Positions 1 to 64,000 of a stretch of DNA of 64,000 nt are shown here, in pieces. Each line of letters starts with the position of its first letter. Within the stretch, counting starts at the first letter, position 1. The notes below the pieces were generated by a model, which was not told the DNA's origin, searched no databases, and saw only the letters and a program-made list of their open reading frames with translations. The DNA is taken from assembly GCA_023131895.1 (NCBI GenBank), contig JAGLYZ010000002.1, positions 43,364 through 107,363 of the forward strand. Reading direction: 5' to 3'. The stretch is from Candidatus Parcubacteria bacterium (GTDB lineage: Bacteria > Patescibacteriota > Minisyncoccia > Minisyncoccales > JAGMDC01). The position numbers were made by a program, and so were the translations under genes.

Positions 1-1626
1 TTTTGTCAGCATTTCGGACAGTACTCAAGCGATGGGCAATAATAAAAGTTGTTCGATTTTTAATCAATTTTTCCAATGCGCCCTGAACTAATCTTTCTGA
101 TTCCATATCTAATGAAGAAGTGGCTTCATCTAAAATCAAAATTTTAGGATCACGAATTATGGCCCGAGCAATAGCCAGTCGCTGTTTTTGGCCAGTAGAA
201 AGCTTAATTCCCCGCTCTCCAACAATTTGGTCGTATTTTTTAGGAAATGTTTCAATGAAACCATGGGCATTGGCAGCTTTTGTTGCTTCTATAATTTCTT
301 TATCCGTGGCATTTGGTTTTCCATAAAGAATATTATTTTTAACAGTATCATTAAATAAAATTATTTCTTGAGGAACATAAGCAATAATACTTCTCAAAAA
401 TGAGAGATTCATTTTTTTTGTATCTACACCATCAAATAAAATTTTTCCCTGTGTAGGAATAAAATAAAGAGAAATTAAATCTACTAAAGTAGTTTTTCCT
501 TCGCCGCTTCCGCCAACAATAGCGATTTTTTTACCGGCTAGCGCAGTAAGATTGATATCTGCTAAAATCAGACGATTTCTTTTATAACCAAAACTAACAT
601 CTTTGAATTTTATTTCTCCTTTAACCTGCTCTAATATTTTACCATCTGGATTATAATTTTCCGGCTTAATTTCTAATAATTTTCTTACTCTTTTAATAGT
701 AGTTATTCCTGTTCTGAAATCTTGCCATAGCCAAGCTAAATTCATTAATGGATGGCGCAAAATAGTTAAATAGCCCAAACACATTACTAATTTTCCCGGG
801 GTAATTAAATTTTCTCTTAAAAGCAAGAGAGCAAATCCAAATACAGAGATAAAACCTAAAGAAAAGAAAAAATTCTGCCAAAGAGACAAAGAACTCCATG
901 CCCTGAAAAAATCCTTAAAGTCTGGTCCTAATGTTTGATTATAATCTTTATTTGTTCTTTGCCTTTGGAAATTTTCCCCAGCGCAGGATTTAATTGTTTG
1001 AATATTAAGAAAAGCATCGTAAAGATTTCCTGAAACCATTTCAGAGGTCTTATTTAATTTTTTCTGGCTTTCAATAATCGGCGTAGTTTTATAAAGAGTA
1101 ATCAAAATAAAACCCAAGCATAAAAAAATTATGCCTATTGCTAATTTCCATTCTATAAAAAACAAAATTAAAATTCCTGTAGAAACAGTTAAAAATTCTG
1201 GAAAAATCCAAAAAATAACATTACTTATAATTGTTTGAAGATACATTGCGGCTCTTTCAATCTTGGAAAAAATTGCTCCAATTTTTTTCTCTGTATGAAA
1301 CTTTAATGGAAGCTCCATAACATGATTAGAGCTCTCACACATTAAATTATTGTAAGCATCAGTCGCTAAAAAATTTCCTCTTAATCTTACAAACCTGTTA
1401 AATAAAGCAGTAACAATACTCATCAAAAGCCAAATTCCTAAAAGCGCGAAAATAAAACTTAATTCTGTTGTCTGTATTGATACTAAATCAACTAGCCTTC
1501 CATAAATATAAGGGATTACTGCAGTAATTGATGAAGTGATAATAGCCAAAACCGCGAGCCTTCTAACCTCTTTTTTATATTTCCTTAAATATTCCCAAAT
1601 GATTTTAAATTCCTGTATAATTTCCA
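1..1626 (-). CDS. ABC transporter permease/ATP-binding protein (type I exporter, MsbA/ABCB-like), 3' end cut by window edge
   Basis: Minus-strand ORF from ATG at 1626 running off the window start (absent from the ORF track because no stop lies in the window). Translation gives a 6-TM exporter domain, then an NBD with Walker A GGSGEGKTT, ABC signature LSTGQKQR and Walker B ILILDEATSSLD. Confidence 0.8.
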
Positions 1627-1737
1627 TATTTTTTAGAATTATTTTTTACTATATCAAATTAGATGCCAAAGATAAAGCCCCTGTTCCTGAATAAGGCATA
1701 CAAGGGCTTTAAAGATTCTTAATCAAAACATTCAAAT

Positions 1738-1872
1738 CTAAACTTCAGGAGTTGGAGGCGCTTGTGATGTTGGTCCTTGAGGCAGATTTTCTCCTTTCTT
1801 TTTTTTCATTAAAACAACTCCAGCGATTACTACTACAACAAGAATTAAAATTATCCAAGTAAGTATTTCCAT
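1738..1872 (-). CDS. small membrane protein (44 aa, single TM, MEILTWIILILVVVVIAGVVLMKKKK...)
   Basis: Short minus ORF with a hydrophobic N-terminal helix followed by basic residues; below the ORF-track size cutoff. Confidence 0.3.
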   Translation of the reverse strand: MEILTWIILILVVVVIAGVVLMKKKKGENLPQGPTSQAPPTPEV

Positions 1873-1943
1873 ATTATTAATAAATTATTAATAAAAGCCG
1901 CGACCTTTATTGAATTATCATATTATATCACTATACAAAGCAA

Positions 1944-3323
1944 CTATACAATAGCTATCTGTGGATAACTTAATTTATATATATCCCCTGCTCCCATTAT
2001 GATTAGAATTTCTTTATTCTTTAGATTTTGTTTCAAATAATTCTCTGCTTTTTTAATAGATGAGACATACTTGACTTTTTCTCCATATGGATATTTTTTC
2101 AAGTTTTTATTAATTTTTTTAACTAATTTCTCCGAATCTACTTTACTTTTAATCGCCTTGTCTTCTCTGCCGGCAACATCATAAATGTCGGTAATAATCA
2201 ATCTATCAATCCAGCCTTTATTCAATGCCTCTTTAAAAACCTTAACAAAATCATCAAACAAATAATAAGTTCGCTGATATTGATGCGGCTGAAAAACACA
2301 CCAAATTTTCTGTTTGGAAAACTTTTCCCTGCATGCTTTTAAAGTTGCTTTTACTTCTGTTGGATGATGAGCGTAATCAGATATAATTGTTATTTTCTGC
2401 GTAATTCCGCGTTTAGTTCTGTGTAACTCCGCGTGCGTGAGCTCAAAACGGCGCCATGTTCCTTTAAATTCTGACAATGCTTGATAGCTAACTTTATCTG
2501 CAATTTTTAAAGCTCTAGCTATGGTCAAAGCAGCTAAAGCATTATAAATATTATACTCCCCTGGAATTTTCAGAATTTTTCTTAATTTCTCCTTTTCTTT
2601 TTTTTGATTTAATGAAAATACACAGGTCTGACCTGTGTATTTTTTGACTTGGGATGTCAAGATTTGAGCAATATTCTTATCATCTTTGTTAATTACTAAT
2701 ACTCCATTTTTTGGCAAATGTGATATAAACTCGTCAAAAGCTTTTAAGATATTCTTTAAGTTTTTATAATAATCCAAATGCTCCTTTTCAATATTGGTAA
2801 TAACAATAATCTTAGGCCAATAATTTAAAAATGATTCTTCATGTTCGCAGGCCTCAATAATTAAGTATTTGCTTTTGCCCATTCGAAAATTTGAATTCCC
2901 AAATTCTTTTAATTTTGTTCCAACAATTACTGTCGGGTCAAACCCGGCTTTTATTAAAACCAAAGCAGCCATTGCTGTGGTTGTGCTTTTGCCATGGGTT
3001 CCAGTTATGGCAATGGTAGAATACTTTTTTGTTAATTCTCCTAATGCCTCTGGATAAGACAAACATTTAATGCCCAGATTTTTCGCTTCTTTTAATTCTG
3101 GATTATCTTCTTTTACTGCCGGACTATAAATAATTAAATCATGATTTTTGGTTATATTTTTTGCGTATTGACCTATGATAATTTTAATCCCTTTTCTTTT
3201 CAGTAATTTAGTAATTTCAGAAGATGCTAAATCAGAGCCAGAAACTTGCTCGCCTTTTGCTAAACAATATTGAGCTAAAGCAGAAACGCCAATTCCGCCA
3301 ATTCCGATAAAATGAATTTTCAT
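1944..3323 (-). CDS. murC: UDP-N-acetylmuramate--L-alanine ligase
   Basis: 459 aa; N-terminal IHFIGIGGIGVSALA Rossmann motif, Mur ligase central domain TGTHGKSTTT, typical MurC length. Confidence 0.9.
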   Translation of the reverse strand: MKIHFIGIGGIGVSALAQYCLAKGEQVSGSDLASSEITKLLKRKGIKIIIGQYAKNITKNHDLIIYSPAVKEDNPELKEAKNLGIKCLSYPEALGELTKKYSTIAITGTHGKSTTTAMAALVLIKAGFDPTVIVGTKLKEFGNSNFRMGKSKYLIIEACEHEESFLNYWPKIIVITNIEKEHLDYYKNLKNILKAFDEFISHLPKNGVLVINKDDKNIAQILTSQVKKYTGQTCVFSLNQKKEKEKLRKILKIPGEYNIYNALAALTIARALKIADKVSYQALSEFKGTWRRFELTHAELHRTKRGITQKITIISDYAHHPTEVKATLKACREKFSKQKIWCVFQPHQYQRTYYLFDDFVKVFKEALNKGWIDRLIITDIYDVAGREDKAIKSKVDSEKLVKKINKNLKKYPYGEKVKYVSSIKKAENYLKQNLKNKEILIIMGAGDIYKLSYPQIAIV

Positions 3324-3919
3324 TTTAATGATATTGATTCTAATATAGTATATTTAGGACCTGCGCGTTTTAATTCGCTTTCCATTACTTCAATTGAATT
3401 TACTAGAAAGTTTAAAGAAATTTCCTCATCTATCTCCGGTCTTTCTTCTGGTTCCATTTTTCTCCATTCCCAAGCTTTAATTCTACCTAAAGTAATATGC
3501 GGCTTGAATTCCCTGTTTTCTGAAATAAAATTTATTCCAGTATGAATTAAAGATTTTTCCAAATCCTGTTTTAGATTAGCTAATTCTTCTACTTTTTGTC
3601 CTTCTGCCCAGACCATTCTTGGGGGTATTTTTTTAGGAGGGGCGTAGCAAATTCTATCCAAATTTATTGAAAAAGATGAATTTCCTGAAACTGCTTCTTT
3701 TGTAATTTTACAAATTTCTAACAGTTCTTCATCGCGGATAGAACCAATAAAAACTAAAGTAATATGAAGATTATCCGGCTTTACCGATTTAATAGGTAAA
3801 TCTGGCCATTTTTCTTGATAAACTGAAAGTTTCCTTTTAATATCTTCAGGCAGATTTATAGCAATAAAAATTCTTTTCCTCATTAATTTTAGCATAGCAG
3901 AATATTGACTTTTTCTCAA
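3320..3919 (-). CDS. thpR: RNA 2',3'-cyclic phosphodiesterase (2H phosphoesterase, LigT/ThpR family)
   Basis: Two H-x-T-L motifs (HITLVF and HITLGR) characteristic of the 2H family; about 190 aa; overlaps the murC start by 4 nt. Confidence 0.75.
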   Translation of the reverse strand: MRKSQYSAMLKLMRKRIFIAINLPEDIKRKLSVYQEKWPDLPIKSVKPDNLHITLVFIGSIRDEELLEICKITKEAVSGNSSFSINLDRICYAPPKKIPPRMVWAEGQKVEELANLKQDLEKSLIHTGINFISENREFKPHITLGRIKAWEWRKMEPEERPEIDEEISLNFLVNSIEVMESELKRAGPKYTILESISLK

Positions 3920-3934
3920 GAAACTGATTAGATT
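3905..3934 (+). promoter_or_regulatory. sigma70-like promoter candidate for the TFB-like gene (-35 TTGACT, 18-nt spacer, -10 TAGATT)
   Basis: Hexamers read directly about 30-55 nt upstream of the ATG at 3961. Confidence 0.35.
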
Positions 3935-3960
3935 GATTAACAGTTATTTAAAAACTTGAA

Positions 3961-4893
3961 ATGGGAAAAATGAAAGAAAAAGAAGATAAAGAAGAAAATG
4001 ATTGTCCATTAAAAGCTGAACAAATAAAAAAATGTCCTGAGTGCGGTTCTAAGGGTCTGGTACGGAATTATGATAAAGCAGAAATTTTTTGCGAGGATTG
4101 CGGGTTAGTAATAACAGAAAATATCGTTGACCTTGGTCCTGAGTGGCGTGCTTTTGATTTAGAACAGAAGTCCAAACGGGAGAGGACTGGCGCGCCAATG
4201 ACTTACAGAATTTATGATAAAGGATTGAGTACGAGTACATCTGTAAATAAAATACCGGGACTCTATCGCCCGAGAGACTGGCAAATTCACGTTGCGAATA
4301 CAACCGAAAGGAGTTTCATCTTCGCCCTAACTGAGATTGAGCGGATGGCATCTGCGCTTAGACTGCCGGTGAATATCAGGGAGACAACGTCTATGTTATA
4401 CCGCAAAGCGATGAAGAAGCGGCTAATCCGTGGGCGTAGCATAGAAGCAATAACTTCTGCTCTCCTATATATTAGCTGCAGACAGTATAGTGTGCCGCGA
4501 ACATTGGATGAGATTACAGAAATATCAAAAGTCGGGCAGAAAGAGATAAGCCGGGCATATCGCTTCCTTTTACGAGAACTGGACTTGAAAGTTTCGCCTG
4601 CCTCTCCTGCTGATTTTGTGCCGCGTTTCTGTTCCTTGCTTGATTTGGGAGACGATATAAGATCAAAAGCAGTAGAGATAATCAAAAAAGCAGAAGAAGT
4701 GGAACTAACCAATGGAAGAGGACCTATAGGAATAGCAGGAGCTGCTATTTATATCGCTGCGATGATAAGTGGTAAGCATCGTACACAAAAAGAGTTATCG
4801 AATGTTACGGGTGTGACCGAGGTCACAATAAGAAATAGATACAAAGAAATGTCAAAAGAATTAGCGATAGAGGAAATAGATACATTCCTGTGA
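3961..4893 (+). CDS. tfb: transcription initiation factor IIB/TFB homolog (archaeal-type; N-terminal Zn ribbon plus two cyclin-fold repeats)
   Basis: 310 aa. Zn ribbon CPECGS...CEDCG, then near-diagnostic TFB blocks: [66 protein letters not shown]. Local GC about 45-52% versus about 30% in flanks. Confidence 0.9.
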
Positions 4894-4914
4894 CAATATT
4901 CTGGACAAAAGTAA

Positions 4915-4944
4915 GAATAGGGATTAATTTCCCTTATTTTTTTT
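4915..4944 (+). terminator. intrinsic terminator after the TFB-like gene
   Basis: Hairpin ATAGGGAttaatTTCCCTTAT followed by a T8 run. Confidence 0.5.
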
Positions 4945-5016
4945 GACGAAGCTATTCTTTTGTTGTAATATGTAAATATAGTCCTTTTCTAAAAAGGCGG
5001 AAAAGAGGTAAAAAAA

Positions 5017-5622
5017 ATGGTAGACTTTGAAAAGAGAAAAGAAATAGTAGAAAGATTGAGATTCTACGAGGAAGGTATAGTATATTTAATGGATCGTCCC
5101 CAGTACTATCGATTTATAAGATATAAACTAAGAAACGCATTATCTACAAGAAAAGAAGAATTAGAGAAAACAATAAAGAAATTTAACATAAGCAAACACC
5201 GCGAAGAAACTTTGATTGAATTATTGGAAGAATTGGTAGATTTGGCGATGATAGAAAAAATTGACCTGATTATTGGCAACAACAAAAACATAGAAAGAAA
5301 AGTGAAAAAAATACTGAATACCACTATTTCTTATATAAGAAATATGAAAGGCGTCAGGATAAATCTGAAAAATGAATTCGGAATAAATGTAGATGACTAT
5401 TTTGAAAAGTTTTTCAGGAACTGCCAAAATACTTTTGAGATGATTAGTATAAAACCAAAAATAGAAGTTTTGACAGAGAGAATAGAAAACGAGAAATTAT
5501 TACCAGAAATCGACAAAGACGAGGTTTTAAATCAAATCGCGAAAATAGAGACAAAAAGTCAACTCGAAAAATTCCGGAGAATAATGGAAGAAAGAATGGG
5601 GATAATAGTAAAGGTCTTTTAA
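5017..5622 (+). CDS. hypothetical protein (201 aa, K/E-rich)
   Basis: ORF with AGAGG-like RBS 8 nt upstream; no recognisable domain. Confidence 0.5.
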   Translation: MVDFEKRKEIVERLRFYEEGIVYLMDRPQYYRFIRYKLRNALSTRKEELEKTIKKFNISKHREETLIELLEELVDLAMIEKIDLIIGNNKNIERKVKKILNTTISYIRNMKGVRINLKNEFGINVDDYFEKFFRNCQNTFEMISIKPKIEVLTERIENEKLLPEIDKDEVLNQIAKIETKSQLEKFRRIMEERMGIIVKVF

Positions 5623-5685
5623 AAATTCGGTTCGCTTATGCGAGCCTCTTTTTATTTATCTAAAAAGTGATAAAATTAAAATATA

Positions 5686-6753
5686 ATGAAAGAAGCAATA
5701 TTATACAAAAAACTTGCGGACAAAAGAGTTTACCCTGTTAAATCCCCGACAAGTCGTGGTGCGAAGCAATTTAACAGGGTGAAATGCCAGAATTGCGCTC
5801 ATTATTGTGTTATTGAAGAAGGAAAGCGAGGGATTTGCGGTGTCCGAGAAAATATTAATGGAAAACTTTATGCCCTGAATTATGGCAAAGCAATTGCCTG
5901 TAATATTGACCCTATTGAGAAAAAACCTTTATTTCATTTTTTACCAGGCACTCAATCACTATCTATAGCTACGGTAGGATGTAATTTTAGATGTGCTAAT
6001 TGCCAAAATTGGGATATATCCCAAGGTCCAAAACCAAACAAACCAATTTTAGGAGAAGATTTGTCGCCAAGAGAAATTGTTAAAATCGCCAAAGAGAATA
6101 ACTTGCCCTCTATTGCTTATACATATACCTCCCCCACTATTTTTTCTGAATATGCCTTAAATACAATGAAATTGGCCAAAGAACAAGGAATAAAAAATAT
6201 ATGGATAAGCAATGGATTTTGGTCAAAAGAATTATTCGAAATGATTTCTCCTTTTTTAGATGCTGCCAATATTGATTTGAAGGGTTTTTCTGACGATTTT
6301 TATATTAAATACTGCGGCGGCCGTGTTCAGCCAGTTTTAGATACCTTAGAACGCATAAAAAAGAAAAAAATCTGGCTGGAAGTGACTACTTTAGTAATTC
6401 CTAGTTTAACTGATTCTAAAGAAATGTTTGAAAATATTGCTAATTTTATCAAAAACGAATTAGACGCTGAAACGCCCTGGCATATTTCTCAATTTTCCGG
6501 AGCAATTTCCTGGAAATTGCAGCACTTGCCTGATACACCGGTTAAAACATTAAAAATGGCTTATGAAATTGGTAAAAGGGCTGGGTTGAAGTATGTTTAT
6601 ACTGGCAATGTACCGGGATTAGAAAGCGAAAACACTTATTGCCCAAAATGCGGAACTTTGGCAATTGAGCGGCTCGGCTATGCCATAAAACGTTTTGACA
6701 AAAATGGAAAATGCTCAAAATGTAGAGGAGAATTAGATTTAATTTTAAATTAA
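5686..6753 (+). CDS. amrS: AmmeMemoRadiSam system radical SAM enzyme
   Basis: CNFRCANCQN (C-x3-C-x2-C) radical SAM cluster plus an N-terminal CQNCAHYC...ICG cysteine cluster typical of AmrS/PflA-like activases; 355 aa. Confidence 0.8.
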   Translation: MKEAILYKKLADKRVYPVKSPTSRGAKQFNRVKCQNCAHYCVIEEGKRGICGVRENINGKLYALNYGKAIACNIDPIEKKPLFHFLPGTQSLSIATVGCNFRCANCQNWDISQGPKPNKPILGEDLSPREIVKIAKENNLPSIAYTYTSPTIFSEYALNTMKLAKEQGIKNIWISNGFWSKELFEMISPFLDAANIDLKGFSDDFYIKYCGGRVQPVLDTLERIKKKKIWLEVTTLVIPSLTDSKEMFENIANFIKNELDAETPWHISQFSGAISWKLQHLPDTPVKTLKMAYEIGKRAGLKYVYTGNVPGLESENTYCPKCGTLAIERLGYAIKRFDKNGKCSKCRGELDLILN

Positions 6754-6768
6754 AATTTAGAAATTTTT

Positions 6769-7380
6769 ATGATTACCTTTGCCTGCTTTTCTCCTCATCC
6801 TCCCCTACTTTTGCCAGAAGTTGGCTCATCAGAGGATAGAGAAAAAGTTAAAAAAACAATTGAAAATTTGAAGTTTTTAGGAAAGAAATTAAAGGAATCT
6901 AATCCTAGTACTATTATTATTTCCTCTCCCCATCCTGATTGGGGTTTTAATGTTCCTCTTCATTTTTTAAACCCTAAACAAAATATTCCAAGCAGGCAAT
7001 TATTTATTCCTGACAAAACTCCTGATTTTTATTATCAACAAGGAAAAGAGTTTTATAATAAACTAGAAAAAGAAAAAAAATATGCCCTGATCGCCTCTGG
7101 TGATATGTCTCATTGCTTAAAAAAGGACGGCCCTTATGGCTTGAATCCTGACGGACCTAAATTTGATAAAGCATTGATTGAATATTTAAAGAATAAAGCT
7201 CTTGAAAACTTTTTAAAGCTAGACGAAATGTATCCAGAGGCCGGCGAATGCGGTCTTCGCTCTTTTTCTTTTATTTTAGGAATTTTAGATGCCTCAGGGC
7301 AAGCTTGGCAGCCGGAAATTCTTTCTTATGAATACCCATTCGGCGTCGGCTATCTTGTTGTAAATTTCAAATTGGGTTAA
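6769..7380 (+). CDS. amrB: AmrB-like protein (MEMO1/LigB-superfamily class III extradiol dioxygenase-like)
   Basis: N-terminal FACFSPHPPLLLPEVG matches the S/APH-x-P motif of LigB/MEMO family; position between amrS and the AMMECR1 gene; shorter (203 aa) than typical AmrB. Confidence 0.5.
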   Translation: MITFACFSPHPPLLLPEVGSSEDREKVKKTIENLKFLGKKLKESNPSTIIISSPHPDWGFNVPLHFLNPKQNIPSRQLFIPDKTPDFYYQQGKEFYNKLEKEKKYALIASGDMSHCLKKDGPYGLNPDGPKFDKALIEYLKNKALENFLKLDEMYPEAGECGLRSFSFILGILDASGQAWQPEILSYEYPFGVGYLVVNFKLG

Positions 7381-7424
7381 TTTTGTTTGACAAAGATAAC
7401 AAAAATTGCTATCCTTATATCGCT

Positions 7425-7505
7425 CGATGGTGTAAGCGCACGCTGCCCAACCAGGTAGAGGCCGGAGGATTATTCCTCCTTCGGGCATCGTATATCTTTT
7501 TATAG
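7425..7505 (+). promoter_or_regulatory. GC-rich structured 5' leader (possible riboswitch/attenuator or small RNA) upstream of a small membrane-protein gene
   Basis: Sequence GCTCGATGGTGTAAGCGCACGCTGCCCAACCAGGTAGAGGCCGGAGGATTATTCCTCCTTCGGGC is about 60% GC within AT-rich DNA, with hairpin GGAGGAttatTCCTCC, preceded by TTGACA (7387) and a TTATAT -10-like box. Confidence 0.3.
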
Positions 7506-7541
7506 CTGTTTTACAAAATATTTAGGAGGTGAAATAAAAAA

Positions 7542-7745
7542 ATGGACATGGATAGAGAATATTGGACAATGGGTTTGGTAGTTGGAATGATACTTTTAAT
7601 AATAGGAGTAATCGGAACAATCTTTTTAGATGATAAAGCAGGAATTTACCCCTATCTTTGTATAGCAGCTACGGCAGTTATGATTGTTCCTTCTATTATT
7701 CATTTATTTGTGTATCACCAATATCACCAAAACGAAATCTTATGA
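7542..7745 (+). CDS. small membrane protein (67 aa, 2 predicted TM helices)
   Basis: Strong RBS AGGAGGTG 8 nt upstream; hydrophobic segments LVVGMILLIIGVIGTIFL and CIAATAVMIVPSIIHLFV. Confidence 0.5.
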   Translation: MDMDREYWTMGLVVGMILLIIGVIGTIFLDDKAGIYPYLCIAATAVMIVPSIIHLFVYHQYHQNEIL

Positions 7746-7832
7746 GGAGACATCACTCCTCTTTTTTATTTACTAAAATCATTGTAGAATAAAACCAGAG
7801 GCAAGAATTTATAGGCATTTAATACACTTTTT

Positions 7833-8399
7833 ATGAACCAATATAGTTTACTTGCCAAAAATGCGGTGGAAATATATATTAAAGAAGCAAGGATTATTTC
7901 TGCTCCTGAAAATCTGATTAAAGAGTTTTTCACAAAAAAAGCTGGAGTTTTTGTTACTATTGAGGAAAAAGATGAATTGCGAGGATGTATTGGCACTTAT
8001 TTGCCAACTAAAAACAATATTGCTAAAGAAGTGATTCACAATGCCATTGCCGCTGCAACTGAGGATTATCGCTTCTCCCCTATCCAGAAAGAAGAACTTT
8101 CAGAGCTTTCTTATACTGTATATGTTTTAAACAAGCCAGAACCAATCAAGAGCATAAATGAATTAGATCCGAAAAAATACGGCATCCTTGTAAAATCGCA
8201 GTCCTTTTCTTCTGGCTCTGATGTTATCTTTGAACCTGCGCCAAGAGCTCATTATAAATCAGGATTACTTTTACCAGGATTAGACGGCGTGGATACTTCA
8301 GAAAAACAAATTTCTATTGCCTGCCAAAAAGGAAACATAAATCCAGAAACAGAAAAAATAATAATTTACAAATTTACAGTAGATAAATTTGAGCAATAG
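7833..8399 (+). CDS. amrA: AmmeMemoRadiSam system protein A (AMMECR1 domain)
   Basis: AMMECR1 signature LRGCIGT and LLLPG motif; 188 aa. Confidence 0.8.
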   Translation: MNQYSLLAKNAVEIYIKEARIISAPENLIKEFFTKKAGVFVTIEEKDELRGCIGTYLPTKNNIAKEVIHNAIAAATEDYRFSPIQKEELSELSYTVYVLNKPEPIKSINELDPKKYGILVKSQSFSSGSDVIFEPAPRAHYKSGLLLPGLDGVDTSEKQISIACQKGNINPETEKIIIYKFTVDKFEQ

Positions 8400-9069
8400 C
8401 ATGACTAATAAAAAAATCGCTAAAATATTATACGAAATAGAAGAATTGTTGAAAATAAAAGGAGTGTCTTTTAAGCCAAGAGCTTACCATAAAGCCGCTT
8501 TAACTCTGGACAATTTAGAGAAAGATATTGCTGATGTTTATAAGGAAAGAGGCATTAAGGGCTTGAAGGAAATCCAAGGCGTGGGAAAAAGCATTGCTGA
8601 TAAAATTGAAGAATATCTGAAAAAGGGAAAGATTAAATATTACGAGAAGTTAAAACAAGAAACTGCTGTCCGCCAGATTGTTACTTATTATTTTCAAACA
8701 AAAGGTTTGAGTTTGGAAAACTTAAAAAGAGATGCTAAAAAGAGAAAAATAGTTTATTCCAGGTTTACCAAACCGGCTAAACAGCTTTTGGAACTTGCTG
8801 GCTCAATAGAAAAAGCAAAAAAAGCCATGTCTACGGTTGCTGAATGGGCAAAATCCAGAAACCTGGATTATGCTATTGAAACAGTTTTTAAAAAATGGCT
8901 GGAATTAGACAGGTTAAAACCAAAAGAGATTGTTAAAAAACCGTTTTATAGAAACGATCCAATGGTTTGGTCAAAGGCAAAAAGAAAATGGTATGTTATT
9001 GACAAAAACGGCCAATGGCTGGAATTTGCTGACAAAGAATCAAAAATTGAGTGGAAAATCGTAAAGTAA
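8389..9069 (+). CDS. PolX-family N-terminal (8-kDa lyase-like plus helix-hairpin-helix) domain protein lacking a polymerase palm
   Basis: N-terminal IAKILYEIEELLKIKGVSFKPRAYHKAALTLDNLEKDI...GVGKSIADKIEEYL matches the Pol beta/PolX N-terminal HhH pattern; C-terminal 100 aa unrelated to the palm (no DxD). Confidence 0.5.
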   Translation: MSNSMTNKKIAKILYEIEELLKIKGVSFKPRAYHKAALTLDNLEKDIADVYKERGIKGLKEIQGVGKSIADKIEEYLKKGKIKYYEKLKQETAVRQIVTYYFQTKGLSLENLKRDAKKRKIVYSRFTKPAKQLLELAGSIEKAKKAMSTVAEWAKSRNLDYAIETVFKKWLELDRLKPKEIVKKPFYRNDPMVWSKAKRKWYVIDKNGQWLEFADKESKIEWKIVK

Positions 9070-9076
9070 TCTATCT

Positions 9077-9649
9077 ATGCTTGATTTTAAAGAATTAGAC
9101 AAAGGGATAACAATTATTATAGATAAGCAGCCGTATGAAATTTTAGAGGCCTCCCGCCTATTTAAAGGAAGAGGCCATTCTGTTCTGCAGGTAAAAATAA
9201 AAAATCTAATTACTGGAGCTGTTGTTTCAAAAACATTTCATCCTTCCGATAGCTTTGAAGAAGCAGAGATTAAAAAATTTAAAGCAAAATTTTTGTATTT
9301 TCATCGTAGCCAATTTTTCTTTTCAAAAGCAAATGATCCTTCATTTAGGTTTTCTCTGCTGGAAAAAAATATTGGAGCAAGCAGTAAATTTTTAAAACAA
9401 AATTTAATAGTTGATGCCATATTGTTTCAAGATAAAGTTATTAATATCTCTTTGCCGATAAAACTGAATTTAAAAGTAATTGAGGCGCCGCCAGGAGTCC
9501 AAGGCAACCGCTCACAACCAGGATTAAAAAATGTTGTCTTAGAAACCAAAGCAAGAATAAATACTCCTTTATTTATCAAAGAAAACGATATAATAGAAAT
9601 AAACACTGAAACAAGTGAATATGTCCGTAGGATACAGTCCACAGATTGA
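9077..9649 (+). CDS. efp: elongation factor P
   Basis: KOW-like N domain and conserved C-terminal KVIEAPPGVQG...TPLFIKENDIIEINTETSEYV; the modified-loop residue is Arg (FKGRGHS) rather than Lys. Confidence 0.85.
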   Translation: MLDFKELDKGITIIIDKQPYEILEASRLFKGRGHSVLQVKIKNLITGAVVSKTFHPSDSFEEAEIKKFKAKFLYFHRSQFFFSKANDPSFRFSLLEKNIGASSKFLKQNLIVDAILFQDKVINISLPIKLNLKVIEAPPGVQGNRSQPGLKNVVLETKARINTPLFIKENDIIEINTETSEYVRRIQSTD

Positions 9650-9798
9650 CTTTTTATTATAATAGTTTATAATTCAATTTAGATGTAAGTTATCTCAATA
9701 AATTTTTTCTTTCCTTATACGAATATTTAGGAAAAAAAATTAAAATGAGAAAAGGTCGTCTTACATAAATAAATTCATATATTCATATAAGGAAACAG

Positions 9799-10125
9799 AT
9801 GAACAAAAAATTATATATTGGCGGTTTGTCTTACGATACTACCGAAGATGGGTTAAAAGATGCTTTTTCTAAAGCCGGAACTGTTGAGTCAGCAACTATT
9901 ATCATTGATAAGGTTTCTGGCCGTTCAAAAGGATTTGGCTTTGTGGAGATGGCTTCTGAAGAAGATGCTCAAAAAGCAATGGAAATGTTGAATGGAAAAG
10001 AACTTGATGGTCGCACTCTCACTGTAAATGAAGCTCGTCCTATGGAGGCTCGTCCTCAAAGGAGAGATTTCAACCGTGGCGGCGATCGGGATTCTAGAAA
10101 AGACAACCGCAGTGACCGTTGGTAA
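9799..10125 (+). CDS. RNA-binding protein with one RRM domain and an RGG/RD-rich tail
   Basis: RNP-2 LYIGGL and RNP-1 KGFGFVEM motifs; GC-richer than flanks. Confidence 0.85.
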   Translation: MNKKLYIGGLSYDTTEDGLKDAFSKAGTVESATIIIDKVSGRSKGFGFVEMASEEDAQKAMEMLNGKELDGRTLTVNEARPMEARPQRRDFNRGGDRDSRKDNRSDRW

Positions 10126-10144
10126 AAACAACCGTCATTTAAAG

Positions 10145-10181
10145 CAAAAAAAACAGCTGCTTGGATTCAAGCAGCTGTTTT
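10145..10181. terminator. bidirectional intrinsic terminator between convergent RRM and xseB genes
   Basis: A6 - AACAGCTGCTTggattcAAGCAGCTGTT - T5: perfect 11-bp stem flanked by A-run and T-run. Confidence 0.6.
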
Positions 10182-10405
10182 TAATTGTTTTCTTCAATAT
10201 CCGCTTCTTTTTTTATTTCCTCAAATTCATTTTCAATCTCTTTAAGCCGCTCTTTGCTCGCCCTAATAAGCGCTATTGCCTCTTTTACTTTTTTCAACCC
10301 TTGCTCAATGTCAATCTCCTTTTGGCTGTCAAACCAATCAGCAATTTCAGATAAATTTTTTAGATTATTGTTTAAATTTTTAGCATCTAGCTTTTCTTTA
10401 GTCAT
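10181..10405 (-). CDS. xseB: exodeoxyribonuclease VII small subunit
   Basis: 74-aa helical protein immediately downstream of xseA; sequence pattern (EIADWFDSQ...LEEGLKKVKEA) consistent with XseB. Confidence 0.65.
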   Translation of the reverse strand: MTKEKLDAKNLNNNLKNLSEIADWFDSQKEIDIEQGLKKVKEAIALIRASKERLKEIENEFEEIKKEADIEENN

Positions 10406-10452
10406 TTTTATTTTTGTTATTTTTATTTACCATATTAAATTCGCAAAAGCGA

Positions 10453-11580
10453 TTATTTAACAGGGTGAATATTTTTAACTTCTGAAATAATTTTTCCATC
10501 TATCACTCTTAAATCTATGTTTTCTCCTATTTTAGCGTCATCTACTCGCTTAATTATCTTTCCATAATGGCTGGCGATGCTGTAACCAAGACGAAGCTGG
10601 CGCTCCGGATTATTAAGCTCAATGATTTTAACAGAATGTTCAAGTCGCTGGCTGATTGTTGACAATAATGATTTAAATCCAAATACGGATTTTTCCCACG
10701 AGTTCTTTATGCTAATATTAACATTTTCCAAAACATTTCCATAGAAGCCGATAGTGTCTCTTTCATGCTTTTCTAATAAAAGCATAGCATGCTTCCATGA
10801 TTCATTAAGAAGATTCGCAGCAGCAGTAGGAGTAGAAACTGAAACATCTGCCGCTAAAGCAGCAAGCGGTTCATTTTTATGGTGCCCTATTCCAAGAACT
10901 ACTGGAACCGGGAAATTAACTATTTCCATAACTAACAATTCATTATTAAATGCCATCATTGACTCTAATGATCCTCCGCCGCGAATTATAACAAGAACGT
11001 CAATATCCTGTTTTACGAATGTCCTTATTGACGATAAAAGATCTGCTACTGCCACTTGGCCCTCAACGCGAGAATCAATCATCTTAATTTTAAAGCCAAA
11101 TTTTCCTAAATTATTTAAAAAATCCGCTAAAACAGCACCTTGGCGCGAGGTAATCACACCGATTTTCTGCGGATACTTTAGGATCGGCCGCTTTCTAATT
11201 TCAGCAAAAGCGCCTTGCTCGGTTAGTTTTTTCTTTAATCTCTTATACTCTTTTTCTAAAGTCCCCTCTCCTGCATATTCAATTGTTTCCGCTATAAAAG
11301 AAAATCCATATAACGGATGCATGCTTGGAGAGCCAAAAGCAATAATTTTATCCCCTATCTTTAATTTAATGCCATAAATACTATATATAGATTTCCAAAT
11401 TATGCATTTTATTATACTTCCATCTTTTTCGTCTTTTAAAGAAAAATAGACATGGCCTGTTGGTCCAAAACTAATCTCGCTTACTTCTCCTATAATTTTT
11501 GCTCTATATTTTTTTAATTCTGTATTAAGAATATCAATGTATTCAGAAACAGAAAAAATTTTGTCTTTGCTATACTCCAT
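10453..11580 (-). CDS. xseA: exodeoxyribonuclease VII large subunit
   Basis: 375 aa; N-terminal OB fold (VSEISFGPTGHVYFSLKDEKDGSIIKCIIWK) and catalytic core (VIIRGGGS) typical of XseA. Confidence 0.85.
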   Translation of the reverse strand: MEYSKDKIFSVSEYIDILNTELKKYRAKIIGEVSEISFGPTGHVYFSLKDEKDGSIIKCIIWKSIYSIYGIKLKIGDKIIAFGSPSMHPLYGFSFIAETIEYAGEGTLEKEYKRLKKKLTEQGAFAEIRKRPILKYPQKIGVITSRQGAVLADFLNNLGKFGFKIKMIDSRVEGQVAVADLLSSIRTFVKQDIDVLVIIRGGGSLESMMAFNNELLVMEIVNFPVPVVLGIGHHKNEPLAALAADVSVSTPTAAANLLNESWKHAMLLLEKHERDTIGFYGNVLENVNISIKNSWEKSVFGFKSLLSTISQRLEHSVKIIELNNPERQLRLGYSIASHYGKIIKRVDDAKIGENIDLRVIDGKIISEVKNIHPVK

Positions 11581-11585
11581 AAAAA

Positions 11586-12605
11586 TTATCCGAAATAATG
11601 AAAATATAACCAGATTATTAAAAACAATAAAATTGTGCGAAAAACAAATAACAGTTTTAAGGTTATACGATGTCTATCTGCTTTGAATATAGCATACCAG
11701 TTCATAGCATTTACGAAAAGCAAAGACCGGCAACAAAATTTCAAGGTTTCCCATCTGCTAAATTTTCTGGATTGCTCTACCCAATTATATTTAAGTTTTA
11801 TAGCTTCTTTTGCAAAATTAAAATTCAATAATTTTTGATAATCAAAATTTAATACTAAATCAATTTCCATGGTTCCTAAGAGACTATGCTTATATCTAAC
11901 TTTTCTCTTTATTTCTTTTTTTATTTTTTCTGTAGCTTTTTTTATGCCCCCTCCAATTGGTTTATCTAAAAAGAACAAAACAGATTCTATAGAATAAATA
12001 GCTGCTTTATCAGCCATTTTCAAACAAATTTTTGGAACAAACAAAGCTCCTAAAACAGAAGAAAGAGCGATATAGTATGGTATTAAAATGGCTTTGAATT
12101 TCTCCCACCAGTTTGCTTTAGCCCGAATTGTTTTTCTTATATCCCTTCCCCATAAAATCCTGCCCTCGTATTTCATTTTCTTAAAGAGCATAGATTGGGA
12201 AGCCACTAGTATTGCTCCCAATAATAAATCCTTTCTCTTTATTTTGCCTTCTACCCAATCTATGTCTGTTGGTCCGAAAACTTCATAGGGCACATAAAGT
12301 TTGGTCTTGGCTAAAACCTTTTTAACTTCATCTTTTTTATCACCAACAGAGCAGGATTCTTTGAGTTTTGTATCATATTTCTCATCTAATCTCCAAAATA
12401 TCTTGTCTGTATATTCTTTTACCTCTTTCACTAATTCCGGCCTTTTAACCTGAATTATCAAATCTACATCGCTTATTCCTCTTTTCCATTCCCCTCTTGC
12501 CGCACTGCCAAACAGCAAAATAAAATCCAAATCTTCCTTAAATCTCTCTGCTAATTTTTTAGAAAATTCCTGTAAAAACCTTTGAATTCTTTGTTGCTCT
12601 TCCAT
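11586..12605 (-). CDS. nucleotidyltransferase-domain protein (Pol beta/MNT superfamily) with a long C-terminal extension
   Basis: NTase signature LFGSAARGEWKRGISDVDLII (GS-x9-13-DxD); C-terminal 200 aa uncharacterised with a hydrophobic end. Confidence 0.6.
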   Translation of the reverse strand: MEEQQRIQRFLQEFSKKLAERFKEDLDFILLFGSAARGEWKRGISDVDLIIQVKRPELVKEVKEYTDKIFWRLDEKYDTKLKESCSVGDKKDEVKKVLAKTKLYVPYEVFGPTDIDWVEGKIKRKDLLLGAILVASQSMLFKKMKYEGRILWGRDIRKTIRAKANWWEKFKAILIPYYIALSSVLGALFVPKICLKMADKAAIYSIESVLFFLDKPIGGGIKKATEKIKKEIKRKVRYKHSLLGTMEIDLVLNFDYQKLLNFNFAKEAIKLKYNWVEQSRKFSRWETLKFCCRSLLFVNAMNWYAIFKADRHRITLKLLFVFRTILLFLIIWLYFHYFG

Positions 12606-12607
12606 AA

Positions 12608-13459
12608 TTATACTTCAAATAAAATTTTAGCTTCTTTTATTAAAGAATTTAAGTTTTTTTCCGAAATTCCTGTTTGCTTTGAGAATTTCCGAGGATTAAT
12701 TTTTAGAACATCTTTTGCTAAAATCACCTTTCTTTTAATAAAAACCTCAGCCAAGCCTTCCTTTAAAGAAGGCAAAATAGTTATAGGATAAAAACCGTTT
12801 TTATCAATTATATATTCCAGACCTCCTGATTTAGGGCATTTCCAGCCCAGAAGCTCAATCCCTGCGCATCTTGAATATTCAGCCGCTGCTTTGGTAAATT
12901 TAGCATTAGTAACCAAAATAGGCCTTACATTAAAGCCATTAAGCTCTTTTCTTTCAAATACATTTCCTTTTCTTATATCTAAAGTCTTAGCCCGATAAGC
13001 CAAAGCGGTTTCTGAATGAATACGTCCTTCTTCTAATAAAGATCTAAACTTACACTCGCCGACATAAACCAGATTTCCTTTTTTGGCCAAAAAATCGATT
13101 TCATATTTCAAGCAATCGCCCTGAAGATATTGATTTAATCTAACCTTATATCCTTGTCTGAAGAAAATTTCTCCAATAAATTTCTCAAAGGGAAAACCGC
13201 TGGGCCCCAATTTTTTCATTCCTTCTTTCAAAGAAAATTTTATTCCTAATTTAAGAGACTCTCGATTTAAAAGTTCTTTTATTCTTTTAAAAATCTCTGA
13301 TGTTTTGATGCCAGGATAGGCTTCCATTTGAATAACTTGGCTAATCTCTCGGGCCAATTTCTTTGAAGCGCCCGCTTTCCTGGCGCTCCGATAAACTTTC
13401 CTTAAAGAAAACGGCTTTCTTTCCCCTCTGAAATTAATTACATAAATAGATTTTTCCAT
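12608..13459 (-). CDS. ATP-cone domain protein fused to an Mrr/PD-(D/E)xK restriction-endonuclease-like domain
   Basis: N-terminal about 90 aa match the ATP-cone pattern (VINFRGERKPFSLRKVYRSARKAG...); central GYKV...EIDFLAKKGNLVYVGECK matches the Mrr-cat D-x(n)-E-x-K core. Confidence 0.45.
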   Translation of the reverse strand: MEKSIYVINFRGERKPFSLRKVYRSARKAGASKKLAREISQVIQMEAYPGIKTSEIFKRIKELLNRESLKLGIKFSLKEGMKKLGPSGFPFEKFIGEIFFRQGYKVRLNQYLQGDCLKYEIDFLAKKGNLVYVGECKFRSLLEEGRIHSETALAYRAKTLDIRKGNVFERKELNGFNVRPILVTNAKFTKAAAEYSRCAGIELLGWKCPKSGGLEYIIDKNGFYPITILPSLKEGLAEVFIKRKVILAKDVLKINPRKFSKQTGISEKNLNSLIKEAKILFEV

Positions 13460-13468
13460 AAAAATAGA

Positions 13469-13690
13469 TTATTGATTAACTTCAAAAATTTTATTTCGTT
13501 GTTCAAACCCTTTAACCAATTTTATCTTTGAGTGTGAAATATTAAAATATGAAGCCAAAGCATCTCTTACTGCTCTATTTGCTAAACCCTTTACTGGCTT
13601 CGCCTTAACCTTAATCTCAAAACTATCTTCTGATTTTTTAATTATCTCTTTCTTTTTTGAATTTGGAAAAACTTTAACCTTAATCAACAT
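13469..13690 (-). CDS. DUF167/YggU-family protein
   Basis: 73 aa with YggU-like pattern (KVKAKPVKGLANRAVRDALASYFNISHSKIKLVKGFEQRNK). Confidence 0.7.
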   Translation of the reverse strand: MLIKVKVFPNSKKKEIIKKSEDSFEIKVKAKPVKGLANRAVRDALASYFNISHSKIKLVKGFEQRNKIFEVNQ

Positions 13691-13699
13691 TTTTCCGGG

Positions 13700-14245
13700 T
13701 TAATCAAATATTCTTGTTTGGCGATAAAATTTTATCTTTAACTTAGCCAAATCAGAATTTTCTGAAACTTCAAAAATTTTGGCAAACTCTTTTCCCGTAT
13801 CAGGAAGAATGCTTCCGCTAAACTTCTCTTCTTCCGATAGCCAGTAATTGGCTTTATAGGAAGAAGTAAATTTTCTTCCTTCTACATCAATAAAATAAAC
13901 GGTTGAAAGGTTAATTGAATCTTTTCTTTTGTTCAATGCTTTTATTTTTACTTTCACGAACTTTCCCTCTGTTTCCAAATCCTTTATTCTTTTTAATTCC
14001 TCTTCATTAACAGGAGGAGACGCTATTTCTGCTGCTTTTAAGATATTTCCCATTTCCTCAACTTCTAAAATCTCGCAGCTAATGTTTTTTGACTCAACTG
14101 ATTTTTCAGGCAGACAATTAATTTGAATGGTGTGAAATTTTTCCATTGAAACAAAAAACAAAAAAATTCCTCCAAAAACCAAAAGCACTCCCATTATTCC
14201 CCCTAAAATTCCGATTAGAAAAATTCTTTTTTCTTGATTTTCCAT
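13700..14245 (-). CDS. membrane-anchored hypothetical protein (181 aa)
   Basis: N-terminal TM helix (IFLIGILGGIMGVLLVFGGIFLFFV), then a soluble domain. Confidence 0.4.
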   Translation of the reverse strand: MENQEKRIFLIGILGGIMGVLLVFGGIFLFFVSMEKFHTIQINCLPEKSVESKNISCEILEVEEMGNILKAAEIASPPVNEEELKRIKDLETEGKFVKVKIKALNKRKDSINLSTVYFIDVEGRKFTSSYKANYWLSEEEKFSGSILPDTGKEFAKIFEVSENSDLAKLKIKFYRQTRIFD

Positions 14246-14249
14246 AATT

Positions 14250-15281
14250 TTAATTCTTAATCTGTGCTCGTTTAATCATAAATAGCACATTTTCATTAGC
14301 GTTTTTATACCTAATATCGATCTCTAGATGATGACTTTGCCAAACTCTAAAAACTTCATCAGCAAAGGATTGACCAATGGTATTAATATTCTTAAAATCA
14401 ATAATTATTGTTCTAAATTTGTCCAATCCGCTAAGAACTCTTCGTGCTTGAGAACGCGAAATAAAAACATTATTCATCTGATAAAGGTCAACCGTCACTT
14501 CGGTTTTACTAAATTCAAATGTATTTCCGGCAAATTTCTTAAATATAGCATTTAAATTTTGCATAGCTTTTTTGCCAATTTCAAATCGTACTTTTGTCCC
14601 TTTAATTGCTTTTATGTCTTTAATAAAAATATCATTGAGCTGGTTGTCAATAATTAATTTTTTGGTTGAACTATTAATAATTAATTTATCAGCTACTTTT
14701 GAAGTAAAAAAAATGCCCTCGCCTGTATGTTCTTTAGGGACAGTGGTTTGTTTTCCTTTTAAAAGGTCCTGAATTGCTTCTAATTCGTTTTTTAATCCTC
14801 TTTTTTCCATCAAATTATTAAAAATACCTATTCCAAAATCAATCACTTCAAAATTGACGCTAAATTTATCTTTTTCCATTATAACAACTATTTCTTTTGA
14901 ATTAGAGTGTTCAATAGCATTGTTTAACATCTCAGTAAAAGCGTAATCCAAAATAGAAACGATATTTTTTGGTAAATCCAAAAATATCCCGCAATCTTCC
15001 TTTATTTGATCTAAAATGTCAGATTCAGAAAGATTTTTGTTTTTAAGGATCCGCTTAATACTTAAAATTTCTCTTTTTGTTTTTCGGACAACACTCTTTC
15101 TTGCTTCAATATAGTGAGCCTGATTTGCTTTTCCAATTAAAGCAATTTTTTCCTGATTTACTAATTCCCTAAAGGATCTATTGATATAGGCGCGCGAAAA
15201 CCCAGTTGCTTTAACTACATCAGCAACCTTAACTTTCTTATTCTTTTTTAGGTGTTTTAATATTAATGCTTTTATATCCAT
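14250..15281 (-). CDS. wHTH - GHKL (HATPase_c, RsbW-like) - DUF4325/STAS-like three-domain regulator
   Basis: N-terminal winged-HTH (KVADVVKATGFSRAYINRSFREL), Bergerat N-box LNNAIEHS and G1 box IDFGIGI, C-terminal 90 aa resembling DUF4325. Confidence 0.5.
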   Translation of the reverse strand: MDIKALILKHLKKNKKVKVADVVKATGFSRAYINRSFRELVNQEKIALIGKANQAHYIEARKSVVRKTKREILSIKRILKNKNLSESDILDQIKEDCGIFLDLPKNIVSILDYAFTEMLNNAIEHSNSKEIVVIMEKDKFSVNFEVIDFGIGIFNNLMEKRGLKNELEAIQDLLKGKQTTVPKEHTGEGIFFTSKVADKLIINSSTKKLIIDNQLNDIFIKDIKAIKGTKVRFEIGKKAMQNLNAIFKKFAGNTFEFSKTEVTVDLYQMNNVFISRSQARRVLSGLDKFRTIIIDFKNINTIGQSFADEVFRVWQSHHLEIDIRYKNANENVLFMIKRAQIKN

Positions 15282-15302
15282 ATTTTTTTAACTTTCTTGT
15301 CA

Positions 15303-15344
15303 GTTGACAACTTTATTGTATCCCCAAAATTCAAAGTTGTCAAC
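15303..15344 (-). promoter_or_regulatory. promoter (-35 TTGACA / 17 nt / -10 TACAAT on minus strand) embedded in a 12-bp inverted repeat GTTGACAACTTT-N18-AAAGTTGTCAAC: candidate autoregulatory operator of the wHTH-GHKL gene
   Basis: Inverted repeat and hexamers read directly 22-63 nt upstream of the ATG at 15281. Confidence 0.45.
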
Positions 15345-15453
15345 AAGTTGTATACAATTTTAGTTGCTCCATAATCCATATTTCAATTCTACCAGAAAAC
15401 TGCTTTCTTGGCGATAGGGCCTGTTAGGCACTCAATATCTAACACACACCAAT

Positions 15454-15906
15454 CTATCCGATGTCAATCACCTTGTATTTTTTCTTGCCTTGAGGAGCAT
15501 CAACTTCAATAATATCTCCTTTCTTTTTACCTAAAAGAGCTCCACCTAAAGGAGAATTAAATGAGATTTTACCTTTTAAAATATCTACTTCTTCTGTCTC
15601 GACAATCTGGAATTTTTCTTTTCTTCCTTCTAATTTTAAAGAAACAAAAGAACCTATTTGGCTTCTACCATTTTCTTTCTTTTCTATCACTTTAGCTTGG
15701 GCAATAATTTCTCTTAACTCTTTTATTTTTCCCTCAACAAATCCCTGTTTTTCTTTAGCTATATGATATCCAGCATTTTCTTTCAAATCGCCCTGAGAAG
15801 AAGTATGTTTTAGATCCTCTGAAACCTCTTTTCTTATAACTTTCTCTAGGTACTCCAGCTCTTTTTTTATTTTCTTCAAACCTTCCTGTGTTAAATATTT
15901 TGTCAT
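15454..15906 (-). CDS. greA: transcription elongation factor GreA
   Basis: 150 aa; N-terminal coiled coil (TQEGLKKIKKELEYLEKV...DLKENAGYH) and C-terminal FKBP-like domain (GSFVSL...SPLGGALLGKKKGDIIEV). Confidence 0.9.
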   Translation of the reverse strand: MTKYLTQEGLKKIKKELEYLEKVIRKEVSEDLKHTSSQGDLKENAGYHIAKEKQGFVEGKIKELREIIAQAKVIEKKENGRSQIGSFVSLKLEGRKEKFQIVETEEVDILKGKISFNSPLGGALLGKKKGDIIEVDAPQGKKKYKVIDIG

Positions 15907-16002
15907 ATTTTTTCTTTATTATTCTAATTTAACTCATTTTTGGGATTTTAGCAATAAAAAAAATTGTTGAAGTTATGCCTCAACAATTAAATATGTTCTT
16001 TT

Positions 16003-18924
16003 TTATCTTCGCGCAAAGTCGCAGATGTCTTTGAAATCGCAAAAAGAGCATTGCCAGCCGGGTGTTGCTTTAAAATCGCTCTTTTTTATTTCCTCAATTT
16101 CCTTGATTATTTTCTCTTTCAACCGGTTTTTTTCTTTTTCAGAGCCCAGAAAAAATGTTTTCTTGTTGTCGTTTAGATAATAATAAATCAGTTCTTTTGG
16201 ATCTATTTTGAAAATCTCTTCAGCCGCTATTTGATAAATTAATAATTGCTCTTTATCGTCTAATGATAATTTCTCTTTTGAACTTCCTGTTTTGTAATCA
16301 ATAATCGCGGCTCCGCCTTGTTTCTCATCAATCCTGTCTATCCTGCCGCGCAAACTATTATCCCCTATTTTCAAGCTAAACGGAATTTCCAAAGCTAAAA
16401 CATTGTTGATTTTTAAAATCTTTGGCTGTTTTTTTGAAAATTCGCTGTAAAAATCTTTAATTATTTTTTTACCGAGCTTGTAATACTCCTCTTTTTGTTT
16501 TTTATTTTCATACCATTCATCAATCCAGTTTTTCTCGTAAATTTTAACTAAATAGTCAAAATTTACGAGCCCTTCCGAAGTTTTTTCCCCATCAAAGCCA
16601 AATAAATTGCTTTGGTTTTTTATATTATTCTCATTGGCGTATTTTAAAAAGTCATATAAAGTGTTGTGCATTGCCTTTCCGAATGAAAACACTGCCTTGC
16701 CTTTTATTGGAATTTTTAAAATAAAAGCAAATTTGTACTGCAAAGGACATTTGCTGAAAGCCGCTAATTGCGAGAAAGAAAAATGTTCAGGCAGATAATC
16801 AGGACTTATTCTTGTCCTGCCAGCAGAAGCAACAGGTTTTACTTTTAATAACCCATTAACAGTTTCTCCGTCTTTCTCTTCTTTTTTATAGCCCATTTCT
16901 ATTAAAAAACGCGACAATTTCTTTTTTCTCATGCCGCCGTAATCTTCGGCTGAAAAGAAATAAAGCTCTTTTTTAGCCCTGGTCATTGCCACATAGCAGA
17001 TGCGCCTTTCTTCCTGCAAATGGATGTCGCCAGTCGGTTTTATGTCTTTAATCAATTCTTCGGGAAGTTCTATTAAATCTTTTCTTTCAATGGTCGGAAA
17101 TCTTTTATCTACCATATTAACTAAAAAGACATACTTGAATTCCAAGCCCTTGGCTCCGTGAATGGTCATTATTTTTATCATATCAGGACCCTGTTCCGGA
17201 TCAAATTCAAGCTTTCCCTCTTCACCAGATTCTATTTCCAAATTTATTTCCAGCATGAAATTACTCAAGCTTGGCTCAATTGTTGTTTCTTCAAAATTCT
17301 TTACTTTTTTATAAAATTGATTGAGCAAATCAAGCTGTTCTTTGGCTTCTAGCTTTATTAAATATTTCAGATAGCCTGAATCTTCAAGAAAAGCCACCAG
17401 TATTTCTGAAACTGTTTTTTCTTGCGCAAGGACGCTGTGTCTTTTAATCAAACTCAAAACAAAAGCGATTTTCTCCTGCGTTTTTTGGGAAACTCCTTGA
17501 ATCAAAGCAAGCTCTTCCATTGCTTCATAAAGCGATTTTGTCCTTTTATGGCTGTATTGCGTAAGCTTTATTATGTCTTGCAAGGGAATTTCCAAAAACG
17601 GCATATTTAAAATCCTGTAAACAGCCGTGCTTTCATGATAATTGTCCAAAAGCTTAAAATATGAAATAATATCCAAAACCACGGGCTTTGAATAAAGCCC
17701 CTTTGAAGCTAAAAATTGATAAGGCAAACCAGCGCGTTCCAGCGCTTTGGTAAAAAGATTTGCCGCATCATTTGCCCTTACTAAAATCGCAAAATCATTA
17801 TAAACGGCATCCTTATCCCTTTTAAGAATCTCTAAAATTTTCTTTATTGTTTTCCCGACTTCTTCATCTAAACTCTTGGCGAAAATATGTTCAATTATCC
17901 CGCTTCCTTTTTTCTGGGCAAGCAGTTTTTTATTAATTTTATTTACATATTCAAGCCGGTTTGGGTCGTTGGCTTTTATAAATTTGTAGGCTAAATCCAA
18001 AATATTCTGGCTAGACCTGTAATTTTTAACCAAAGAAATTTCTTTTGCCTTGGGAAAATCCTTTTTGAATTGTATGATATTTGAAAAAGACGCGCCCCTC
18101 CACTTATAAATTGATTGATCGTCGTCGGCGCAGACTGTCAGATTATTCTTTGGCTTTGCCAAAATCTTTATAAGTTCATACTGCGCCCAGTTTGTGTCCT
18201 GAAACTCATCAACTAAAATGTACTTGAATTTCCCCCTGTATTTTTTTAAAATCATGGGTCTTTTTTGAAAAAGTTTCAAACAATAATTAATTAAATCGCC
18301 AAAATCCAATGAGCTGTTTTCCAAAAGCAAGCGCTGATAAACATGATATGCGTTAGCGACTTCTTTTATTCTTTCTGATTCATTGCTTTCCGGCAAGTCA
18401 GTAAGATTGGTTTTCAGCTTATCCGCGTATTTTAAATAATCCTCGGGATAAATTGCCTGGTCTTTGCAATGAGAAAAATGCGAAATCAGAGCCTGGATAA
18501 ATTTTGTCGGGTTGCCCAAGGGTTTGTAATAATCAAGTTCAAACTTGTCTAAATTCCGATAAACCAAAAGCCAGCCAGCAGTATTATCTAAAATTTTGAA
18601 ATCAGCAGGCAAACCTATATCTAAGGCATAATCCCTTAAAATTCTTTCGCAGAAAGAATGAAAAGTGGAAATCCATAAATCCACATAACCAAAAGGTAAA
18701 AGCTTGTCAACCCTTTCCTCCATTTCTTCGGCTGCTTTTTCAGTAAAAGTAACAGCCAGGATTTCCTCTGTTTTAGCCTCTCCTCTTTCTATTAGATAAA
18801 CGATTCTCTGAGTGATAACCGTTGTTTTTCCGGTCCCGGCGCCAGCGACAATTAAAAGCGGCCCATTGCCATAAACTACAGCTTTTCTTTGTTCTTCATT
18901 TAGTTTTTTTAAATCCAATGCCAT
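16003..18924 (-). CDS. UvrD/PcrA-family SF1 helicase fused to a C-terminal Cas4/AddB-type PD-(D/E)xK nuclease with a 4-Cys Fe-S cluster
   Basis: Helicase motifs (AGAGTGKT, VDEFQDTN, VGDDDQSIYKWRGA, TIHGAKGLEF, VAMTRAK). C-terminal: C-x(n) SKCP..., GRIDRID, IIDYKTG (D/ExK), LLIYQ (QxxxY), CSFCDFKDIC. Confidence 0.8.
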   Translation of the reverse strand: MALDLKKLNEEQRKAVVYGNGPLLIVAGAGTGKTTVITQRIVYLIERGEAKTEEILAVTFTEKAAEEMEERVDKLLPFGYVDLWISTFHSFCERILRDYALDIGLPADFKILDNTAGWLLVYRNLDKFELDYYKPLGNPTKFIQALISHFSHCKDQAIYPEDYLKYADKLKTNLTDLPESNESERIKEVANAYHVYQRLLLENSSLDFGDLINYCLKLFQKRPMILKKYRGKFKYILVDEFQDTNWAQYELIKILAKPKNNLTVCADDDQSIYKWRGASFSNIIQFKKDFPKAKEISLVKNYRSSQNILDLAYKFIKANDPNRLEYVNKINKKLLAQKKGSGIIEHIFAKSLDEEVGKTIKKILEILKRDKDAVYNDFAILVRANDAANLFTKALERAGLPYQFLASKGLYSKPVVLDIISYFKLLDNYHESTAVYRILNMPFLEIPLQDIIKLTQYSHKRTKSLYEAMEELALIQGVSQKTQEKIAFVLSLIKRHSVLAQEKTVSEILVAFLEDSGYLKYLIKLEAKEQLDLLNQFYKKVKNFEETTIEPSLSNFMLEINLEIESGEEGKLEFDPEQGPDMIKIMTIHGAKGLEFKYVFLVNMVDKRFPTIERKDLIELPEELIKDIKPTGDIHLQEERRICYVAMTRAKKELYFFSAEDYGGMRKKKLSRFLIEMGYKKEEKDGETVNGLLKVKPVASAGRTRISPDYLPEHFSFSQLAAFSKCPLQYKFAFILKIPIKGKAVFSFGKAMHNTLYDFLKYANENNIKNQSNLFGFDGEKTSEGLVNFDYLVKIYEKNWIDEWYENKKQKEEYYKLGKKIIKDFYSEFSKKQPKILKINNVLALEIPFSLKIGDNSLRGRIDRIDEKQGGAAIIDYKTGSSKEKLSLDDKEQLLIYQIAAEEIFKIDPKELIYYYLNDNKKTFFLGSEKEKNRLKEKIIKEIEEIKKSDFKATPGWQCSFCDFKDICDFARR

Positions 18925-18995
18925 TTTTTTTCCTTATTATTTTAATTTAACTCATTTTTGGAGTTTTATCAATCTTTCTCTCATTTATCAACAAT

Positions 18996-20552
18996 CTATT
19001 TATTTGAATAGAGATAATCTTTATAATTCCCTAAATATGCTTTTAATTTCTTATTTTTAATTTCCCAAATATTATTACATACTTTATTGAGAATATAACG
19101 GTCATGGGAAACTAAAAGAATCGTACCCTTGTATTCTTTAAGCATATTAGTCACAACTTCTTTACTTGGAAGGTCTAAATGATTTGTTGGCTCGTCTAAT
19201 ACAAGAAAATTTGATTTTTGCAGTATTAATTCAGCCAAGGCAACTCTTGCCCGCTCTCCGCCGCTTAATTGATGAATTTTTTTAGCTGTCTGGTTTTGGG
19301 CAAACAAAAGACAGCCCAAAACATTTCTGATTTTTTCTTCATCGGATATTGTTTTAAACGCTACTTCTTCTAATATGCTTTTTTCCAGATCTAATTCTTC
19401 ATGCGCTTGAGCGTAATAACCTATTTTTATTCCTTGCGTTATTTTTACTTTTCCAGCGACGCTCGGGCTCTCGCCAATAATGGTTTTTAACAAACTTGAT
19501 TTTCCTGCTCCATTATTCCCTATAATGCCGATTTTATCTCCCCAATTTACTTCTATTCTGCCTTGTATTTCAAACAAAGGCGATTGCTCGTCTCCAACTA
19601 TTAAATTATTAATTTCTAAAACCCTTGTGCAAGTTTTTTCTGCAATATCAAAATTGATTTTGATATCGCTGCTTGTTTTCGGTTTTTCTACTCGCTCTAC
19701 TTTTGCTAATTGCTTAATCCTGCCCTGAACCTGTCCTGCTATTGCCGCCTTATATCTAAAACGGTCAATAAATTCCTGCTGCTTCTTGAAATACTTTTGC
19801 TGATTTTTATAATTCTTTTCTTGTATTCCAATACGTTTCTCTTTTTCTTTTATGTATTCGGAATAAGGGCAATAATATTTTTGCAATCCCTGCTTAGTTA
19901 ATTCAAATGTCTTATCGCACATTTTATCCAAAAATAATCTATCGTGAGATACGCATATCATCGTTTTATTCCAATTTAATAAAAATTGTTCCAGCCATTC
20001 TATTGTTTTTAAGTCAAGATGATTAGTCGGCTCGTCTAAAATCAACAAATTAGGCTTAGACGCTAAAATTTTAGCCAACGCCAGCCTTGTCCTTTCTCCA
20101 CCGCTTAATGTTTTAATTTTCCTTTGCAGATATTGTTCTGAAAAACCAAAATTTTCTAAAAGATTTTTTATCAATCCTTCGTAGCGAAGGCTGTCCAGTT
20201 TTAACATTTCCGCGCTTACTGAACGTATTTCCTCTAAAAGCGTGTTTTGAAGAGATTTCCAAAGGGTTTCTTGCGGCAAATATCCTATTTTGAGATTTTT
20301 ATTTTTACTGATATCCCCTTCATCTGCTTCCTCTGTTCCTATAATTATTTTTAAAAGAGTGCTTTTGCCTATTCCATTTGCGCCTACAATAGCGATTCTG
20401 TCATTAGAATTTATTGTTAAATCAATATCAGAAAACAGATCCTCCTCTCTATAGGATTTTGAAATACCATGCAGAATCAATAAAGGATTTTTAATTTTTT
20501 CTGATTGGTTTTCGTAAAAAAATTTTGGAATTTTTATGTTATTTTTGTCCAT
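18996..20552 (-). CDS. ABC-F family ATPase (two tandem NBDs, no TM domain; Uup/EttA-like)
   Basis: Two Walker A motifs (GANGIGKST, GNNGAGKSS), two signatures (LSGGERTRLALA, LSGGERARVALA), two Walker B motifs (LILDEPTNHLD, LVLDEPTNHLD) and an inter-domain linker. Confidence 0.85.
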   Translation of the reverse strand: MDKNNIKIPKFFYENQSEKIKNPLLILHGISKSYREEDLFSDIDLTINSNDRIAIVGANGIGKSTLLKIIIGTEEADEGDISKNKNLKIGYLPQETLWKSLQNTLLEEIRSVSAEMLKLDSLRYEGLIKNLLENFGFSEQYLQRKIKTLSGGERTRLALAKILASKPNLLILDEPTNHLDLKTIEWLEQFLLNWNKTMICVSHDRLFLDKMCDKTFELTKQGLQKYYCPYSEYIKEKEKRIGIQEKNYKNQQKYFKKQQEFIDRFRYKAAIAGQVQGRIKQLAKVERVEKPKTSSDIKINFDIAEKTCTRVLEINNLIVGDEQSPLFEIQGRIEVNWGDKIGIIGNNGAGKSSLLKTIIGESPSVAGKVKITQGIKIGYYAQAHEELDLEKSILEEVAFKTISDEEKIRNVLGCLLFAQNQTAKKIHQLSGGERARVALAELILQKSNFLVLDEPTNHLDLPSKEVVTNMLKEYKGTILLVSHDRYILNKVCNNIWEIKNKKLKAYLGNYKDYLYSNK

Positions 20553-20711
20553 AAAAAAACAGGGATTAAATAATTCAATACAATAGACGAATATATTAGT
20601 CGTTTTCGGCTATTTGCAATCAATTATTTCCCTGTTAAATCGCTCTCGTATATTCTATTGTTTGGATAAAAACTTTCATCATTGTTTATAATATACAAAT
20701 TAAAAATTATG

Positions 20712-22547
20712 TCAATGTTTTTCTTCTCGAGCCGCTCGTTTCGCGCTGTTTTCGTCCAAAAATACTTTTCTTATCCGGATATTTTTGGGAGTAATTTCCA
20801 CAAGCTCGTCATCGTTGATATAAACCAAGGCGTCTTCTAAATCCATGATTTTCGGTTCGTTAAAATGCTCGGTGACGCCATCGCCACGTGAACGCATATT
20901 AGAAAGCTGTTTTTCTTTGCAGACATTCACCCTGATATCTTCGCTTCTTGAATTCTGACCGACCACCTGGCCTTCATAAACTTTGATGCCAGGCCCCAAA
21001 AACAAAAACCCCCGGCTTTGAACGTTTCTCAATCCGTATAAATTGGTCATACCAGTTTCGTGAGCTACCAAAGAACCATGATTTCTTTCTTTCCAGCCGC
21101 CGGAATCCTTTTGATATTGATAAAAATTAGTATTAATAATACCCATGCCTTTAGTGTCAGTTAGAAATTCGCTCCTGTATCCAAAAAGGCCTCTGGTCGG
21201 AATGATAAATTCCAAAAAAACAATGCCGTCAATATTCTTCATATCAACCAACTCCCCTTTTCGGCTATTTAACTTTTGTATAACAGAACCATGGAATTTT
21301 TCCGGCACTTCAATGTAAACTTTTTCAAACGGAACCATTTTCTGTCCATCAATTTCCTTAACAATCACCTGAGGTCTGGAAACCTGCAATTCATAGCCCT
21401 CGCGGCGTATTCTTTCAATGAGAATAGCTAAATGCAGCTCTCCCCGTCCGGAAACCGTCCAACTGACGCTCGTTAATTCTTCAATTCTTAAAGCCACGTC
21501 GGTTTCCAATTCTTTATAGATCCTTGCTTTTACTTGGCGCGAAGTTGAAAACTGTCCTTCTTTGCCGGCAAACGGAGAATTATTGACCAAAAATGTCATT
21601 TTAACAGTCGGCTCTTCTATATTAATTATTGGCAGAGCTTTTGGATCTATAGGATCGGCAATTGTTTCCCCGATAGTCACGTCCGGTATTCCGGCTAAAG
21701 CCGCGATATCGCCTGCTGAAACCTCGGCTGCCTCCTTTCTGTTTAAGCCAGAAAAGGTCATTAAAGAAATTAAACGGTGTTTCTTTACCTGGCCGCGCTT
21801 GTTAATGTAGGTTATTTCCTGCCCGGATTTAATAACGCCGTTATGAACTCTGCCGATGCAAATTCTTCCCTTAAAATCGTCTCCAGAAATTGAAGTAACA
21901 AGCATCTGCAACGGCTTTTGCGGATCGCCTAATGGCGACGGAATATGCTTGAGAATCGCATCAAAAAGAGGGATAATATCAGTCATTTTATTAAGGTCGG
22001 GATCTATCCCCGCTTTGCCTTCTCTCCCAGAAGCATAAATTACAGGGAAATTCAAAGCGTTTTCGTCCGCGCTCAATTCTAAAAACAAATCAAGCGTCGC
22101 GTTTAAAGCAAAATCTATTCTCGCGCCGGCTTTATCTATTTTATTGATCACCACGATAATTTTATGGCCCATTTCAAGCGCTTTTTTCAAAACAAATCTG
22201 GTCTGATGCATGGGGCCGTCTTTTGCGTCAATTAACAGCAAACAACCATCCGCCATATTTAAAACTCTTTCCACCTCTCCGCCAAAATCCGCGTGGCCCG
22301 GAGTGTCAATGATATTGATTTTAGTCCCATTATAGTGAATCGCCGCATTTTTAGAAAAAATAGTGATACCTCTTTCCTTTTCCAACTCATTACTGTCCAT
22401 TATGCATACTTGATTAGCCAAATCTTTCCCCAAGTCGCTTTTGGACTGGCGCAATAAAGCGTCAACCAGCGTGGTTTTTCCGTGGTCAACATGGGCAATA
22501 ATAGCGATATTTCTGATATTAATTTTATCCATAATATTATTCAACAA
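20712..22547 (-). CDS. typA: translational GTPase TypA/BipA
   Basis: G1 AHVDHGKTT, G3 DTPGHADF, G4 NKID, EF-G-like domains; 611 aa. Confidence 0.9.
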   Translation of the reverse strand: MLNNIMDKINIRNIAIIAHVDHGKTTLVDALLRQSKSDLGKDLANQVCIMDSNELEKERGITIFSKNAAIHYNGTKINIIDTPGHADFGGEVERVLNMADGCLLLIDAKDGPMHQTRFVLKKALEMGHKIIVVINKIDKAGARIDFALNATLDLFLELSADENALNFPVIYASGREGKAGIDPDLNKMTDIIPLFDAILKHIPSPLGDPQKPLQMLVTSISGDDFKGRICIGRVHNGVIKSGQEITYINKRGQVKKHRLISLMTFSGLNRKEAAEVSAGDIAALAGIPDVTIGETIADPIDPKALPIINIEEPTVKMTFLVNNSPFAGKEGQFSTSRQVKARIYKELETDVALRIEELTSVSWTVSGRGELHLAILIERIRREGYELQVSRPQVIVKEIDGQKMVPFEKVYIEVPEKFHGSVIQKLNSRKGELVDMKNIDGIVFLEFIIPTRGLFGYRSEFLTDTKGMGIINTNFYQYQKDSGGWKERNHGSLVAHETGMTNLYGLRNVQSRGFLFLGPGIKVYEGQVVGQNSRSEDIRVNVCKEKQLSNMRSRGDGVTEHFNEPKIMDLEDALVYINDDELVEITPKNIRIRKVFLDENSAKRAAREEKH

Positions 22548-23757
22548 ATGTTAAGGCAACGCCTCTTTTATTGATACGGCCTGTTCTGCCGATGCGGTGC
22601 ACGTAATCTTCGTAAGTTGCGGGCACGTCGTAATTAATCACATGGCTCACATCAGGGATATCAAGCCCCCGAGCCGCCACATCTGTTGCCACTAAAATAC
22701 TGATATTGTCTTCCTTAAACGATTTTAAGGATCTAAGGCGGCTGGCATAGTTCTTGTCTCCGTGGATTGAATCAGCTTTAAAACCGTATCTCGCTAGATT
22801 GTTAGATAATCTTTCCACGCCGTACTTGGTTCTGCCAAAAATAAGCACTTTGCGGAATTCGTCTTTCGCCAATAAATTACAAAGTGTCCCTATCTTTCCT
22901 CTGCTTGAAACTCTAACTATGTCTTGATAAATGTTTTCCGGCGTATCTCCGGTTTTAACAAACACGGTAACAGGTTTGTTGAGAAATTCGTTAATGAGCA
23001 GCTCAGCTTCTCGGGTCATAGTCGCTAAAAAGCAAAGCGCGTGGCGCTTTGGAGGCATTAGAGACGTAATAAATTTTATATCCGCGATAAACCCCATATC
23101 CAGCATTCGGTCGGCTTCGTCTAAAATAATTGTGGAAAAAGCGGAAAGATTTATAAATCTCCGTTGGATCAAATCCTTTAATCTCCCCGGAGTGCCGATA
23201 ATAAAATGATTGCGGTAATTTTTCAATTCGGAAATTTGGCTACGGATGGAAGTTCCGCCAACGCAGCAGGCGGAATAAATATTAATGCCGCGCGAAAAAC
23301 TCTTAAACTCCTGGTTGATTTGTGTCGCCAGCTCGCGAGTAGGCGCGATAATCAGCACTTTTTCTCGAGGATTTAACAATACTTTCTGTATCAAAGGGAT
23401 TAAAAAAGCGCCGGTTTTGCCAGTACCTGTATTGGCAATGCCCACCACGTCAAGGCCTTGTAAAACATGCTCAATGATTTTATCTTGAATGGGAGTGGGC
23501 GTTTTAAATCCTTTAGCCAGAATATTGGCTCTCAAACGCTGATCAATATTAAAATCTTGGAACTGGTGAGTCGGCGCGAAAACTTTCGCTTTTTGAGCAA
23601 CAACGTTTTTGTTAATAAACCGATCAATGCTGATTTCCTTAGCAAAACCCGAGCGTCTTTTGCGAACGCCGAAGTTGGAATATTTGCGGAATGAATGTTT
23701 GTCAAAATGTCTTGTTACCATAAATAAAATAAAATGCCGCACAAAGTCTCGCGACAT
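22537..23757 (-). CDS. DEAD-box ATP-dependent RNA helicase
   Basis: Q motif (GFKTPTPIQ), motif I (NTGTGKT), DEAD (ILDEADRMLDMGF), SAT-like (ATMT), motif VI (HRIGRTGR); overlaps the typA start by 11 nt. Confidence 0.9.
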   Translation of the reverse strand: MSRDFVRHFILFMVTRHFDKHSFRKYSNFGVRKRRSGFAKEISIDRFINKNVVAQKAKVFAPTHQFQDFNIDQRLRANILAKGFKTPTPIQDKIIEHVLQGLDVVGIANTGTGKTGAFLIPLIQKVLLNPREKVLIIAPTRELATQINQEFKSFSRGINIYSACCVGGTSIRSQISELKNYRNHFIIGTPGRLKDLIQRRFINLSAFSTIILDEADRMLDMGFIADIKFITSLMPPKRHALCFLATMTREAELLINEFLNKPVTVFVKTGDTPENIYQDIVRVSSRGKIGTLCNLLAKDEFRKVLIFGRTKYGVERLSNNLARYGFKADSIHGDKNYASRLRSLKSFKEDNISILVATDVAARGLDIPDVSHVINYDVPATYEDYVHRIGRTGRINKRGVALTFVE

Positions 23758-23922
23758 TACCCTTTCATCATACTAAATATACAACCTTTTGTCAATAAAA
23801 ATCGTCCAACGATGGACTCTTTTATTTACTAGACCTCTCAGTGGCCTGCACTGAGCTTGTCGAAGTGCTGGCAACATCGGTCTAGAACTCGTATTTTAAG
23901 GGGAAAATTGGGGCTTTTTAGA

Positions 23923-24012
23923 GTGTCTCATTGACGTGTCTCAGTCAGGGCGTTTTGTTCAGGAAATGAGACAAATGAGACACTACTTAAGGGTATATTT
24001 GAGTGTCTCAAA
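23923..24012. repeat. cluster of five TGAGACAC/GTGTCTCA half-sites, including the 38-bp palindromic unit AAATGAGACACTACTTAAGGGTATATTTGAGTGTCTCAAA (copy 1)
   Basis: GTGTCTCA at about 23923, 23936 and 24003; TGAGACA(C) at about 23967 and 23976; lies in an unusually long (about 500 bp) intergenic region. Confidence 0.6.
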
Positions 24013-24259
24013 ATCTATGATTGTCCAAGTCCTGAAGAATTTTAAGGTCCGCCTTACCAATCCTAAATTTCGGGGGAGTTTTACTCCTCTCAAATTTTTT
24101 AAATTTATGTTTCAGTGTTTGGGTTTATTTTCTAAAATTACTGTGTCGTAATCTTTACTTAAATCGTCCACCTCAAAAGACAGCCCTACATCAAAATTAT
24201 CCTTTCTTATTTCAGCTCCGTTTCTGTTAATTATCTTTTTTACTGGCAACGTTCAGTTC

Positions 24260-24502
24260 TTAACCCTTATATTTTCTCGGATCTGCTCCGTAAGTATGTT
24301 CTGTCTGAATTTTGCCAGTTCTTCCGTGTATTTTTATCTGGCTTGGTTCTTGCTTTCTTGCAATTCCCCGGGCTTTTTTAATTGCTTTTTCTTTATTTTC
24401 AAACACAGCAATCGGTTGTTTGTTTCCTTCTTTGGTTATCTTCCAGTCTTTTACCCCTCCTTTTTTATTTGGAGTAATATGAATTACTAGCCTTTTAGAC
24501 AT
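24260..24502 (-). CDS. DUF2188-family protein
   Basis: 80 aa; pattern LVIHITP..GG.WKI.KEG...PIAVFENKEKAIKKARGIARKQEPSQIKIHGRTGKIQTEHTYGADP matches the DUF2188 consensus (hVvP..gGW.v....a.ra...f.tq.eAi..A..lA......l.iHgrdGrIr...syG.DP). Confidence 0.6.
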   Translation of the reverse strand: MSKRLVIHITPNKKGGVKDWKITKEGNKQPIAVFENKEKAIKKARGIARKQEPSQIKIHGRTGKIQTEHTYGADPRKYKG

Positions 24503-24598
24503 AATAATTATTTCCTTTGATTAAGATTATTTGAGGTCGACCTTTATAAATTATCTTTAGCAAAATATCTCAATTCACTAAACTGAGATATCTTTAAT

Positions 24599-25762
24599 CT
24601 ACTTAATAATCCCTCCTTCTTTTTCTATTGTTTTCATTTTATCCTTTATCCCCTCCTCTAATTTTTTATATTTATCCCAAGTAAGCAACCAAACCAAGGC
24701 AATGGAATCAATGGCATCAGCCAAAATATAAATACTAATTTTATCAAGTTTATCTTTATACTCTGAATCTTCTAAAATTTTCATTTTTTCATATTCTTGT
24801 TTCTTAATGCCTTCCGGAATAAAATCAGTGGAAATTAAATAAGAAACAAAACAAACCGCTTTGACATAATCATATATCTTTTTGTTCCCCTTGCCTAAAA
24901 TTTTCTTATCAGCAAGTTTTCCTTTAACTTTTTCTATTTCCCACTTTCTTTTACTTAATTCATCTATTACTCCATAGAGAAAAGATTCTTTGAACTTTTC
25001 TTTCAGCTTTTTATTTTTAATAAACTCAGGCGCACCATCAATATCATAATCAAAAACATCTCTTTTTTTATCAAATTCGTAAAATTTTATTATTTCTTTA
25101 TCCCAGTATTTCTCCATATCTGGATGAATAGTTGAGGGTCCATAAAAGTCTCTATCATCGCAATGCGGCGGCACATGAGCGTCAGATAAATAATGACTTA
25201 ACATTAAGAAATAAAGCGCTATTTGATTATCATTGAACATAATATTGGAACCTTTTGGCTCCTTTTTTTGAATCAAAACCATATCTCTAATAGCGTGAGA
25301 TAGGGCCTCACATCTATCAGGAAGCACATATTTAGACTTTCTGCAGACTTTTTCTTTAAGTCTGGATTCATTAATTCCAAGTTTTCTCAACGAACACAAA
25401 TGATTCGGTGTTCGATTCTTGAATTCTTTAGCTTCTTTTCTTTCTTTCCTTGTTGACGGTTTTTTAAGTTTAAAGGTATGCCCGCCAGTGAGGTTATCAG
25501 AAATAACGTTGTCCGGAAACCAAGCCCCTTTAAGAAATGCATCTTTGTGTTTATCAAAAAATTTCACAAAGCTTTCAGCTTGTTTTTTAAAATGATCGTC
25601 AAAATCGTCGCCGAGAAAATAGCCCCTGAAATTTTTACCAAGAAAACTCCGCCTAAAAGATTTATATCTTTTAGGCCCCTTTAATCTTTCTAGGGCCATT
25701 AAGGCTAGCCAAGCATGAGCTATTTTTTTCATGTTTATTAATATCCTACCATCTATCTCCAC
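24599..25762 (-). CDS. Zn-dependent phospholipase C / S1-P1 nuclease superfamily-like protein
   Basis: LSHYLSDAHVPPHCDD matches the PLC/P1 zinc-binding block (L-H-Y-x-x-D-x-x-x-P-x-H); N-terminal HAW...; 387 aa. Confidence 0.45.
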   Translation of the reverse strand: MEIDGRILINMKKIAHAWLALMALERLKGPKRYKSFRRSFLGKNFRGYFLGDDFDDHFKKQAESFVKFFDKHKDAFLKGAWFPDNVISDNLTGGHTFKLKKPSTRKERKEAKEFKNRTPNHLCSLRKLGINESRLKEKVCRKSKYVLPDRCEALSHAIRDMVLIQKKEPKGSNIMFNDNQIALYFLMLSHYLSDAHVPPHCDDRDFYGPSTIHPDMEKYWDKEIIKFYEFDKKRDVFDYDIDGAPEFIKNKKLKEKFKESFLYGVIDELSKRKWEIEKVKGKLADKKILGKGNKKIYDYVKAVCFVSYLISTDFIPEGIKKQEYEKMKILEDSEYKDKLDKISIYILADAIDSIALVWLLTWDKYKKLEEGIKDKMKTIEKEGGIIK

Positions 25763-25998
25763 AACTTAATACATAGTAGTAAATTGTAGTAAATTTTCAG
25801 GATTTTTTAGTTTGATATATTAATAATGGAGTTGGCAATAATACCTTCTGAGATACCACTTATGGGTTCCACTTGCGGGTGTGGTAAATACACCTTAGAA
25901 CCTAAAATAGAGATATTTTGAGAGGTTTTTGTATATTTTTAGAAATTCCTAATGCCTCTATGTCAGTCTTTATGCTTTATATCAAAATTATAGCACAA

Positions 25999-26036
25999 AT
26001 GAGACACTACTTAAGGGTATATTTTCGTGTCTCAAA
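25999..26036. repeat. copy 2 of the 38-bp palindromic unit (AAATGAGACACTACTTAAGGGTATATTTTCGTGTCTCAAA; 36/38 identity with copy 1)
   Basis: Direct comparison with 23975-24012; lies between the helicase gene stop (26068) and the PLC-like gene start (25762). Confidence 0.6.
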
Positions 26037-26067
26037 TGCACCAGCGTGTAATCTTACGAAACATTGA

Positions 26068-27909
26068 TTATTTGAAATTATCCTTGGTAATTCTTTCGAT
26101 CCTCAAATGGCTACTAATCTTTTTTAAAAATGGCGACATCGCTTCGGTTCTCAGATATCTAGACTTTTCATATCTTTCATGAAAAGACAAAATAACATCT
26201 TGTTTTGCTCTGGTTAGGGCAACATATAAAACCCTGAGTTCTTCTTTTATATCATGATTACGCGCAGGTATAAAAGTATCATTTAGCCATAGCACAAAAA
26301 CAAATTCTGCCTCTATCCCTTTAGCTGAATACATTGTTGTTACCAGAATTTTATCTTCTTTTGGAATCTCATCTTCTGAATCTAAAAGGCCAAATTTTTC
26401 ATGAATAAATTTGATGACCGAGCCAATGGAATAAAGTTTCTGTGTTTCTTCGTTAAGTGTAATATTCGCTTGAGAAAATAATGTTTCATCAACTAGTAAG
26501 TGGGGGAAAGCTTTTAACTCCTTCTGAAATTCGTTGATATTATCAATAACTCCGTGAAGCTTATTAAGACTAGTAAAGATTTCTTTTATAATTGGGGTTT
26601 CTAAGGTAGAGCAATAATCGTAAAGGGATTTTCCGACTTTCATAGCCTTTCGTCTTATATCAGTAATCTCCTTCGCTTTTAGTCCAACTATTTTTAACCA
26701 TTGTCTAAGGGCAAGACTATCAGAAGAATTTAACATTTTTAATACCAACAGAAGTCGCCAATAATTATCAGGAATATGAGCTTTTTCTTTTAGTTTTGTA
26801 GGTAAGGAAAATTCCGTTTCTAAAGTAGACGCTACTGTTTTTACAAATTTTGAAATAGGACAAAGAACCATAAAATCATTATAATTAAGCGACTCCCCGT
26901 TTCTATTGGTCTTTTTTCCCATTATCTCTTTTATTAACGAGGCAACTTTTTTAATTTGGATACCACTTTTTGTACATTGTAAAGTTAAAATCTTTTGTCC
27001 GTTATCAGCTGGAATATTAACTTTTCCACCAAGATAATTTTCACCCAAAATTAAGGATTGTGATGCTCGTAGAATATGGGGTGGTAATCTGTGAGAATCG
27101 GGAAAATATACTTTCTCCCATTTTTCTGATCCCAAACGTTCTCGTATTCCTTGGGGATATGCATGGCGAAAACCATAAATACTTTGGGCATCATCGCCCA
27201 CAATTATAACTTCGCTTCCCCATTTAAAACTTAATAAATCAATTAATTTTTGATCCATTGGATTCAAATCTTGATATTCATCAATTTGTAAAAATGCTGA
27301 CGGAAAATTAACTTGTTCTTTTTCCAGAATATCGCATGCGTATTTAACAATTCCGTCTAAATCAAAAGTATTATAAAACTTAAATAAGCAATCAAGGTGT
27401 CTTAAAACTTCTTGTCGTCTATCTTCAGGTATGGGACAATCTGTCCGAAAAGAACGAGTGCATTGATAATAATTAATATCTAAATCCAAACGATCTACAG
27501 AAACCTCAAGTTTAAGATCGTCAATTAATTCATTCAATAAAATCTTATGTTCGTTTCGGTCTTTTATTAAGATCGAGAATTTTGAATCTCGTTCAATTAG
27601 AGATGCATATTTATGAACTATGCTCTTAGCATAGGTATGTAAGGTACTAATCCTTGGAAACTCAAAATGAACTTTTACTCCATCGAAAGCATCCTCGCCA
27701 ACCTCTTTTCTTACTTTTTTATCGGTATCTCTACGACTTGTCCGAGTAAATGTAATAAATGATACTTCACGATTAGGATCGTCAATAAGTAGTCCTATCA
27801 TCCGTTCTACTATAGTACTAGTTTTTCCCGTGCCAGGCGCAGCGATAACAATAAGGGGTTTTCCCTTATGATCAATCACTGTTTTTTGTTCTTTACTTGG
27901 AAAACCCAT
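26068..27909 (-). CDS. SF1 UvrD/Rep-like DNA helicase (no nuclease domain)
   Basis: Motifs AAPGTGKT, IDEYQDLN, VGDDAQSIYGFR, TTMYSAKGIEAEFVFV, VALTRAK; 613 aa. Confidence 0.8.
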   Translation of the reverse strand: MGFPSKEQKTVIDHKGKPLIVIAAPGTGKTSTIVERMIGLLIDDPNREVSFITFTRTSRRDTDKKVRKEVGEDAFDGVKVHFEFPRISTLHTYAKSIVHKYASLIERDSKFSILIKDRNEHKILLNELIDDLKLEVSVDRLDLDINYYQCTRSFRTDCPIPEDRRQEVLRHLDCLFKFYNTFDLDGIVKYACDILEKEQVNFPSAFLQIDEYQDLNPMDQKLIDLLSFKWGSEVIIVGDDAQSIYGFRHAYPQGIRERLGSEKWEKVYFPDSHRLPPHILRASQSLILGENYLGGKVNIPADNGQKILTLQCTKSGIQIKKVASLIKEIMGKKTNRNGESLNYNDFMVLCPISKFVKTVASTLETEFSLPTKLKEKAHIPDNYWRLLLVLKMLNSSDSLALRQWLKIVGLKAKEITDIRRKAMKVGKSLYDYCSTLETPIIKEIFTSLNKLHGVIDNINEFQKELKAFPHLLVDETLFSQANITLNEETQKLYSIGSVIKFIHEKFGLLDSEDEIPKEDKILVTTMYSAKGIEAEFVFVLWLNDTFIPARNHDIKEELRVLYVALTRAKQDVILSFHERYEKSRYLRTEAMSPFLKKISSHLRIERITKDNFK

Positions 27910-27935
27910 AAAAAATTATTTACTAGTCAACTTGA

Positions 27936-28118
27936 TTAGATCTTCTTCTTTGATTTATATCTTTGAGAATTTACTCTCCTATCAATTTTGAAGAGTAAAT
28001 CAAAAAATCCGACAAGATTATTGGCTGCTTCAAAAGTTTCTTGTCTGCTTAACTTTTTACCATAATCTTTTTCAAATATTTTCTGAAATCTTTTAATGGT
28101 TTCTTCTGAAATTTGCAT
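27936..28118 (-). CDS. hypothetical small protein (60 aa)
   Basis: ORF sandwiched with small spacers in an apparent operon 28722->26068. Confidence 0.3.
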   Translation of the reverse strand: MQISEETIKRFQKIFEKDYGKKLSRQETFEAANNLVGFFDLLFKIDRRVNSQRYKSKKKI

Positions 28119-28143
28119 GGATTATTTTTTCCCTTTCTAAAAA

Positions 28144-28722
28144 TCATATTTTTAATAAAAGAGGTTTTCGACTTCTGTCGGTCGTGATTTTAATGATTGC
28201 TTTCTGTAATAATTGTTCATATGTTTTAGGTACTTTTATCTCCTCTTTTTTAAAAGAAATAGGTCTCCAATAACTAAAAAATATCCGTTTATATGTTTTT
28301 AATAAAAAATCAACTCGAATAAACTTTTCTGATTGATGTTTTAAGAAAATTGGTAAAAATATAGGTTTTCTTTCTAAACTTTTCTTTTCATCAATAAGTT
28401 GATCGACAATCATCGCTTCATTTTTTTTATTTTCTTGAATTGCTTCACAAATTTTTACATAATTAGATTTACATCTATAATTATCTTTCCCTATCCATTC
28501 TGCTTGAATATTCTCAATTATTAAATTTTCCTTTGAAGCATTAACTAACTTTAAAGTCATAAACCAATCAAGCATAGAGAATCTATCAATAGGTATAGTT
28601 AAATCAAACCCTGCAGCACTCACAGTAGCCGGCACAATACTTACCGAAAACTGCCCGAATGAGACTGGTTTTACTTTGTTTATATCTATTATTTTATCTA
28701 TTTTTACTAAATTTACATCCAT
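28144..28722 (-). CDS. hypothetical protein (192 aa)
   Basis: First gene of the apparent three-gene operon with the SF1 helicase; no recognisable motif. Confidence 0.4.
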   Translation of the reverse strand: MDVNLVKIDKIIDINKVKPVSFGQFSVSIVPATVSAAGFDLTIPIDRFSMLDWFMTLKLVNASKENLIIENIQAEWIGKDNYRCKSNYVKICEAIQENKKNEAMIVDQLIDEKKSLERKPIFLPIFLKHQSEKFIRVDFLLKTYKRIFFSYWRPISFKKEEIKVPKTYEQLLQKAIIKITTDRSRKPLLLKI

Positions 28723-28903
28723 TTTAATTTTTCTTTTTTATGTTTCCTTTGTTTTTTCTGTACCTAGACTCCCAACTCTGATTTAATTTTTTCTCGTATT
28801 TGATATGTAAATACCTCTGTTAAGGGAATAACCTGGAGACAATTTGGACATTTTATTGTTTGTTCTAGAATAGGTTCTTTTTTCAATTAATTTTAACTAT
28901 TAA

Positions 28904-31261
28904 TTATATTTCTAGATCTCCTAATGCAGTTATCATTGGAAGTAAGGTTGGGGAAATCGCTCTTGAAAATTGTGAAATTTTCTCAAAAACCGACATAGCA
29001 CCAACTTTTGCGTCTTTAAAGGTTTTTTCTTTTTCAGCTTTTTTGTCAAAATCAAGGAAAGATATACCCAAAAGAACCATACCATACTTAAATCTTGCTT
29101 CTAAAATTTTAGGGTCAGTTTTTATATTTCCTTTTATCTCCATTTGAAGATAAATATTATCCATATTTATGTAAAAATCGTATCCTGCCTCCTCTCCCGC
29201 ATCTAATACATACAAAGCGCTTTTTTCATCGAACTTATATTTTTCCCACTCGTTTCTTCTCACCTCACAGATGTTAGGAATATCAAGATGAGCCGAGTCT
29301 TGTCTATCTGAACCTTTTTTCTTACCGGGAGACTTTTTCTTTTTATTCTCTCCATTATTATTTCCTTCGTTTTCCTGCGGTTGATCTATAATTATGCAAA
29401 ATTCATTTAAAAATGGTTCAACCCGGGTTATATCAGACACTTCTGATTGAAAGTATAGCTTGTCCCCGATTTTTACATCGGACAGCATTTCGATTGTTAA
29501 CGTGGCAATACCATTCCACAAATTTATAGAATGGTTTTTGGTAGCTATATTGTTAATTTTAATGATTAACTCGCCAGGTTCTTTGTCGCGATTAAAATAA
29601 TCATTTTCAGCATCGGTTTCATATTGGACACGAAATTTTGTATTACTTATGGGACACACTTTTGGCTTTGATTTTGTATATTCTTTATCTAATTTGAAAT
29701 AAGTAGGAAATTCCTTGCCTTTAAATTTCCCTTTCCCTGATACCCCCGTAAGCTTAAACGGATTTTTAATTCTTATACCTTTTGTAAAAAGGCTTGATAA
29801 TGATGGGGATTTTTTTATTATATTCTCTAAGATATCCGCTAACGGTTTTGAATCCTGCAACTTGTTTTCAATATCTTCTCTTCTCCTTTTTTCCCTCAAG
29901 TCTCTAAGTCCTTGGTGATTTTTAATAATATCTTCAAGGGACGCTTCGATTTCATCTTGCATCGGTCCACCGCTCAACCTGTCACGACTATTCATAAACA
30001 AATCTTCTTGCATTCTTCTATTAATTTTTGAACAATCTACCATAACCAAAATACTATCTACGAGGTAACCCATACGAACTGACTGCCGTTCAAAGAATGA
30101 CTTTAACAAAAAACCGTGCGTTTGGCCATTAACTGTAAAAATAATTCCTTCTTGGCCGGCATAAGTTTCTCTTTTTCCGGACTTAAATGCAAAAATTGAA
30201 TAATCCATTTTTTGTCCCCTGATAACAAGTTCACCAGAGCTTGGAAAGTTATCTTCAAGATTTTCTCGTTTATCTTCATCAAGTCTAACACTCAATCCGG
30301 AAAGTATTTTCAAGGGGCTTTTCTCATATCTAACATCGGCCACTTTTATAGGAAGAGCAATATTTGGCATCAAAAGTGAAAGTCTATTATGCAAGTGACG
30401 TGTGGCATCAGATCTTAAGCGACCTGTCCCTATTTGGTATTCATAAACTTTTACAAAAGTTCCGTGAGTTATAGGTTTTTTGTATGGCCGTATATCCTCT
30501 CCGGGCAATAACGGCAGAGACGATGAATTAAAAGAAAGAATTTTACCACCGGGAGCGAGATAAATAAAAACAGAACTTCTCATTTGACCAACTGGACTTT
30601 TCCTTCTAATAATTGTCATACCCCATTTATCATCTATATTTTCTTCTTTTATTCCAGGGTCTCTCTTTGATATGATTAGCTGTAAATTATGTTCCGGACT
30701 ACCAAATCTAAAAACTCCCGTTCCGCCCATTCCAAATTTACCTTGCACAAACTGAATTTTACTTTTATTACCCCTATTAAGAGAAAGAAAAGTATTAAGA
30801 AAAGATTTTGGTGACTGTCCTTCGCCTAAATCAACTATTGAATATGAAGGGTTTGCATTAGTCCCTTTTTCACCAGATGCAATTAAAAAAATATTTTCAG
30901 CAATTTTCGATCTTGTACTAGCGTCAATTAAAGATAACTTACCATTATAAATACCAAAATACTTTTTTTGGGCTTCGGCTATGTTTTTTGGTGCAGCGTC
31001 ACTTTCGGGCTTGATCCCGCTCCTCAAACATTCTCGCATTAATACCGCATCTACAGAATTAATAATTTTTTCAACGAGAGCAGTATCTGGTGCGCTCTGC
31101 TGATTACCGATAGTTGACCAATTTCCCTGACTCTCGTCAATTTCCTTCCACGTATTCTCGTCTTTCCATAAATTAAAACTATTTAATACTCCGATAACTT
31201 CTTTTTCTGTTTCTGCTTTTGCTAATAAAAGCGTTAGATTTTTGATATCTTCATTTACCAT
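28904..31261 (-). CDS. GHKL/Bergerat-fold ATPase domain protein (HATPase_c_3-like, MORC/Hsp90-like ATP-binding site) with about 550-aa uncharacterised C-terminal region
   Basis: N-box EKIINSVDAVL (E-x3-N-x2-DA), G1 box IVDLGEGQSP (D-x-G-x-G), G2 box GKFGMGGTGVF in the N-terminal 200 aa; 785 aa. Confidence 0.6.
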   Translation of the reverse strand: MVNEDIKNLTLLLAKAETEKEVIGVLNSFNLWKDENTWKEIDESQGNWSTIGNQQSAPDTALVEKIINSVDAVLMRECLRSGIKPESDAAPKNIAEAQKKYFGIYNGKLSLIDASTRSKIAENIFLIASGEKGTNANPSYSIVDLGEGQSPKSFLNTFLSLNRGNKSKIQFVQGKFGMGGTGVFRFGSPEHNLQLIISKRDPGIKEENIDDKWGMTIIRRKSPVGQMRSSVFIYLAPGGKILSFNSSSLPLLPGEDIRPYKKPITHGTFVKVYEYQIGTGRLRSDATRHLHNRLSLLMPNIALPIKVADVRYEKSPLKILSGLSVRLDEDKRENLEDNFPSSGELVIRGQKMDYSIFAFKSGKRETYAGQEGIIFTVNGQTHGFLLKSFFERQSVRMGYLVDSILVMVDCSKINRRMQEDLFMNSRDRLSGGPMQDEIEASLEDIIKNHQGLRDLREKRRREDIENKLQDSKPLADILENIIKKSPSLSSLFTKGIRIKNPFKLTGVSGKGKFKGKEFPTYFKLDKEYTKSKPKVCPISNTKFRVQYETDAENDYFNRDKEPGELIIKINNIATKNHSINLWNGIATLTIEMLSDVKIGDKLYFQSEVSDITRVEPFLNEFCIIIDQPQENEGNNNGENKKKKSPGKKKGSDRQDSAHLDIPNICEVRRNEWEKYKFDEKSALYVLDAGEEAGYDFYINMDNIYLQMEIKGNIKTDPKILEARFKYGMVLLGISFLDFDKKAEKEKTFKDAKVGAMSVFEKISQFSRAISPTLLPMITALGDLEI

Positions 31262-31265
31262 ATTT

Positions 31266-31487
31266 CTATAATTTAAATTTTTTATGTTTAGGGAAGTGAA
31301 ATTTTCCTTTTACTTCTCTCAATTTAAAATCAATTACATTAAAAATCTTTTTAATTTCTTCTTCATTATATTGGTAGGCACTTCTATTGGCACAGTTACC
31401 AAGAACCTTAAGTCTTTTTAGAACCTCATTAGTCCTATATGTGGCTAGTCTTTTAAACCTTTCTCTTTTTTCGTTTTGTTTAGTCAT
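31266..31487 (-). CDS. hypothetical basic protein (73 aa), first gene of the operon with the GHKL ATPase
   Basis: ORF 4 nt upstream of the GHKL gene. Confidence 0.4.
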   Translation of the reverse strand: MTKQNEKRERFKRLATYRTNEVLKRLKVLGNCANRSAYQYNEEEIKKIFNVIDFKLREVKGKFHFPKHKKFKL

Positions 31488-31521
31488 AATTTTTATTGTT
31501 TATTTAGCAAATAATAACCTT

Positions 31522-31552
31522 ATACGATAAGGATATGATATCCTTATCGTAT
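31522..31552. promoter_or_regulatory. perfect 31-bp palindrome ATACGATAAGGATAT-g-ATATCCTTATCGTAT (15-bp arms), candidate operator about 35 nt upstream of the 73-aa gene
   Basis: Arms read directly; perfect complementarity. Confidence 0.5.
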
Positions 31553-31622
31553 TGTCAATAGTCTTGCCTGTGGATAACTTTTAGTTGATTTTTTTGGCAA
31601 TTTTTGGCAGAAAATAAAAACT

Positions 31623-31645
31623 GCCCAGCTCATTGCTGGGCGGCT
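31623..31645 (-). terminator. intrinsic terminator downstream of tRNA-Gln
   Basis: On the minus strand GCCCAGCaatgaGCTGGGC followed by AGTTTTT. Confidence 0.5.
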
Positions 31646-31668
31646 CAGTCACCTGACTTAGCATGTGA

Positions 31669-31742
31669 TGGCTGCCGGGTTAGGATTCGAACCTAAATAG
31701 ACAGCTCCAAGGGCTGTTGTCCTACCGTTAGACGACCCGGCA
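31669..31742 (-). tRNA. tRNA-Gln (anticodon TTG), CCA encoded
   Basis: Cloverleaf folded by hand: acceptor UGCCGGG/CCCGGCA (U1:A72, G73 as in bacterial tRNA-Gln), anticodon stem ACAGC/GCUGU with loop CCUUGGA (unusual C33), T-arm AGGUUCGAAUCCUA. Confidence 0.75.
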
Positions 31743-31753
31743 ATCTTTTATTT

Positions 31754-32866
31754 TTACTTTCCTACAATTATCTCCACAATCGCCAATTCTAAGGGCAATT
31801 GCGGTATTGATGAATATTTGATTCTGTTTTCTGCTTGTAGAAAAAGGTTTATGATTTTTTGAAGTTCCAGTTCTGTAAATTTCTCTGTTTGCTTTTCAAG
31901 ATGCTGGACCTCTTCTTTAGTTAAGCCGGTAATTAGCGGATTATCCTCTCCTGCTCCTCCGCTTATTTTTAAAAGCAATGCCTGCCTTAAATAATTTACT
32001 AATGCCTTGCTCAATTCCTGAACATCCTGGCCTTTATCAATTATATTATTTAAAAAATCAATGGTTTCCGCTGGTTTTTTTTGAATAATCAAATCAGTAA
32101 ATTTGCTTACCTGATTTATTTCTACCAAACCTAATATGTCTTTAATATCCTCTGCTTTTATTTCTTTTTTTCTGTCTAAACTAAAAGCGGAAACTCTGTC
32201 TAATAAACTTTCTGCGTCTCTTACTGCTCCGCCAGCATTCAAAGCAATTAATTCTAAAGCTGGTTTTTCAATCTTAATGCCTTCTTTTCCGCAAATAAAT
32301 TCTAATCTTTTGATAATTTCCTCTAATGTTAACTTGCGGAAATCAAATCTCTGGCAGCGGGAAAGAATAGTAGAAATCATTTTATGGATTTCAGTAGTGG
32401 CTAAAATAAATATGGCATAGGATGGCGGTTCTTCTAATGTTTTTAATAAAGCATTTGACGCTTCTTTGGTTAATTGATGGCATTCGTCAATAATAAATAC
32501 CTTGTATTTTGATTTAGTGGGCCCGAACCTAATGCCGTCCCTTAAATCTCTCATTTCATCAATCCCTCTGTGCGAAGCGGCATCAATCTCAATTAAATCT
32601 ATTGCTCTGCCCTGCTTGATTTCCAAACAGGAAGAGCATTCATTGCAAGGTTCAAAACTATCTTGTTTTCTTTTTTCACAATTTACCGCTTTTGCTAAAA
32701 TCCTGGCAATGGAAGTCTTTCCAGAACCGCGCGGCCCGGAAAATAAATATGCATGGGAAACCATTCCTGAAGCAAGAGCGTTAGTCAGGGTTTTAACGAT
32801 ATACTCCTGGCCAACAATCTCTTTAAATGTCTGGGGCCTGTATTTTCGATATAAAGCTAAGCTCAT
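31754..32866 (-). CDS. dnaX: DNA polymerase III subunit gamma/tau (short form)
   Basis: AAA+ clamp-loader motifs: LFSGPRGSGKTS, Zn module CxxC...CxxC (CNECSSC), DEC box IIDECHQL, sensor motifs; 370 aa. Confidence 0.9.
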   Translation of the reverse strand: MSLALYRKYRPQTFKEIVGQEYIVKTLTNALASGMVSHAYLFSGPRGSGKTSIARILAKAVNCEKRKQDSFEPCNECSSCLEIKQGRAIDLIEIDAASHRGIDEMRDLRDGIRFGPTKSKYKVFIIDECHQLTKEASNALLKTLEEPPSYAIFILATTEIHKMISTILSRCQRFDFRKLTLEEIIKRLEFICGKEGIKIEKPALELIALNAGGAVRDAESLLDRVSAFSLDRKKEIKAEDIKDILGLVEINQVSKFTDLIIQKKPAETIDFLNNIIDKGQDVQELSKALVNYLRQALLLKISGGAGEDNPLITGLTKEEVQHLEKQTEKFTELELQKIINLFLQAENRIKYSSIPQLPLELAIVEIIVGK

Positions 32867-32867
32867 T

Positions 32868-33464
32868 TTATTTTTTGAAGACGATAAATTTATAGCCGAG
32901 GAAATTCCAAGTTAAGCCGACAAAAGAAGCAGTAATTGCCCCAAAATTTGCCCATTGAGCTAGATTCAAATTAAATTGAGGATCAACTAAATTTACTATT
33001 ATAGAAGCAGTTCCAACATTTATTGCAAAACCAATAGCGCTAATAACAAAAAACTGCAAAAATTCTTTTTTCGGCTTAACTGCTTTTTTCTTTTCAAATG
33101 TCCAGAATTTATTCCAAAAATAACTGTTGGTTGTGGCTGCTACAAAAGAAATTCCCTTAAAGAAAGAGTAATATGGGCCTAAAACAACTCCTGAAAATAA
33201 CATTAATAGATTTAAAATCCCTAAATCAATAATTGTGTTTAATACTCCTACTAAAACAAATTTAGCCAATTGCCAGAATACTTTTATTTTCTGGCTTAAA
33301 ATGTGAGCTATATAAAGACAGGTTAAACAAAAAACAGGCAGGAAAACAGGCCAAATCCAATATAACAGCTTTGCCTCCAAGCCGAGATTCTTTAAAATCC
33401 CAAAGCTTAATAAAGCAATTAGCTCTCCAATAACAAGAGCTACGATAATATCTGTCTTTTTCAT
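32868..33464 (-). CDS. GtrA-family membrane protein (duplicated GtrA-like repeat)
   Basis: 4+ TM helices; GtrA-type motifs (KFVLVGVLNTIIDLGILNLL; NSYFWNKFWTFEKK; NFLGYKFIVF). Confidence 0.65.
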   Translation of the reverse strand: MKKTDIIVALVIGELIALLSFGILKNLGLEAKLLYWIWPVFLPVFCLTCLYIAHILSQKIKVFWQLAKFVLVGVLNTIIDLGILNLLMLFSGVVLGPYYSFFKGISFVAATTNSYFWNKFWTFEKKKAVKPKKEFLQFFVISAIGFAINVGTASIIVNLVDPQFNLNLAQWANFGAITASFVGLTWNFLGYKFIVFKK

Positions 33465-33593
33465 ATTGTTTTATTCTATCAAAACTAACAATACTTGACA
33501 AGGTTTGATGGTTTGCTATTCTATATAAATAGCTTATGTTATACTGTGAAAATCATTTAATTCAATTTTGCGCTTGCTGCGCATGTTGTTGCG

Positions 33594-33672
33594 CCTCTTT
33601 CACAAGAGGTTAGTTGATGATTATTCATTGTTAATTGCTTATTCTTAACTGGCCTCTAAAAGAGGTTTTTTT
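33594..33672 (+). promoter_or_regulatory. cysK leader: two CCTCT...AGAGG SD-sequestering hairpins bracketing a 5-codon uORF (MIIHC-stop, ATG at about 33617) and a U-run
   Basis: Hairpin 1 CCTCTTtcacAAGAGG (33594-33609) occludes the uORF RBS; hairpin 2 GGCCTCTaaaAGAGGT (33651-33666) plus T7 occludes the cysK RBS-like AGAGG. Confidence 0.35.
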
Positions 33673-33678
33673 ATTGAT

Positions 33679-34521
33679 ATGACTATCTTAGATTTTATTG
33701 GCAATACTCCATTAGTAAAAATTGGAAATATCTTTGCTAAGTTAGAAGGGTTTAACCCTACTGGTTCTGTAAAAGACAGAATTGCTTTGGCAATGCTCGT
33801 GAAAGCTGAGAAAGAAGGTATTTTAACAAAAGGCAAAACAATTATTGAACCAACAAGCGGAAATACTGGGATTAGCTTGGCGATGTTCGGAGCGATAAAG
33901 GGATATAAGGTAAAAGTTGTAATGCCGGAATCAATGAAAATTATAAAAAGAGCTATGATAAAGGTTTTTGGCGGAGAGATAATTTTAGTTAAAGACAAGG
34001 ACTGGCGGGATAATGCCATAAAATTTACTAAGGGTTTAGCCGAAAAAGACAAAAACCTAGTGATGCTTAATCAATATGAAAATGAAATAAATGTAAAAGT
34101 CCACTATGAGAATACGGCAAAAGAAATTTTAGAACAGATAAACAACAGATCAATTGATTATTTTATTGCAGGCATTGGCACTGGCGGCACAATTACTGGA
34201 ATTGGAAAGCGGTTAAAAGAGAAATATCCGAATATAAAAATTATTGGAATTGAGCCGAAAAAGGGCTCAAATATTGAGGGATTAAAATCTTTAAAAGAAG
34301 GTTATGTGCCGCCAATTTTAGATTTAAAAGTTATTGACAAAATAATTGAAGTTGAAGAAAAAGATGCTTTATTTTGGCAAAAAAAATTAGCCAAAGAATA
34401 TGGCATTTTTGTTGGTATCTCATCTGGCGCGGCAATGTTTCTTAGCCAAAAATTTGCCCAAAAAAATCCTAACGGAACGATTGTCACAATTTTTCCTGAC
34501 AGAGGTGAAAAATATTTGTAA
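33679..34521 (+). CDS. cysK: cysteine synthase (PLP-dependent, CysK/CysM family)
   Basis: PLP-lysine motif PTGSVKDR, glycine-rich GNTG and GIGTGGT loops; 280 aa. Confidence 0.85.
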   Translation: MTILDFIGNTPLVKIGNIFAKLEGFNPTGSVKDRIALAMLVKAEKEGILTKGKTIIEPTSGNTGISLAMFGAIKGYKVKVVMPESMKIIKRAMIKVFGGEIILVKDKDWRDNAIKFTKGLAEKDKNLVMLNQYENEINVKVHYENTAKEILEQINNRSIDYFIAGIGTGGTITGIGKRLKEKYPNIKIIGIEPKKGSNIEGLKSLKEGYVPPILDLKVIDKIIEVEEKDALFWQKKLAKEYGIFVGISSGAAMFLSQKFAQKNPNGTIVTIFPDRGEKYL

Positions 34522-34567
34522 AAAAATAGAGGAGCAAACTAAATTTACTCCCATTTTTGGAAACTTT

Positions 34568-34897
34568 TTATTGTATTTTTGCTCCATTTAGAAATCGCTG
34601 GAACTCTAAGACATCTTTTGCCTTTTTGAGTTCTTTCTCTATGTCTACCAACTCTGTTATCTCTATAGTGTTAGTATTCACTATTGGAGCCTTACTGGCA
34701 TCGCTCGGTTTTTCAACCATCCAACTTCCACTTTTCACTTTCCTAAATCGCAATCCCTGTTTGTGTCCCTTTTTATCAATAAGTTCAAGACCAAGATGGT
34801 CAAAGTTTCTCTCTATCATGTGTAAAAAGCTTCTGATCTTTTTCCTGGCTCTCCTGACTTTTTTCGGCTCTGTTATCTCTTCTAGTTGTACTTTCAT
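34568..34897 (-). CDS. hypothetical basic protein (109 aa)
   Basis: ORF in a locally GC-richer segment; the overlapping 177-aa plus-strand ORF is low-complexity antisense. Confidence 0.4.
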   Translation of the reverse strand: MKVQLEEITEPKKVRRARKKIRSFLHMIERNFDHLGLELIDKKGHKQGLRFRKVKSGSWMVEKPSDASKAPIVNTNTIEITELVDIEKELKKAKDVLEFQRFLNGAKIQ

Positions 34898-34903
34898 TTT
34901 TTT

Positions 34904-35056
34904 TCACCTCCCGATTTTGCAAATCCTGTTTATATGCTTCTCGCTTGTGAAAATTTCACCTTTTCCACCCGGGAAAAATATAGCTCCGATATACATTCCT
35001 TTATCTGCTTTTTTTGCGGTCTTTACTATCCTTCTTACAGTTTCTTCTCTTCCCAT
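34904..35056 (-). CDS. hypothetical small protein (about 50 aa; likely start at internal Met of the 93-aa ORF, MGREETVRRIVKTAKK...)
   Basis: GGAGG RBS 8 nt upstream of the internal ATG; the upstream part of the ORF is hydrophobic, low-complexity and lacks an RBS. Confidence 0.3.
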   Translation of the reverse strand: MGREETVRRIVKTAKKADKGMYIGAIFFPGGKGEIFTSEKHINRICKIGR

Positions 35057-35123
35057 TTTTTCTACCTCCCTTTTTTTGCTTTTTGTATAAATACTACATA
35101 TAACATAGCATATCAATAAAATT

Positions 35124-36569
35124 TTGTCAAGGTTGCTTGATGTAAATATATGGGTTAAGATTAAATATATGTTAAAGCTATACAATACTTTATCGCGGAA
35201 AAAAGAGGTTTTTAAACCAATAAAGAAAAAGCAAGTTGGACTTTATACCTGCGGACCAACGGTTTATTTTTATGCCCATATAGGTAATTTGAAAACTTAT
35301 ATTTTTGAAGATATTTTAAAAAAAATATTAGAGTATAACAGCTATAAAGTAAACCATGTAATGAATATCACTGATGTAGGCCATTTAACTTCTGACGCTG
35401 ATACTGGCGAAGATAAACTGGAAAAAGGCGCAAAAAGAGAAAAGAAAACTGTTTGGCAAATCGCTGAATTCTATACCAAGGCGTTTAAGAAAGATATAAA
35501 AGATTTAAACATTGAAGAACCAGATATTTGGATAAAAGCAACTGACACTATTAAAGACCAGATAAATTTAATCAAAATTTTGGAGAAAAAAGGATTTACT
35601 TATAAAATTGACGACGGCATTTATTTTAATACAGCAAAACTTAAAACTTATGGCCGATTATGGGGCAGAAAAAAGATATCAATGAAACCAGAAGCAAGAA
35701 TAAAAATGGCTGCTGGCAAAAAAAATCCTACTGACTTTGCTTTGTGGAAATTCAGCCCAAAAGGAGCTAAAAGGCAAATGGAATGGAAATCGCCTTGGGG
35801 GATTGGATTTCCTGGCTGGCATACAGAATGCGTGGTAATGGGAATTAAAAATTTAGGTGTTCCATTTGATATTCACTGCGGCGGAATTGATCATATTCTT
35901 ATTCACCATACTAATGAAATCGCCCAGGCAGAAGCTGCTTATGGAAAAATTTTAGCAAATTTCTGGCTGCATAGTGAATTTCTCGTTTTAGGCAAGGAAA
36001 AAATGGCAAAATCTAAGGGCAATATTGCTATTTTGGATGAGGTTATCAAAAAAGCATTTAATCCTCTTGCCTATCGCTATTTATGCCTTGGCGCGCATTA
36101 CCGCTCAAAACTAAACTTTTCATGGAAGGCATTAGAAGGAGCCCAAAATTCTTTAAATAATCTTTATCAAAAAGTAGCCGAATACTCCGAGAACCGTTCT
36201 CGCTCTGGAAGAATCAAGAACGATTCTTCCAAAATCAAAAATTATCAAAACAAATTTCTGGAATTTGTTAATGACGATTTGAATACGCCAAAAGCTTTAG
36301 CTTTACTCTGGCAAATAGTCAAAGCTCAAGAAATATCAAACAGAGAAAAGTATAAACTTTTATTAGATTTTGACAAAGTTTTTAGCTTGGACTTAGACAA
36401 AGTTAAAAAACTGCGAATACCTCAACAAGTTAAAAAACTTGTAGAAGAAAGAGAAAAATTTCGTGAGCAGAAAAACTGGAAAAAAGCAGATGAAGCTCGC
36501 AAAAAAGTTGAAAAAATTGGATATCAAATTGAAGATACTGAAAAAGGATATAAAATCTTGAAAAAATAA
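35124..36569 (+). CDS. cysS: cysteine--tRNA ligase
   Basis: Class I motifs HIGN (HIGH) and KMAKSKGN (KMSKS); Zn-binding Cys/His; DALR-like C-terminus; true start probably at Met 35169. Confidence 0.9.
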
Positions 36570-36599
36570 TAAAAATTATATAATTTAAAGTATAACAAT

Positions 36600-37994
36600 A
36601 TGCCGGAAAACAATTCATTAAATAAAGAACTGCCTGAAAAACTTCCGCCTCAAAATATAGAAGCAGAAAAATCCCTGCTCGGCTCTTTGATGATTGATAA
36701 AAACGCTATCGTTAAAGTCGTTGACTTTTTACAGTCAAAAGATTTCTATCAAGGCATACACCAGCAGATTTACGAGACAATGGCAGAACTATTTGAAAAA
36801 AAAGAGCCAGTTGATTTGCTTTCTGTCTCCAACCGGCTTAAAGAAAAAGAGCAATTGGAAGCAATCGGAGGAAACAGTTATCTAACTGAATTAATAAACT
36901 CTGTGCCTAATGCGCTTCATGTTCTTAACTATGCTAAAATCGCCCAAAGAAAAAGAATTTTAAGGGATTTAATAAGCGCTTCTTATGAAATCGGTTTAAT
37001 GGGCTATAATGAAACAGACGATGTAGATGTTTTATTGGATAACGCGGAAAAAAGAATTTTTAGCATTGCCCAAAAATCACTTTCTCAAAAATTTGTTCCG
37101 GTAAAAGACACATTGGAAGAGGCATTTGAGCGCCTTGACGCTTTATCAAAGCAGAAAGAAGGCATAAGAGGAGTGCCAACTGGTTTTATTGATTTAGACA
37201 ATAAGTTATCCGGCCTTCAAAAATCTGATCTTATTATTTTAGCTTCCCGGCCATCTTTGGGGAAAAGCAGTTTAGCGCTTGACATCGCGCGTAATGCAGC
37301 TATTCACCATAAAATTGCAGTTGGAATATTCAGTTTAGAAATGTCAAAAGACCAGGTAGTAGACAGGATTATTGCCAGTACGGCTAATGTTGATTTATGG
37401 CGTTTTAGAACAGGCCGTTTGTCAAGCGAAGGAGAAAACAATGATTTTTCCAAAATCCAGCAGTCATTGGGCATATTGTCTGAAGCGCCAATTTATATTG
37501 ATGATGCCGCCACTTCTAATATTCTTCAAATGAGAGCAATGGCGCGCCGTTTGCAAGCAGATAAAGGATTGGGTTTGGTTATTGTTGATTATCTCCAGCT
37601 CATGGAGCCAAGAACTGCCAGCGCCAATATTGTTCAGCAAATGACTGAAATTTCCCGTTCCTTAAAAGGACTTGCTCGAGAGCTTAATGTTCCAGTTTTA
37701 GCTCTTTCGCAATTATCAAGAGCAGTAGAACAGCGCTCTCCGCAGATTCCGCGTTTATCAGACTTGCGTGACACAGGAGCTCTTGAACAGGATGCTGATG
37801 TGGTTTTGTTTATCCATCGGGAAGATAAATACAGGCCTGATACAGCGCGCAAAAATATCGCTGATATTATTATAGCCAAGCACCGTAATGGCCCGCCTGG
37901 AAAAGTGGAATTATATTTTAACGAACAAAAAGTCAGTTTTAGGAGTTTAGAAAAAACTGAAAAAGAAGAATTCGGCGAATCAGAGTATGAATAA
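36600..37994 (+). CDS. dnaB: replicative DNA helicase DnaB
   Basis: N-terminal DnaB domain (PPQNIEAEKSLLGSLM), RecA-like C-domain with Walker A ASRPSLGKSS, Walker B LVIVDYLQLM, arginine finger region; 464 aa. Confidence 0.9.
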   Translation: MPENNSLNKELPEKLPPQNIEAEKSLLGSLMIDKNAIVKVVDFLQSKDFYQGIHQQIYETMAELFEKKEPVDLLSVSNRLKEKEQLEAIGGNSYLTELINSVPNALHVLNYAKIAQRKRILRDLISASYEIGLMGYNETDDVDVLLDNAEKRIFSIAQKSLSQKFVPVKDTLEEAFERLDALSKQKEGIRGVPTGFIDLDNKLSGLQKSDLIILASRPSLGKSSLALDIARNAAIHHKIAVGIFSLEMSKDQVVDRIIASTANVDLWRFRTGRLSSEGENNDFSKIQQSLGILSEAPIYIDDAATSNILQMRAMARRLQADKGLGLVIVDYLQLMEPRTASANIVQQMTEISRSLKGLARELNVPVLALSQLSRAVEQRSPQIPRLSDLRDTGALEQDADVVLFIHREDKYRPDTARKNIADIIIAKHRNGPPGKVELYFNEQKVSFRSLEKTEKEEFGESEYE

Positions 37995-38619
37995 TTATCC
38001 TCCTTCAATCCAAAAACTTATTGATATATTTTCCAGTTTTCCTACTGTTGGCCCGCGAACTGCGGCTCGTTTTGTTTTTTATCTAATGCGGCTACCGGAA
38101 GAAAAGATAAAAGAAATCTTAGATTCTGTTTCCAATTTAAAAAAGACCATAAAAATTTGCTCTTTTTGTTTTAGTCCTTTTCAAGCAGCAGACACTGAAG
38201 AAACTCTTTGCCCGATTTGCCAAAATAAGACCCGGAATAGAAATCTGCTTTGCATTATTGAAAAAGAAACTGATTTAGTTGCTCTTGAAAAAACTAAAAA
38301 ATACAATGGGCTTTATTTTATATTAGGCGGAACTGTTTCTAAACTAAAAGAAGATGAGATTAGAAAGCTAAGAGCTGAAGCATTAATAGAAAGAATAAAA
38401 AATCCAGAAAAATTTGGAATTTCTGGAGCTGATTTTCAAGAAATCATTATTGCTTTTAATCCTACTGCTGAAAGCGAAGCTACTGCTTTATATTTAAAAC
38501 GGCTCTTAAAGCCGCTTGGCAAGAAGATAACGCAGCTGGGCCGTGGCTTACCCATAGGCGGTGAATTAGAATACGCTGACCAAGAAACCCTGTCATCTGC
38601 ACTTGAAAGCAGAAGATAA
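37987..38619 (+). CDS. recR: recombination protein RecR
   Basis: HhH N-terminus, C4 zinc finger (CSFCFS...CPICQ), Toprim domain (LCIIEKETD...GG); 210 aa. Confidence 0.9.
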   Translation: MNNYPPSIQKLIDIFSSFPTVGPRTAARFVFYLMRLPEEKIKEILDSVSNLKKTIKICSFCFSPFQAADTEETLCPICQNKTRNRNLLCIIEKETDLVALEKTKKYNGLYFILGGTVSKLKEDEIRKLRAEALIERIKNPEKFGISGADFQEIIIAFNPTAESEATALYLKRLLKPLGKKITQLGRGLPIGGELEYADQETLSSALESRR

Positions 38620-38640
38620 AATAATTTTTTGCCAAATATT

Positions 38641-38668
38641 AAAAACACCATTTAAGGTGTTTTTTAGA
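38641..38668. terminator. bidirectional intrinsic terminator between recR and rplU
   Basis: AAAAACACCatttaaGGTGTTTTTT: 7-bp stem flanked by A-run and T-run. Confidence 0.55.
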
Positions 38669-38746
38669 TTCTCTTTCTAAAACAAAATTAGTAATAATAT
38701 TGCGACCGTAAGATTATTACTAATAGAAAAAATTGATATTTTTAAA

Positions 38747-39109
38747 TTATTCTGTTTCAATTTTTAGGATTTCAACCTCTGTAAATAGCTGGCGATGGCC
38801 GGTTTTTTTTCTATATCTTTTCTTTGCCTTGTATTTAAAAATAATTACTTTTTTTTCTTTGCCCTGCTTTAAAACTTTTCCAATAACTTTAGCTCCCTTC
38901 ACTAAAGGAGTTCCAATTTCCAGTTTTTTATTCTTTTCTAAAAGCAAAACTTCGGAAAATTTTATCTCTTTTTCCTCTTTTGCGTCAAGTTTCTCTATTT
39001 TTAATTTAGTTCCTGGCTCAACAATATACTGTTTTCCGCCAGTTTTAATTACGGCCAGTGTCATATTAGCATATAAACATTTAAACATATTAACATAACT
39101 CAAAATCAA
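38747..39109 (-). CDS. rplU: 50S ribosomal protein bL21
   Basis: MTLAVIKTGGKQYIVEPGTKLKIEKL matches the bL21 N-terminus; likely true start at the internal Met (about 39061), giving 104 aa. Confidence 0.85.
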   Translation of the reverse strand: MILSYVNMFKCLYANMTLAVIKTGGKQYIVEPGTKLKIEKLDAKEEKEIKFSEVLLLEKNKKLEIGTPLVKGAKVIGKVLKQGKEKKVIIFKYKAKKRYRKKTGHRQLFTEVEILKIETE

Positions 39110-39120
39110 AAAATTTTGCT

Positions 39121-39160
39121 GGAATGCTGGAATGCTAAAATGTTAGAATGTTAGAATGAT
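39121..39160 (+). repeat. tandem 8-bp repeat x5 (GGAATGCT GGAATGCT AAAATGTT AGAATGTT AGAATGAT)
   Basis: Read directly; abuts the rmuC stop codon and lies in the rplU upstream region. Confidence 0.6.
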
Positions 39161-40209
39161 TATTGCTCTGGTTTTTCTATTTGTAATGGTTCAACTTTTT
39201 TCTCTCCTTTAGTTATCTTAGCCACATCTTTATCTATTTTGCCAAATTCCTTATATGCCTGATTATAAGTATTTACTGTTGTGCTAATATTATTTCCTAA
39301 CCTCTGCAGAAAACTATCGTAATTCAGCAAATGTTTTTGAAGATTTTCTACTTGCTTTCCAATTTGCTTGGCTGATTCTTCTATCTGCAGAGCGCGCAAG
39401 CCCTGAAGCACGGTTTGCAAATAGGCATAAAAAGAAGTCGGAGAAACAATAATAACATGCTTTTCTTTAAAGGCATATTCAATTAAGTCGTAAGTAGTTA
39501 TCTTTATAGCACCAATTTGATTAATTAGCAAGTCATAATAAATGCCTTCAGAAGGAATGAACATAAAAGCAAAATCCATTGTTCCTTCGTCTGGCCTGAT
39601 ATATTTGGCTGTTTCCTCAATTCTCGTTTTTATATCCTGTTTAAATATTTTTTCTAATTTCTCCCTTTTCTCCGGCTCTTTTTCCTCTAAAATTTTATTG
39701 TAGTTTTCTAAAGAAAACTTGGAATCAATTGGAACAATTTTATCTTTTATAAAAATTACTGCGTCAACAATCTCGCCATCCTTGAATTGATACTGAAGCT
39801 TGTATTGATTTGGCTGAAAAACATTTTTTAGCAGGGTTTCTAAAAAATACTCGCCTAAAATCCCTCTTTGTTTTGGATTAGCCAAAACATCAGTCAATTT
39901 ACCCAGTTGCGATTTAACATCTAAAACATGCTGGTGGTCGCTGTGGATTTTCTCCAACTGGCTGGTTACGTCTCTTACAATCTTACCGCTTTCATTAAGT
40001 TGTTTTTGTAATGACTCTATATTCTTTTCGCTTGTTTTTTCTATTTTTTCCCGGATTTCTTTTAATTCCTGCTGGAACAAATTAAAAACCGGCTCATCTT
40101 CTTTTCTTTCTTTTAATAATCTTAGCTCTTTTCTAATTAAAAAAACTGAGAGCACCACTCCCCCGCTAACAACTAAAACTATTATTAAAACAAAAAACAA
40201 CTCAGCCAT
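39160..40209 (-). CDS. rmuC: DNA recombination protein RmuC
   Basis: N-terminal TM helix, long coiled coil, conserved RmuC block KQRGILGEYFLETLL and C-terminal PD-(D/E)xK-like region; 349 aa. Confidence 0.8.
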   Translation of the reverse strand: MAELFFVLIIVLVVSGGVVLSVFLIRKELRLLKERKEDEPVFNLFQQELKEIREKIEKTSEKNIESLQKQLNESGKIVRDVTSQLEKIHSDHQHVLDVKSQLGKLTDVLANPKQRGILGEYFLETLLKNVFQPNQYKLQYQFKDGEIVDAVIFIKDKIVPIDSKFSLENYNKILEEKEPEKREKLEKIFKQDIKTRIEETAKYIRPDEGTMDFAFMFIPSEGIYYDLLINQIGAIKITTYDLIEYAFKEKHVIIVSPTSFYAYLQTVLQGLRALQIEESAKQIGKQVENLQKHLLNYDSFLQRLGNNISTTVNTYNQAYKEFGKIDKDVAKITKGEKKVEPLQIEKPEQ

Positions 40210-40240
40210 AATAAAAATGCCTCATTCTAAAATGAAAAAT

Positions 40241-40462
40241 CTATTCTTTTATTCCTTTAACTGCTTCTTCTTTTTCTGTGTCAAGCAAAATGATATCCTT
40301 TAAAGTTTTCAAAAGACCAATCCTTTCTTTTTCATCTAAATAAGGCAATCTATCTAAAAATTCCTTTCTTTGTTCTTCTGTTATTAATGGAGTTTCTTTA
40401 ATAAGGCCTTTCAAAGATTTATTTGTGAGAAGAATATTAGTCATAAGTTTATATTTCTCCAA
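40241..40462 (-). CDS. hypothetical small protein (73 aa)
   Basis: ORF overlapping the upstream E/K-rich gene end by 14 nt. Confidence 0.35.
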   Translation of the reverse strand: MEKYKLMTNILLTNKSLKGLIKETPLITEEQRKEFLDRLPYLDEKERIGLLKTLKDIILLDTEKEEAVKGIKE

Positions 40463-42158
40463 AAATAATTGCTAAAATCCAATCTATTAGACCATACTTT
40501 TTTTCTGAGAATTCTTTATAAACTTCTTTCTGCTCGTCTGTAAGTTTTTCTGGCTCAATCCCCCAACTTTCAAGAGTTTCTCTCAAACCTTCCTCATCTT
40601 CTTCCCATTCTCCTTCTAATTCTTCATCTTTTTTTATTAATTTAGTAAATTCTTTTTTTATATTTTCTTTCCCTTCTTTGCCTTTTCCAAATTCTTTTTC
40701 TATTTTCGCTTTTCTTTTAGAATCTTTGTCAATTTCTTTTGATAATTCTCGTGCCGCTACATCTCTTCCCATTTTTTCATAACATTTCTCTATTATTTCA
40801 TCTGTGGTTTTTTCCACTTCCTCTTTAAGAATATCATTCTTTTTTTCTTCAAATTTTATATTCCATTCCTCTCCCAATTCCTCTTTTTTGGTATTAATTT
40901 CTCCATTTTTTATTTCATTACCTATTTCAATAATTTTTTCAAATCTTGTCATTTTTATCTTCCCACCTATTTGCTTCCCTGTTATATTAACTTTATCCTC
41001 ACCAAAAGGATTAATTTTTCTTGCTTTTTTTATTTTTCCAATCTCCTCTGGAGAAATTTCCTGTTTTAGAAAAGCAAGAACATCACTTTCTTCTATTTCC
41101 TTCAATCCTTTCAAATTCTTATTTAAAGTTTCCTGCAGATAATCTACTCTTGACTTAGCATAATCATCAATACTTCCCGCTGCTTTTTGCTTCACAGGCG
41201 ATAATCTGTCCCATTCCTCCTGAAAAAATTTATTTATTTCTTCAATTTTAAAAGTTTCTATTCCTTTTTCTACATAATCATTTTTTTCTCCTATACCTGC
41301 TTCAGTTTTTGTTTTCTTATCTAAATTTTCTCCAACAAGCTTTTCCCAAACTTTTTCTTTAATTGGACCCTCGGGAAGACGTTTGAAAATTGCTGTTTTT
41401 ATATCCGGAGGGAGATCTTCTCCAAAATATTCTATTTCTTCTCTTAAATTTTCAGCGTATTTCCATTCTTTATTCTCTTTATCAAGTAAACCCCAAAATT
41501 CATTCTTATCCCTGACACAATCCATTACTCTGCTTTCATCAAACTCATCTATGTCTTGCCCTGCCAATTCCGAATAATCATCTGGGTAATTTTCTATTTG
41601 CTCTTTTAACCATTCTTTACCTTGACTAACTAAAATATCTTTCATTTGCTCCTCAAGAATGCCTTGAATACTTTTAATAGTATCTTTATCTACGCTAAAT
41701 CTTTCTTTGTCGTAAAATCTTCTATAAATTTCACTTTTTCTATCCTCTGTTTTCTTTCTTTTTTCCTCTTCCAATTTTTCTCCCAATTCAGGAGATTTTT
41801 TCTTCTTTTTTCTCTCTACTTTTTCTTCCTTTTCCTTTTTTTCTTTTTCTTCTTCTCCTTTTCCCGCTTCTTTTTTTCTCGCTTCCAGTATTTTTTCAAT
41901 CTCTTCCTTTGACATACTATCTTTATCTATTTCTTTATCCGCTATTTTTTCTCCTTTTTCTTGTTTTCCCACATTTTTTTTGTTATTATTTTCATCTTTT
42001 AGTTCCGACCTTTTTATTTTTTCTTTTGTTTCGTTTGTAAAATCATCCTCTTTCACTTCCTCCTCTTCTTCAACTGAAAAATTCCAGCCCGTCTCTTTGC
42101 CCGTTTCTTTCATCTCTTTGAGAATTTTTTTTCCTAATCCTCTTTCTCTTTTTCTCAT
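40449..42158 (-). CDS. lysine/glutamate-rich low-complexity protein (569 aa) with hydrophobic C-terminal tail
   Basis: About 45% K+E, coiled-coil character, ends in LIDWILAIIFGEI; immediately downstream of the VirD4-like gene. Confidence 0.5.
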   Translation of the reverse strand: MRKRERGLGKKILKEMKETGKETGWNFSVEEEEEVKEDDFTNETKEKIKRSELKDENNNKKNVGKQEKGEKIADKEIDKDSMSKEEIEKILEARKKEAGKGEEEKEKKEKEEKVERKKKKKSPELGEKLEEEKRKKTEDRKSEIYRRFYDKERFSVDKDTIKSIQGILEEQMKDILVSQGKEWLKEQIENYPDDYSELAGQDIDEFDESRVMDCVRDKNEFWGLLDKENKEWKYAENLREEIEYFGEDLPPDIKTAIFKRLPEGPIKEKVWEKLVGENLDKKTKTEAGIGEKNDYVEKGIETFKIEEINKFFQEEWDRLSPVKQKAAGSIDDYAKSRVDYLQETLNKNLKGLKEIEESDVLAFLKQEISPEEIGKIKKARKINPFGEDKVNITGKQIGGKIKMTRFEKIIEIGNEIKNGEINTKKEELGEEWNIKFEEKKNDILKEEVEKTTDEIIEKCYEKMGRDVAARELSKEIDKDSKRKAKIEKEFGKGKEGKENIKKEFTKLIKKDEELEGEWEEDEEGLRETLESWGIEPEKLTDEQKEVYKEFSEKKYGLIDWILAIIFGEI

Positions 42159-42181
42159 GTTTTTTACCCTGTTAAATAATT

Positions 42182-44626
42182 TTATCCAAGTCTTGACCTT
42201 TCCATTATTTCTCTTTCAACAAGTGCTCTTGGTCTGCCATATTTTAGCTTGGAGATTTTCTTGACTGGTTCTACAATTTTTGGATTACCTCCAACTGGTT
42301 TAATGGTTTTTACCTTAAATGGAGAAGAAACCTTGTTGTCTATTATCATCTTAACAATAAACTGAAAATTATCAAGATTAACTAAGTCATAACGGGAGAA
42401 TTCCGGCTCAAGGACATTTTCCAAAAATTCAGCATCAGTGGCGCCAATTCTGAAGGCAGCAATTGTTCCCACGTTTCCAATCACAGCGTTTCTAATCTCA
42501 TCGGTTAATTGAGGAATAAACTGGTGTGCTAAAATTAAATCCAAACGGTATTTTCTCGCCTCTGATAAAATAGTAGCAATGGTATCAGTGGTGAAGTTTT
42601 GAAATTCATCAATATATAAGTAAAAATCTTTTCTCTGTTCTTCAGGCAGTTTCCCTCTTTTCATTGCAGCTAACTGCATTTTTGAGACCAAAATCAAACC
42701 CAATAAAGAACTATTCATTTCGCCTGTTTGTCCTTTTGACAAATTGGCTAAAAATATTTTTCCTTCATCCATAATCTTTGCCAAATCAAACCCAGAAAAG
42801 GACTGGCCAATAATATTCCTCATCATTTCATTCTCAACAAATCTGCCAACTTTGGAAACAACATAACCAAGCATATCTGACTTTGTTTCGCCAGTTGTTT
42901 GAGCCCATTCTTTCAGCCAGAACTGCTTTACTAAAGGATCTTTGACTTTTTCTAACCGTTCCTTCATAAAATCATCATCTGTAAAAATTCTTGGAATTTC
43001 CACTAATGTTCCTGGGTTTTCTTTATCTGCCATTAAAGCAAGCATTGCGTTTCTCATATAATGCTCAAACATAGGACCAATGATTTCTGGAGGAAAAAGC
43101 TTGGAGAAAATAGCAATCATTTCAGAAACAGCAAAATCTTTTTGTTCAGGCGTATCCCATTCCAGCATATTTAATCCGCATGGTCTTTCTAAATCAAATG
43201 GTTCAAACAAAACCACATCTTCAGCCCTTTCTTTTGGAATATTTGCTAAAGTGTCTTCAATCAAATCACCGTGAGGGTCAATTACAGCTACCCCTCTTCC
43301 TTGTTCTATATCCTGACGGATCATTTCTCTTAACAAGGATGACTTACCAGTTCCGGTTTGACCAATAATATAACAATGGCGGCGCCTGTCGTTTTCTGAA
43401 GCAAAATAAACATCTTTTTCTTCATTGCGAAAAACTGCCTTACCTATTAAATTAAGTCCAGTAGAGGGCAATTCAGTAGGCGGCGCTGTTTCTTTTGTTT
43501 TGACCCACTTGATTTGAGGGCTTTCAATATTAGATAAAGGGAAATGATAAATACTTGTAAGTTCTTCTAAATTTAGAATACTCCTCTGGTTTTTATTGAA
43601 AACACGAAAACTGAAATTATAAATAAACTGCTTGAGTTTGTTCGCTTTTATTCTTACTGCCTTAAATTCATTGAAATTATTATAAAACTGGGAAAAACCG
43701 CTTTCTAAGTGGTCTAAAATTTCCTCTGCCCTTGATTGTTCCGGTGCTACACTTACTAAACGGATATTTATATCAAAAACCGGCTTTTGGATTTTTGTTT
43801 TAATTGCTTCAAAGCTCGGTTCTTCAAATGGTTTGTCTTTTTCTTTATCTAATAGTCCTTTCTTCTCTTCTTCTTTTTTTGGAGATACTGCTTCAAAAAA
43901 TGATTCAAAAAACTTCATTATTCCGCTTTTCTCTGCTTCAGTAATAGCTGATGAGGCAGATTTTCCTTCTCTGATTTTATAAAGAACCTTTTCTCCCTTA
44001 TACTTCAAATCTATTGGACAAGGCCTAAGAATTATTTGAACTGCCGCTCCTTCGTCAGGATTAATCTTGCTTAAAGTATTAGTAATGCTTGCCAAAGGAT
44101 CTCTATCCAAATTTTTATAAGTATTAATCGGATAATAAATTGCTTTTTTTAATTTTAGATAACAACCAGATACTTTTCCTTCTGGTTCAAATACAGTATA
44201 ATCTTCAGGAACTTTTTCTACTTGAGCGCCTGGATATAATCCCTGAATATTTTTTTCTAATCTGGTTGCCAAATCAGTTGGAACAGCAACATAAAAAGAA
44301 ATATCACTGCCGCCTGTTTGTGAAGCAATTTCTAAAGCAATTCTTGGCGAGCCTTGCAAAAATCTTTTAATAAAATTCGGCTTTTCTAAATACAAAAAAT
44401 TAGAATATATCTGCTCCATTATTCCAATCACTGATTTTATGTCCTGTTTCTCTTTTTCTTCTTTCTTTTCGTATTTCGGTAATCTCACCAAAAACAAAAC
44501 CATATCCAATGATTTTGTTAATTGCTTAATTTTTCTTTTCTTAATAACTAAAAACCAACCTGTTCCAGCAAGAATAAAAGCTATAAAAATTAAAATCGTA
44601 AATAAAAAATACATAAATAGTATCAA
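42182..44626 (-). CDS. TraG/VirD4/TrwB-like coupling-protein ATPase (FtsK/HerA superfamily) with N-terminal membrane anchor
   Basis: N-terminal TM helices (ILFMYFLFTILIFIAFILAGTGWFLVI), Walker A IIGQTGTGKSS followed by VIDPHGD (cf. DPKGE of VirD4/VirB4), Walker B LYIDEFQNF, C-terminal LILAHQFIPQL (cf. VirD4 ...TQS..QL); 814 aa. Confidence 0.55.
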   Translation of the reverse strand: MILFMYFLFTILIFIAFILAGTGWFLVIKKRKIKQLTKSLDMVLFLVRLPKYEKKEEKEKQDIKSVIGIMEQIYSNFLYLEKPNFIKRFLQGSPRIALEIASQTGGSDISFYVAVPTDLATRLEKNIQGLYPGAQVEKVPEDYTVFEPEGKVSGCYLKLKKAIYYPINTYKNLDRDPLASITNTLSKINPDEGAAVQIILRPCPIDLKYKGEKVLYKIREGKSASSAITEAEKSGIMKFFESFFEAVSPKKEEEKKGLLDKEKDKPFEEPSFEAIKTKIQKPVFDINIRLVSVAPEQSRAEEILDHLESGFSQFYNNFNEFKAVRIKANKLKQFIYNFSFRVFNKNQRSILNLEELTSIYHFPLSNIESPQIKWVKTKETAPPTELPSTGLNLIGKAVFRNEEKDVYFASENDRRRHCYIIGQTGTGKSSLLREMIRQDIEQGRGVAVIDPHGDLIEDTLANIPKERAEDVVLFEPFDLERPCGLNMLEWDTPEQKDFAVSEMIAIFSKLFPPEIIGPMFEHYMRNAMLALMADKENPGTLVEIPRIFTDDDFMKERLEKVKDPLVKQFWLKEWAQTTGETKSDMLGYVVSKVGRFVENEMMRNIIGQSFSGFDLAKIMDEGKIFLANLSKGQTGEMNSSLLGLILVSKMQLAAMKRGKLPEEQRKDFYLYIDEFQNFTTDTIATILSEARKYRLDLILAHQFIPQLTDEIRNAVIGNVGTIAAFRIGATDAEFLENVLEPEFSRYDLVNLDNFQFIVKMIIDNKVSSPFKVKTIKPVGGNPKIVEPVKKISKLKYGRPRALVEREIMERSRLG

Positions 44627-44641
44627 TAGTATTTCACTGTT

Positions 44642-45364
44642 TTATTTTCTTCCAAACAATCTTTTTATTATTCCCAGCCTACCTTTCTCTTCCTCTTCTT
44701 TCTCTTTCCCTTCTGGTATTCCTGTTTCTTCTCCACTAATTTTTTCTTCATCTTTTTCTGACTCTGTCTTTTTCACAAGCTCTCCTCTTCGTTCTAATTC
44801 TTGTAATTCTTCCTTTAATTGATTATAATTTTCTTCCAATTTCTTCATTTCTTTTTCTCTTTCTTCTAAATCTATCAGAGGATTTTGCCATTTTTCTTCT
44901 GGTATTCTACGAATTCCACCTTTGTCAAATTCACCTTTTTCTATTCTTATTTTAAATCTTTCCGCATTCTCCTTCGCCATAGTTAACATCTTATATTTCT
45001 GGTCTATTTCTAAAATTACTCCTTCTAAGTTATTAAAAATCTCCTCGGCTTTTTCTGTTAACAATCCATTTCTTTGCAACTCTTTCCAATTTTCCATTTC
45101 TCGCATTTTTTCCATAGCTTCTTCTATTTTTTCTTTCTCTTCTTCTATTATTTCCCTTTCTTCTGGTGTTAATTCGTCTTTTAACTCTTTCCTTGTTTCT
45201 TTAATCTTTCTTTTGTCTTCGGCTTCAATCTCGGCTTCTTGTTCCTCAATTTCCTCTTCTGACACTTCTTCAATTTTTTCTTCTTTAACTGCCCCTTCTT
45301 CTTTCCTTTTTTCTGCTCTTGTTCTGCCCTCATATTCAATTTTAGGTTTTTCTTGTTTTGGCAT
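44642..45364 (-). CDS. E/K-rich coiled-coil protein (240 aa) with N-terminal PKIEYEG motif
   Basis: Low-complexity charged heptad-like sequence; shares its N-terminal motif with the genes at 47346-48254 and 46652-47248. Confidence 0.5.
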   Translation of the reverse strand: MPKQEKPKIEYEGRTRAEKRKEEGAVKEEKIEEVSEEEIEEQEAEIEAEDKRKIKETRKELKDELTPEEREIIEEEKEKIEEAMEKMREMENWKELQRNGLLTEKAEEIFNNLEGVILEIDQKYKMLTMAKENAERFKIRIEKGEFDKGGIRRIPEEKWQNPLIDLEEREKEMKKLEENYNQLKEELQELERRGELVKKTESEKDEEKISGEETGIPEGKEKEEEEKGRLGIIKRLFGRK

Positions 45365-45417
45365 AAATTTAAATTTTGAATTTTTTTTATTAAACTCGAC
45401 CTTTTTATTTTTCTAAT

Positions 45418-45807
45418 TTATTTTTCTAAAAATTTCTTGAAACGGCCTTCTTCTGCTAAAGTGTCGTGGAATAAATCTAAAAGATATGGGTCGTTCATTT
45501 TCCGAACCACTTCTACCGCATAAGCCAAACCCTGGGTTTGAGCCAAATCTAAAAGATGCTGGATCTTCCCTTGAACCGTTCCTTTTTTTATATCATCGGC
45601 TTGCTTTTGGGCTTGGACTTTTGTTTGAGGAGATAACTTAACCTTTTCAATCTCTTTTTCTATTTCTTTCCTTGCTTCTTTTTCCTGCTCGGTTAATTCT
45701 TTCTTTTCTAAAATCTCCTCCCTTTCTTCTAGGGTTTCTTTGGGAAAAACCTCTTCTCTGTATTCCTTTCCCGGTGCCTTTTCAATTTTTTTATTTGTTT
45801 CTTCCAT
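45418..45807 (-). CDS. E/K-rich small protein (129 aa)
   Basis: Charged N-terminal half, conserved-looking C-terminal helical region (LLDLAQTQGLAYAVEVVRKMNDPYLLDLFHD). Confidence 0.45.
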   Translation of the reverse strand: MEETNKKIEKAPGKEYREEVFPKETLEEREEILEKKELTEQEKEARKEIEKEIEKVKLSPQTKVQAQKQADDIKKGTVQGKIQHLLDLAQTQGLAYAVEVVRKMNDPYLLDLFHDTLAEEGRFKKFLEK

Positions 45808-45808
45808 A

Positions 45809-46648
45809 TTATTTTTGATTTACGATACTAAAATAAAAGTTTAAAACATCATTCATACATTCAACAATAAAACTCAAAAAATCGCTTCCATCGTGCTGGA
45901 CAGATGCTTTTTCTAAAGCATTAATATATATACCTCTTTTTTCTAAAGGAATAATAGTAATCGGATAACTGTCTCGCAAAAGCATTAAATTCATTAAAAG
46001 CCGGGCTGCTCTGCCATTGCCATCAGTAAAAGGATGAATATGAGTAAAGCAGAAATGAAATAAAACAGCTCTTTTTATAGGATGAATATCAATATCGTTC
46101 ATAATCTTTACAAATTCTTCCATTAATTCAGGAACTTTTTCTGGTCGAGGCAGAACATGACGAGAACCTTTAATAAATCGCTGGTTTTTTCTATAAAATC
46201 CAATGCCATATTCATATTCTTTTTCTAAATTTTCCATTGGTTTAAACAAAATTTTATGAACTTCTTTCATTAAATCTTCGTTTAAAGGATATTTTTCTTT
46301 TTCTTTAACAATTTCTTTGATAAACTTCAACGCCTTATTATATCCTAAAACCTCTAAATGATCTTTTAAGGGCTTGCCAGAGATAGTAATTCCTTTTTCT
46401 ATTACTAATGCGGTCTCACCCAAAGTTAAAGTGTTCCCTTCTATCGCCGTGGAATTATGAATTTCATCAATAGCAAGTTTTTCTTCAAGCGATTTTAACG
46501 ACCCTGCTGGCAAAGGCCTTAAAGAATTTAATTCCTTGTTTCGCTTTTCAATCTCTCTCAAATCCACCTTTTCAAAACTCGTCAGTACTTTATCCATTAT
46601 TTCCTTAAAATCCGCGACATAACTTTGTAATTGATTTTGATTAGACAT
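45809..46648 (-). CDS. Fic/Doc-family protein (probable AMPylase) with intramolecular inhibitory helix (class II)
   Basis: Canonical Fic motif HPFTDGNGRAAR (HxFx[DE]GNGRxxR) and upstream inhibitory motif STAIEGN ([ST]xxxE[GN]); 279 aa. Confidence 0.85.
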   Translation of the reverse strand: MSNQNQLQSYVADFKEIMDKVLTSFEKVDLREIEKRNKELNSLRPLPAGSLKSLEEKLAIDEIHNSTAIEGNTLTLGETALVIEKGITISGKPLKDHLEVLGYNKALKFIKEIVKEKEKYPLNEDLMKEVHKILFKPMENLEKEYEYGIGFYRKNQRFIKGSRHVLPRPEKVPELMEEFVKIMNDIDIHPIKRAVLFHFCFTHIHPFTDGNGRAARLLMNLMLLRDSYPITIIPLEKRGIYINALEKASVQHDGSDFLSFIVECMNDVLNFYFSIVNQK

Positions 46649-46651
46649 AGT

Positions 46652-47248
46652 CTATTTCTTTTCGCCTTGAAAATATTTTTCTTTCAAAAATTTACTAAAT
46701 TCTTGCATCTCTTTTTGGTAAACCAATATTCCCTCTTCTTGCTTGGCTTGAGGCAAATCCTCAACCACATCCGCTCCTTGATTAGTGATGGCAAAAGCCC
46801 CATAAATTCCCCGTGATTCTATATGAAGCCGAATATCAAAAGCAACTTCTCTATCTTTGTAAAACTCATCTAATAATTCAATCATTCTTGATTGGTGTTT
46901 TAGATTTTCTTTTTTCCATTCTTTTTGAACTGATTCACTCTCTTTTAAATTTTTTGGTTCAGGAGATTTAATCCAAACCCAAGGAGCCCTTGATTGATGT
47001 CCTTTTACCTCTATTTCTTCGGGGCGCTTGGCGGGATGTCCTTCACAAGATTGATATGTTGGAAATTCTAAAGCTTTTAGGGTAATTACAGTTTCTTTAA
47101 TCCCAGGATCAATAGGCCTTCCTTCGGCATCTGCTATTTTTTTAACTTCTTTCTCTATTTCTTTTAAGCGCTTTTCTTTTAAGGGTAACTTTAATTCTTG
47201 CGATTTCTCTTCGGCATTTTCAATTTTTGACTTGAATCTCTCTCGCAT
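46652..47248 (-). CDS. hypothetical charged protein (198 aa), N-terminus MRERFKSKIEN...
   Basis: ORF 4 nt from the Fic gene; N-terminal motif shared with neighbours. Confidence 0.45.
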   Translation of the reverse strand: MRERFKSKIENAEEKSQELKLPLKEKRLKEIEKEVKKIADAEGRPIDPGIKETVITLKALEFPTYQSCEGHPAKRPEEIEVKGHQSRAPWVWIKSPEPKNLKESESVQKEWKKENLKHQSRMIELLDEFYKDREVAFDIRLHIESRGIYGAFAITNQGADVVEDLPQAKQEEGILVYQKEMQEFSKFLKEKYFQGEKK

Positions 47249-47316
47249 AATTCTACTATATTTTTATTTCACTATTTGTTCTATTCTATCATAATTGAAC
47301 TAAAAATAAAGAGTTA

Positions 47317-47349
47317 TAACACATCGAGGACAGTTCTCGATGTATTTAT
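47317..47349. repeat. REP-like palindromic element AACACATCGAGGACAGTTCTCGATGTATTTATT overlapping the stop codon of the HExxH gene
   Basis: 8-bp stem ACATCGAG/CTCGATGT; near-identical copy at 48261-48293. Confidence 0.5.
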
Positions 47350-48254
47350 TTCTCTATATCTAAATATTCTTTAGCTTTTAACATATCTTTTTCAAAACTA
47401 TCTTGTAAAACATCAATCTCTTTATTATAAACATTTCTAACAGCTTCGGTTATAGTCTTTTTATTTTTAAACATTTCTTGCCAAAGTTCTTGTAATTTCC
47501 TTAATCCGTATTTTTTCTCAAGCCAAGGATAAACAAATCCCTCCCAACTTTTGATTTCATCTTCCCAATCTTTCCCGGTTCCTTCCCACGAAAAACTTTC
47601 GCTCTTTTTTTCTAATTCCTTTAATTCTTTTTGAGCTTGTTTAAATTGATATTTTCTAAAACGCTTATTGCCAAAATTTGTTCTAATTTTTTCTCCAATG
47701 AAAATAGAGACCATTTCTTGCTCCCATTTACTCTCTGATTCCTCATTACCAACTCCGCCAAAAAAAGGATGCAGATGCCCAAGTTCATGACCCACTCCGG
47801 AAAATATACCGCTACGAGCAGTGTTTTCAATCTCTTTTAAAAAAATTCCCTTTTTTTGTAATAAATCCTTATATTCTTCTATTTCCTCTTTAGTTAGAAC
47901 AGATACATACTTAAAAACACTTTTTGTCTCTTTATCAAAAGTTGCCGATTCCGGGGATATATTTGGAAAATTTTCCTTTAAGAATTTGGAATATTTTTCT
48001 TTATCTGAAAATAAATAGATTTTTGATTTCTCGCTTGCCATATCTCTTTTTGAACCCAATATCTTATCAACAAATTCTTTCACTTCATCAAATTTTTTCT
48101 CATCACCATCTTCTAAAATGTTTTTTATTTCATTATTATAATAAATCTCAAAATTTTCAGATGTTAACGGCCCTTCTTCAAAAATATCTTCTTTTTTTTC
48201 TGTCATTTCTTTTTCTTTTCCATATTCAATTTTTGGCGTAAATTTTTCCCTCAT
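47346..48254 (-). CDS. putative zinc metallopeptidase-like protein (HExxH), N-terminus MREKFTPKIEYGKEKE...
   Basis: Single HELGH motif within GVGHELGHLHPFFGG; otherwise charged and uncharacterised; 302 aa. Confidence 0.45.
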   Translation of the reverse strand: MREKFTPKIEYGKEKEMTEKKEDIFEEGPLTSENFEIYYNNEIKNILEDGDEKKFDEVKEFVDKILGSKRDMASEKSKIYLFSDKEKYSKFLKENFPNISPESATFDKETKSVFKYVSVLTKEEIEEYKDLLQKKGIFLKEIENTARSGIFSGVGHELGHLHPFFGGVGNEESESKWEQEMVSIFIGEKIRTNFGNKRFRKYQFKQAQKELKELEKKSESFSWEGTGKDWEDEIKSWEGFVYPWLEKKYGLRKLQELWQEMFKNKKTITEAVRNVYNKEIDVLQDSFEKDMLKAKEYLDIEK

Positions 48255-48260
48255 AAATCT

Positions 48261-48293
48261 AACACATCGAGGTCTGTCCTCGATGTGTTTATT
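48261..48293. repeat. REP-like palindromic element AACACATCGAGGTCTGTCCTCGATGTGTTTATT overlapping the RAYT stop codon
   Basis: 11-bp perfect stem ACACATCGAGG/CCTCGATGTGT. Confidence 0.5.
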
Positions 48294-49014
48294 AATTTAT
48301 TAATATTTCTTTAAAATTGGAATCGGCCATTTGTTTTTTGAGCAAAAGCCATTGTTTAATAAAATGACGGCTATTATCTACACTGCCCATTAAGTTAGCT
48401 AATAACTCTCTGTTTGTTAATGAAGGATAATTTTTCCTGCCTAAATAATCAGGATAACTTGACCATTTATAACTTTCTAAAAACTCAATAATTTCTTCCA
48501 AATTTTTAATTTTAATTCCTTGTTCTTTCCATTTAGGAGCTATAATGGCCACTGGATTCGTATGGATATAAACAAATAATGTTTTTAATTGCTCATCATT
48601 TTTCACAAGAACTGCTCTAAATTTTCCCCCGAAAACATGACCCTTTCTTTCGTATTTCTTATTATAATAGATTCCATAACCTGCTCCAATTTTTCTCATA
48701 AACTTACTAATTCCGCTGTCGCTAATTTGTTTGACTAATAAATGAACATGATTTGGCATCAAACAAAACGCCAAAATCTGTATCAATATCTCTCTTTTCT
48801 TTCTTATAACTTTGCCGAGAACTGTTCTCGGCAAAGTTTTAGCAGTCTTGTGACGATAACCTGAATCAATTGGATTTTCGTCGTTGAATTCAAATAAATT
48901 ATGAAGAAAACGAAAATAATCCTTTTCATTCCTAAAAAGATTCATTCCTTCAACTGCTCGAATAACAATATGGTATATTTCTTCATTTACTAACGGTGGC
49001 CTTTTAATTGGCAT
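48292..49014 (-). CDS. IS200/IS605-like HUH tyrosine transposase of the REP-associated (RAYT / TnpA_REP) type
   Basis: Y1-transposase fold signatures: YHIVIRAVEG, HUH motif LMPNHVHLLV, catalytic-Tyr helix (IYYNKKYERKGHVFGGKFRA); 240 aa; flanked by palindromic REP-like elements. Confidence 0.8.
   Translation of the reverse strand: MPIKRPPLVNEEIYHIVIRAVEGMNLFRNEKDYFRFLHNLFEFNDENPIDSGYRHKTAKTLPRTVLGKVIRKKREILIQILAFCLMPNHVHLLVKQISDSGISKFMRKIGAGYGIYYNKKYERKGHVFGGKFRAVLVKNDEQLKTLFVYIHTNPVAIIAPKWKEQGIKIKNLEEIIEFLESYKWSSYPDYLGRKNYPSLTNRELLANLMGSVDNSRHFIKQWLLLKKQMADSNFKEILIN
48808..48838. repeat. perfect 14+2+14 palindrome AACTTTGCCGAGAAC-TG-TTCTCGGCAAAGTT inside the RAYT coding sequence
   Basis: Read directly; encodes ...KTLPRTVLGKV... 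in frame; shares the CCGAGAAC..GTTCTCGG core with elements at 49025 and 53949. Confidence 0.5.
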
Positions 49015-49024
49015 ATTATTTTTA

Positions 49025-49051
49025 ACTGTCCGAGAACGGTTCTCGGACAGT
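49025..49051. repeat. REP-like palindrome ACTGTCCGAGAAC-g-GTTCTCGGACAGT between the RAYT start and the CaCA stop
   Basis: 13-bp perfect arms; ends 2 nt before the CaCA stop codon. Confidence 0.5.
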
Positions 49052-49052
49052 G

Positions 49053-50006
49053 TTATTTTACGAGGATCTCGGTGATGATGAAAAGGATGTAAACTCCTAA
49101 TAGAAATAGTCCTTCTTTTTTGGTAATTTTTCTGTCAGAACGGACAAATATTAAAAAGAATAAAGCAGCCATAATTAAGAAAAACCGAGCAACAGCGTAA
49201 GGAGAAAAACTAACGATTTCAATCGGACAAATAATAGCTACAATGCCTAAAACTAAGGTAGAGGCGACTATAACAACACCCATTAAATCGCCTAAAAGCA
49301 TCCAATTCTGGCCTTGCCGGGCTGAAAGCATGGTAAAATACGCTTCTGGAAAAGCATTGCCAATGGCAATAATAAACATTCCAATAAAAACCAAAGAGAA
49401 ATGAAAGGTCTCTGCAAAATAATAAGCTGATTCTACCATTCCTTTAGAGGCTGCGAGTAAAATAATTATTCCAAAGGCTACTTTCCCCAAGCCCTTAAAA
49501 AAATCTTTAAAACTTTTTGCGCTAATTTTATTCCCATTATATGTCTTGCTGAATCTTTCTTTTTTAGAGAAAAGCCAAAGAGCATAAAATATAAAAGCAG
49601 AAATCAAAACCATTCCATCGCCTCTTGATAAAACGCCGTCAAAAATTAGAAAAAGAGGCAAAAGAGCAATAATGAAAGTAAAGACCGCTGATGACTGAAC
49701 CATCTTGCTCCTAGCTGGTATTCCCTTGCTAATAAAAGCAGACAAGGCAACAATAACTGTTAAGTCAAGAAGATTGCCGCCAAGCGTATCTCCAAAAGAA
49801 AGCTGAGGAACTCCTTTAAAAGCAGATAGAATGCCAAAGAAAAAATTAGGCGCAGAGCCGGCAACAGCCACTATAAAAAAAGCAATGACAAATTCCCTTA
49901 ATTTTAAAAAACAAGCCATTTTTACTAATCCATCAACAAGCCACTTTCCAGACAAGAAAAGCAAGAAACAAGAAACAAGAAAAAGTAAAATATAAAAATA
50001 AAACAT
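49053..50006 (-). CDS. Ca2+/cation antiporter (CaCA family, YrbG-like), paralog 1
   Basis: 10-TM architecture with two alpha-repeats (GDTLGGNLLDL, GNAFPE); 317 aa; about 50% identical to the next gene. Confidence 0.8.
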   Translation of the reverse strand: MFYFYILLFLVSCFLLFLSGKWLVDGLVKMACFLKLREFVIAFFIVAVAGSAPNFFFGILSAFKGVPQLSFGDTLGGNLLDLTVIVALSAFISKGIPARSKMVQSSAVFTFIIALLPLFLIFDGVLSRGDGMVLISAFIFYALWLFSKKERFSKTYNGNKISAKSFKDFFKGLGKVAFGIIILLAASKGMVESAYYFAETFHFSLVFIGMFIIAIGNAFPEAYFTMLSARQGQNWMLLGDLMGVVIVASTLVLGIVAIICPIEIVSFSPYAVARFFLIMAALFFLIFVRSDRKITKKEGLFLLGVYILFIITEILVK

Positions 50007-50009
50007 AGA

Positions 50010-50981
50010 TTATTGAGTTAATAATTCACAAAATACAAAAGTAATATAAATGCCTAATAGAAACAGAGCTTCTTTTTTAGTAATTTTGCTATCAGTCCGA
50101 ACGCAGAAGAAAAAGAACAAGGCTGAAAGAATTAAGAAAAATCGAGCAACAGCAAAAGAAGAAAAATTAATTATTTCAATCGGACAGATAAAAGCAACAA
50201 TTCCTAAGACCAAAGTAGCAGGCACCATGATTGAGCCCATTAAATTGCCTAAAATCATTCCAGTCTCCCCCCTTTTAGCAGAGATAATAGCAAAATGTAT
50301 TTCAGGCAAAGCGTTTCCAAGGCCGACAATTAAAATACCGATTAAAGGCAAAGATAAATTCCAGTTCTGCGCGAAAAAAGAAGCTGACCTCACTATTCCT
50401 TCTGCTGCTACTAACAGTAAAACCAGGGATAAAATGACTGTAGTCAAGCTCTTTATAAAAAGCTTAAATCCTATAATAGTATCTTTTTTTTCTTCTTTTT
50501 CTTCTTCTTTATAAACTTTTTTAAATCTTTCTTTTTTAGAAAAGAGCCAGAAAACATAAAACATAAAAGCAAAAATTAACAAAATTCCGTCTCCCCTGCC
50601 TAATGTCCCGTCTAAAATTAAAACTATTGGCAAAATAGCTACAGCAATTGTAAAAATTGAAGAAGTTTGAATAAGCTGGCCTTTTGCAGGGATAAACGTT
50701 TTTGAAATTAAGACAACCAAAGCCACTGCTAATGTTAAATCAATAACATTGCCTCCCACTACATCTCCAAAAGAAAGCTCAGGAATTTTGTAAAGAGCTG
50801 AATTAATTCCGACAAAAAGATTTGGAACAGAGCCGGCAAAAGCCATAACAAAAAAAGCAACCACAAATTCCTTCCATTTTAAAAACCTGGCTATTCTAAT
50901 CAATCCTTCAACTAATAGCCTTCCTGACCAAAGAAGAATTATACAAGAAAAAACAAAAATAAAAGTATAAAAACCAATCAT
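50010..50981 (-). CDS. Ca2+/cation antiporter (CaCA family, YrbG-like), paralog 2
   Basis: Same architecture (GDVVGGNVIDL, GNALPE); 323 aa; tandem duplicate. Confidence 0.8.
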   Translation of the reverse strand: MIGFYTFIFVFSCIILLWSGRLLVEGLIRIARFLKWKEFVVAFFVMAFAGSVPNLFVGINSALYKIPELSFGDVVGGNVIDLTLAVALVVLISKTFIPAKGQLIQTSSIFTIAVAILPIVLILDGTLGRGDGILLIFAFMFYVFWLFSKKERFKKVYKEEEKEEKKDTIIGFKLFIKSLTTVILSLVLLLVAAEGIVRSASFFAQNWNLSLPLIGILIVGLGNALPEIHFAIISAKRGETGMILGNLMGSIMVPATLVLGIVAFICPIEIINFSSFAVARFFLILSALFFFFCVRTDSKITKKEALFLLGIYITFVFCELLTQ

Positions 50982-53635
50982 GCTTTTTTAGTTATAAAAT
51001 ACCATTTCGTTGCCTCAATCAAGATTAAATTAGAAATTCCTATTCCTAAAATCAATTTCCAGTCATACCAATTTAACGGCACAGTCTTTAAAAGCGTTTG
51101 TAAAGCCGGAACATATAAAGCAGCCACCAAAGCTGTTAACCCAACAATCCAGCTCAAAATTAAAAGCTTATTAGAAAAAAGATTTATATGCCAAATATTT
51201 CTTCTTAAACTCTTGCAGGAAAAAATATAAAAAAGAGAATCAATAGCTAAAGCTGCAAAAATTATTGATTGAATATGCGTATGGCTATAACCAGAATATC
51301 TTAAAAGCCAAAAAAACAGCGTTAAAAGCAAAATATCTGTAATAATTCCAATAATAAAAATCAAGGCCTTCATCTCATTTGTTAAAAGAGAACTGCCTTT
51401 TTCCTGCGGTTTTCGCTTCATTAAGTCCTTTTCTTTCGGCTCAAAAGTTAAAGCTATGCTGGGCAAACCATCTTCAATTAAATTTATCCATAATATTTGA
51501 ACAGCAATAACAGGCAATGGCAGGCCTAAAACAATACTTACTCCAATTAAAATGGTCTCTGTGAAAGAACCTGAAAGCAGATAAGTAATGACTTTTCTAA
51601 TATTATCCATTATCGCCCTTCCTTCTTCTATTGTAGCTACAATAATATTAAAATTATCTGTTAATAAAATTAGATCTGAAACTTCTTTTGCTACATCAGT
51701 GCCTGAACCTAAGGCTATGCCAATATCAGCTTTTTTAAGAGCTGGAGCATCATTAATTCCGTCTCCTGTCATTGCCACCACTTCCCCTTTTCTCTGCCAT
51801 GCCTGAATTATTCTCAATTTATGTTTTGGTTCAACTCGGGCATAAACTTGAATGTCTTTGATTCTTCTTTCAAATTCTTCATCTGAAAGCTCATCTAATT
51901 CTTTGCCTTCTATAATATTTTTTTCTTTTATTCTAAAGCCTATCTCCTTAGCTACTGCTTTAGCAGTTAGTTTATGGTCTCCAGTGACAATCATTGGCCT
52001 CATACCCGCCTTTTTACAAATCCTTATTGCTTCTTTTGCCTCTTTTCTAACAGGATCTTTAAGAGCAATAAACCCTAAAAAAGTTAAATCCTTGACTTCC
52101 TCTTCCAAACTTTTTCCTTTTTCATTTTTACTTTTTACTTTTTTCTGTGCTGTTGCTACCACTCTTAGCCCTTTTTCAGTTAATTCTTCTAATTGTTTAT
52201 TTAATTTCTGTTTTAATCTATCATTTAACAGTCTATTTCTGTTTTTAATTAATAAATGAGAAGAAAGAGAAATTATTTTTTCAGGCGCGCCTGAAACATA
52301 CAAAATATTCCCTTTTTTGTTTTCCTGGCGCAAACTGGCAATAAATTTGTTTTCAGGATTAAAAGTAATCTCGTCAATTTCTAAATACTCTTTCTCCAAG
52401 CTTGGCTTTTCAAGACCAAGTTTTGCGCCAGCTGAAATAAACGCTTTATCAGTGGGCTCGCCCTGAATCTGCCAAACAGGATAAAGATCTTCAGGATTTT
52501 CTATAAATGCCTCACTGCATAAAACAGCGGCTTTTAAAGACAATGCCTTTGTTTTTTTATCAGAACTAATAATTTCTGCCACTTCCATCCTCCCCTCAGT
52601 CAGAGTCAATGTTTTGTCAGTGGCAATAATAGAAGTGCTCCCTAATGTTTCTGCCGCTACTAACTTCCTTACAAGGCCTTTTCTTTTCAGAATTCTCATC
52701 ATTCCAAGGGCTAAAATCACAGTTACAGCAATCGGAAGCCCTTCTGGAATAGCAGCCACAGCCACAGCCACAGCCACTTCAAACATCTCTAAAGCGCCTT
52801 GACCCTTAAGCAAACCTGCTAAAAAAATATAGACAGCAAAAATAGTAACAATCAGCCCGATTTTCTTACTCAAAACAGCTATCCTTTTCTGGAGAGGCGT
52901 TTTTTCTTCTTTAGTTTCTTTTATTAAATCAGCTACCCTGCCTATTTCTGTATCTTTGCCAATTTCAGTAATTACTGCTTTGCCTTTCCCGCCTTCTATC
53001 ACGCAACCCATATATACCATATTATCCCTGTCAGCTACTGAAGTTTTTTTAGGCAAAATATCTGTTGTTTTTTTAGCTCGCAGCCACTCGCCAGTTAAGG
53101 GCGATTCATTTATTTTGAGTCCGTAATTCTGGATTAAACGGCCGTCAGCCGGCACCTTGTCTCCAGCAGACAAAACAATAATATCTCCTGGCACAAGATA
53201 TTCAGCGTCAAGCCTTCTTTCTCTGCCTTCTCTGATTACTTTGGCTTTTATCTTAACTATTTTTTTCAATTCTCTTAACGCTTTAGACGCCTTGTTTTCC
53301 TGAAAATAGCCGATAACAGTATTAAAAATAATAGCAGCCATAATAACAATACTGTCAGTATAAAGTTTGAAAACAGCAGTGCCAATTCCAGCAAACACTA
53401 AAATATAAATTAAAGGGCTTTTAAACTGCTCAAAAAATATCCCTGCCTTAGATAGATGTTTTTCTTCAGGAAGCCTGTTTAGTCCAATTTTTTTTCGCCT
53501 CTCAACTACTTCTTCATTAGACAGACCTGTCTCTTCATCAGTTTCTAAAATTTTAACAACTTCCTGGATAGAAAAATTATGCCAGCTTTTTTTAGACATT
53601 ACTCTATTATAACAAACTTTAGTTTGATATACCAA
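50978..53635 (-). CDS. cation-transporting P-type ATPase (P2-type, Ca2+-ATPase-like) with atypical phosphorylation-site motif DKTLTLT
   Basis: TGEW/PADG actuator motifs, PEGLP, phosphorylation loop IATDKTLTLTEG (Gly of DKTGT replaced by Leu, codon TTG), KGAPE-like, MTGDGINDAPALKKADIGIALG hinge; 10 TM; 885 aa. Confidence 0.9.
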   Translation of the reverse strand: MVYQTKVCYNRVMSKKSWHNFSIQEVVKILETDEETGLSNEEVVERRKKIGLNRLPEEKHLSKAGIFFEQFKSPLIYILVFAGIGTAVFKLYTDSIVIMAAIIFNTVIGYFQENKASKALRELKKIVKIKAKVIREGRERRLDAEYLVPGDIIVLSAGDKVPADGRLIQNYGLKINESPLTGEWLRAKKTTDILPKKTSVADRDNMVYMGCVIEGGKGKAVITEIGKDTEIGRVADLIKETKEEKTPLQKRIAVLSKKIGLIVTIFAVYIFLAGLLKGQGALEMFEVAVAVAVAAIPEGLPIAVTVILALGMMRILKRKGLVRKLVAAETLGSTSIIATDKTLTLTEGRMEVAEIISSDKKTKALSLKAAVLCSEAFIENPEDLYPVWQIQGEPTDKAFISAGAKLGLEKPSLEKEYLEIDEITFNPENKFIASLRQENKKGNILYVSGAPEKIISLSSHLLIKNRNRLLNDRLKQKLNKQLEELTEKGLRVVATAQKKVKSKNEKGKSLEEEVKDLTFLGFIALKDPVRKEAKEAIRICKKAGMRPMIVTGDHKLTAKAVAKEIGFRIKEKNIIEGKELDELSDEEFERRIKDIQVYARVEPKHKLRIIQAWQRKGEVVAMTGDGINDAPALKKADIGIALGSGTDVAKEVSDLILLTDNFNIIVATIEEGRAIMDNIRKVITYLLSGSFTETILIGVSIVLGLPLPVIAVQILWINLIEDGLPSIALTFEPKEKDLMKRKPQEKGSSLLTNEMKALIFIIGIITDILLLTLFFWLLRYSGYSHTHIQSIIFAALAIDSLFYIFSCKSLRRNIWHINLFSNKLLILSWIVGLTALVAALYVPALQTLLKTVPLNWYDWKLILGIGISNLILIEATKWYFITKKA

Positions 53636-53676
53636 ATTTCTGATTTGCTATAGCAATTTATATTTAGAAATAAAGT

Positions 53677-53714
53677 AAAGAAAAAGAGGGATTGATTAAT
53701 CCCTCTTTTTCTTT
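53677..53714. terminator. perfect 15-bp-stem hairpin AAAGAAAAAGAGGGA-ttgattaa-TCCCTCTTTTTCTTT between a small acidic ORF and the P-type ATPase promoter region
   Basis: Read directly; also a perfect 12-bp palindrome TTGCTATAGCAA at 53645-53656 just upstream of the ATPase start. Confidence 0.4.
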
Positions 53715-53721
53715 AATTATT

Positions 53722-53820
53722 TTACTCTTCAGATTCTTCTTTTTTTTCTTCTGTTCCTCCTTCTTTAGCTTCTCCTTCTTCTGTTTCTGTCTCTTCCTGC
53801 ATTAAAAATTCTGTTGTCAT
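53722..53820 (-). CDS. possible small acidic peptide (32 aa, MTTEFLMQEETETEEGEAKEGGTEEKKEESEE)
   Basis: Short ORF immediately followed by the perfect hairpin; could equally be non-coding. Confidence 0.2.
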   Translation of the reverse strand: MTTEFLMQEETETEEGEAKEGGTEEKKEESEE

Positions 53821-53948
53821 TTTTTTAATTAGTTTATTATTTTATCAGAGAGAAAACAAGCCGACTACCTTTGTAAAATCTCTCATAATCAAATGATAGA
53901 TTAAACAAAAAACTTGTCAATACCAGTTATCCACAGGACGAAATAACT

Positions 53949-53967
53949 ACCGAGAACAGTTCTCGGT
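53949..53967. repeat. REP-like palindrome ACCGAGAAC-AG-TTCTCGGT 8 nt downstream of tRNA-Glu
   Basis: 9-bp arms, same core as the RAYT-flanking elements. Confidence 0.45.
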
Positions 53968-53975
53968 GGCTCTTG

Positions 53976-54050
53976 TGGCCCTGACGGGATTTGAACCCGT
54001 GTTACCAGATTGAGAATCTGACGTCCTAGACCAAGCTAGACGACAGGGCC
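53976..54050 (-). tRNA. tRNA-Glu (anticodon CTC), CCA not encoded
   Basis: Hand fold: acceptor GGCCCUG/CAGGGCC, D-arm CGUC...GACG, anticodon stem UCAGA/UCUGG with loop UUCUCAA, T-arm ACGGGUUCAAAUCCCGU, discriminator A. Confidence 0.75.
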
Positions 54051-54094
54051 GTTTATATTTTCTTTTTATCACAAAATCTATTGAGGTTCAACTG

Positions 54095-55747
54095 CTATTC
54101 GTAATCAGGCGGGATTTCGTAATAATCAATAATATATTTTGCCAATTCTTGGAAAACAGGCACAGCAGAATACTCTGCTGTTTTTGTTTTAGGATTATCA
54201 AGCTTTACTAAAATAAGGAATCTGGGGTCAAAAGCAGGTCCAAATCCTACAAATGTCTGCCATGTCTTATCTGAATAACCCTTTTTATCAAAACCAAGAG
54301 ACGCCCAAGAGACCTGGGCAGTGCCTGTTTTTCCGCCAATATAATATCCTGGAACTCTGGCAGTTTTAGCATAACCATGCTCTACCACGCTCACTAACAT
54401 AGCTGTAGCCTTAGAAGAAGCATTAGAAGATATAATTTGCTTTCCATCACTTATTCTTTCTATAACGTAAGGATTTACTAGGTTCCCGCCATTAATAATA
54501 GCGCAGTAAGCCCTGACTATCTGAATAGGGGTCATTTCTATACCCTGGCCAAAAGAAGCAGTGGCAAAACCTATTTCATAACCTTTTTTCAACTCTTTGT
54601 TTTGGGAAAAAGTTTCTTCCTGCAAATCAATGCCTGTAAGTTCAAAAATGCCGAATTTTTCAATATACTTTAAAAAATCTTTATGCCCTATCTGCTCTTC
54701 AACAAATACAGCTCCAGTATTTATTGATTTCTCTAATACTTCTGTCATTGTTTTCTCGCCCCATACCCCTTTATCATAGTTATAAATAGTATAATCACTA
54801 ATTTCAAGCTGGCCCTTATCAATATAAGTGGTCTGTGGAGTTATTTTCCCTGCATCAAGAGCGGCTGACATAGTAATGGCTTTAAAAATTGAGCCCGGTT
54901 CAAAAAGCCAATAAATAGCGCTGTTTTGAAAACTTTCCTGCTCTTCCTGAAAATAGTAATTAGGATTAAATCCAGGCAAATTAGCCATAGCTAAAATCTC
55001 TCCTGAAAATGGCTCTATAACTATAATCTGACCTGATTCAATATCCAGTCCTTGTTTTGCGTCTCTCAACAATTTCTCTGCCATTGACTGGATATGATAA
55101 TCAATAGTTAAAACAATATCAGAACCCTTTTGCGGTTCGTCTCTTGAAGGTAAAAACAAATCAATCCACGCGTTTCTTCCTCCTTCTTGAAACTTCTCTT
55201 CTCCCCTTAAAGTGCTGTCATAATAACCTTCTAAACCGTATTGGCCTGTGCCCTGTCCGCCTAAAAAACCAACAACTTGAGAGGCTAATGATTCTTGGGG
55301 ATAATATCTTCCTAAAAATTCTTTAAGATAAATGCCTTTGATTTCTAATTCTTTTAACATAGACACTTCTTCTTCAGATAATTTATTTTTTATGAGCTGA
55401 AAAAAACTGTCTTCTTGATTTAGCTTTTCTAAAACTAATTCTGCCTCTAATCCAAGAATTTCCGCCAGTTTTTGAGATGTTTCTTGCTTTTCTTTTACTT
55501 CTGGAGGGCAGACATAAACCATTTGCCAGCTCTTATTAACAGCTAAAGGATATAAGGATCCTTTTCTGTCTTGGAGATAAATCTCTCCCCTTTCTCCTTC
55601 AATCTCGGCAAAAAACTTCTGCTGTCCCTGGGCCAATGCTTTATAAAAATCATGGTTTGAAATTTGGATATAAAACAAGCGGCCTATTACAACCGCTCCA
55701 AATAATAAAAAAAGAAAAAAAATTATATTTATACGCCAGTGTTTCAT
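54095..55747 (-). CDS. ftsI: peptidoglycan D,D-transpeptidase (class B PBP, FtsI/PBP2-like)
   Basis: N-terminal TM anchor, dimerisation domain, transpeptidase motifs SIFK (SxxK), SIN (SxN), KTGT (KTG); 550 aa; dcw cluster context. Confidence 0.9.
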   Translation of the reverse strand: MKHWRINIIFFLFLLFGAVVIGRLFYIQISNHDFYKALAQGQQKFFAEIEGERGEIYLQDRKGSLYPLAVNKSWQMVYVCPPEVKEKQETSQKLAEILGLEAELVLEKLNQEDSFFQLIKNKLSEEEVSMLKELEIKGIYLKEFLGRYYPQESLASQVVGFLGGQGTGQYGLEGYYDSTLRGEEKFQEGGRNAWIDLFLPSRDEPQKGSDIVLTIDYHIQSMAEKLLRDAKQGLDIESGQIIVIEPFSGEILAMANLPGFNPNYYFQEEQESFQNSAIYWLFEPGSIFKAITMSAALDAGKITPQTTYIDKGQLEISDYTIYNYDKGVWGEKTMTEVLEKSINTGAVFVEEQIGHKDFLKYIEKFGIFELTGIDLQEETFSQNKELKKGYEIGFATASFGQGIEMTPIQIVRAYCAIINGGNLVNPYVIERISDGKQIISSNASSKATAMLVSVVEHGYAKTARVPGYYIGGKTGTAQVSWASLGFDKKGYSDKTWQTFVGFGPAFDPRFLILVKLDNPKTKTAEYSAVPVFQELAKYIIDYYEIPPDYE

Positions 55748-55748
55748 T

Positions 55749-55790
55749 TTAACATTTTAACATTTAAGCATTTTAACATTTTGTTTATAT
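55749..55790 (-). repeat. tandem 8-bp repeat (AAAATGTT AAAATGCT TAAATGTT AAAATGTT on the minus strand) forming the entire ftsL-ftsI spacer up to the ftsI start codon
   Basis: Read directly; same unit family as 39121-39160; no Shine-Dalgarno present. Confidence 0.55.
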
Positions 55791-55801
55791 GTTAGTATGT
55801 T

Positions 55802-56107
55802 TCATTTGGCTATTGCTGTGCTTTCTAAAATCTTAATATAACCAATCCTTCCTACTTTCTCATAATTCAATTCTTTAGCTAATAATTCAATATTCTCTAA
55901 TGAATCGCCTTGGAAAAGCCCTATTTCCAAGTTTTTATTCTGCTGTGAAAGCTCTTTAATATCCTGCTGACAGTTTAAAATAAGATTGGACTCATTTGTT
56001 GTGCCATTAATCTGAATTATATAAGAAATACTTAAAGAAATCATTAGAATAATACAAAAAGACAAAAGTAATTTAGAAAATGTTATTAAATTAATTTTAC
56101 TGTTCAT
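55802..56107 (-). CDS. ftsL: cell division protein FtsL-like (single-TM coiled-coil protein)
   Basis: 101 aa, N-terminal TM (LLLSFCIILMISLSISYII) then coiled coil; located between rsmH and ftsI as in canonical dcw clusters. Confidence 0.55.
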   Translation of the reverse strand: MNSKINLITFSKLLLSFCIILMISLSISYIIQINGTTNESNLILNCQQDIKELSQQNKNLEIGLFQGDSLENIELLAKELNYEKVGRIGYIKILESTAIAK

Positions 56108-56967
56108 ATTTTTATTGCTGCCCGCAAGCGAGCCGACCTTGAACGAGGATTTATCCTTATTTCATCGTCTGTTGGTCTGATTGGTTTTTTAGTTAGTATT
56201 TTAATCCGGCCTTTTTTAGCTTTTTCTTTAAAAATTTTTTTAACTATTCTATCTTCCAAAGAATGAAAAGAAATAATTACTATCCTTCCTTCTGGTTGTA
56301 AAATTTCTAATGCTTGAGGTAAAACATTTCTGATGTTTTCTAATTCCTGATTAACTGCAATCCTTAACGCCTGAAAAGTTCTTGTGGCCGGGAAAATTCT
56401 TCCTTTCTCATAATTTTTAGGAACCGCTTTTATAATTATCTCTTTCAGCTGGAAAGTTGTTTTAATTGGTTCTATTTTTCTTGCTTTTGCTATTTCTTTA
56501 GCTATTCTCTTTGAAAATTTTTCTTCGCCATATTCCATTAATATCTTTTCAATCTCTTTCTCTGGCCATTTGTTCAAAATCTCTTGAGCAGTCAATCCTT
56601 TGCGCGAATCATAACGCATAATCAATGGTTCATCTTTCTGAAAAGAAAATCCTTTTCCTGATTCTTCTATATGCCAGGAAGAAAAGCCCAAGTCAAATAA
56701 AATTCCAGCAGGCTTAAATTTATATTTCTCAACGATCTTTTTCAAATTTACATAAGAATCATTAACTAAAACCAATCTATCTCTCTGTTTAACTGTTTCA
56801 AACAACCGTGTGTCTATTTCTATTCCTAATACTTTTCCATTGGGCTTATTTCTTTCCAAAATGGCTAAACTGTGACCAGCTCCCCCAAGTGTTGCGTCTA
56901 TAAAATTCTCATTCGTCTTCACTTGCAGATATTTGATAACTTCTTTTTGAAGAACAGGTATGTGCAT
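56104..56967 (-). CDS. rsmH: 16S rRNA (cytosine1402-N4)-methyltransferase RsmH (MraW)
   Basis: SAM motifs DATLGGAGHS, DLGFSS, conserved C-terminal ISFHSLEDRIVK; 287 aa. Confidence 0.9.
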   Translation of the reverse strand: MHIPVLQKEVIKYLQVKTNENFIDATLGGAGHSLAILERNKPNGKVLGIEIDTRLFETVKQRDRLVLVNDSYVNLKKIVEKYKFKPAGILFDLGFSSWHIEESGKGFSFQKDEPLIMRYDSRKGLTAQEILNKWPEKEIEKILMEYGEEKFSKRIAKEIAKARKIEPIKTTFQLKEIIIKAVPKNYEKGRIFPATRTFQALRIAVNQELENIRNVLPQALEILQPEGRIVIISFHSLEDRIVKKIFKEKAKKGRIKILTKKPIRPTDDEIRINPRSRSARLRAAIKI

Positions 56968-56985
56968 TGGTATTTAAATTGAAAA

Positions 56986-57417
56986 TTATAGTCCTAATTC
57001 TCCTAATCTTTCAGCAATATCGCCTATTCCAGCTTCTGTCTTTTGACTATATTCTTTCCATTTGCTTTCATCCCAAATCTCAATCCTGTTATATAGTCCT
57101 GCAATAACTATCTTTTTTTTAAAACAGGCATAGCTTTTTAAATAATCAGGAATAAGAATCCTGCCTAAACCATCTATTTTAACATCCATAGCTCCAACAA
57201 GCATTATCCTGGCAAATCCCCTGGCATCGGCCTGCGATAAAGGAAGCTTGCTTAGTTTTTCCGCTAACTTCTCCCATTCTTTTAAAGGATAAAGAAAAAG
57301 GCAGTTGTCCAGTCCTTTGGTGATAACTGCCTTTCTGCCTAAAATCTGCCGAAACTTTGTCGGAATAGCCAATCTCTTTTTTTCGTCTATTGAATATGTA
57401 TATTCGCCGATAAACAT
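56986..57417 (-). CDS. mraZ: transcriptional regulator MraZ
   Basis: Duplicated MraZ/SpoVT-AbrB-like halves (MFIGEYTYSIDEKKRLAIPTKFR... and ...DGLGRILIPDYLK); 143 aa. Confidence 0.9.
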   Translation of the reverse strand: MFIGEYTYSIDEKKRLAIPTKFRQILGRKAVITKGLDNCLFLYPLKEWEKLAEKLSKLPLSQADARGFARIMLVGAMDVKIDGLGRILIPDYLKSYACFKKKIVIAGLYNRIEIWDESKWKEYSQKTEAGIGDIAERLGELGL

Positions 57418-57419
57418 AG

Positions 57420-57469
57420 TTATCCACAGTTTTGGGTAGTTATCCCATAGTTATCCACAATCATCCACT
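57420..57469. promoter_or_regulatory. array of four (A)GTTATCCACA-like boxes (two perfect TTATCCACA, two imperfect) with 10-11/20-bp spacing immediately upstream of mraZ: MraZ operator and/or DnaA-box cluster
   Basis: Perfect boxes at 57420-57428 and 57451-57459; imperfect AGTTATCCCAT (57438) and TCATCCACT (57461). On the mraZ coding strand they read GTGGAT repeats phased about 10 bp apart. Confidence 0.5.
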
Positions 57470-57546
57470 ACACTTACTTTATACTCCACTTTAACATTGA
57501 TGTCAAATACATTAAAATATCCTAAATCCCTCTTAAAACCATTAAC

Positions 57547-57566
57547 TTTTCCACAGATAATCCACA
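57547..57566. promoter_or_regulatory. two further imperfect boxes (TTTTCCACAG, TAATCCACAG) in the same intergenic region
   Basis: Read directly. Confidence 0.3.
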
Positions 57567-57607
57567 GTTCAAAAAAAAGGAGGAAGTGTAAAAAACCACT
57601 TCCTATT

Positions 57608-57799
57608 TTATATTTTTTTCATTTTTCCTACTTCTTCGTATGGCAGTACTCTCACCAGTGCCACATATTTCTTGTCTCGAGAAATTTTTACCACCATACT
57701 TTTTGTCGCTCCGTCAGATAATATCATATCTCCTTCCTCTATTTCTACTTCAGTAGGCATCTTTTTTAAATCACCTCCTTTCTTTATTTTAAAGGTCAT
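57608..57799 (-). CDS. hypothetical small protein (63 aa)
   Basis: ORF; no motif. Confidence 0.35.
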   Translation of the reverse strand: MTFKIKKGGDLKKMPTEVEIEEGDMILSDGATKSMVVKISRDKKYVALVRVLPYEEVGKMKKI

Positions 57800-58136
57800 T
57801 TCTCATTTCCTGCATTTCATTTCTTATTTTCTCAATCCTTTTATCTCTTTCTATAAAATTCTTAATATTGTTGTATAGAAAATATTCAATTACTAATGTT
57901 AAAAGAAAAAACAAAACAGCTAATTCAAAGGCAACAATAAAAAATGTTGATATTCCTATCATTATAACAAAAACAAAAATACCAATGATTTTTAATTGTT
58001 CTTCGTGGCTGAAATATTCTTTAAAATCAAACCAAACAAGTTCTTGCGTCTTTCTTATCTTTTCCCTAATTTGCTCCTCAATAATATCAAGTTGTTTATC
58101 TATGCTTAAATAATAGATATTAAGTTTTGTTTTCAT
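57789..58136 (-). CDS. small membrane protein (115 aa, 2 TM)
   Basis: Two hydrophobic helices (IFVFVIMIGISTFFIVAFELAVLFFLLTLVI). Confidence 0.45.
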   Translation of the reverse strand: MKTKLNIYYLSIDKQLDIIEEQIREKIRKTQELVWFDFKEYFSHEEQLKIIGIFVFVIMIGISTFFIVAFELAVLFFLLTLVIEYFLYNNIKNFIERDKRIEKIRNEMQEMRNDL

Positions 58137-58154
58137 TACCAGTAATATAACATA

Positions 58155-59075
58155 CTACTGATAATTTGTCAATAGTTCATCTATGGTCTTAAAATTCTGT
58201 GGTGCTTCAATATTAGCTGTCTGGTTAAAATCAGACATTTCTATATTTAATTTAATATCTATTAATCCATCTTGGGTTTTGTCAAACTTGCTGATATCTA
58301 TTTCTTTCTTAAGCTTAATCCTATAGGGCAATTTATCTTTTTTGCCAATCCATATTTCAGCTGGTATTTCTCCTATTTCTCCAGTTTTTTCAAAAAAATC
58401 ATCTAAATCTAAAACCACCATATAATGATACGCTTTCTGGCCATTGATTTCTTCGTCTGCCAATTCCTCTTTCACTTTAAACATCTTTACTTTCTCTAAT
58501 ACTTCTTTTATCCCTACTATAAATTCTTCCATTTTTTCCTCTTCTTCTGGCGGCTGATATTCTTCTCCGGCTATTTTCTCCAAGCTTTCTTGATCTATCT
58601 TAATCCACTGATTTTTAAAATCCTCTAAATCCATACCAAGCATTGCTAAAAACGGCTCTAAGGCAGGAAAAGCTGGAATACTAGTAAGTTTAAAATAGTT
58701 AGTATCATCTATGGTTTTACTCTCGCCATCCAATGACAATTCCATTCCTTCAGCCGCAAAGAAAAATTTAAATTCTATTGCTGATTTTACATTCTCAGGG
58801 TTAGTAATATCTGCTTCTGCTTTAATATTTCCATTGATATTAAATTCTTGCTCTTTTTTTATTCCAATCTCAAAATCAACATCACTATGAAAAGTTTTTA
58901 CTTTAGCCAATTCAATGCCCATTTCAGTTATAACAACGCTTGGATCAGGCCTGAAAGGATTCCACGTTGGATCCCATGCTTGGATATAGAGTGAACTAAA
59001 CAATATTGATGCGGCTATAATAAGAGAGAAATAAATTGTTATAATTATTTTTTGAGACACAGATTTAATTTTCAA
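58155..59075 (-). CDS. secreted/membrane-anchored hypothetical protein (306 aa)
   Basis: N-terminal signal/anchor (IIITIYFSLIIAASILFSSLYIQA), acidic soluble domain. Confidence 0.45.
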   Translation of the reverse strand: MKIKSVSQKIIITIYFSLIIAASILFSSLYIQAWDPTWNPFRPDPSVVITEMGIELAKVKTFHSDVDFEIGIKKEQEFNINGNIKAEADITNPENVKSAIEFKFFFAAEGMELSLDGESKTIDDTNYFKLTSIPAFPALEPFLAMLGMDLEDFKNQWIKIDQESLEKIAGEEYQPPEEEEKMEEFIVGIKEVLEKVKMFKVKEELADEEINGQKAYHYMVVLDLDDFFEKTGEIGEIPAEIWIGKKDKLPYRIKLKKEIDISKFDKTQDGLIDIKLNIEMSDFNQTANIEAPQNFKTIDELLTNYQ

Positions 59076-59076
59076 T

Positions 59077-60354
59077 TTAATATGGTTTCAGTGCTTCAAT
59101 AGTGTACACATTCCACGGATTCCATAACAGCCAGCCAGAAACTCCAGCATCCTCGGTTGCTTTGATTTGCGCCCTAACTTTTTCAGCATTATAATAAATT
59201 CCTTTCTGGCTGTCTTTTTTTAAGTCAAAGTCCTGGAGCCATGGACGAATTTTGCTTTTGTTTTTTTTCTTTTCATCAAGAAAAATATTATACTCGGAAA
59301 ATAAATAATTCAAGAAAAACATAAAAGATTGGCTTTTTTTATATTGAGAAGGTCTTGCTGTTGGTTTAGGATAAAAAGAAGAGATATAGTCAGAAGCATT
59401 TAAAACCGTTCTGTGTACAACTTCATAAGGATAATTGGACGGCGAAGAAAAATAAAGAGCCGGCAGATTTCTTTTTAGATCTTTTTTAACAACAAAGCCA
59501 TGAAAAAAATGGCTGGGATAAAGCATAAATGAAATATAATCAAACTTGCCTAAAGTATCTGAAATATTCTGTCCTGTTCCTGAAATATTAAAATATTGAG
59601 CCACTAAGCCAAAAAGGTCAATGGAAATAATAATATCATTTTTATAATCTCTTATATCTTCTGAAAGAACTGAATAAAAATCATTGATTGATTCTCTCTT
59701 TTTTCTTTCCTTATTATGGCAAGGATAAACAATTTTTTCTAATGCTCCCCTGTCTGGAAAACGAAGATAATCAAACTGGATTTCATCAAAACCAGCATCA
59801 ATGGCTTTCCGGCTTACAGCAGAAATATAGCCCTGAACTTCAGGGCAGGCTGGATCCAGCCAAAAATAGCCAGCATCGTCCTGCCAAAGAGAGCTAGAAG
59901 AATTCTTAAGATACCATTCTGGTTTGATATTTATCATTGATGAATCACGGCACGCCACAACCCGAGCAATAACCCAAAAGTCATACTTATGAAGTTCATC
60001 TATGAACACTCCCAGTGTATCAGAAAAACGTATGCCTGAAACTTCTTTAACATCAATAACCACTCCATTAAGCTCTGTGTTAATTAAAAGTTCTTTTACT
60101 TCTTTTCGTTTGTTAACTGCCCAAGCAGATTTTGAGTTAGCTGTATATTGGGTCAAATAAATTCCTTTGATATCGCTTGATTTTTCTAACGCCTTCTGCC
60201 TTTTTTGAAAATCTTTATTATTAATTTCCTTAATTAAATTAAAAAAATCTTTAGCTTCATCTAAAAAATTTTTAGCAAATATATCCTGCGGAAAAATAAG
60301 GATTAGCAATAACAATAAAAAAATAAAAAAAATTCTAAAACTCTTATTCTCCAT
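59077..60354 (-). CDS. secreted TIM-barrel glycoside-hydrolase-like protein (GHL/DUF4015, YddW-like family)
   Basis: Signal peptide; blocks KGIYLTQYTANS, GVVIDVKEVSG, FDEIQFDYLRFPD resembling the GH-like DUF4015 family; 425 aa. Confidence 0.4.
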   Translation of the reverse strand: MENKSFRIFFIFLLLLLILIFPQDIFAKNFLDEAKDFFNLIKEINNKDFQKRQKALEKSSDIKGIYLTQYTANSKSAWAVNKRKEVKELLINTELNGVVIDVKEVSGIRFSDTLGVFIDELHKYDFWVIARVVACRDSSMINIKPEWYLKNSSSSLWQDDAGYFWLDPACPEVQGYISAVSRKAIDAGFDEIQFDYLRFPDRGALEKIVYPCHNKERKKRESINDFYSVLSEDIRDYKNDIIISIDLFGLVAQYFNISGTGQNISDTLGKFDYISFMLYPSHFFHGFVVKKDLKRNLPALYFSSPSNYPYEVVHRTVLNASDYISSFYPKPTARPSQYKKSQSFMFFLNYLFSEYNIFLDEKKKNKSKIRPWLQDFDLKKDSQKGIYYNAEKVRAQIKATEDAGVSGWLLWNPWNVYTIEALKPY

Positions 60355-60355
60355 A

Positions 60356-62929
60356 TTATTTCTGATGAACTATCTCAAAACCTTCATGGTCAATGCTTAT
60401 TTTATCCCCTCTTTTGATCTCTTTTTTTAACAATGAAATAGCCAAAAGATTTTCCACCATATCAGCAATTACCCGGCGCATTTCACGAGCTCCAAAAGCA
60501 GGGCTATAACCCAAATCAACAATCCTTTTCTTTAATTCATTTGTGATTACAAGGTCAATCCCCTTCTCTTCTTTGAGGTTCTTCTTTATTTTATTAAGCA
60601 TCAGCTCTGAAATGTCTAAAAGATTTTCTTTTGTTAGCGGCTTGAAAACAACCACAGCATCAAACCTATTAATAAACTCCGGCCTGAATTTCCTTCTTTT
60701 AAACAAAAGCGCTAATAGATCCTCTTTAATAATATTTAATTGCTTATCTTTTTTAATGTCTTTCCAAATAACTTCTGCGCCGGCATTACTTGTCGCAATA
60801 ATGATGCTGTTGGAAAAGAGAACTTTTCTTCCCAATCCGTCAGTAATATGCCCTTCATCTAAAACCTGTAAAAACAGATTTAAAATATTTGGATGGGCTT
60901 TTTCTATTTCATCTAAAAGGATTAAAGAAAACGGGTCTTCCCTCACCTTAGTGGTTAAAATGCCTTCCTGCTCTGCTGAACCGATTAAACGGGGAATATC
61001 TTTAATGGCTTGAAATTCAGACATATCCAAGCGGATCATTCTGTCTTCAGCGCCAAAATAAATCGCACTCAATGCTTTTGAGGTTTCTGTTTTGCCCACG
61101 CCAGTTGGGCCCAAAAACAAGAATGTGCCCATTGGCTTTTTTCTTTTGGTGATTTCAACTCTTGACCTGCGCAAAGCTGAAGAAACCTCTTTTACTGCTG
61201 TTTCCTGGTTAATAATCCGTTCATGGAGCAGGCTTTCTAAATTCAGCAGAATATTTCTTTCTTGAGCTTCAACTTTGCCTACTGGAATTTCCGTTTTATC
61301 AGAAACAACCTTAGCCGCATCTTCAGGAAGAACTAAAACCTTTTTGCGCTGGCTGGATGTATAAATCATAATTTCATCCAATAAATCAATGGCTTTTTTA
61401 GGAAAAGGCGCAGCTGGAAGATAACGGCTGGAATAAGAAACTATTGTTTTTAAAACCGGATAACTGATAAACTTCTTGTATTTTTTTTCTAAGAAAGGAA
61501 CCATCCTTTCCAAGACCGTAATGGTTTCTTTTTCTGAAATCTCTGAAACCTCAACTTTTTCAAAAAGGCCGATTAAAGAAGAATTTTTCTCAATGTTTTT
61601 ATGCAAGCCGGCAAAAGTAGTTATGGCTATAATCTGCAGCTGTGGCAGACGTAGAAACGGAGAAAGAATGCCTGAAATATCTATCACTCCAGGCTTGGAC
61701 TGGCTGCTGACAAAATTATGGAATTCGTCAATAATTAAAATAATATTGCCGGCAGAAACAACTTCTTCAAAAATTCTGTTTAAAACAAATTCTACTTCTT
61801 CAAAGCTGTCAATCCTGCTTAATAATGAAGGAAGATTTAATTCAACTACCCGCTTATAATTTATCTGAGGCAGGCTTTCGTTGAAAAAACTTTTTTTAGT
61901 TAATGCCTGAACAATGTTTTTTCTGCCGATGCCCGGCCTGCCTACCAATAAAGCATTATTAATTTCCAGGCGTGAAAGGATTCTTTCCAATCCAAACACT
62001 TCATTGCTATGGCCAACAATTTCTCCAAAGCCGTCTGCTGCCATTGCGCTTGTCCAGTCAAAAGAATACTTATCTAAAGTAATTGTATAACCAGCGCACC
62101 AGTCCTTGGCAAAAGACCCTTTTTTATTTAAATTTGTTAAATCCCAAAATCTTTTTCTTTTATTTGCTTTTCTTTCTATTCTTTCCAGCCAATCAGTTAA
62201 ATTCTCAATATCTTCTGATTTAAGCTCTGATTTTATCAAAATCTCCCGGAAAATAGGATTGGCTTTGCTTAAAGCGGTTGTTAAATCAAATATCTCTATT
62301 CTTTGATGCCCTCTTGCCTTGGCTATTTTTAAAGATTCAATAATAGTTTCTTGGAAATCATCTGAATAAAGCTCCTGCCTTGCTTTAAGTCTTTCCATTA
62401 AAGGAGCTTTAATTAAATCTTTCTGTAGATATTCTTTTAGCGCTTTTTTAACTTCTTTAATATTTATTAATGCTCTGTAAAAAATAAAATTTAAATTTTC
62501 ATTGCCAAGAATCAGATAATAAAAAAGAGCAGTAGAGTCCAGTTCAAATGTTTTTTTTCTTTTAGTCCATTTTAAGGCATTCCAAACCGCCCTAGCTGAT
62601 TCAAAACTTAAAAATTCTGCTAAATTATTTTTCCCCGGCCTTAAAGCAATTTTCTTCAGCTCTGCTTCCAATTCTGGCTGAGCCAGCTTTAAGTTAAAAA
62701 ATTCTTCAACAATTAAAAACCAAAAATAGAAAGAGAAGAAAATCAAAGACAAGCCAAGTAAAACATTATTAGATAAAAAAGTCGCTAAAAAGAGAAAAGC
62801 AAAACCGATAAAAAGAAACAAAAACAGTCTCTTCAAAAACCCAGACCATCCAAAAATCGGATGCCTTGCCCATTTGACTGCCTGAAAAATCTTTGCCTGT
62901 TTTAAATTAAAATAAAAGCTTGATGCCAT
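60356..62929 (-). CDS. membrane-anchored double-ring AAA+ ATPase of the ClpA/ClpB/ClpC family with a degenerate D1 Walker A
   Basis: N-terminal about 80 aa hydrophobic; D1 LLVGRPGIGRKNIVQAL (Lys->Arg, Thr->Lys relative to GxPGVGKT); D2 canonical (FLFLGPTGVGKTE, LLDEIEKAHPNILNLFLQVLDEG, sensor-2 GAREMRRVI); 857 aa. Confidence 0.75.
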   Translation of the reverse strand: MASSFYFNLKQAKIFQAVKWARHPIFGWSGFLKRLFLFLFIGFAFLFLATFLSNNVLLGLSLIFFSFYFWFLIVEEFFNLKLAQPELEAELKKIALRPGKNNLAEFLSFESARAVWNALKWTKRKKTFELDSTALFYYLILGNENLNFIFYRALINIKEVKKALKEYLQKDLIKAPLMERLKARQELYSDDFQETIIESLKIAKARGHQRIEIFDLTTALSKANPIFREILIKSELKSEDIENLTDWLERIERKANKRKRFWDLTNLNKKGSFAKDWCAGYTITLDKYSFDWTSAMAADGFGEIVGHSNEVFGLERILSRLEINNALLVGRPGIGRKNIVQALTKKSFFNESLPQINYKRVVELNLPSLLSRIDSFEEVEFVLNRIFEEVVSAGNIILIIDEFHNFVSSQSKPGVIDISGILSPFLRLPQLQIIAITTFAGLHKNIEKNSSLIGLFEKVEVSEISEKETITVLERMVPFLEKKYKKFISYPVLKTIVSYSSRYLPAAPFPKKAIDLLDEIMIYTSSQRKKVLVLPEDAAKVVSDKTEIPVGKVEAQERNILLNLESLLHERIINQETAVKEVSSALRRSRVEITKRKKPMGTFLFLGPTGVGKTETSKALSAIYFGAEDRMIRLDMSEFQAIKDIPRLIGSAEQEGILTTKVREDPFSLILLDEIEKAHPNILNLFLQVLDEGHITDGLGRKVLFSNSIIIATSNAGAEVIWKDIKKDKQLNIIKEDLLALLFKRRKFRPEFINRFDAVVVFKPLTKENLLDISELMLNKIKKNLKEEKGIDLVITNELKKRIVDLGYSPAFGAREMRRVIADMVENLLAISLLKKEIKRGDKISIDHEGFEIVHQK

Positions 62930-63287
62930 AGAAAAATAAAATAATTAAAATAACTGGCAAAAACAGCCAGAATAAAAGAATTAAAAAACCGGCGCAAAAA
63001 ATAAAAAATGCGGCTATAACGCCGATAATAATTAAAGCCGTTCTCATTATCATACCAATTACTCTGGAAATAGCATTAAAAGTTAAGGCATCAAAATATT
63101 TTCTCAAATCAAAAGCTTTTGGATAAGCGTATCTATATCTTCTCCATGGCGAACAAAAAGTTCTCAAAAGTAAAGAAATGGAAAAAAAGTTTAGACTAAA
63201 CCTCAAAAAATTCCTCCAAGCCCTTAAAATTGCTTTCACCTGGCCAACAAAATGCCATTGTAGATATTGAATAATAATATTAGACAT
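62907..63287 (-). CDS. small membrane protein (126 aa)
   Basis: Hydrophobic C-terminal half with about 3 TM helices. Confidence 0.4.
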   Translation of the reverse strand: MSNIIIQYLQWHFVGQVKAILRAWRNFLRFSLNFFSISLLLRTFCSPWRRYRYAYPKAFDLRKYFDALTFNAISRVIGMIMRTALIIIGVIAAFFIFCAGFLILLFWLFLPVILIILFFYGIKLLF

Positions 63288-63294
63288 ATAAAAT

Positions 63295-64000
63295 TTAAAA
63301 ATTATTTAATACTATTCCGCGCTTTTCCGCTCCTTCAGCATAATGCTTTTTGATTTCTGCAGAACTTAACGCTTCTTTATAAATCCTGACCTCGTCGATT
63401 GTGCCCTTAAACTTCCAATGGAACTGAGGATCCCTTCCAATATTTAAATTACGAGATGAAGTTCCAATAGGACCATTGAACGTCACAACATTCGGCGCTT
63501 GAATACTATCTATATACATTTTCTCTGTTTTTGAATCTATGTCCCATGTAAGGACAATATGATGCCATGCATTTTTACTAGGTGCGGGGTTTCTAAGTAT
63601 TGGCTGATGACAACCCTTACTTAATCTTGCTACTATTTCTGGATCAAACCAAGATAGATAATATCCATTTCCACACATATGCCATCCACCATTACTAAGA
63701 ATAACACCATTGCCATTGTAATAAACCCACGCCTCAATTGTGAGTGCATTAGTGATATCTAAACTTTCGTGGCTTCCGCAATCAACATAAGCACTGCCAT
63801 CAAAGAATAAAGAATCTCCTAAAACATTATTGTGGCTAACCTCTAACTGTCTTGCAGTGCCGTAATTTTCACAATGATTTCCATTTCCTGAAGAATCGCA
63901 GAAGTCGTTTCCGCCAGCATCAGGATTAGCGTTTGTGCAAGTATTATCTATCCCTTCATTAAAATTCCAAACACCTACTGCATAAGCTCCAAAGCCATGG
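63295..64000 (-). CDS. LamG/concanavalin-A-like lectin domain protein, 5' end beyond window
   Basis: Open frame continues upstream of the listed Met to the window end (...ALTIEAWVYYNGNGVILSNGGWHMCGNGYY...). Motifs WHHIVLTWD, YIDS, IDEVRIYKEALSSAEI typical of LamG jelly-roll. Confidence 0.6.
   Translation of the reverse strand, partial: HGFGAYAVGVWNFNEGIDNTCTNANPDAGGNDFCDSSGNGNHCENYGTARQLEVSHNNVLGDSLFFDGSAYVDCGSHESLDITNALTIEAWVYYNGNGVILSNGGWHMCGNGYYLSWFDPEIVARLSKGCHQPILRNPAPSKNAWHHIVLTWDIDSKTEKMYIDSIQAPNVVTFNGPIGTSSRNLNIGRDPQFHWKFKGTIDEVRIYKEALSSAEIKKHYAEGAEKRGIVLNNF

Follow-up and report, generated by a model that had tools for sequence, protein, structure and literature searches.

A conserved coupling-protein-like ATPase module and its variable gene neighbourhood in a Candidatus Parcubacteria genome

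A membrane-anchored ATPase with coupling-protein motifs lies among genes for a Fic protein, a metallopeptidase-like protein and several K/E-rich proteins in the 64-kb stretch of Candidatus Parcubacteria DNA analysed here (the window). Do these genes form one cassette that delivers effectors into a host cell, are they the remains of a conjugative element, or did they come together in another way? We favor, with a probability of about 0.65, a region built of three layers of different age and not a single cassette: a core module, K/E-rich ORFs and a strain-specific islet.

The ORFs and motifs listed in a preliminary description of the block were all found in the sequence, and the eight minus-strand ORFs were confirmed, eight of eight, at their coordinates (Table 1). 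Their shared orientation, to which that description drew attention, is true and carries no information because all genes from 38.7 to 63.7 kb are on the minus strand. The richness in lysine and glutamate is real, as the K+E fraction is 0.31–0.44 in six block ORFs compared with a window median of 0.20, and all six rank within the first eight of the 52 window ORFs.

Table 1 Positions of the features of the block and its RAYT-side edge in the window
Feature	Position	Strand	Remarks
p73, 73 aa	40241..40462	-	14-nt overlap with p569 end
p569, 569 aa, K/E-rich	40449..42158	-	about 95 N-terminal aa conserved
Membrane-anchored ATPase	42182..44626	-	Pfam and NCBIfam scans, homologue search, AF2 models
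T4CP-like nucleotide-binding domain, residues about 394–740	42407..43447	-	motifs
DUF8128 domain, residues 40–365, cytoplasmic alpha/beta	43532..44509	-	
Single N-terminal transmembrane helix, residues about 1–28, then KKRKIK	44543..44626	-	Kyte–Doolittle, AF2
p240, 240 aa, between p129 and ATPase	44642..45364	-	K+E 0.44
p129, 129 aa, small soluble ATPase partner	45418..45807	-	homologue position, alignment, fusions
FICD-like class II Fic	45809..46648	-	Pfam Fic, 80 bits
p198, 198 aa, charged protein	46652..47248	-	small orphan Patescibacteria family
REP-like palindrome, copy 1	47321..47343	.	ACATCGAGGACAGTTCTCGATGT; between p302 and p198
p302, MA-clan (gluzincin-like) metallopeptidase-like protein	47346..48254	-	HExxH (HELGH)
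REP-like palindrome, copy 2	48264..48286	.	between RAYT and p302
RAYT-like Y1 (IS200-like) transposase	48292..49014	-	Pfam Y1_Tnp, 44 bits
Third, different palindrome	49025..49051	.	ACTGTCCGAGAACGGTTCTCGGACAGT; between Na/Ca exchanger and RAYT

A two-gene module kept across Parcubacteria/Paceibacteria

The ATPase is 814 aa long with a TTG start and 810 aa long with the ATG at 44614, which is the start used in databases. Its domain order is a transmembrane helix, the DUF8128 domain and the T4CP-like nucleotide-binding domain. The anchor and the VirD4-like motifs reported earlier are both present: one N-terminal hydrophobic helix (Kyte–Doolittle peak of 2.91 within residues 1–30, 19-aa window; a helix spanning residues 2–40 in the AF2 model) and, in the nucleotide-binding domain, Walker A GQTGTGKS, DPHGD, Walker B YIDEFQN, and AHQ..QL (LILAHQ..QL). 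This domain also holds an all-helical insert at about 493–606. The label VirD4/TraG-like, however, describes one half of the protein. In the HMM searches suggested by the preliminary description, the ATPase scored 41.4 bits against TrwB_AAD_bind (Pfam gathering 20.5), 35.5 bits against T4SS-DNA_transf (gathering 20.1), above the gathering score for DUF87, and slightly under the cut-off for TraG-D_C, with no match to a Pfam VirB4 family. With hhalign, the probability was 94.6% against TrwB (242 columns) and 4% against the VirB4 protein TrwK; of the NCBIfam models scanned against 10 block ORFs, two of the VirB4 type gave faint scores for the ATPase (16–17 bits, cut-offs about 590–640). The ATPase domain scored equally well against HerA. 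These profiles support a VirD4/TrwB-like nucleotide-binding half, whereas the DUF8128 domain, in the structural models, folds like the N-terminal domain of VirB4.

The ATPase has more than 2,600 homologues, and at least 594 GTDB species carry it; the best 120 homologues are 62–100% identical, are about 810 aa long, and carry PF26449 (DUF8128) at the N terminus. Of 83 related loci, 61 have a p129 homologue upstream of the ATPase, and in 56 of these the distance between the two genes is about −20 to +162 nt. The surroundings are those of a housekeeping region, with Na/Ca exchangers upstream and RmuC–L21 downstream of the ATPase; exchanger, RmuC, and L21 genes recur around the ATPase among the related loci, with RmuC adjoining the module solely in the closest relatives and lying 3–9 kb away elsewhere. 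One relative (L001) is fully syntenic with an ATPase 91% identical, and in another (L004), the ATPase is 94% identical. Across the Staskawiczbacteria and Nealsonbacteria loci, the ATPase is 59–64% identical, compared with 49–58% for RmuC and 57–71% for L21, so that, by sequence identity, it appears about as conserved as this ribosomal protein. The place of the p129/ATPase module in the chromosome is fixed, and purifying selection on it is strong.

The N-terminal half of p129 is K/E-rich and disordered-looking, and its C terminus forms a conserved domain of about 50 aa (KIxxLLxLAxxKGVxxAVxVAKxMNDPYxLDxFHDxLA), in which D111 and D115 are invariant in our alignment (A4). No relatives of p129 were found in Pfam or PDB. 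In another subclade, the p129 domain is fused to the N terminus of the DUF8128-ATPase (L073). An N-terminal extension is present in about 28 of 150 ATPase representatives, and all six that were read contain the p129 motif; hhalign recovered the p129 domain in the fusions with E values of 3e-6 and 8e-5. The fused proteins (L073 and the six read sequences) have no N-terminal hydrophobic helix. Such fusions favor the view that p129 touches the ATPase directly. What had been named as speaking against a cassette, namely neighbors that are core genes and an ATPase of the VirB4 type, was found by half: p129 is a lineage-wide core gene, and the N-terminal domain of the ATPase has a VirB4-like fold.

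Proposed working of the module

Like the related T4CPs, VirB4, and HerA, the ATPase would form a membrane-associated ring. p129 would bind the cytoplasmic face of this ring as an adaptor or regulator, with TrwA–TrwB and CagZ–Cagbeta as the nearest analogies, and ATP hydrolysis would drive the movement or transfer of a macromolecular substrate at the membrane, most likely through the Gram-positive-type T4SS that these bacteria encode in their chromosomes; the VirB4-like domain may be the docking element there. We infer this tie to a T4SS, since the window contains no T4SS component or other secretion apparatus and T4SS genes occur within 10 kb of the ATPase in one of the 83 loci (L003), where a separate cluster (pilin, PrgI/VirB3) lies about 6–10 kb downstream of the ATPase and the locus ends at PrgI.

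The study by Quinonero-Coronel et al. (2025, PMC12102498) gives 5,713 T4CP homologues in 2,918 of 3,035 Patescibacteria genomes (96%), 148 of them near virB4, with VirB4 in 2,417 genomes (80%) and 109 relaxases in 103 genomes. With relaxases nearly missing from the phylum, conjugative DNA is an unlikely substrate. In S. epibionticum, according to the same study (PMC12102498), the T4CP homologue is not essential, whereas the T4SS genes are; this would suit exaptation no less than a role in a T4SS.

Such an exapted motor would serve housekeeping translocation at the membrane independently of a T4SS, for instance in putative DNA handling (division, uptake, or repair) or in the export of its own K/E-rich neighbors, and we regard it as unlikely, if worth serious attention. 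It would agree with T4CP homologues being more widespread than VirB4 and so seldom near virB4, and exaptation is raised by the authors of PMC12102498 themselves. The ribosomal-protein-like conservation and housekeeping synteny that includes RmuC, the fused subclade devoid of an N-terminal hydrophobic helix, and the equal score against HerA point the same way. However, sequence profiles favor T4CPs, the N-terminal domain is modeled with the fold of a T4SS-specific domain, and the adjacency of RmuC is confined to the closest relatives.

Variable genes at the module junctions and upstream

p240, p569, and p73 are fast-evolving K/E-rich ORFs at the junctions of the module, found within this genus and sporadically in other lineages. 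p240, which ends in a basic-hydrophobic tail (IIKRLFGRK), has a homologue solely in L004 (61% identity, same position) and is absent in L001 and most other loci; at its position, L089 has a 288-aa K/E-rich ORF with a similar tail and weak similarity. p569 ends in a short hydrophobic tail, GLIDWILAIIFGEI. Over its full length, it shares 30% identity with the orthologues in L001 and L004, compared with 91–94% for the adjoining ATPases; over residues 1–95, the identity is 62–73%. L051 and L063 have analogues of p569 (K/E-rich, 500–630 aa), each with a p73 homologue after it, and the L051 analogue has a full C-terminal transmembrane helix. In all, a p73 homologue is found in the corresponding place in L001, L002, L004, L051, and L063.

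The third layer lies on the other side of the module. The site between the Na/Ca exchanger and p129 is variable and collected, in the window, the RAYT with REP hairpins, p302, p198, and Fic. At this site, L001 has the RAYT alone, L004 is empty, and L094 has a Fic relative directly after the exchanger. The RAYT/REP unit noted earlier at the edge of the block is borne out by the Y1_Tnp match and two REP-like palindromes, just two copies in the 64-kb window (0 expected by chance), which flank p302 on both sides. The RAYT scored 45.8 bits against NCBIfam REP_Tyr_transpos and did not reach the cut-off of 80. Since it is at the same site in L001 with 77% identity, it looks resident and not recently mobile; it is absent in L004.

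Fic, p198, and p302 are strain-specific add-ons beside the conserved ATPase module. All three are missing from L001 and L004 and were found in 0 of 83 related ATPase loci, and their homologues mostly have unrelated and mutually different gene contexts. Fic contains HPFTDGNGRAAR and an N-terminal STAIEGN motif that aligns with the inhibitory motif TVAIEGN of human FICD, its closest solved relative (E = 1.6e-34; BtFic, 3cuc, 2.5e-29). It retains the autoinhibitory Glu as FICD does and, as had been described, is a class II Fic with its own inhibitory helix, probably acting as an AMP transferase/de-AMPylase. In L095, a Fic relative situated between RseP and ProS carries a frameshift and is a pseudogene. 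p198 has no Pfam or PDB match and has 36 homologues in variable contexts; in L089, one lies upstream of p129 and the ATPase without Fic. The description of p302 as an HELGH protease-like protein also held: in its family (n = 34), H156, E157, W177, Q179, and E180 are invariant and H160 is nearly so, which gives HExxH with a Glu 20 positions beyond its second His. Peptidase_MA_2 (PF13485) matches 13 of 30 family members (best E = 1.3e-6), with the window p302 itself below significance, and p302 has no signal peptide. Its homologues lie in contexts unrelated to the ATPase; one (L087) has CHAP-TIR, GmrSD_N, and a Y1 transposase in its neighborhood. Adjacency alone ties the accessory genes to the ATPase. 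As p198, Fic, and p129 are only 1–3 nt apart, they are probably co-transcribed, and a functional tie is possible.

Fic, p198, and p302 could be a small defence or toxin-like accessory islet brought with the RAYT/REP unit, a proposal that we hold to be rather doubtful. Their strain specificity, the REP hairpins around p302, and the company of its L087 homologue suit it, and Fic matches the PADLOC models SoFic (1.6e-37) and PDC-S04 (about 1e-30). However, the SoFic match covers profile positions 29–265 of 361 only, the best solved relative of Fic is FICD, a chaperone regulator, no PADLOC defence model was matched by p198 or p302, and at other loci the three genes do not occur as a group.

The preliminary description proposed a host-manipulation cassette, in which the ATPase would feed Fic, the metalloprotease-like protein, and the K/E-rich proteins to a secretion system and so into a host cell. 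The tight spacing of the genes and the clustering of six of the eight most K/E-rich window ORFs would agree with this, as would p569, with its N terminus conserved and the remainder diverged as in polymorphic effectors. A K/E-rich ORF follows the ATPase in 9 of 57 loci, compared with 1.8% of background ORFs; an N-terminal PKI[EK] motif, recognized post hoc, is common to several ATPase-flanking ORFs and p302; and p198 is again upstream of the module in L089. Against this, Fic, p198, and p302 are missing even beside ATPases 91–94% identical, their homologues mostly have other surroundings, and one of the Fic homologues is a pseudogene. Moreover, Fic belongs to class II, is autoinhibited, and resembles FICD, and secreted Fic effectors are not known to be of this kind. 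Fic, p198, and p302 have no signal peptide or transmembrane segment, and no known translocation signal was identified in them; together with the lack of a secretion apparatus in the window, this makes the cassette improbable.

That the ATPase is the surviving coupling protein of a decayed conjugative or integrative element near tRNA-Glu, with the RAYT and accessory genes as cargo, is very improbable despite its T4CP-type domains, the adjoining RAYT and REP hairpins, the variable neighbor genes, and the tRNA-Glu, present as described (53975–54050) at 5.7 kb from the block, since the same gene occupies the same chromosomal place in many species with core-like, L21-like identity, no integrase, relaxase, or T4SS gene lies near it, Pfam scans of 40 window ORFs upheld the earlier statement that the window has no relaxase or VirB4, no direct repeats bounding the block were found, block GC (0.30–0.35) is close to that of the remaining window, and one Ca-ATPase and two exchanger genes separate the block from the tRNA.

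Comparison with known systems

The accessory genes resemble known families in part. Like RAYTs with REP elements, the transposase has a Y1 domain and short palindromes nearby; however, it is below the NCBIfam RAYT cut-off, with two REP copies per 64 kb. p302 shares HExxH and the downstream Glu with thermolysin-type MA-clan zinc metallopeptidases, whereas its family is small and Patescibacteria-restricted, with no signal peptide and a putative peptidase activity. Fic has the core and the inhibitory motif (S/T)xxxE(G/N) of FICD/HYPE and BtFic, with residues 19–270 aligned to FICD. However, the solved FICD chain is aligned only from residue 79 onward, which leaves the N-terminal part of FICD with no counterpart, and the window Fic is strain-specific in its lineage.

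VirB4 (TrwK of R388) and the ATPase are similar in size (823 and about 810 aa), and both are two-domain proteins. However, the ATPase scored 17 bits against TIGR00929 (cut-off 643), has neither a Pfam VirB4 family match nor more than the 4% hhalign probability for TrwK, and is not encoded beside a VirB3 or PrgI gene. With T4CPs (VirD4/TraG/TrwB; solved examples are TrwB of R388, DotL, and Cagbeta), it shares Walker A/B, DPxG(D/E), and QxxQL-type motifs, the helical insert, the N-terminal membrane anchor, matches to PF10412 and PF02534, and the 94.6% hhalign probability for TrwB. Similarly, a small gene lies immediately upstream, as in trwA–trwB (R388) and pcfB–pcfC (pCF10). Canonical T4CPs usually have two transmembrane helices, whereas the window ATPase has one, followed by a DUF8128 domain of about 330 aa between anchor and nucleotide-binding domain. 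It is further set apart by NCBIfam equivalog scores far under the cut-offs (46 bits compared with 366) and by being a chromosomal lineage-wide core gene with no relaxase or T4SS neighbor. TrwA, CagZ, and the DotL adaptors are, like p129, small soluble proteins, and they act on a coupling ATPase from its cytoplasmic side; no sequence similarity between them and p129 was found, and p129 has no detectable homology to PcfB (hhalign 0.6%). By analogy, gene order and the fusions suggest an adaptor-like p129.

The closest counterparts are the T4CP homologues of Patescibacteria. As presented in PMC12102498, these are from the same phylum, match VirD4-type HMMs, are nearly universal, and usually lie far from virB4 with no relaxase. 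The passages of that paper searched do not describe a DUF8128/VirB4-like N-terminal domain, a p129 partner, or fusion variants. As its layout matches theirs, the window ATPase is very probably a member of these chromosomal T4CP homologues.

The block and its surroundings

The block consists of eight closely packed minus-strand ORFs followed by a RAYT-like gene, and the ORFs and motifs that the preliminary description had recorded there were confirmed. The enrichment in lysine and glutamate is real, with a K+E fraction of 0.31–0.44 in the six K/E-rich block ORFs against a window median of 0.20, while the co-orientation of the block is uninformative because the whole stretch from 38.7 kb to the window end lies on the minus strand. 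The window, with a GC content of ~33%, is an AT-rich chromosomal stretch of a Parcubacteria-type bacterium. The genes around the block are ordinary bacterial housekeeping genes, namely those for CysS, DnaB, RecR, L21, RmuC, a Ca-ATPase, and two Na/Ca exchangers, together with PBP2, MraZ/MraW, ClpB, UvrD-type helicases, and BipA. Pfam scans of 40 window ORFs gave no match to a relaxase or to the VirB4 family, bearing out the earlier remark that the window holds neither.

Elsewhere in the window, two ORFs of 785 and 387 aa had no Pfam match at E ≤ 1e-4, and a defence-like gene run encodes a nucleotidyltransferase, an Mrr/AF1548-like nuclease, and a histidine-kinase-like ATPase with a DUF4325 (STAS-like) domain. 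In addition, a full-length archaeal/eukaryotic-type TFIIB/TFB with a zinc ribbon and two cyclin repeats was found (Pfam TFIIB 157 bits; human TFIIB and Pyrococcus TFB at E about 1e-53). Its neighbors are bacterial (MurC, LigT, radical-SAM/LigB-family/AMMECR1 genes, and EF-P), and the stretch that contains it has a slightly higher GC content and a strand switch. Either acquisition from an archaeon or a chimeric assembly could account for this ORF.

Coordinates of features in the window and in comparison loci (L numbers) from other genomes
Stretch	Position	Strand	Feature
Window	3961–4893	+	TFIIB/TFB ORF
Window	11586–15281	-	Defence-like gene run
Window	24599–25762	-	387-aa ORF
Window	28904–31261	-	785-aa ORF
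Window	40241–48254	-	Block of eight ORFs
Window	40241–40462	-	p73, 73 aa
Window	40449–42158	-	p569, 569 aa, K/E-rich
Window	42182–44626	-	ATPase, 814 aa
Window	44614–44626	-	Alternative ATPase starts (TTG, ATG)
Window	44642–45364	-	p240, 240 aa, K/E-rich
Window	45364		PKI[EK] site, p240 N terminus
Window	45418–45807	-	p129, 129 aa, partner gene
Window	45809–46648	-	Fic, 279 aa
Window	46652–47248	-	p198, 198 aa
Window	47321–47343		23-nt REP-like palindrome
Window	47346–48254	-	p302, 302 aa, HELGH protein
Window	48254		PKI[EK] site, p302 N terminus
Window	48264–48286		23-nt REP-like palindrome
Window	48292–49014	-	RAYT
Window	49025–49051		Third, different palindrome
L003	17348–22454		T4SS pilin gene, 825-aa ORF, 140-aa ORF, PrgI/VirB3 gene
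L004	9206; 13412		PKI[EK] sites
L004	12498–14206		Two extra charged ORFs after ATPase
L015	9636		PKI[EK] site
L016	4222		PKI[EK] site
L070	2922–3521		199-aa ORF between p129 and ATPase
L073	9650–12406		Fusion ATPase
L079	6974		PKI[EK] site
L089	2267–3133		288-aa K/E-rich ORF between p129 and ATPase
L095	6001–6730		Fic pseudogene

Domain make-up of the ATPase and its conserved partner p129

The ATPase carries an NBD of the FtsK/HerA superfamily, including Walker A and B. Its C-terminal half passes the Pfam gathering scores for TrwB_AAD_bind, T4SS-DNA_transf, and DUF87 (35.5 bits against 20.1 for PF02534 and 41.4 bits against 20.5 for PF10412), and TraG-D_C (PF12696) falls just short, at 20.3 bits for a cut-off of 22. 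In profile comparisons, TrwB was matched with 94.6% probability (E 7e-8, 242 columns) as against 4% for TrwK, and no signal was obtained with pCF10 PcfC. No Pfam VirB4 family was matched, and the VirB4 model TIGR00929 scored 17 bits for a cut-off of 643. The earlier VirD4-like call therefore holds for the motor domain. All curated equivalogs scored under their cut-offs, the best being SXT_TraD (46 bits against 366), with conju_CD1115 at 33.6 against 250.

At the N terminus of the ATPase lies a single hydrophobic helix. The length of 814 aa hinges on a TTG start; public annotations use an ATG four codons downstream, which gives 810 aa. Precomputed Pfam annotation places PF26449 (DUF8128) at the N terminus of database protein P0001, which is 100% identical, and of each of the 120 homologues listed. 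Our local Pfam scan of the ATPase gave no PF26449 match, and that copy of Pfam may lack the model. The predicted fold of this domain resembles the VirB4 N-terminal domain. In the AF2 model, which is of moderate confidence, a helical-only stretch (~493–606) sits between two strands within the TrwB-aligned region, and VirB4 has a comparable insert. The architecture predicted from these models is a TM anchor, a VirB4-N-domain-like fold, and a VirD4-type motor.

Homologues of the ATPase number more than 2,600; the best 120 are without exception 62–100% identical, ~810 aa long, of Patescibacteria origin, and equipped with an N-terminal DUF8128. When one genome per GTDB species was scanned, at least 594 species proved to carry the ATPase. 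Among 83 related ATPase loci with flanks, a p129 homologue is located upstream of the ATPase in 61 and abuts it in 56. The conserved part of p129 is a ~50-residue C-terminal domain, for which no Pfam or PDB relative was found, and neither p129 nor p240 has a predicted TM segment or matches a Pfam family.

In another subclade, the p129 domain is joined in frame to the N terminus of the DUF8128-ATPase, creating fusion proteins of ~910–1,000 aa (in L073 and in database proteins P0219, P0222, P0264, P0266, P0316, and P0333) in which the N-terminal hydrophobic helix is not visible. An N-terminal extension is present in ~28 of the best 150 DUF8128 representatives, and the p129 motif was seen in all six that were read; hhalign of the p129 domain with fusion extensions gave E values of 3e-6 and 8e-5. 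A fusion of this kind argues strongly for joint action of the two proteins and fits a cytoplasmic DUF8128.

The ATPase has no linkage to relaxase or T4SS genes in the window, and only one of the 83 loci has any within 10 kb: L003, from the complete Nealsonbacteria genome CP179892, where T4SS genes are found 6–10 kb downstream of the ATPase.

The module recurs in synteny with Na/Ca exchangers, RmuC, and L21. Across orders, ATPase identity is 59–64%, compared with 49–58% for RmuC and 57–71% for L21, so that it equals or exceeds that of RmuC and comes close to that of L21. By these comparisons, the ATPase is a lineage-wide core gene with p129 as its dedicated partner.

Accessory genes and charged ORFs around the module

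Gene content between the exchanger and p129 differs from locus to locus. L001, whose ATPase is 91% identical, has the exchanger followed by RAYT, p129, ATPase, a K/E-rich ORF of 633 aa, an ORF of 70 aa, RmuC, and L21. In L004, with a 94%-identical ATPase, the genes after the exchanger are p129, a homologue of p240, ATPase, two additional charged ORFs, an ORF of 627 aa, a p73 homologue, and RmuC. A 78%-identical Fic directly follows the exchanger in L094. In L089, a p198 homologue precedes p129 and the ATPase, with no Fic present, and this is the sole recurrence of islet genes near the module. These differences mark the exchanger–p129 gap, by gene order, as a variable site whose accessory genes change from strain to strain; in this window, RAYT and the two p302-bracketing palindromes lie there as well.

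The Fic protein contains the motif HxFx(D/E)GNGRxxR as HPFTDGNGRAAR (Pfam Fic 80 bits), and the inhibitory (S/T)xxxE(G/N) helix is in the same chain, N-terminal to the core, where STAIEGN aligns with TVAIEGN of FICD. With human FICD as its closest solved relative (E 1.6e-34), BtFic next, and the canonical motif and its own STAIEGN, the earlier class II call is correct. The anti-phage models SoFic and PDC-S04 also match Fic, and a defence or self-regulatory role is at least as plausible as secretion. On another Patescibacteria contig (L095), frameshifts disrupt a Fic homologue, 83% identical in its best segment, that is located between RseP and ProS, showing that this Fic gene is dispensable.

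Within the p302 family, H156, E157, and E180 never vary and H160 reaches at least 90% conservation, with E180 located 20 residues past the second His. Peptidase_MA_2 (PF13485) matches 13 of 30 p302 relatives (best E 1.3e-6) and not the window p302 itself; no PDB relative was found. The (nearly) invariant HExxH and downstream Glu fit the description of the HELGH protein as protease-like. RAYT scores 44 bits against 23 for Pfam Y1_Tnp and 45.8 bits against 80 for NCBIfam REP_Tyr_transpos. Two copies of the REP-like palindrome exactly bracket p302, with no others in the 64-kb window; the third palindrome lies upstream of RAYT, and all three fall within 1.7 kb. In L087, too, a p302 homologue has a Y1 transposase gene nearby, located two genes upstream.

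The first ~95 residues of p569 are 62–73% identical to orthologues, whereas the overall identity is only 30% and the adjoining ATPase reaches 91–94%; the short hydrophobic C-terminal tail is kept. K/E-rich ORFs of 500–630 aa followed by a p73 homologue are likewise present in L063 and in L051, where the K/E-rich ORF has a full C-terminal TM helix. Downstream of the ATPase, a K/E-rich ORF occurs in 9 of 57 loci, compared with 1.8% of background ORFs. The p129–ATPase pair is split by p240 only here and in L004, and other insertions occupy the junctions in L070, L089, and L004. The K/E-rich ORFs are real and fast-evolving, and their tie to the ATPase is positional only.

PKI[EK], a motif defined post hoc in a small sample, occurs within the first 20 residues of 10 of 1,891 ORFs. 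All of these ORFs other than p302 and its homologues have a DUF8128 ATPase no more than about two genes away. At the 5' end, p302, p198, and p240 also resemble one another in DNA sequence over 40–50 nt.

Possible roles of the module

According to passages of a 2025 survey, VirD4-type homologues number 5,713 in 2,918 of 3,035 Patescibacteria genomes, 148 of them near virB4, and relaxases are almost absent (PMC12102498). The ATPase is very probably a member of this already catalogued, widespread family. The survey passages searched make no mention of the DUF8128 domain or the p129 partner (PMC12102498). DUF8128 was not found in the literature searched, and the VirB4-like N-domain, the p129 partner with its fusions, and the hypervariable charged neighbors are not described in the parts of it covered.

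The conserved pair, its fusion variants, the domain make-up, and the accessory status of the islet genes are shown; the mechanism that seems most likely is inferred. In it, the ATPase would form a membrane-associated ring, like its relatives, and p129 would bind it as an adaptor or regulator, by analogy with TrwA–TrwB and CagZ–Cagbeta. The VirB4-like domain may dock the ATPase to membrane partners of the chromosomal Gram-positive-type T4SS, and ATP hydrolysis would drive the transfer of a substrate, probably something other than conjugative DNA.

Chief among the rivals to this mechanism is an exapted motor independent of the T4SS. Exaptation of VirD4-type genes is left open by the survey authors, and two findings favor it: T4CP homologues are more widely distributed than VirB4, and the T4CP homologue of S. 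epibionticum is reported to be non-essential (PMC12102498). We give a probability of about 12% to a further reading, in which the near-universal Patescibacteria "coupling protein" represents a separate, third lineage among T4SS ATPases, combining a VirB4-type N-terminal domain, a VirD4-type motor, and the dedicated p129, and in which the flanking fast-evolving, K/E-rich, tail-bearing proteins (p240, p569, and counterparts elsewhere, some with a PKIE-like N-terminal motif) are its polymorphic substrates, sent to the host cell. The remnant of a conjugative element, raised in the preliminary description, is unsupported; synteny across species and core-gene-like identity argue that the module is not left over from a mobile element, and an integrative/conjugative element was rejected, as the locus lacks an integrase, relaxase, mating-pair or other T4SS genes, flanking repeats, and atypical composition. 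The host-manipulation cassette proposed alongside it finds no support either, as Fic, p198, and p302 have matches in none of the 83 ATPase loci and the p302 (n = 34) and p198 (n = 36) homologue families occur in varied contexts.

Patescibacteria rely on host bacteria, their T4SS is essential in the one species tested, and the T4SS cluster encodes no coupling protein. If the module holds up, it is a testable candidate for the missing substrate-recruiting component of the T4SS, or else an exapted motor with another role. Moreover, Fic and the protease-like gene are not to be read as effectors of the ATPase, which keeps a wrong annotation from spreading.

Comparing the module with known systems, the membrane anchor of VirD4, TraG, and TrwB directly precedes the NBD, whereas in the ATPase one helix is followed by the ~330-aa DUF8128 domain and then the NBD. 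VirB4 is adjoined by a VirB3/PrgI-type gene, whereas the gene upstream of the ATPase is p129 or p240. The genes of TrwA and TrwB of R388 are adjacent, as are those of p129 and the ATPase.

Follow-up and report, generated by a model that had tools for sequence, protein, structure and literature searches.

Of all domesticated transposases that live alongside a population of mobile hairpins of their own, RAYT-like enzymes are the best known. Among TnpAY1 proteins a Y---NP motif marks class 2 (RAYT in the broad sense) and Y---Q marks class 1/IS200 (PMC6006769). E. coli RayT/TnpAREP (REPtron, subclass 2.2, PDB 4ER8) cleaves and rejoins single-stranded DNA beside a hairpin in vitro (PMC8266576, PMC6006769), and the REPs of E. 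coli have a 5′ GTAG guide, an imperfect, bulged stem and hundreds of copies. A GT[AG]G foot at the 5′ side is shared by the canonical REP/RAYT systems (subclasses 2.2, 2.4, 2.5, 2.7 and 2.8), and canonical REPtrons usually exceed 100 copies per genome. In other bacteria most REPs are found 3′ of ORFs, where they can provide stop codons (PMC3733652), and in TnpAY1 subclass 2.4 of cyanobacteria and Bacteroidetes they are inserted in frame within tnpAREP (PMC6006769). The largest RAYT group, which has no known substrate and was reported without REP-like partners, has been described as TIRYT/‘TIRtron’ (Di Nocera et al. 2013, PMC3733652), as TnpAY1 subclass 2.1 (Quentin et al. 2018, PMC6006769) and as RAYT group 1 (Bertels et al. 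2017, PMC5581495). Its members have a median length of 238 aa and a signature made up of NHVH, FQ or W[EQ], Y[IV]HLNP or YIELNP, and SS in the tail (Table 1 of PMC6006769), and Quentin et al. found no REP-like sequences for the group (PMC6006769). No description of subclass 2.1 in Patescibacteria was found in the literature searched.

Here we describe a Y1/HUH gene of this kind in a 64-kb stretch of Parcubacteria DNA (the window, by which we mean the whole stretch analysed). What is new is a family-wide palindrome inside the ORF, matching the copies that flank the gene and located in a CPR-specific linker of the protein.

A Y1/HUH gene and its palindromes

The window contains six copies of the palindrome, which are listed here with the Y1 gene and the ORF next to it.

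48292-49014, minus strand: Y1/HUH gene, ORF of 240 aa, class-2 TnpAY1, RAYT-like/TIRYT-like
47346-48254, minus strand: 302-aa ORF with a GHELGH (HExxH) motif, enclosed by two diverged palindromes
49025-49051: UP palindrome, perfect 13+1+13, ACTGTCCGAGAAC-G-GTTCTCGGACAGT
48808-48838: LINKER palindrome, perfect 15+1+15, in frame within the Y1 ORF
48261-48289: DOWN palindrome, 12+5+12, AACACATCGAGG-TCTGT-CCTCGATGTGTT; alternatively 14+1+14 with one mismatch
47318-47346: second diverged (ACATCGAGG-type) palindrome, imperfect 14+1+14, perfect core at 47321-47343
53949-53967: tRNA-Glu copy, perfect 9+1+9, ACCGAGAAC-A-GTTCTCGGT
36187-36203: cysS copy, CCGAGAAC-C-GTTCTCGC, within the cysS ORF and encoding SENRSR

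All the elements that an initial annotation had described, namely a 240-aa HUH/Y1 gene flanked by cognate palindromes, are present, and several details of their geometry can be corrected. UP lies 10 nt before the Y1 ATG and, as had been seen, close to the stop codon of the CaCA gene, from which it is separated by 1 nt rather than 2 (49051 against 49053-55). LINKER is indeed perfect, although it pairs as 15+1+15 and not as 14+2+14; it encodes aa 59-69 of the Y1 protein (K-T-L-P-R-T-V-L-G-K-V), 43 nt 5′ of the match to the HUH motif (CLMPNHVH), and falls within residues 53-69, a low-confidence segment of the AF2 model. DOWN is situated 2 nt past the Y1 stop codon (48292-94) and 6 nt ahead of the start codon of the next gene, and its core (CGAGGTC/CGAGGAC) is a diverged form of the CGAGAAC core that is retained by the DOWN copy of the closest orthologue, in locus L081. 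The second diverged palindrome is found just beyond the stop of the 302-aa HExxH ORF, its perfect core 2 nt from that stop (47346-48), with arms CGAGGAC and CGAGAAC and an orientation flipped relative to the 48261 copy. Since only two differences remain once the 48261 copy is flipped, the earlier remark on an inverted loop between the 47321 and 48261 copies holds. Two copies had also been said to overlap stop codons, but the perfect palindromes 47321-47343 and 48261-48289 each lie 2 nt away, and contact with a stop is limited to the outer, imperfect arm of the 47318-47346 form.

The copy reported behind tRNA-Glu (53975-54050, minus strand) was recovered 7 nt beyond the 3′ end of the tRNA; it occupies the same place in L081 (ACCACCGAGAAC-T-GTTCTCGGTGGT) and is absent in locus L002. 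The cysS copy (CCGAGAACCGTTCTCGC, 36187-36203), overlooked in the initial annotation, falls in an interdomain stretch that is variable in an alignment with PDB sequences, and the CysRS of L002, which is 67% identical, is without the insert. In the window murC is likewise counted with cysS as a housekeeping gene that holds an in-frame short palindromic repeat.

As DNA hairpins, UP (-12.7 kcal/mol, z = -7.2), LINKER (-15.5 kcal/mol, z = -8.2), DOWN (-13.7 kcal/mol, z = -10.1) and the 47318-47346 palindrome (-7.5 kcal/mol, z = -4.9) belong to the five extragenic and Y1 copies, which range from -7.3 to -15.5 kcal/mol (z = -4.2 to -10.1), and the cysS copy is a weak hairpin (z = -1.9). Over the window, the 17-mer palindrome pattern with at most three mismatches is matched five times (0.04 expected), perfect stems of at least 13 bp occur six times (0.02 expected) and GC-rich stems of at least 11 bp three times (0.01 expected). 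Four other independent assemblies have the locus at 99.7-100% identity with every palindrome unchanged, so it is not an assembly artefact.

Identity of the Y1 protein

The protein has the hallmarks of the HUH/Y1 superfamily: an HUH motif (H89-V-H91), a single catalytic tyrosine (Tyr149) and a Y1_Tnp domain (Pfam, E = 2.7e-11, 44.1 bits against a cut-off of 23). Tyr149 lies within YIHTNP, the Y---NP signature of class 2 TnpAY1, and the tail motif is WSSY. Across 119 Y1 sequences H89, H91, Y149 and N153 are invariant and P154 is nearly so (at least 90%). The NCBIfam model REP_Tyr_transpos scores 45.8 bits, which is below its equivalog cut-off of 80, and the protein reaches 19.6 bits with the IS200 model NF033573 (cut-off 55). 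Every named homologue among the 920 found belongs to the Patescibacteria.

The AF2 model (pLDDT 85.9) has residues 53-69 as its sole internal low-confidence segment and a helical C-terminal tail, and its fold matches 4ER8, 2XM3 and 2VJV. The best match in the PDB is 4ER8, E. coli RayT with a REP hairpin (E = 7.9e-6, 13% identity in the structure-based alignment); ISDra2 and IS608 TnpA rank behind it (E about 5e-4 to 1e-3). A sequence-profile search of the PDB with the A1 profile matched ISDra2 TnpA and not 4ER8. A C-terminal HTH (Bac_DnaA_C, HTH_23 or HTH_28) gave no Pfam match up to E = 5 in 23 family members.

The Y1 protein thus belongs on the RAYT side of the HUH/Y1 family and is not an IS200/IS605 TnpA. 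Judged by motifs and length, it carries the subclass 2.1 signature (NHVH, YIHTNP, WSSY, 240 aa), with VFGG where the family consensus LFQG has the FQ motif. This signature, the length of the protein and its plasmid relatives point to TIRYT/TnpAY1 subclass 2.1/RAYT group 1. The plasmid relatives, from P. aeruginosa and R. rubrum, are TIRYT-like, also fall just under the REP_Tyr_transpos cut-off (75.6 and 77.4 bits) and have flanking inverted repeats with GGGGACAG or the palindrome GGGGTCAGACCCC, the latter a core that recurs in the CPR loci L028 and L041.

Inheritance of the locus

Gene order around the Y1 gene is kept in relatives: mraZ-rsmH-PBP-tRNAGlu-ATPase-CaCA-CaCA-Y1 in L081, mraZ-rsmH-PBP-ATPase-CaCA-Y1 in L002 and mraZ-rsmH-PBP-CaCA-Y1 in L005, with the CaCA-Y1 junction kept in L001. 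Neighbouring proteins in these syntenic relatives are 39-62% identical and the Y1 proteins 58-77%. The window has a single copy of the gene, directly behind the CaCA genes and seemingly lacking its own promoter, and where paralogues share a genome they are just 54-75% identical; the several near-identical copies at varying sites that an IS200 would leave were not found, and the syntenic locus in L001, L002, L005 and L081 shows that the gene is not an active IS200. The 302-aa HExxH ORF, which had no match in family searches, is missing from L081, the closest syntenic relative, where only a remnant of its first codons (ATGCGGGAAAAATTC...CCAAAAATTGAAAAT) follows Y1.

A conserved three-palindrome layout

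The intragenic palindrome is conserved in about two thirds of the Parcubacteria orthologues that we examined (40 of 61 genes have a LINKER with at least nine pairs), and it covaries; it is a hallmark of this Parcubacteria clade and no single-gene curiosity. Its position is shared, ending 33-81 nt upstream of the HUH-motif match, within a linker that joins helix A to the HUH strand, measures about 30 aa, is disordered in the model and is absent from non-CPR relatives. Y1 genes translate the LINKER DNA in all three frames (PRTVLG, YENSSRS or GREQFSA). UP is found in most orthologous loci, its end -2 to about 30 nt from the ATG in many of them and the ATG sometimes included, and DOWN often includes the stop codon. 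The flanking palindromes are single, perfect and 19-43 nt long. Of 74 loci, 21 have perfect palindromes at all three places (UP, LINKER and DOWN) and 38 at two or more of them.

Orthologues change the palindrome core completely while the copies within each locus stay alike (arm identity 0.85 within loci against 0.35 between loci), and paralogues in one genome each have their own palindrome type. Double changes are seen in 13 of 14 pairs, and the covariation score is 0.777, compared with 0.205 in shuffles (none of 500 reached 0.777) and at most 0.196 when slid; because the palindromes entering this test were preselected for inner stems with 7 bp or more of perfect pairing, its unbiased part is confined to the outer seven pairs, which are 69-90% paired. 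Stems are perfect Watson-Crick with almost no G-U, and G-U pairs are not enriched among the non-Watson-Crick cells. Centre bases of within-locus pairs are the same in 25 cases, complementary in 32 and otherwise different in one. Inversions between palindrome copies were not found in 95 loci. Exactly the UP-to-LINKER segment has been lost in L069, a side effect of the repeats.

The foot GT[AG]G occurs in one of 118 family palindromes and in none in the window. GGGGWSAS, a motif carried by many of the inverted repeats at TIRYT genes, is present exactly in 9 of the 118, against 0.2% of control 29-mers, and the window cores GAGAACAG and GAGGACAG are two and one mismatches from it.

Dispersed copies

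In metagenomes the exact palindrome core was found at 88 distinct sites of low GC, 31 of them within ORFs of at least 100 aa, which include those for a class I aminoacyl-tRNA synthetase, PheT, ComEC, MgtE, Mur ligases and MurJ. The Y1 gene is missing from the contig at most sites, the contigs often being short, and extra copies are rare within 10 kb of orthologous Y1 genes. Overall density is low, about one per 20-50 kb; on contigs that contain the palindrome at all, further copies occur about every 38-55 kb, a density that suggests tens of copies per genome. Like that of a REPtron, the gene has at its flanks, within 1 kb, a palindrome also found in other places (behind tRNA-Glu, in cysS and at the metagenomic sites), and the family extends beyond one locus as had been supposed.

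The initial annotation's description of a RAYT/REP system stands for the enzyme, which is on the RAYT side by its Y...NP motif, its scores (45.8 against 19.6 bits) and its match to 4ER8, and fails for canonical REPs, in that there is no GTAG and the density is low. Placement ‘exactly at stop codons’ describes the copies bracketing the Y1 gene only, as 9 of the 88 dispersed copies lie within 15 nt of an ORF 3′ end. The suggested role as gene-end terminators or stabilisers is unsupported, given the absence of a T-tract on the gene strand, the lack of G-U enrichment and the perfect Watson-Crick stems. A terminator-like scan of the gene (minus) strand flagged the tRNA-Glu copy alone, its other matches being on the plus strand of an AT-rich genome; by the definition of an intrinsic terminator (GC-rich hairpin plus U-tract on the gene strand) the palindromes do not qualify, and one of them is inside an ORF.

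Discussion

The Parcubacteria system resembles TIRYT/subclass 2.1 in protein size (about 238 aa) and in its motifs, namely NHVH, Y[IV]HxNP, an FQ ‘W-motif’ and SS in the tail; low copy number, divergent paralogues and gene-flanking inverted repeats that overlap gene ends are shared too, and some TIRYT repeats are self-complementary and form moderately abundant families. It differs in that TIRYT flanks are long TIRs, whereas those described here are single 19-43 nt perfect palindromes with exact GGGGWSAS in just a few of them, in that a C-terminal HTH was not detected, and in the CPR-specific linker of about 30 aa with its third, in-frame palindrome. E. coli RayT, the best structural match, is similarly a single-copy, vertically inherited Y1 enzyme with flanking cognate hairpins that are also found elsewhere; unlike the REPs of E. 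coli, the palindromes lack GTAG, have perfect stems and probably number in the tens. As in subclass 2.4, a cognate palindrome lies in a peripheral, variable region of the enzyme’s own ORF with the frame intact, but here it is upstream rather than downstream of the HUH-motif match, before the HUH strand, at one fixed site clade-wide and in concerted evolution with the flanking copies. The TnpA proteins of IS200/IS605 elements (IS608, ISDra2) share the HUH/Y1 fold and recognise hairpins at element ends on single-stranded DNA; they have a Y...Q motif and a core of about 150 aa instead of Y...NP and 240 aa, and none of the many near-identical copies, imperfect asymmetric end hairpins or frequent tnpB of such elements is seen here. 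Rickettsia palindromic elements, which at about 100-150 bp are longer than the 17-31 nt inserts described here, and intragenic REPs are comparable as short palindromic repeats tolerated in frame in the loops of housekeeping proteins (here cysS and murC in the window, and aminoacyl-tRNA synthetase, PheT, MgtE, Mur ligases and MurJ in relatives). We know of no dedicated enzyme for the Rickettsia elements, unlike which the inserts here share their core with palindromes around a Y1 gene.

On the available sequences, we think it probable that the Y1 gene encodes a domesticated, vertically inherited single-strand-DNA hairpin nuclease/ligase of the TIRYT/RAYT-group-1/TnpAY1-2.1 kind, housed in a conserved three-palindrome unit with its cognate hairpins. 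The palindromes are most likely the hairpin substrates of the Y1 enzyme, kept alike and occasionally spread by it. In favour of this reading are the family and modelled fold of the protein, the gene order kept in relatives, the three-copy layout with its covarying arms and flipped centres, and the dispersed copies. Against it speak the four near-identical strains, in which every palindrome is unchanged, the lack of inversions in 95 loci, the many metagenomic sites on (often short) contigs with no Y1 gene, the scarcity of extra copies around orthologous Y1 genes, the finding of Quentin et al. that subclass 2.1 has no REP-like sequences, the exact GGGGWSAS in only 9 of 118 palindromes and the negative result for a C-terminal HTH. 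In single-stranded DNA, for example at replication forks, each palindrome would fold into a hairpin whose apex (consensus cGArGTC-N-GACyTCg) would be recognised by the enzyme, which may cut and rejoin the DNA next to it, an activity that E. coli RayT and S. maltophilia TnpAREP show on REPs in vitro. Acting mostly in cis, this activity would keep the three local copies alike and now and then seed a new copy elsewhere, while hairpin-templated copying, through quasi-palindrome template switching and/or the enzyme’s strand transfer, could maintain the symmetry of the arms and the flips of the centre. The in-ORF copy may have originated by in-frame insertion of a cognate palindrome into a permissive loop and then been carried along. 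A bolder version, to which we give only a small chance, makes that copy a working part, a built-in cognate substrate through which the gene supplies the enzyme and at the same time acts as donor or target of its own hairpin. The enzyme might then act in cis on the three copies with new palindromes templated from an ORF-protected ‘master copy’, or it might limit itself by cutting or deleting its own gene, the L069 deletion being such an event. This version would explain why the layout is kept in a genome-reduced lineage and in orthologues down to 35% identity, and would amount to a self-contained replicator/regulator design undescribed for any HUH enzyme.

Regulation offers a different account, in which the Y1 protein, or some other dimeric binder, controls the Y1 gene by way of the palindromes, these being operator or roadblock sites in double-stranded DNA or else mRNA structures: UP would occlude the start, the in-ORF copy pause or attenuate and DOWN insulate, with the dispersed copies as by-products. 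The closeness of UP to the ATG in many loci and the frequent spanning of the stop by DOWN fit such autoregulation, the clade-wide fixed in-ORF position suggests a position-dependent role, and the gene, straight after the CaCA genes, seems promoterless. IS200 provides a known precedent, as its left-end hairpins block read-through and hide the ribosome-binding site. An operator, however, has no need of flipping centres or of outer arms that are lineage-specific and perfect over 13-21 bp, the lack of G-U enrichment argues against RNA structure, and the same palindrome stands in frame in many unrelated housekeeping genes, so that we consider autoregulation rather unlikely. We also find improbable a canonical RAYT/REP system in which the REPs at stop codons serve in addition as RNA hairpins of gene ends, either terminators or 3′ stabilisers. 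Three palindromes do lie 1-2 nt from stop codons and one behind a tRNA, REPs elsewhere are mostly 3′ of ORFs (PMC3733652) and the modelled fold is closest to RayT; yet the GT[AG]G foot appears in 1 of 118 palindromes, the protein scores under the NCBIfam RAYT cut-off, density is low, the tRNA-Glu copy alone is terminator-like on the gene strand, 31 of 88 dispersed copies are inside ORFs while just 9 come within 15 nt of a 3′ end, and pairing in the stems is perfectly Watson-Crick, G-U being almost absent.

Spread and perfection could instead be independent of the enzyme, through template switching or another recombinase, the palindromes being relics of ancestral element ends plus one old in-frame insertion and the link to a Y1 protein of now unrelated function being historical. 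The Y1 gene is not near most palindrome sites, the tRNA-Glu copy predates the split from L081 and variants at the strain level show no sign of activity (four near-identical strains, 0.1-0.3% divergent, have every palindrome unchanged); template switching at quasi-palindromes is, moreover, an established route to perfect palindromes. Relics should nevertheless decay independently, whereas copies are alike within a locus (0.85 against 0.35), and each paralogue has its own palindrome type as do RAYT-REP pairs (PMC6006769), which leaves this explanation distinctly unlikely. An active insertion sequence of the IS200/IS605 type, with hairpins at its left and right ends, is hardly credible: although the hairpins bracket the gene as tightly as in a minimal IS, Pfam Y1_Tnp is matched and the PDB sequence matches are to ISDra2 TnpA, we rejected it on the Y...NP motif in place of Y...Q, the IS200 score of 19.6 bits against 55, synteny among neighbours 39-62% identical, the single copy in the window with paralogues 54-75% identical, the absence of tnpB and the use of the same symmetric palindrome at both ends.

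The palindromes mark synteny breakpoints and deletions and could confuse assembly and gene calling in CPR metagenomes. They also show that very small CPR genomes tolerate a hairpin repeat family entering housekeeping genes in frame, and provide a natural experiment on the upkeep of perfect palindromes, with 118 examples and a known phylogeny. For the enzymes themselves, a large Parcubacteria branch of group 1 has an unambiguous cognate palindrome that covaries with the gene, flips and occupies three fixed places, including the ORF, and these palindromes are a defined candidate DNA substrate with which to test what group 1 enzymes do.

The Y1 locus and its palindromes

Every gene of the Y1 region lies on the minus strand, in the order tRNA-Glu, P-type ATPase, two tandem CaCA genes, Y1, an HExxH ORF, a 198-aa ORF and Fic. 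The Y1 gene and the palindromes of the window are listed here, with UP, LINKER and DOWN denoting the copies before the Y1 ATG, inside its ORF and after its stop codon.

Y1 gene and palindrome copies in the window
48292-49014, minus strand: Y1 gene, 240 aa
49025-49051: UP palindrome, perfect 13+1+13; 1 nt past the CaCA stop, 10 nt ahead of the Y1 ATG
48808-48838: LINKER palindrome, perfect 15+1+15; in frame in the Y1 ORF, encoding KTLPRTVLGKV
48261-48289: DOWN palindrome, 2 nt past the Y1 stop
47321-47343: palindrome copy, 2 nt past the HExxH stop
53949-53967: palindrome copy, 7 nt past tRNA-Glu
36187-36203: palindrome copy CCGAGAACCGTTCTCGC, within cysS

All palindromes reported in the initial annotation are present in the sequence, with some adjustments: the in-ORF palindrome at 48808-48838 is perfect and in frame as described, with arms of 15+1+15 rather than 14+2+14; the copies at 48261 and 47321, said to overlap stop codons, are close to them and start 2 nt past; and the five copies found must be joined by the overlooked cysS copy at 36187-36203. 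Since the 47321 copy combines one arm reading CGAGGAC with another reading CGAGAAC, and the 48261 copy has a lone mismatch when read as 14+1+14, the two palindrome “types” of the window are a single family.

The 17-mer pattern of the family matches five times in the window (0.04 expected), perfect stems of at least 13 bp occur six times (0.02 expected from Markov shuffles), and DNA hairpin z-scores range from -4.2 to -10.1, with the cysS copy as a weak exception; a chance origin is excluded. The Y1 locus is 99.7-100% identical in four other independent assemblies, which rules out an assembly artefact, and no palindrome flips or changes were found among these near-identical strains. At a permissive threshold Rfam returned only tRNA-Glu, the other matches being weak, below threshold and taken as chance.

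Y1 is a RAYT-like protein

The Y1 protein matches Pfam Y1_Tnp (E = 2.7e-11) and scores 45.8 bits against the NCBIfam RAYT model, under its cut-off of 80, and 19.6 against the IS200 model. Every named sequence among its 920 homologues is from Patescibacteria (Parcubacteria, Nealsonbacteria, Minisyncoccales, Paceibacteria), and the best 120 of the 920 range from 227 to 280 aa in length, with identities of 56% or more. Residues H89, H91, Y149, H151 and N153 do not vary among 119 sequences. The protein bears the class-2 mark Y---NP, without the IS200 mark Y---Q, and its motifs are NHVH, LFQG (family consensus), YIHTNP and WSSY, at a length of ~238 aa. A motif set of the NHVH/YIHTNP type at this length is the signature of TnpAY1 subclass 2.1 according to Quentin et al. 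(PMC6006769), which corresponds to RAYT group 1 of Bertels (PMC5581495) and to TIRYT of Di Nocera et al. (PMC3733652).

Placement was settled by a fold search, where a PDB sequence-profile search had given only weak ISDra2 matches and had not found RayT. Using an AlphaFold model built from 119 sequences (pLDDT 85.9; a 23-sequence model with pLDDT 52 was discarded), the best PDB match was 4ER8, E. coli RayT with bound REP hairpin (E = 7.9e-6, target-normalised TM 0.66), followed by the ISDra2 and IS608 TnpA proteins (E ~5e-4 to 1e-3). Outside the CPR, the closest annotated relatives are plasmid-borne “transposases” of 230-235 aa from P. aeruginosa and R. rubrum. The inverted repeats on either side of them include GGGGACAG or a palindrome, GGGGTCAGACCCC, whose core also occurs in two CPR loci, L028 and L041.

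Palindrome copies within a locus evolve in concert

We surveyed 80 orthologous Y1 loci in species-representative genomes, and the typical locus holds three copies of one palindrome. The end of UP ranges from 2 nt inside the gene to ~120 nt before the ATG (mostly within ~50 nt), LINKER ends within the ORF 33-81 nt before the HUH-motif match, and DOWN starts between 8 nt inside the 3′ end of the gene and ~120 nt past it (mostly within ~15 nt). When perfect stems of 8 bp or longer are counted, 21 of 74 genes have the full set of three and 17 more have two of them. Conservation of the in-ORF palindrome in orthologues, a check proposed in the initial annotation, was borne out: LINKER has at least 9 pairs, one mismatch allowed, in 40 of 61 genes, and no comparable hairpin was found elsewhere in each Y1 gene. 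Both the identity of Y1 and the three-copy architecture are near-certain.

The copies of a locus evolve in concert, the 12 nt beside the centre having a mean identity of 0.85 within loci against 0.35 between them, with 44% of within-locus pairs identical over this stretch. In a register-fixed alignment of 29 LINKER palindromes, 13 of 14 pairs had changes on both sides, with 124 double-change cells against 36.5 in shuffles and a covariation score of 0.777, a value that 0 of 500 shuffles reached, against 0.205 in shuffles and at most 0.196 with slid partners; the inner 7 pairs were the selection criterion, so the outer 7, paired at 69-90%, are the sole unbiased test. G-U pairs are scarce and show no enrichment among non-Watson-Crick cells, which points to a constraint on DNA rather than RNA. 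The family consensus is AATnTwwCGArGTC-N-GACyTCGwwAnATT, with a modal length of 29 nt and G at position -6 in 96% of copies. As this core is read as PRTVLG, YENSSRS or GREQFSA in different Y1 genes, it is the DNA and not the peptide that is conserved. The linker hosting the palindrome is missing from proteobacterial relatives and forms the sole internal low-confidence segment of the AlphaFold model (residues 53-69); from sequence and model, it looks like an old in-frame insertion in a permissive loop, kept across the clade.

The initial annotation had remarked on an inverted loop between two copies, and this is correct and holds family-wide: of the within-locus pairs, 25 share their single centre base, 32 have complementary ones and one differs in another way. 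Under random mutation “otherwise different” centres should be twice as common as complementary ones, and the counts therefore indicate that whole palindromes are inverted, or re-copied either way round, faster than they mutate. Possible causes are strand transfer by the enzyme and template switching at quasi-palindromes during replication, the latter an established source of perfect palindromes. A phase switch by inversion of the N-terminal module between UP and LINKER was rejected (88 collinear, 0 inverted); the search also returned 5 loci with the C-terminal part alone.

Y1 is inherited in place

The closest syntenic relative, L081, keeps the order mraZ-rsmH-PBP-tRNAGlu-ATPase-CaCA-CaCA-Y1, with Y1 77% identical; more distant loci keep mraZ-rsmH-PBP-ATPase-CaCA-Y1 (L002), mraZ-rsmH-PBP-CaCA-Y1 (L005) or the CaCA-Y1 junction (L001). 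Neighbouring proteins at syntenic loci are only 39-62% identical, and this combination of conserved order and diverged neighbours implies that Y1 stays in one place and evolves at about their pace. In genomes with 2-3 Y1 copies the paralogues are 54-75% identical and each has a different palindrome type, the pattern of RAYTs and not of insertion sequences. Judged from sequence comparison, Y1 is not a mobile IS. The tandem paralogous CaCA (Na/Ca exchanger) genes at 49053-50981, which follow a P-type cation ATPase, are also paired in L081 and single in L002 and L005.

Palindromes coincide with the boundaries of deletions and rearrangements, as seen at two loci. In a Yanofskybacteria locus (L069, 6088-6642) Y1 lacks ~65 N-terminal codons and the UP-to-LINKER segment is gone; a single palindrome directly follows the stop of the upstream gene (product ending ...AKSVTVE) and directly precedes the sequence normally found after LINKER, an arrangement that looks like a deletion between the two copies. 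In the window, the HExxH ORF lies between two diverged palindromes, followed by the 198-aa ORF and Fic; this block is absent in L081, where a remnant of the first HExxH codons at 10740-10810, ATGCGGGAAAAATTC..CCAAAAATTGAAAAT, is broken by a small palindrome, CCCCGT..ACGGGG. The HExxH (47346-48254) and 198-aa (46652-47248) ORFs have similar N-terminal peptides, MREKFTPKIEYGKEK and MRERFKSKIENAEEK, and neither matched PADLOC, PHROGs, Pfam or NCBIfam; the Fic protein (45809-46648) has a SoFic-like PADLOC match, and these searches gave no link between the three neighbours and the palindromes. Further on are two very Glu/Lys-rich ORFs (44642-45807; 240 and 129 aa) and an 810-aa DUF87/T4SS-type ATPase (42182-44614), which with the adjoining Fic may form a small accessory or defence-like island downstream of Y1.

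Dispersed copies

Extra copies with the same core are rare within 10 kb of orthologous Y1 genes. Two occur in the window, past tRNA-Glu (kept in L081, missing in L002) and within cysS, in a variable linker of CysRS with 3 extra residues relative to L002; the comparison gives partial support to a clear in-frame insertion in cysS. An exact 17-mer scan of metagenome contigs matched at least 120 contigs. Among the matches listed, low-GC contigs hold at least 88 distinct sites, nearly all within longer perfect palindromes with varied outer arms, and ~11 low-GC matches fall in a Y1 gene or on its contig. Of these 88 listed sites, 31 are inside ORFs of at least 100 aa, the remainder being intergenic, and 9 lie no more than 15 nt from an ORF 3′ end. 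The ORFs that harbour a copy encode, among others, a class I aminoacyl-tRNA synthetase, PheT, ComEC, MgtE, two Mur ligases and MurJ, and the palindrome mostly sits between domains or at a domain edge. Contigs with one copy carry another every ~38-55 kb, a spacing that would put the number per genome in the tens rather than the hundreds; an estimate of ~1 extra copy per 100 kb, from the 10-kb flanks of orthologous loci, was too low for this core type and was corrected by the metagenome scan. The dispersal is REP-like behaviour at low intensity, at the level published for TIR families and for the repeats that flank group-1 RAYTs (PMC5581495, PMC3733652).

Several other palindromes and repeats were recorded. 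A different palindrome, GGAAGAATC-AAGAAC-GATTCTTCC (36205-36228), lies 1 nt past the cysS copy in the same variable interdomain CysRS stretch. A perfect 14+1+14 palindrome with a family-like apex, AGGTC-N-GACCT, at 2615-2643 (AAAATACACAGGTC-T-GACCTGTGTATTTT) is in frame in a MurC-type Mur ligase ORF (1944-3323, minus strand), encodes KKYTGQTCVF and is a second palindrome type within a housekeeping gene of this genome. A perfect 15+1+15 palindrome with an unrelated core, ATACGATAAGGATAT-G-ATATCCTTATCGTAT (31522-31552), is intergenic, 117 nt downstream of tRNA-Gln and 17 nt from a TTATCCACA box. Eight metagenome contigs (L102, L142, L143, L152, L169, L175, L177, L201) contain a head-to-head doublet 25 nt apart (..ACTACCGAGAACTGTTCTCGGCAATATTGCCGAGAACAGTTCTCGGTTGGT..), resembling a REPIN or BIME, with near-identical context in several samples and the centres of the two copies flipped. 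On contig L197 (909, 9079) two longer repeats 8 kb apart have in common the palindrome and a left flank of ~29 nt (gcgccttcggcacgggaattgaaatattaCCGAGAAC..); a larger unit may carry the palindrome along in some genomes.

The DnaA-box-like 9-mer TTATCCACA occurs five times in the window (0.5 expected), at 1960, 31569, 53927, 57420 and 57451: one copy separates the tRNA-Glu palindrome from a strong promoter-like site (-35 TTGACA, 53920-53915), and two are just upstream of mraZ. It abuts a palindrome at L016, L031 and L081, and in two Yanofskybacteria loci (L056, L063) the outer arms of Y1-associated palindromes are CCTGTGGATAA/TTATCCACAGG. Some subclass 2.1 proteins carry a DnaA-C-like HTH; since neither this nor a DnaA-type domain is detectable in the Y1 protein, the adjacency is recorded only as an aside.

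Proposed mechanism and alternatives

We consider it probable that Y1 is a domesticated RAYT-like enzyme with its own cognate palindromes. More tentatively, the enzyme may act on palindrome hairpins. The analogy is to RayT and the TnpAREP of S. maltophilia: next to REP hairpins, one of them perfect over 8 bp, these enzymes cut single-stranded DNA and rejoin it (PMC6006769). Y1 would recognise the conserved apex when hairpin-folded on single-stranded DNA and would cut and rejoin DNA near the hairpin; acting mostly in cis, it would keep the three local copies alike, and occasionally it would seed a new one.

That the palindromes are instead an autoregulatory operator or roadblock seems unlikely; UP mostly lies within ~50 nt of the ATG, and the family also occurs at dispersed sites, inside host ORFs among them. 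Canonical REPs serving as gene-end RNA hairpins, a role proposed in the initial annotation, are decidedly unlikely: in a scan for terminators, all palindrome matches except the tRNA-Glu copy were antisense to the genes, and the terminator reading is therefore rejected. Unlike the Y1 palindromes, a strong 18-bp A/T-tract hairpin at 53676-53715, bidirectional and terminator-like, between a promoter-like site and the start of the P-type ATPase gene and conserved in L081 (5302-5337), indicates that this genome uses classical terminator-type hairpins. Palindromes independent of the enzyme are quite improbable; paralogues each have their own palindrome type. An active IS200 is hardly tenable, with ISDra2 and IS608 TnpA second to RayT in fold and the Y1 gene conserved in position.

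Subclass 2.1 has been reported without REP-like partners (PMC6006769). Around TIRYT genes, Di Nocera et al. (PMC3733652) found TIRs, including self-complementary ones, and the literature we found makes no link between any of these systems and Patescibacteria. By comparison with these published accounts, what is new here is a TIRYT-like clade that extends across the Parcubacteria and has perfect palindromes lacking GTAG, in which one palindrome is fixed at a new position, within the ORF of the enzyme, and evolves in concert with the copies that flank the gene.
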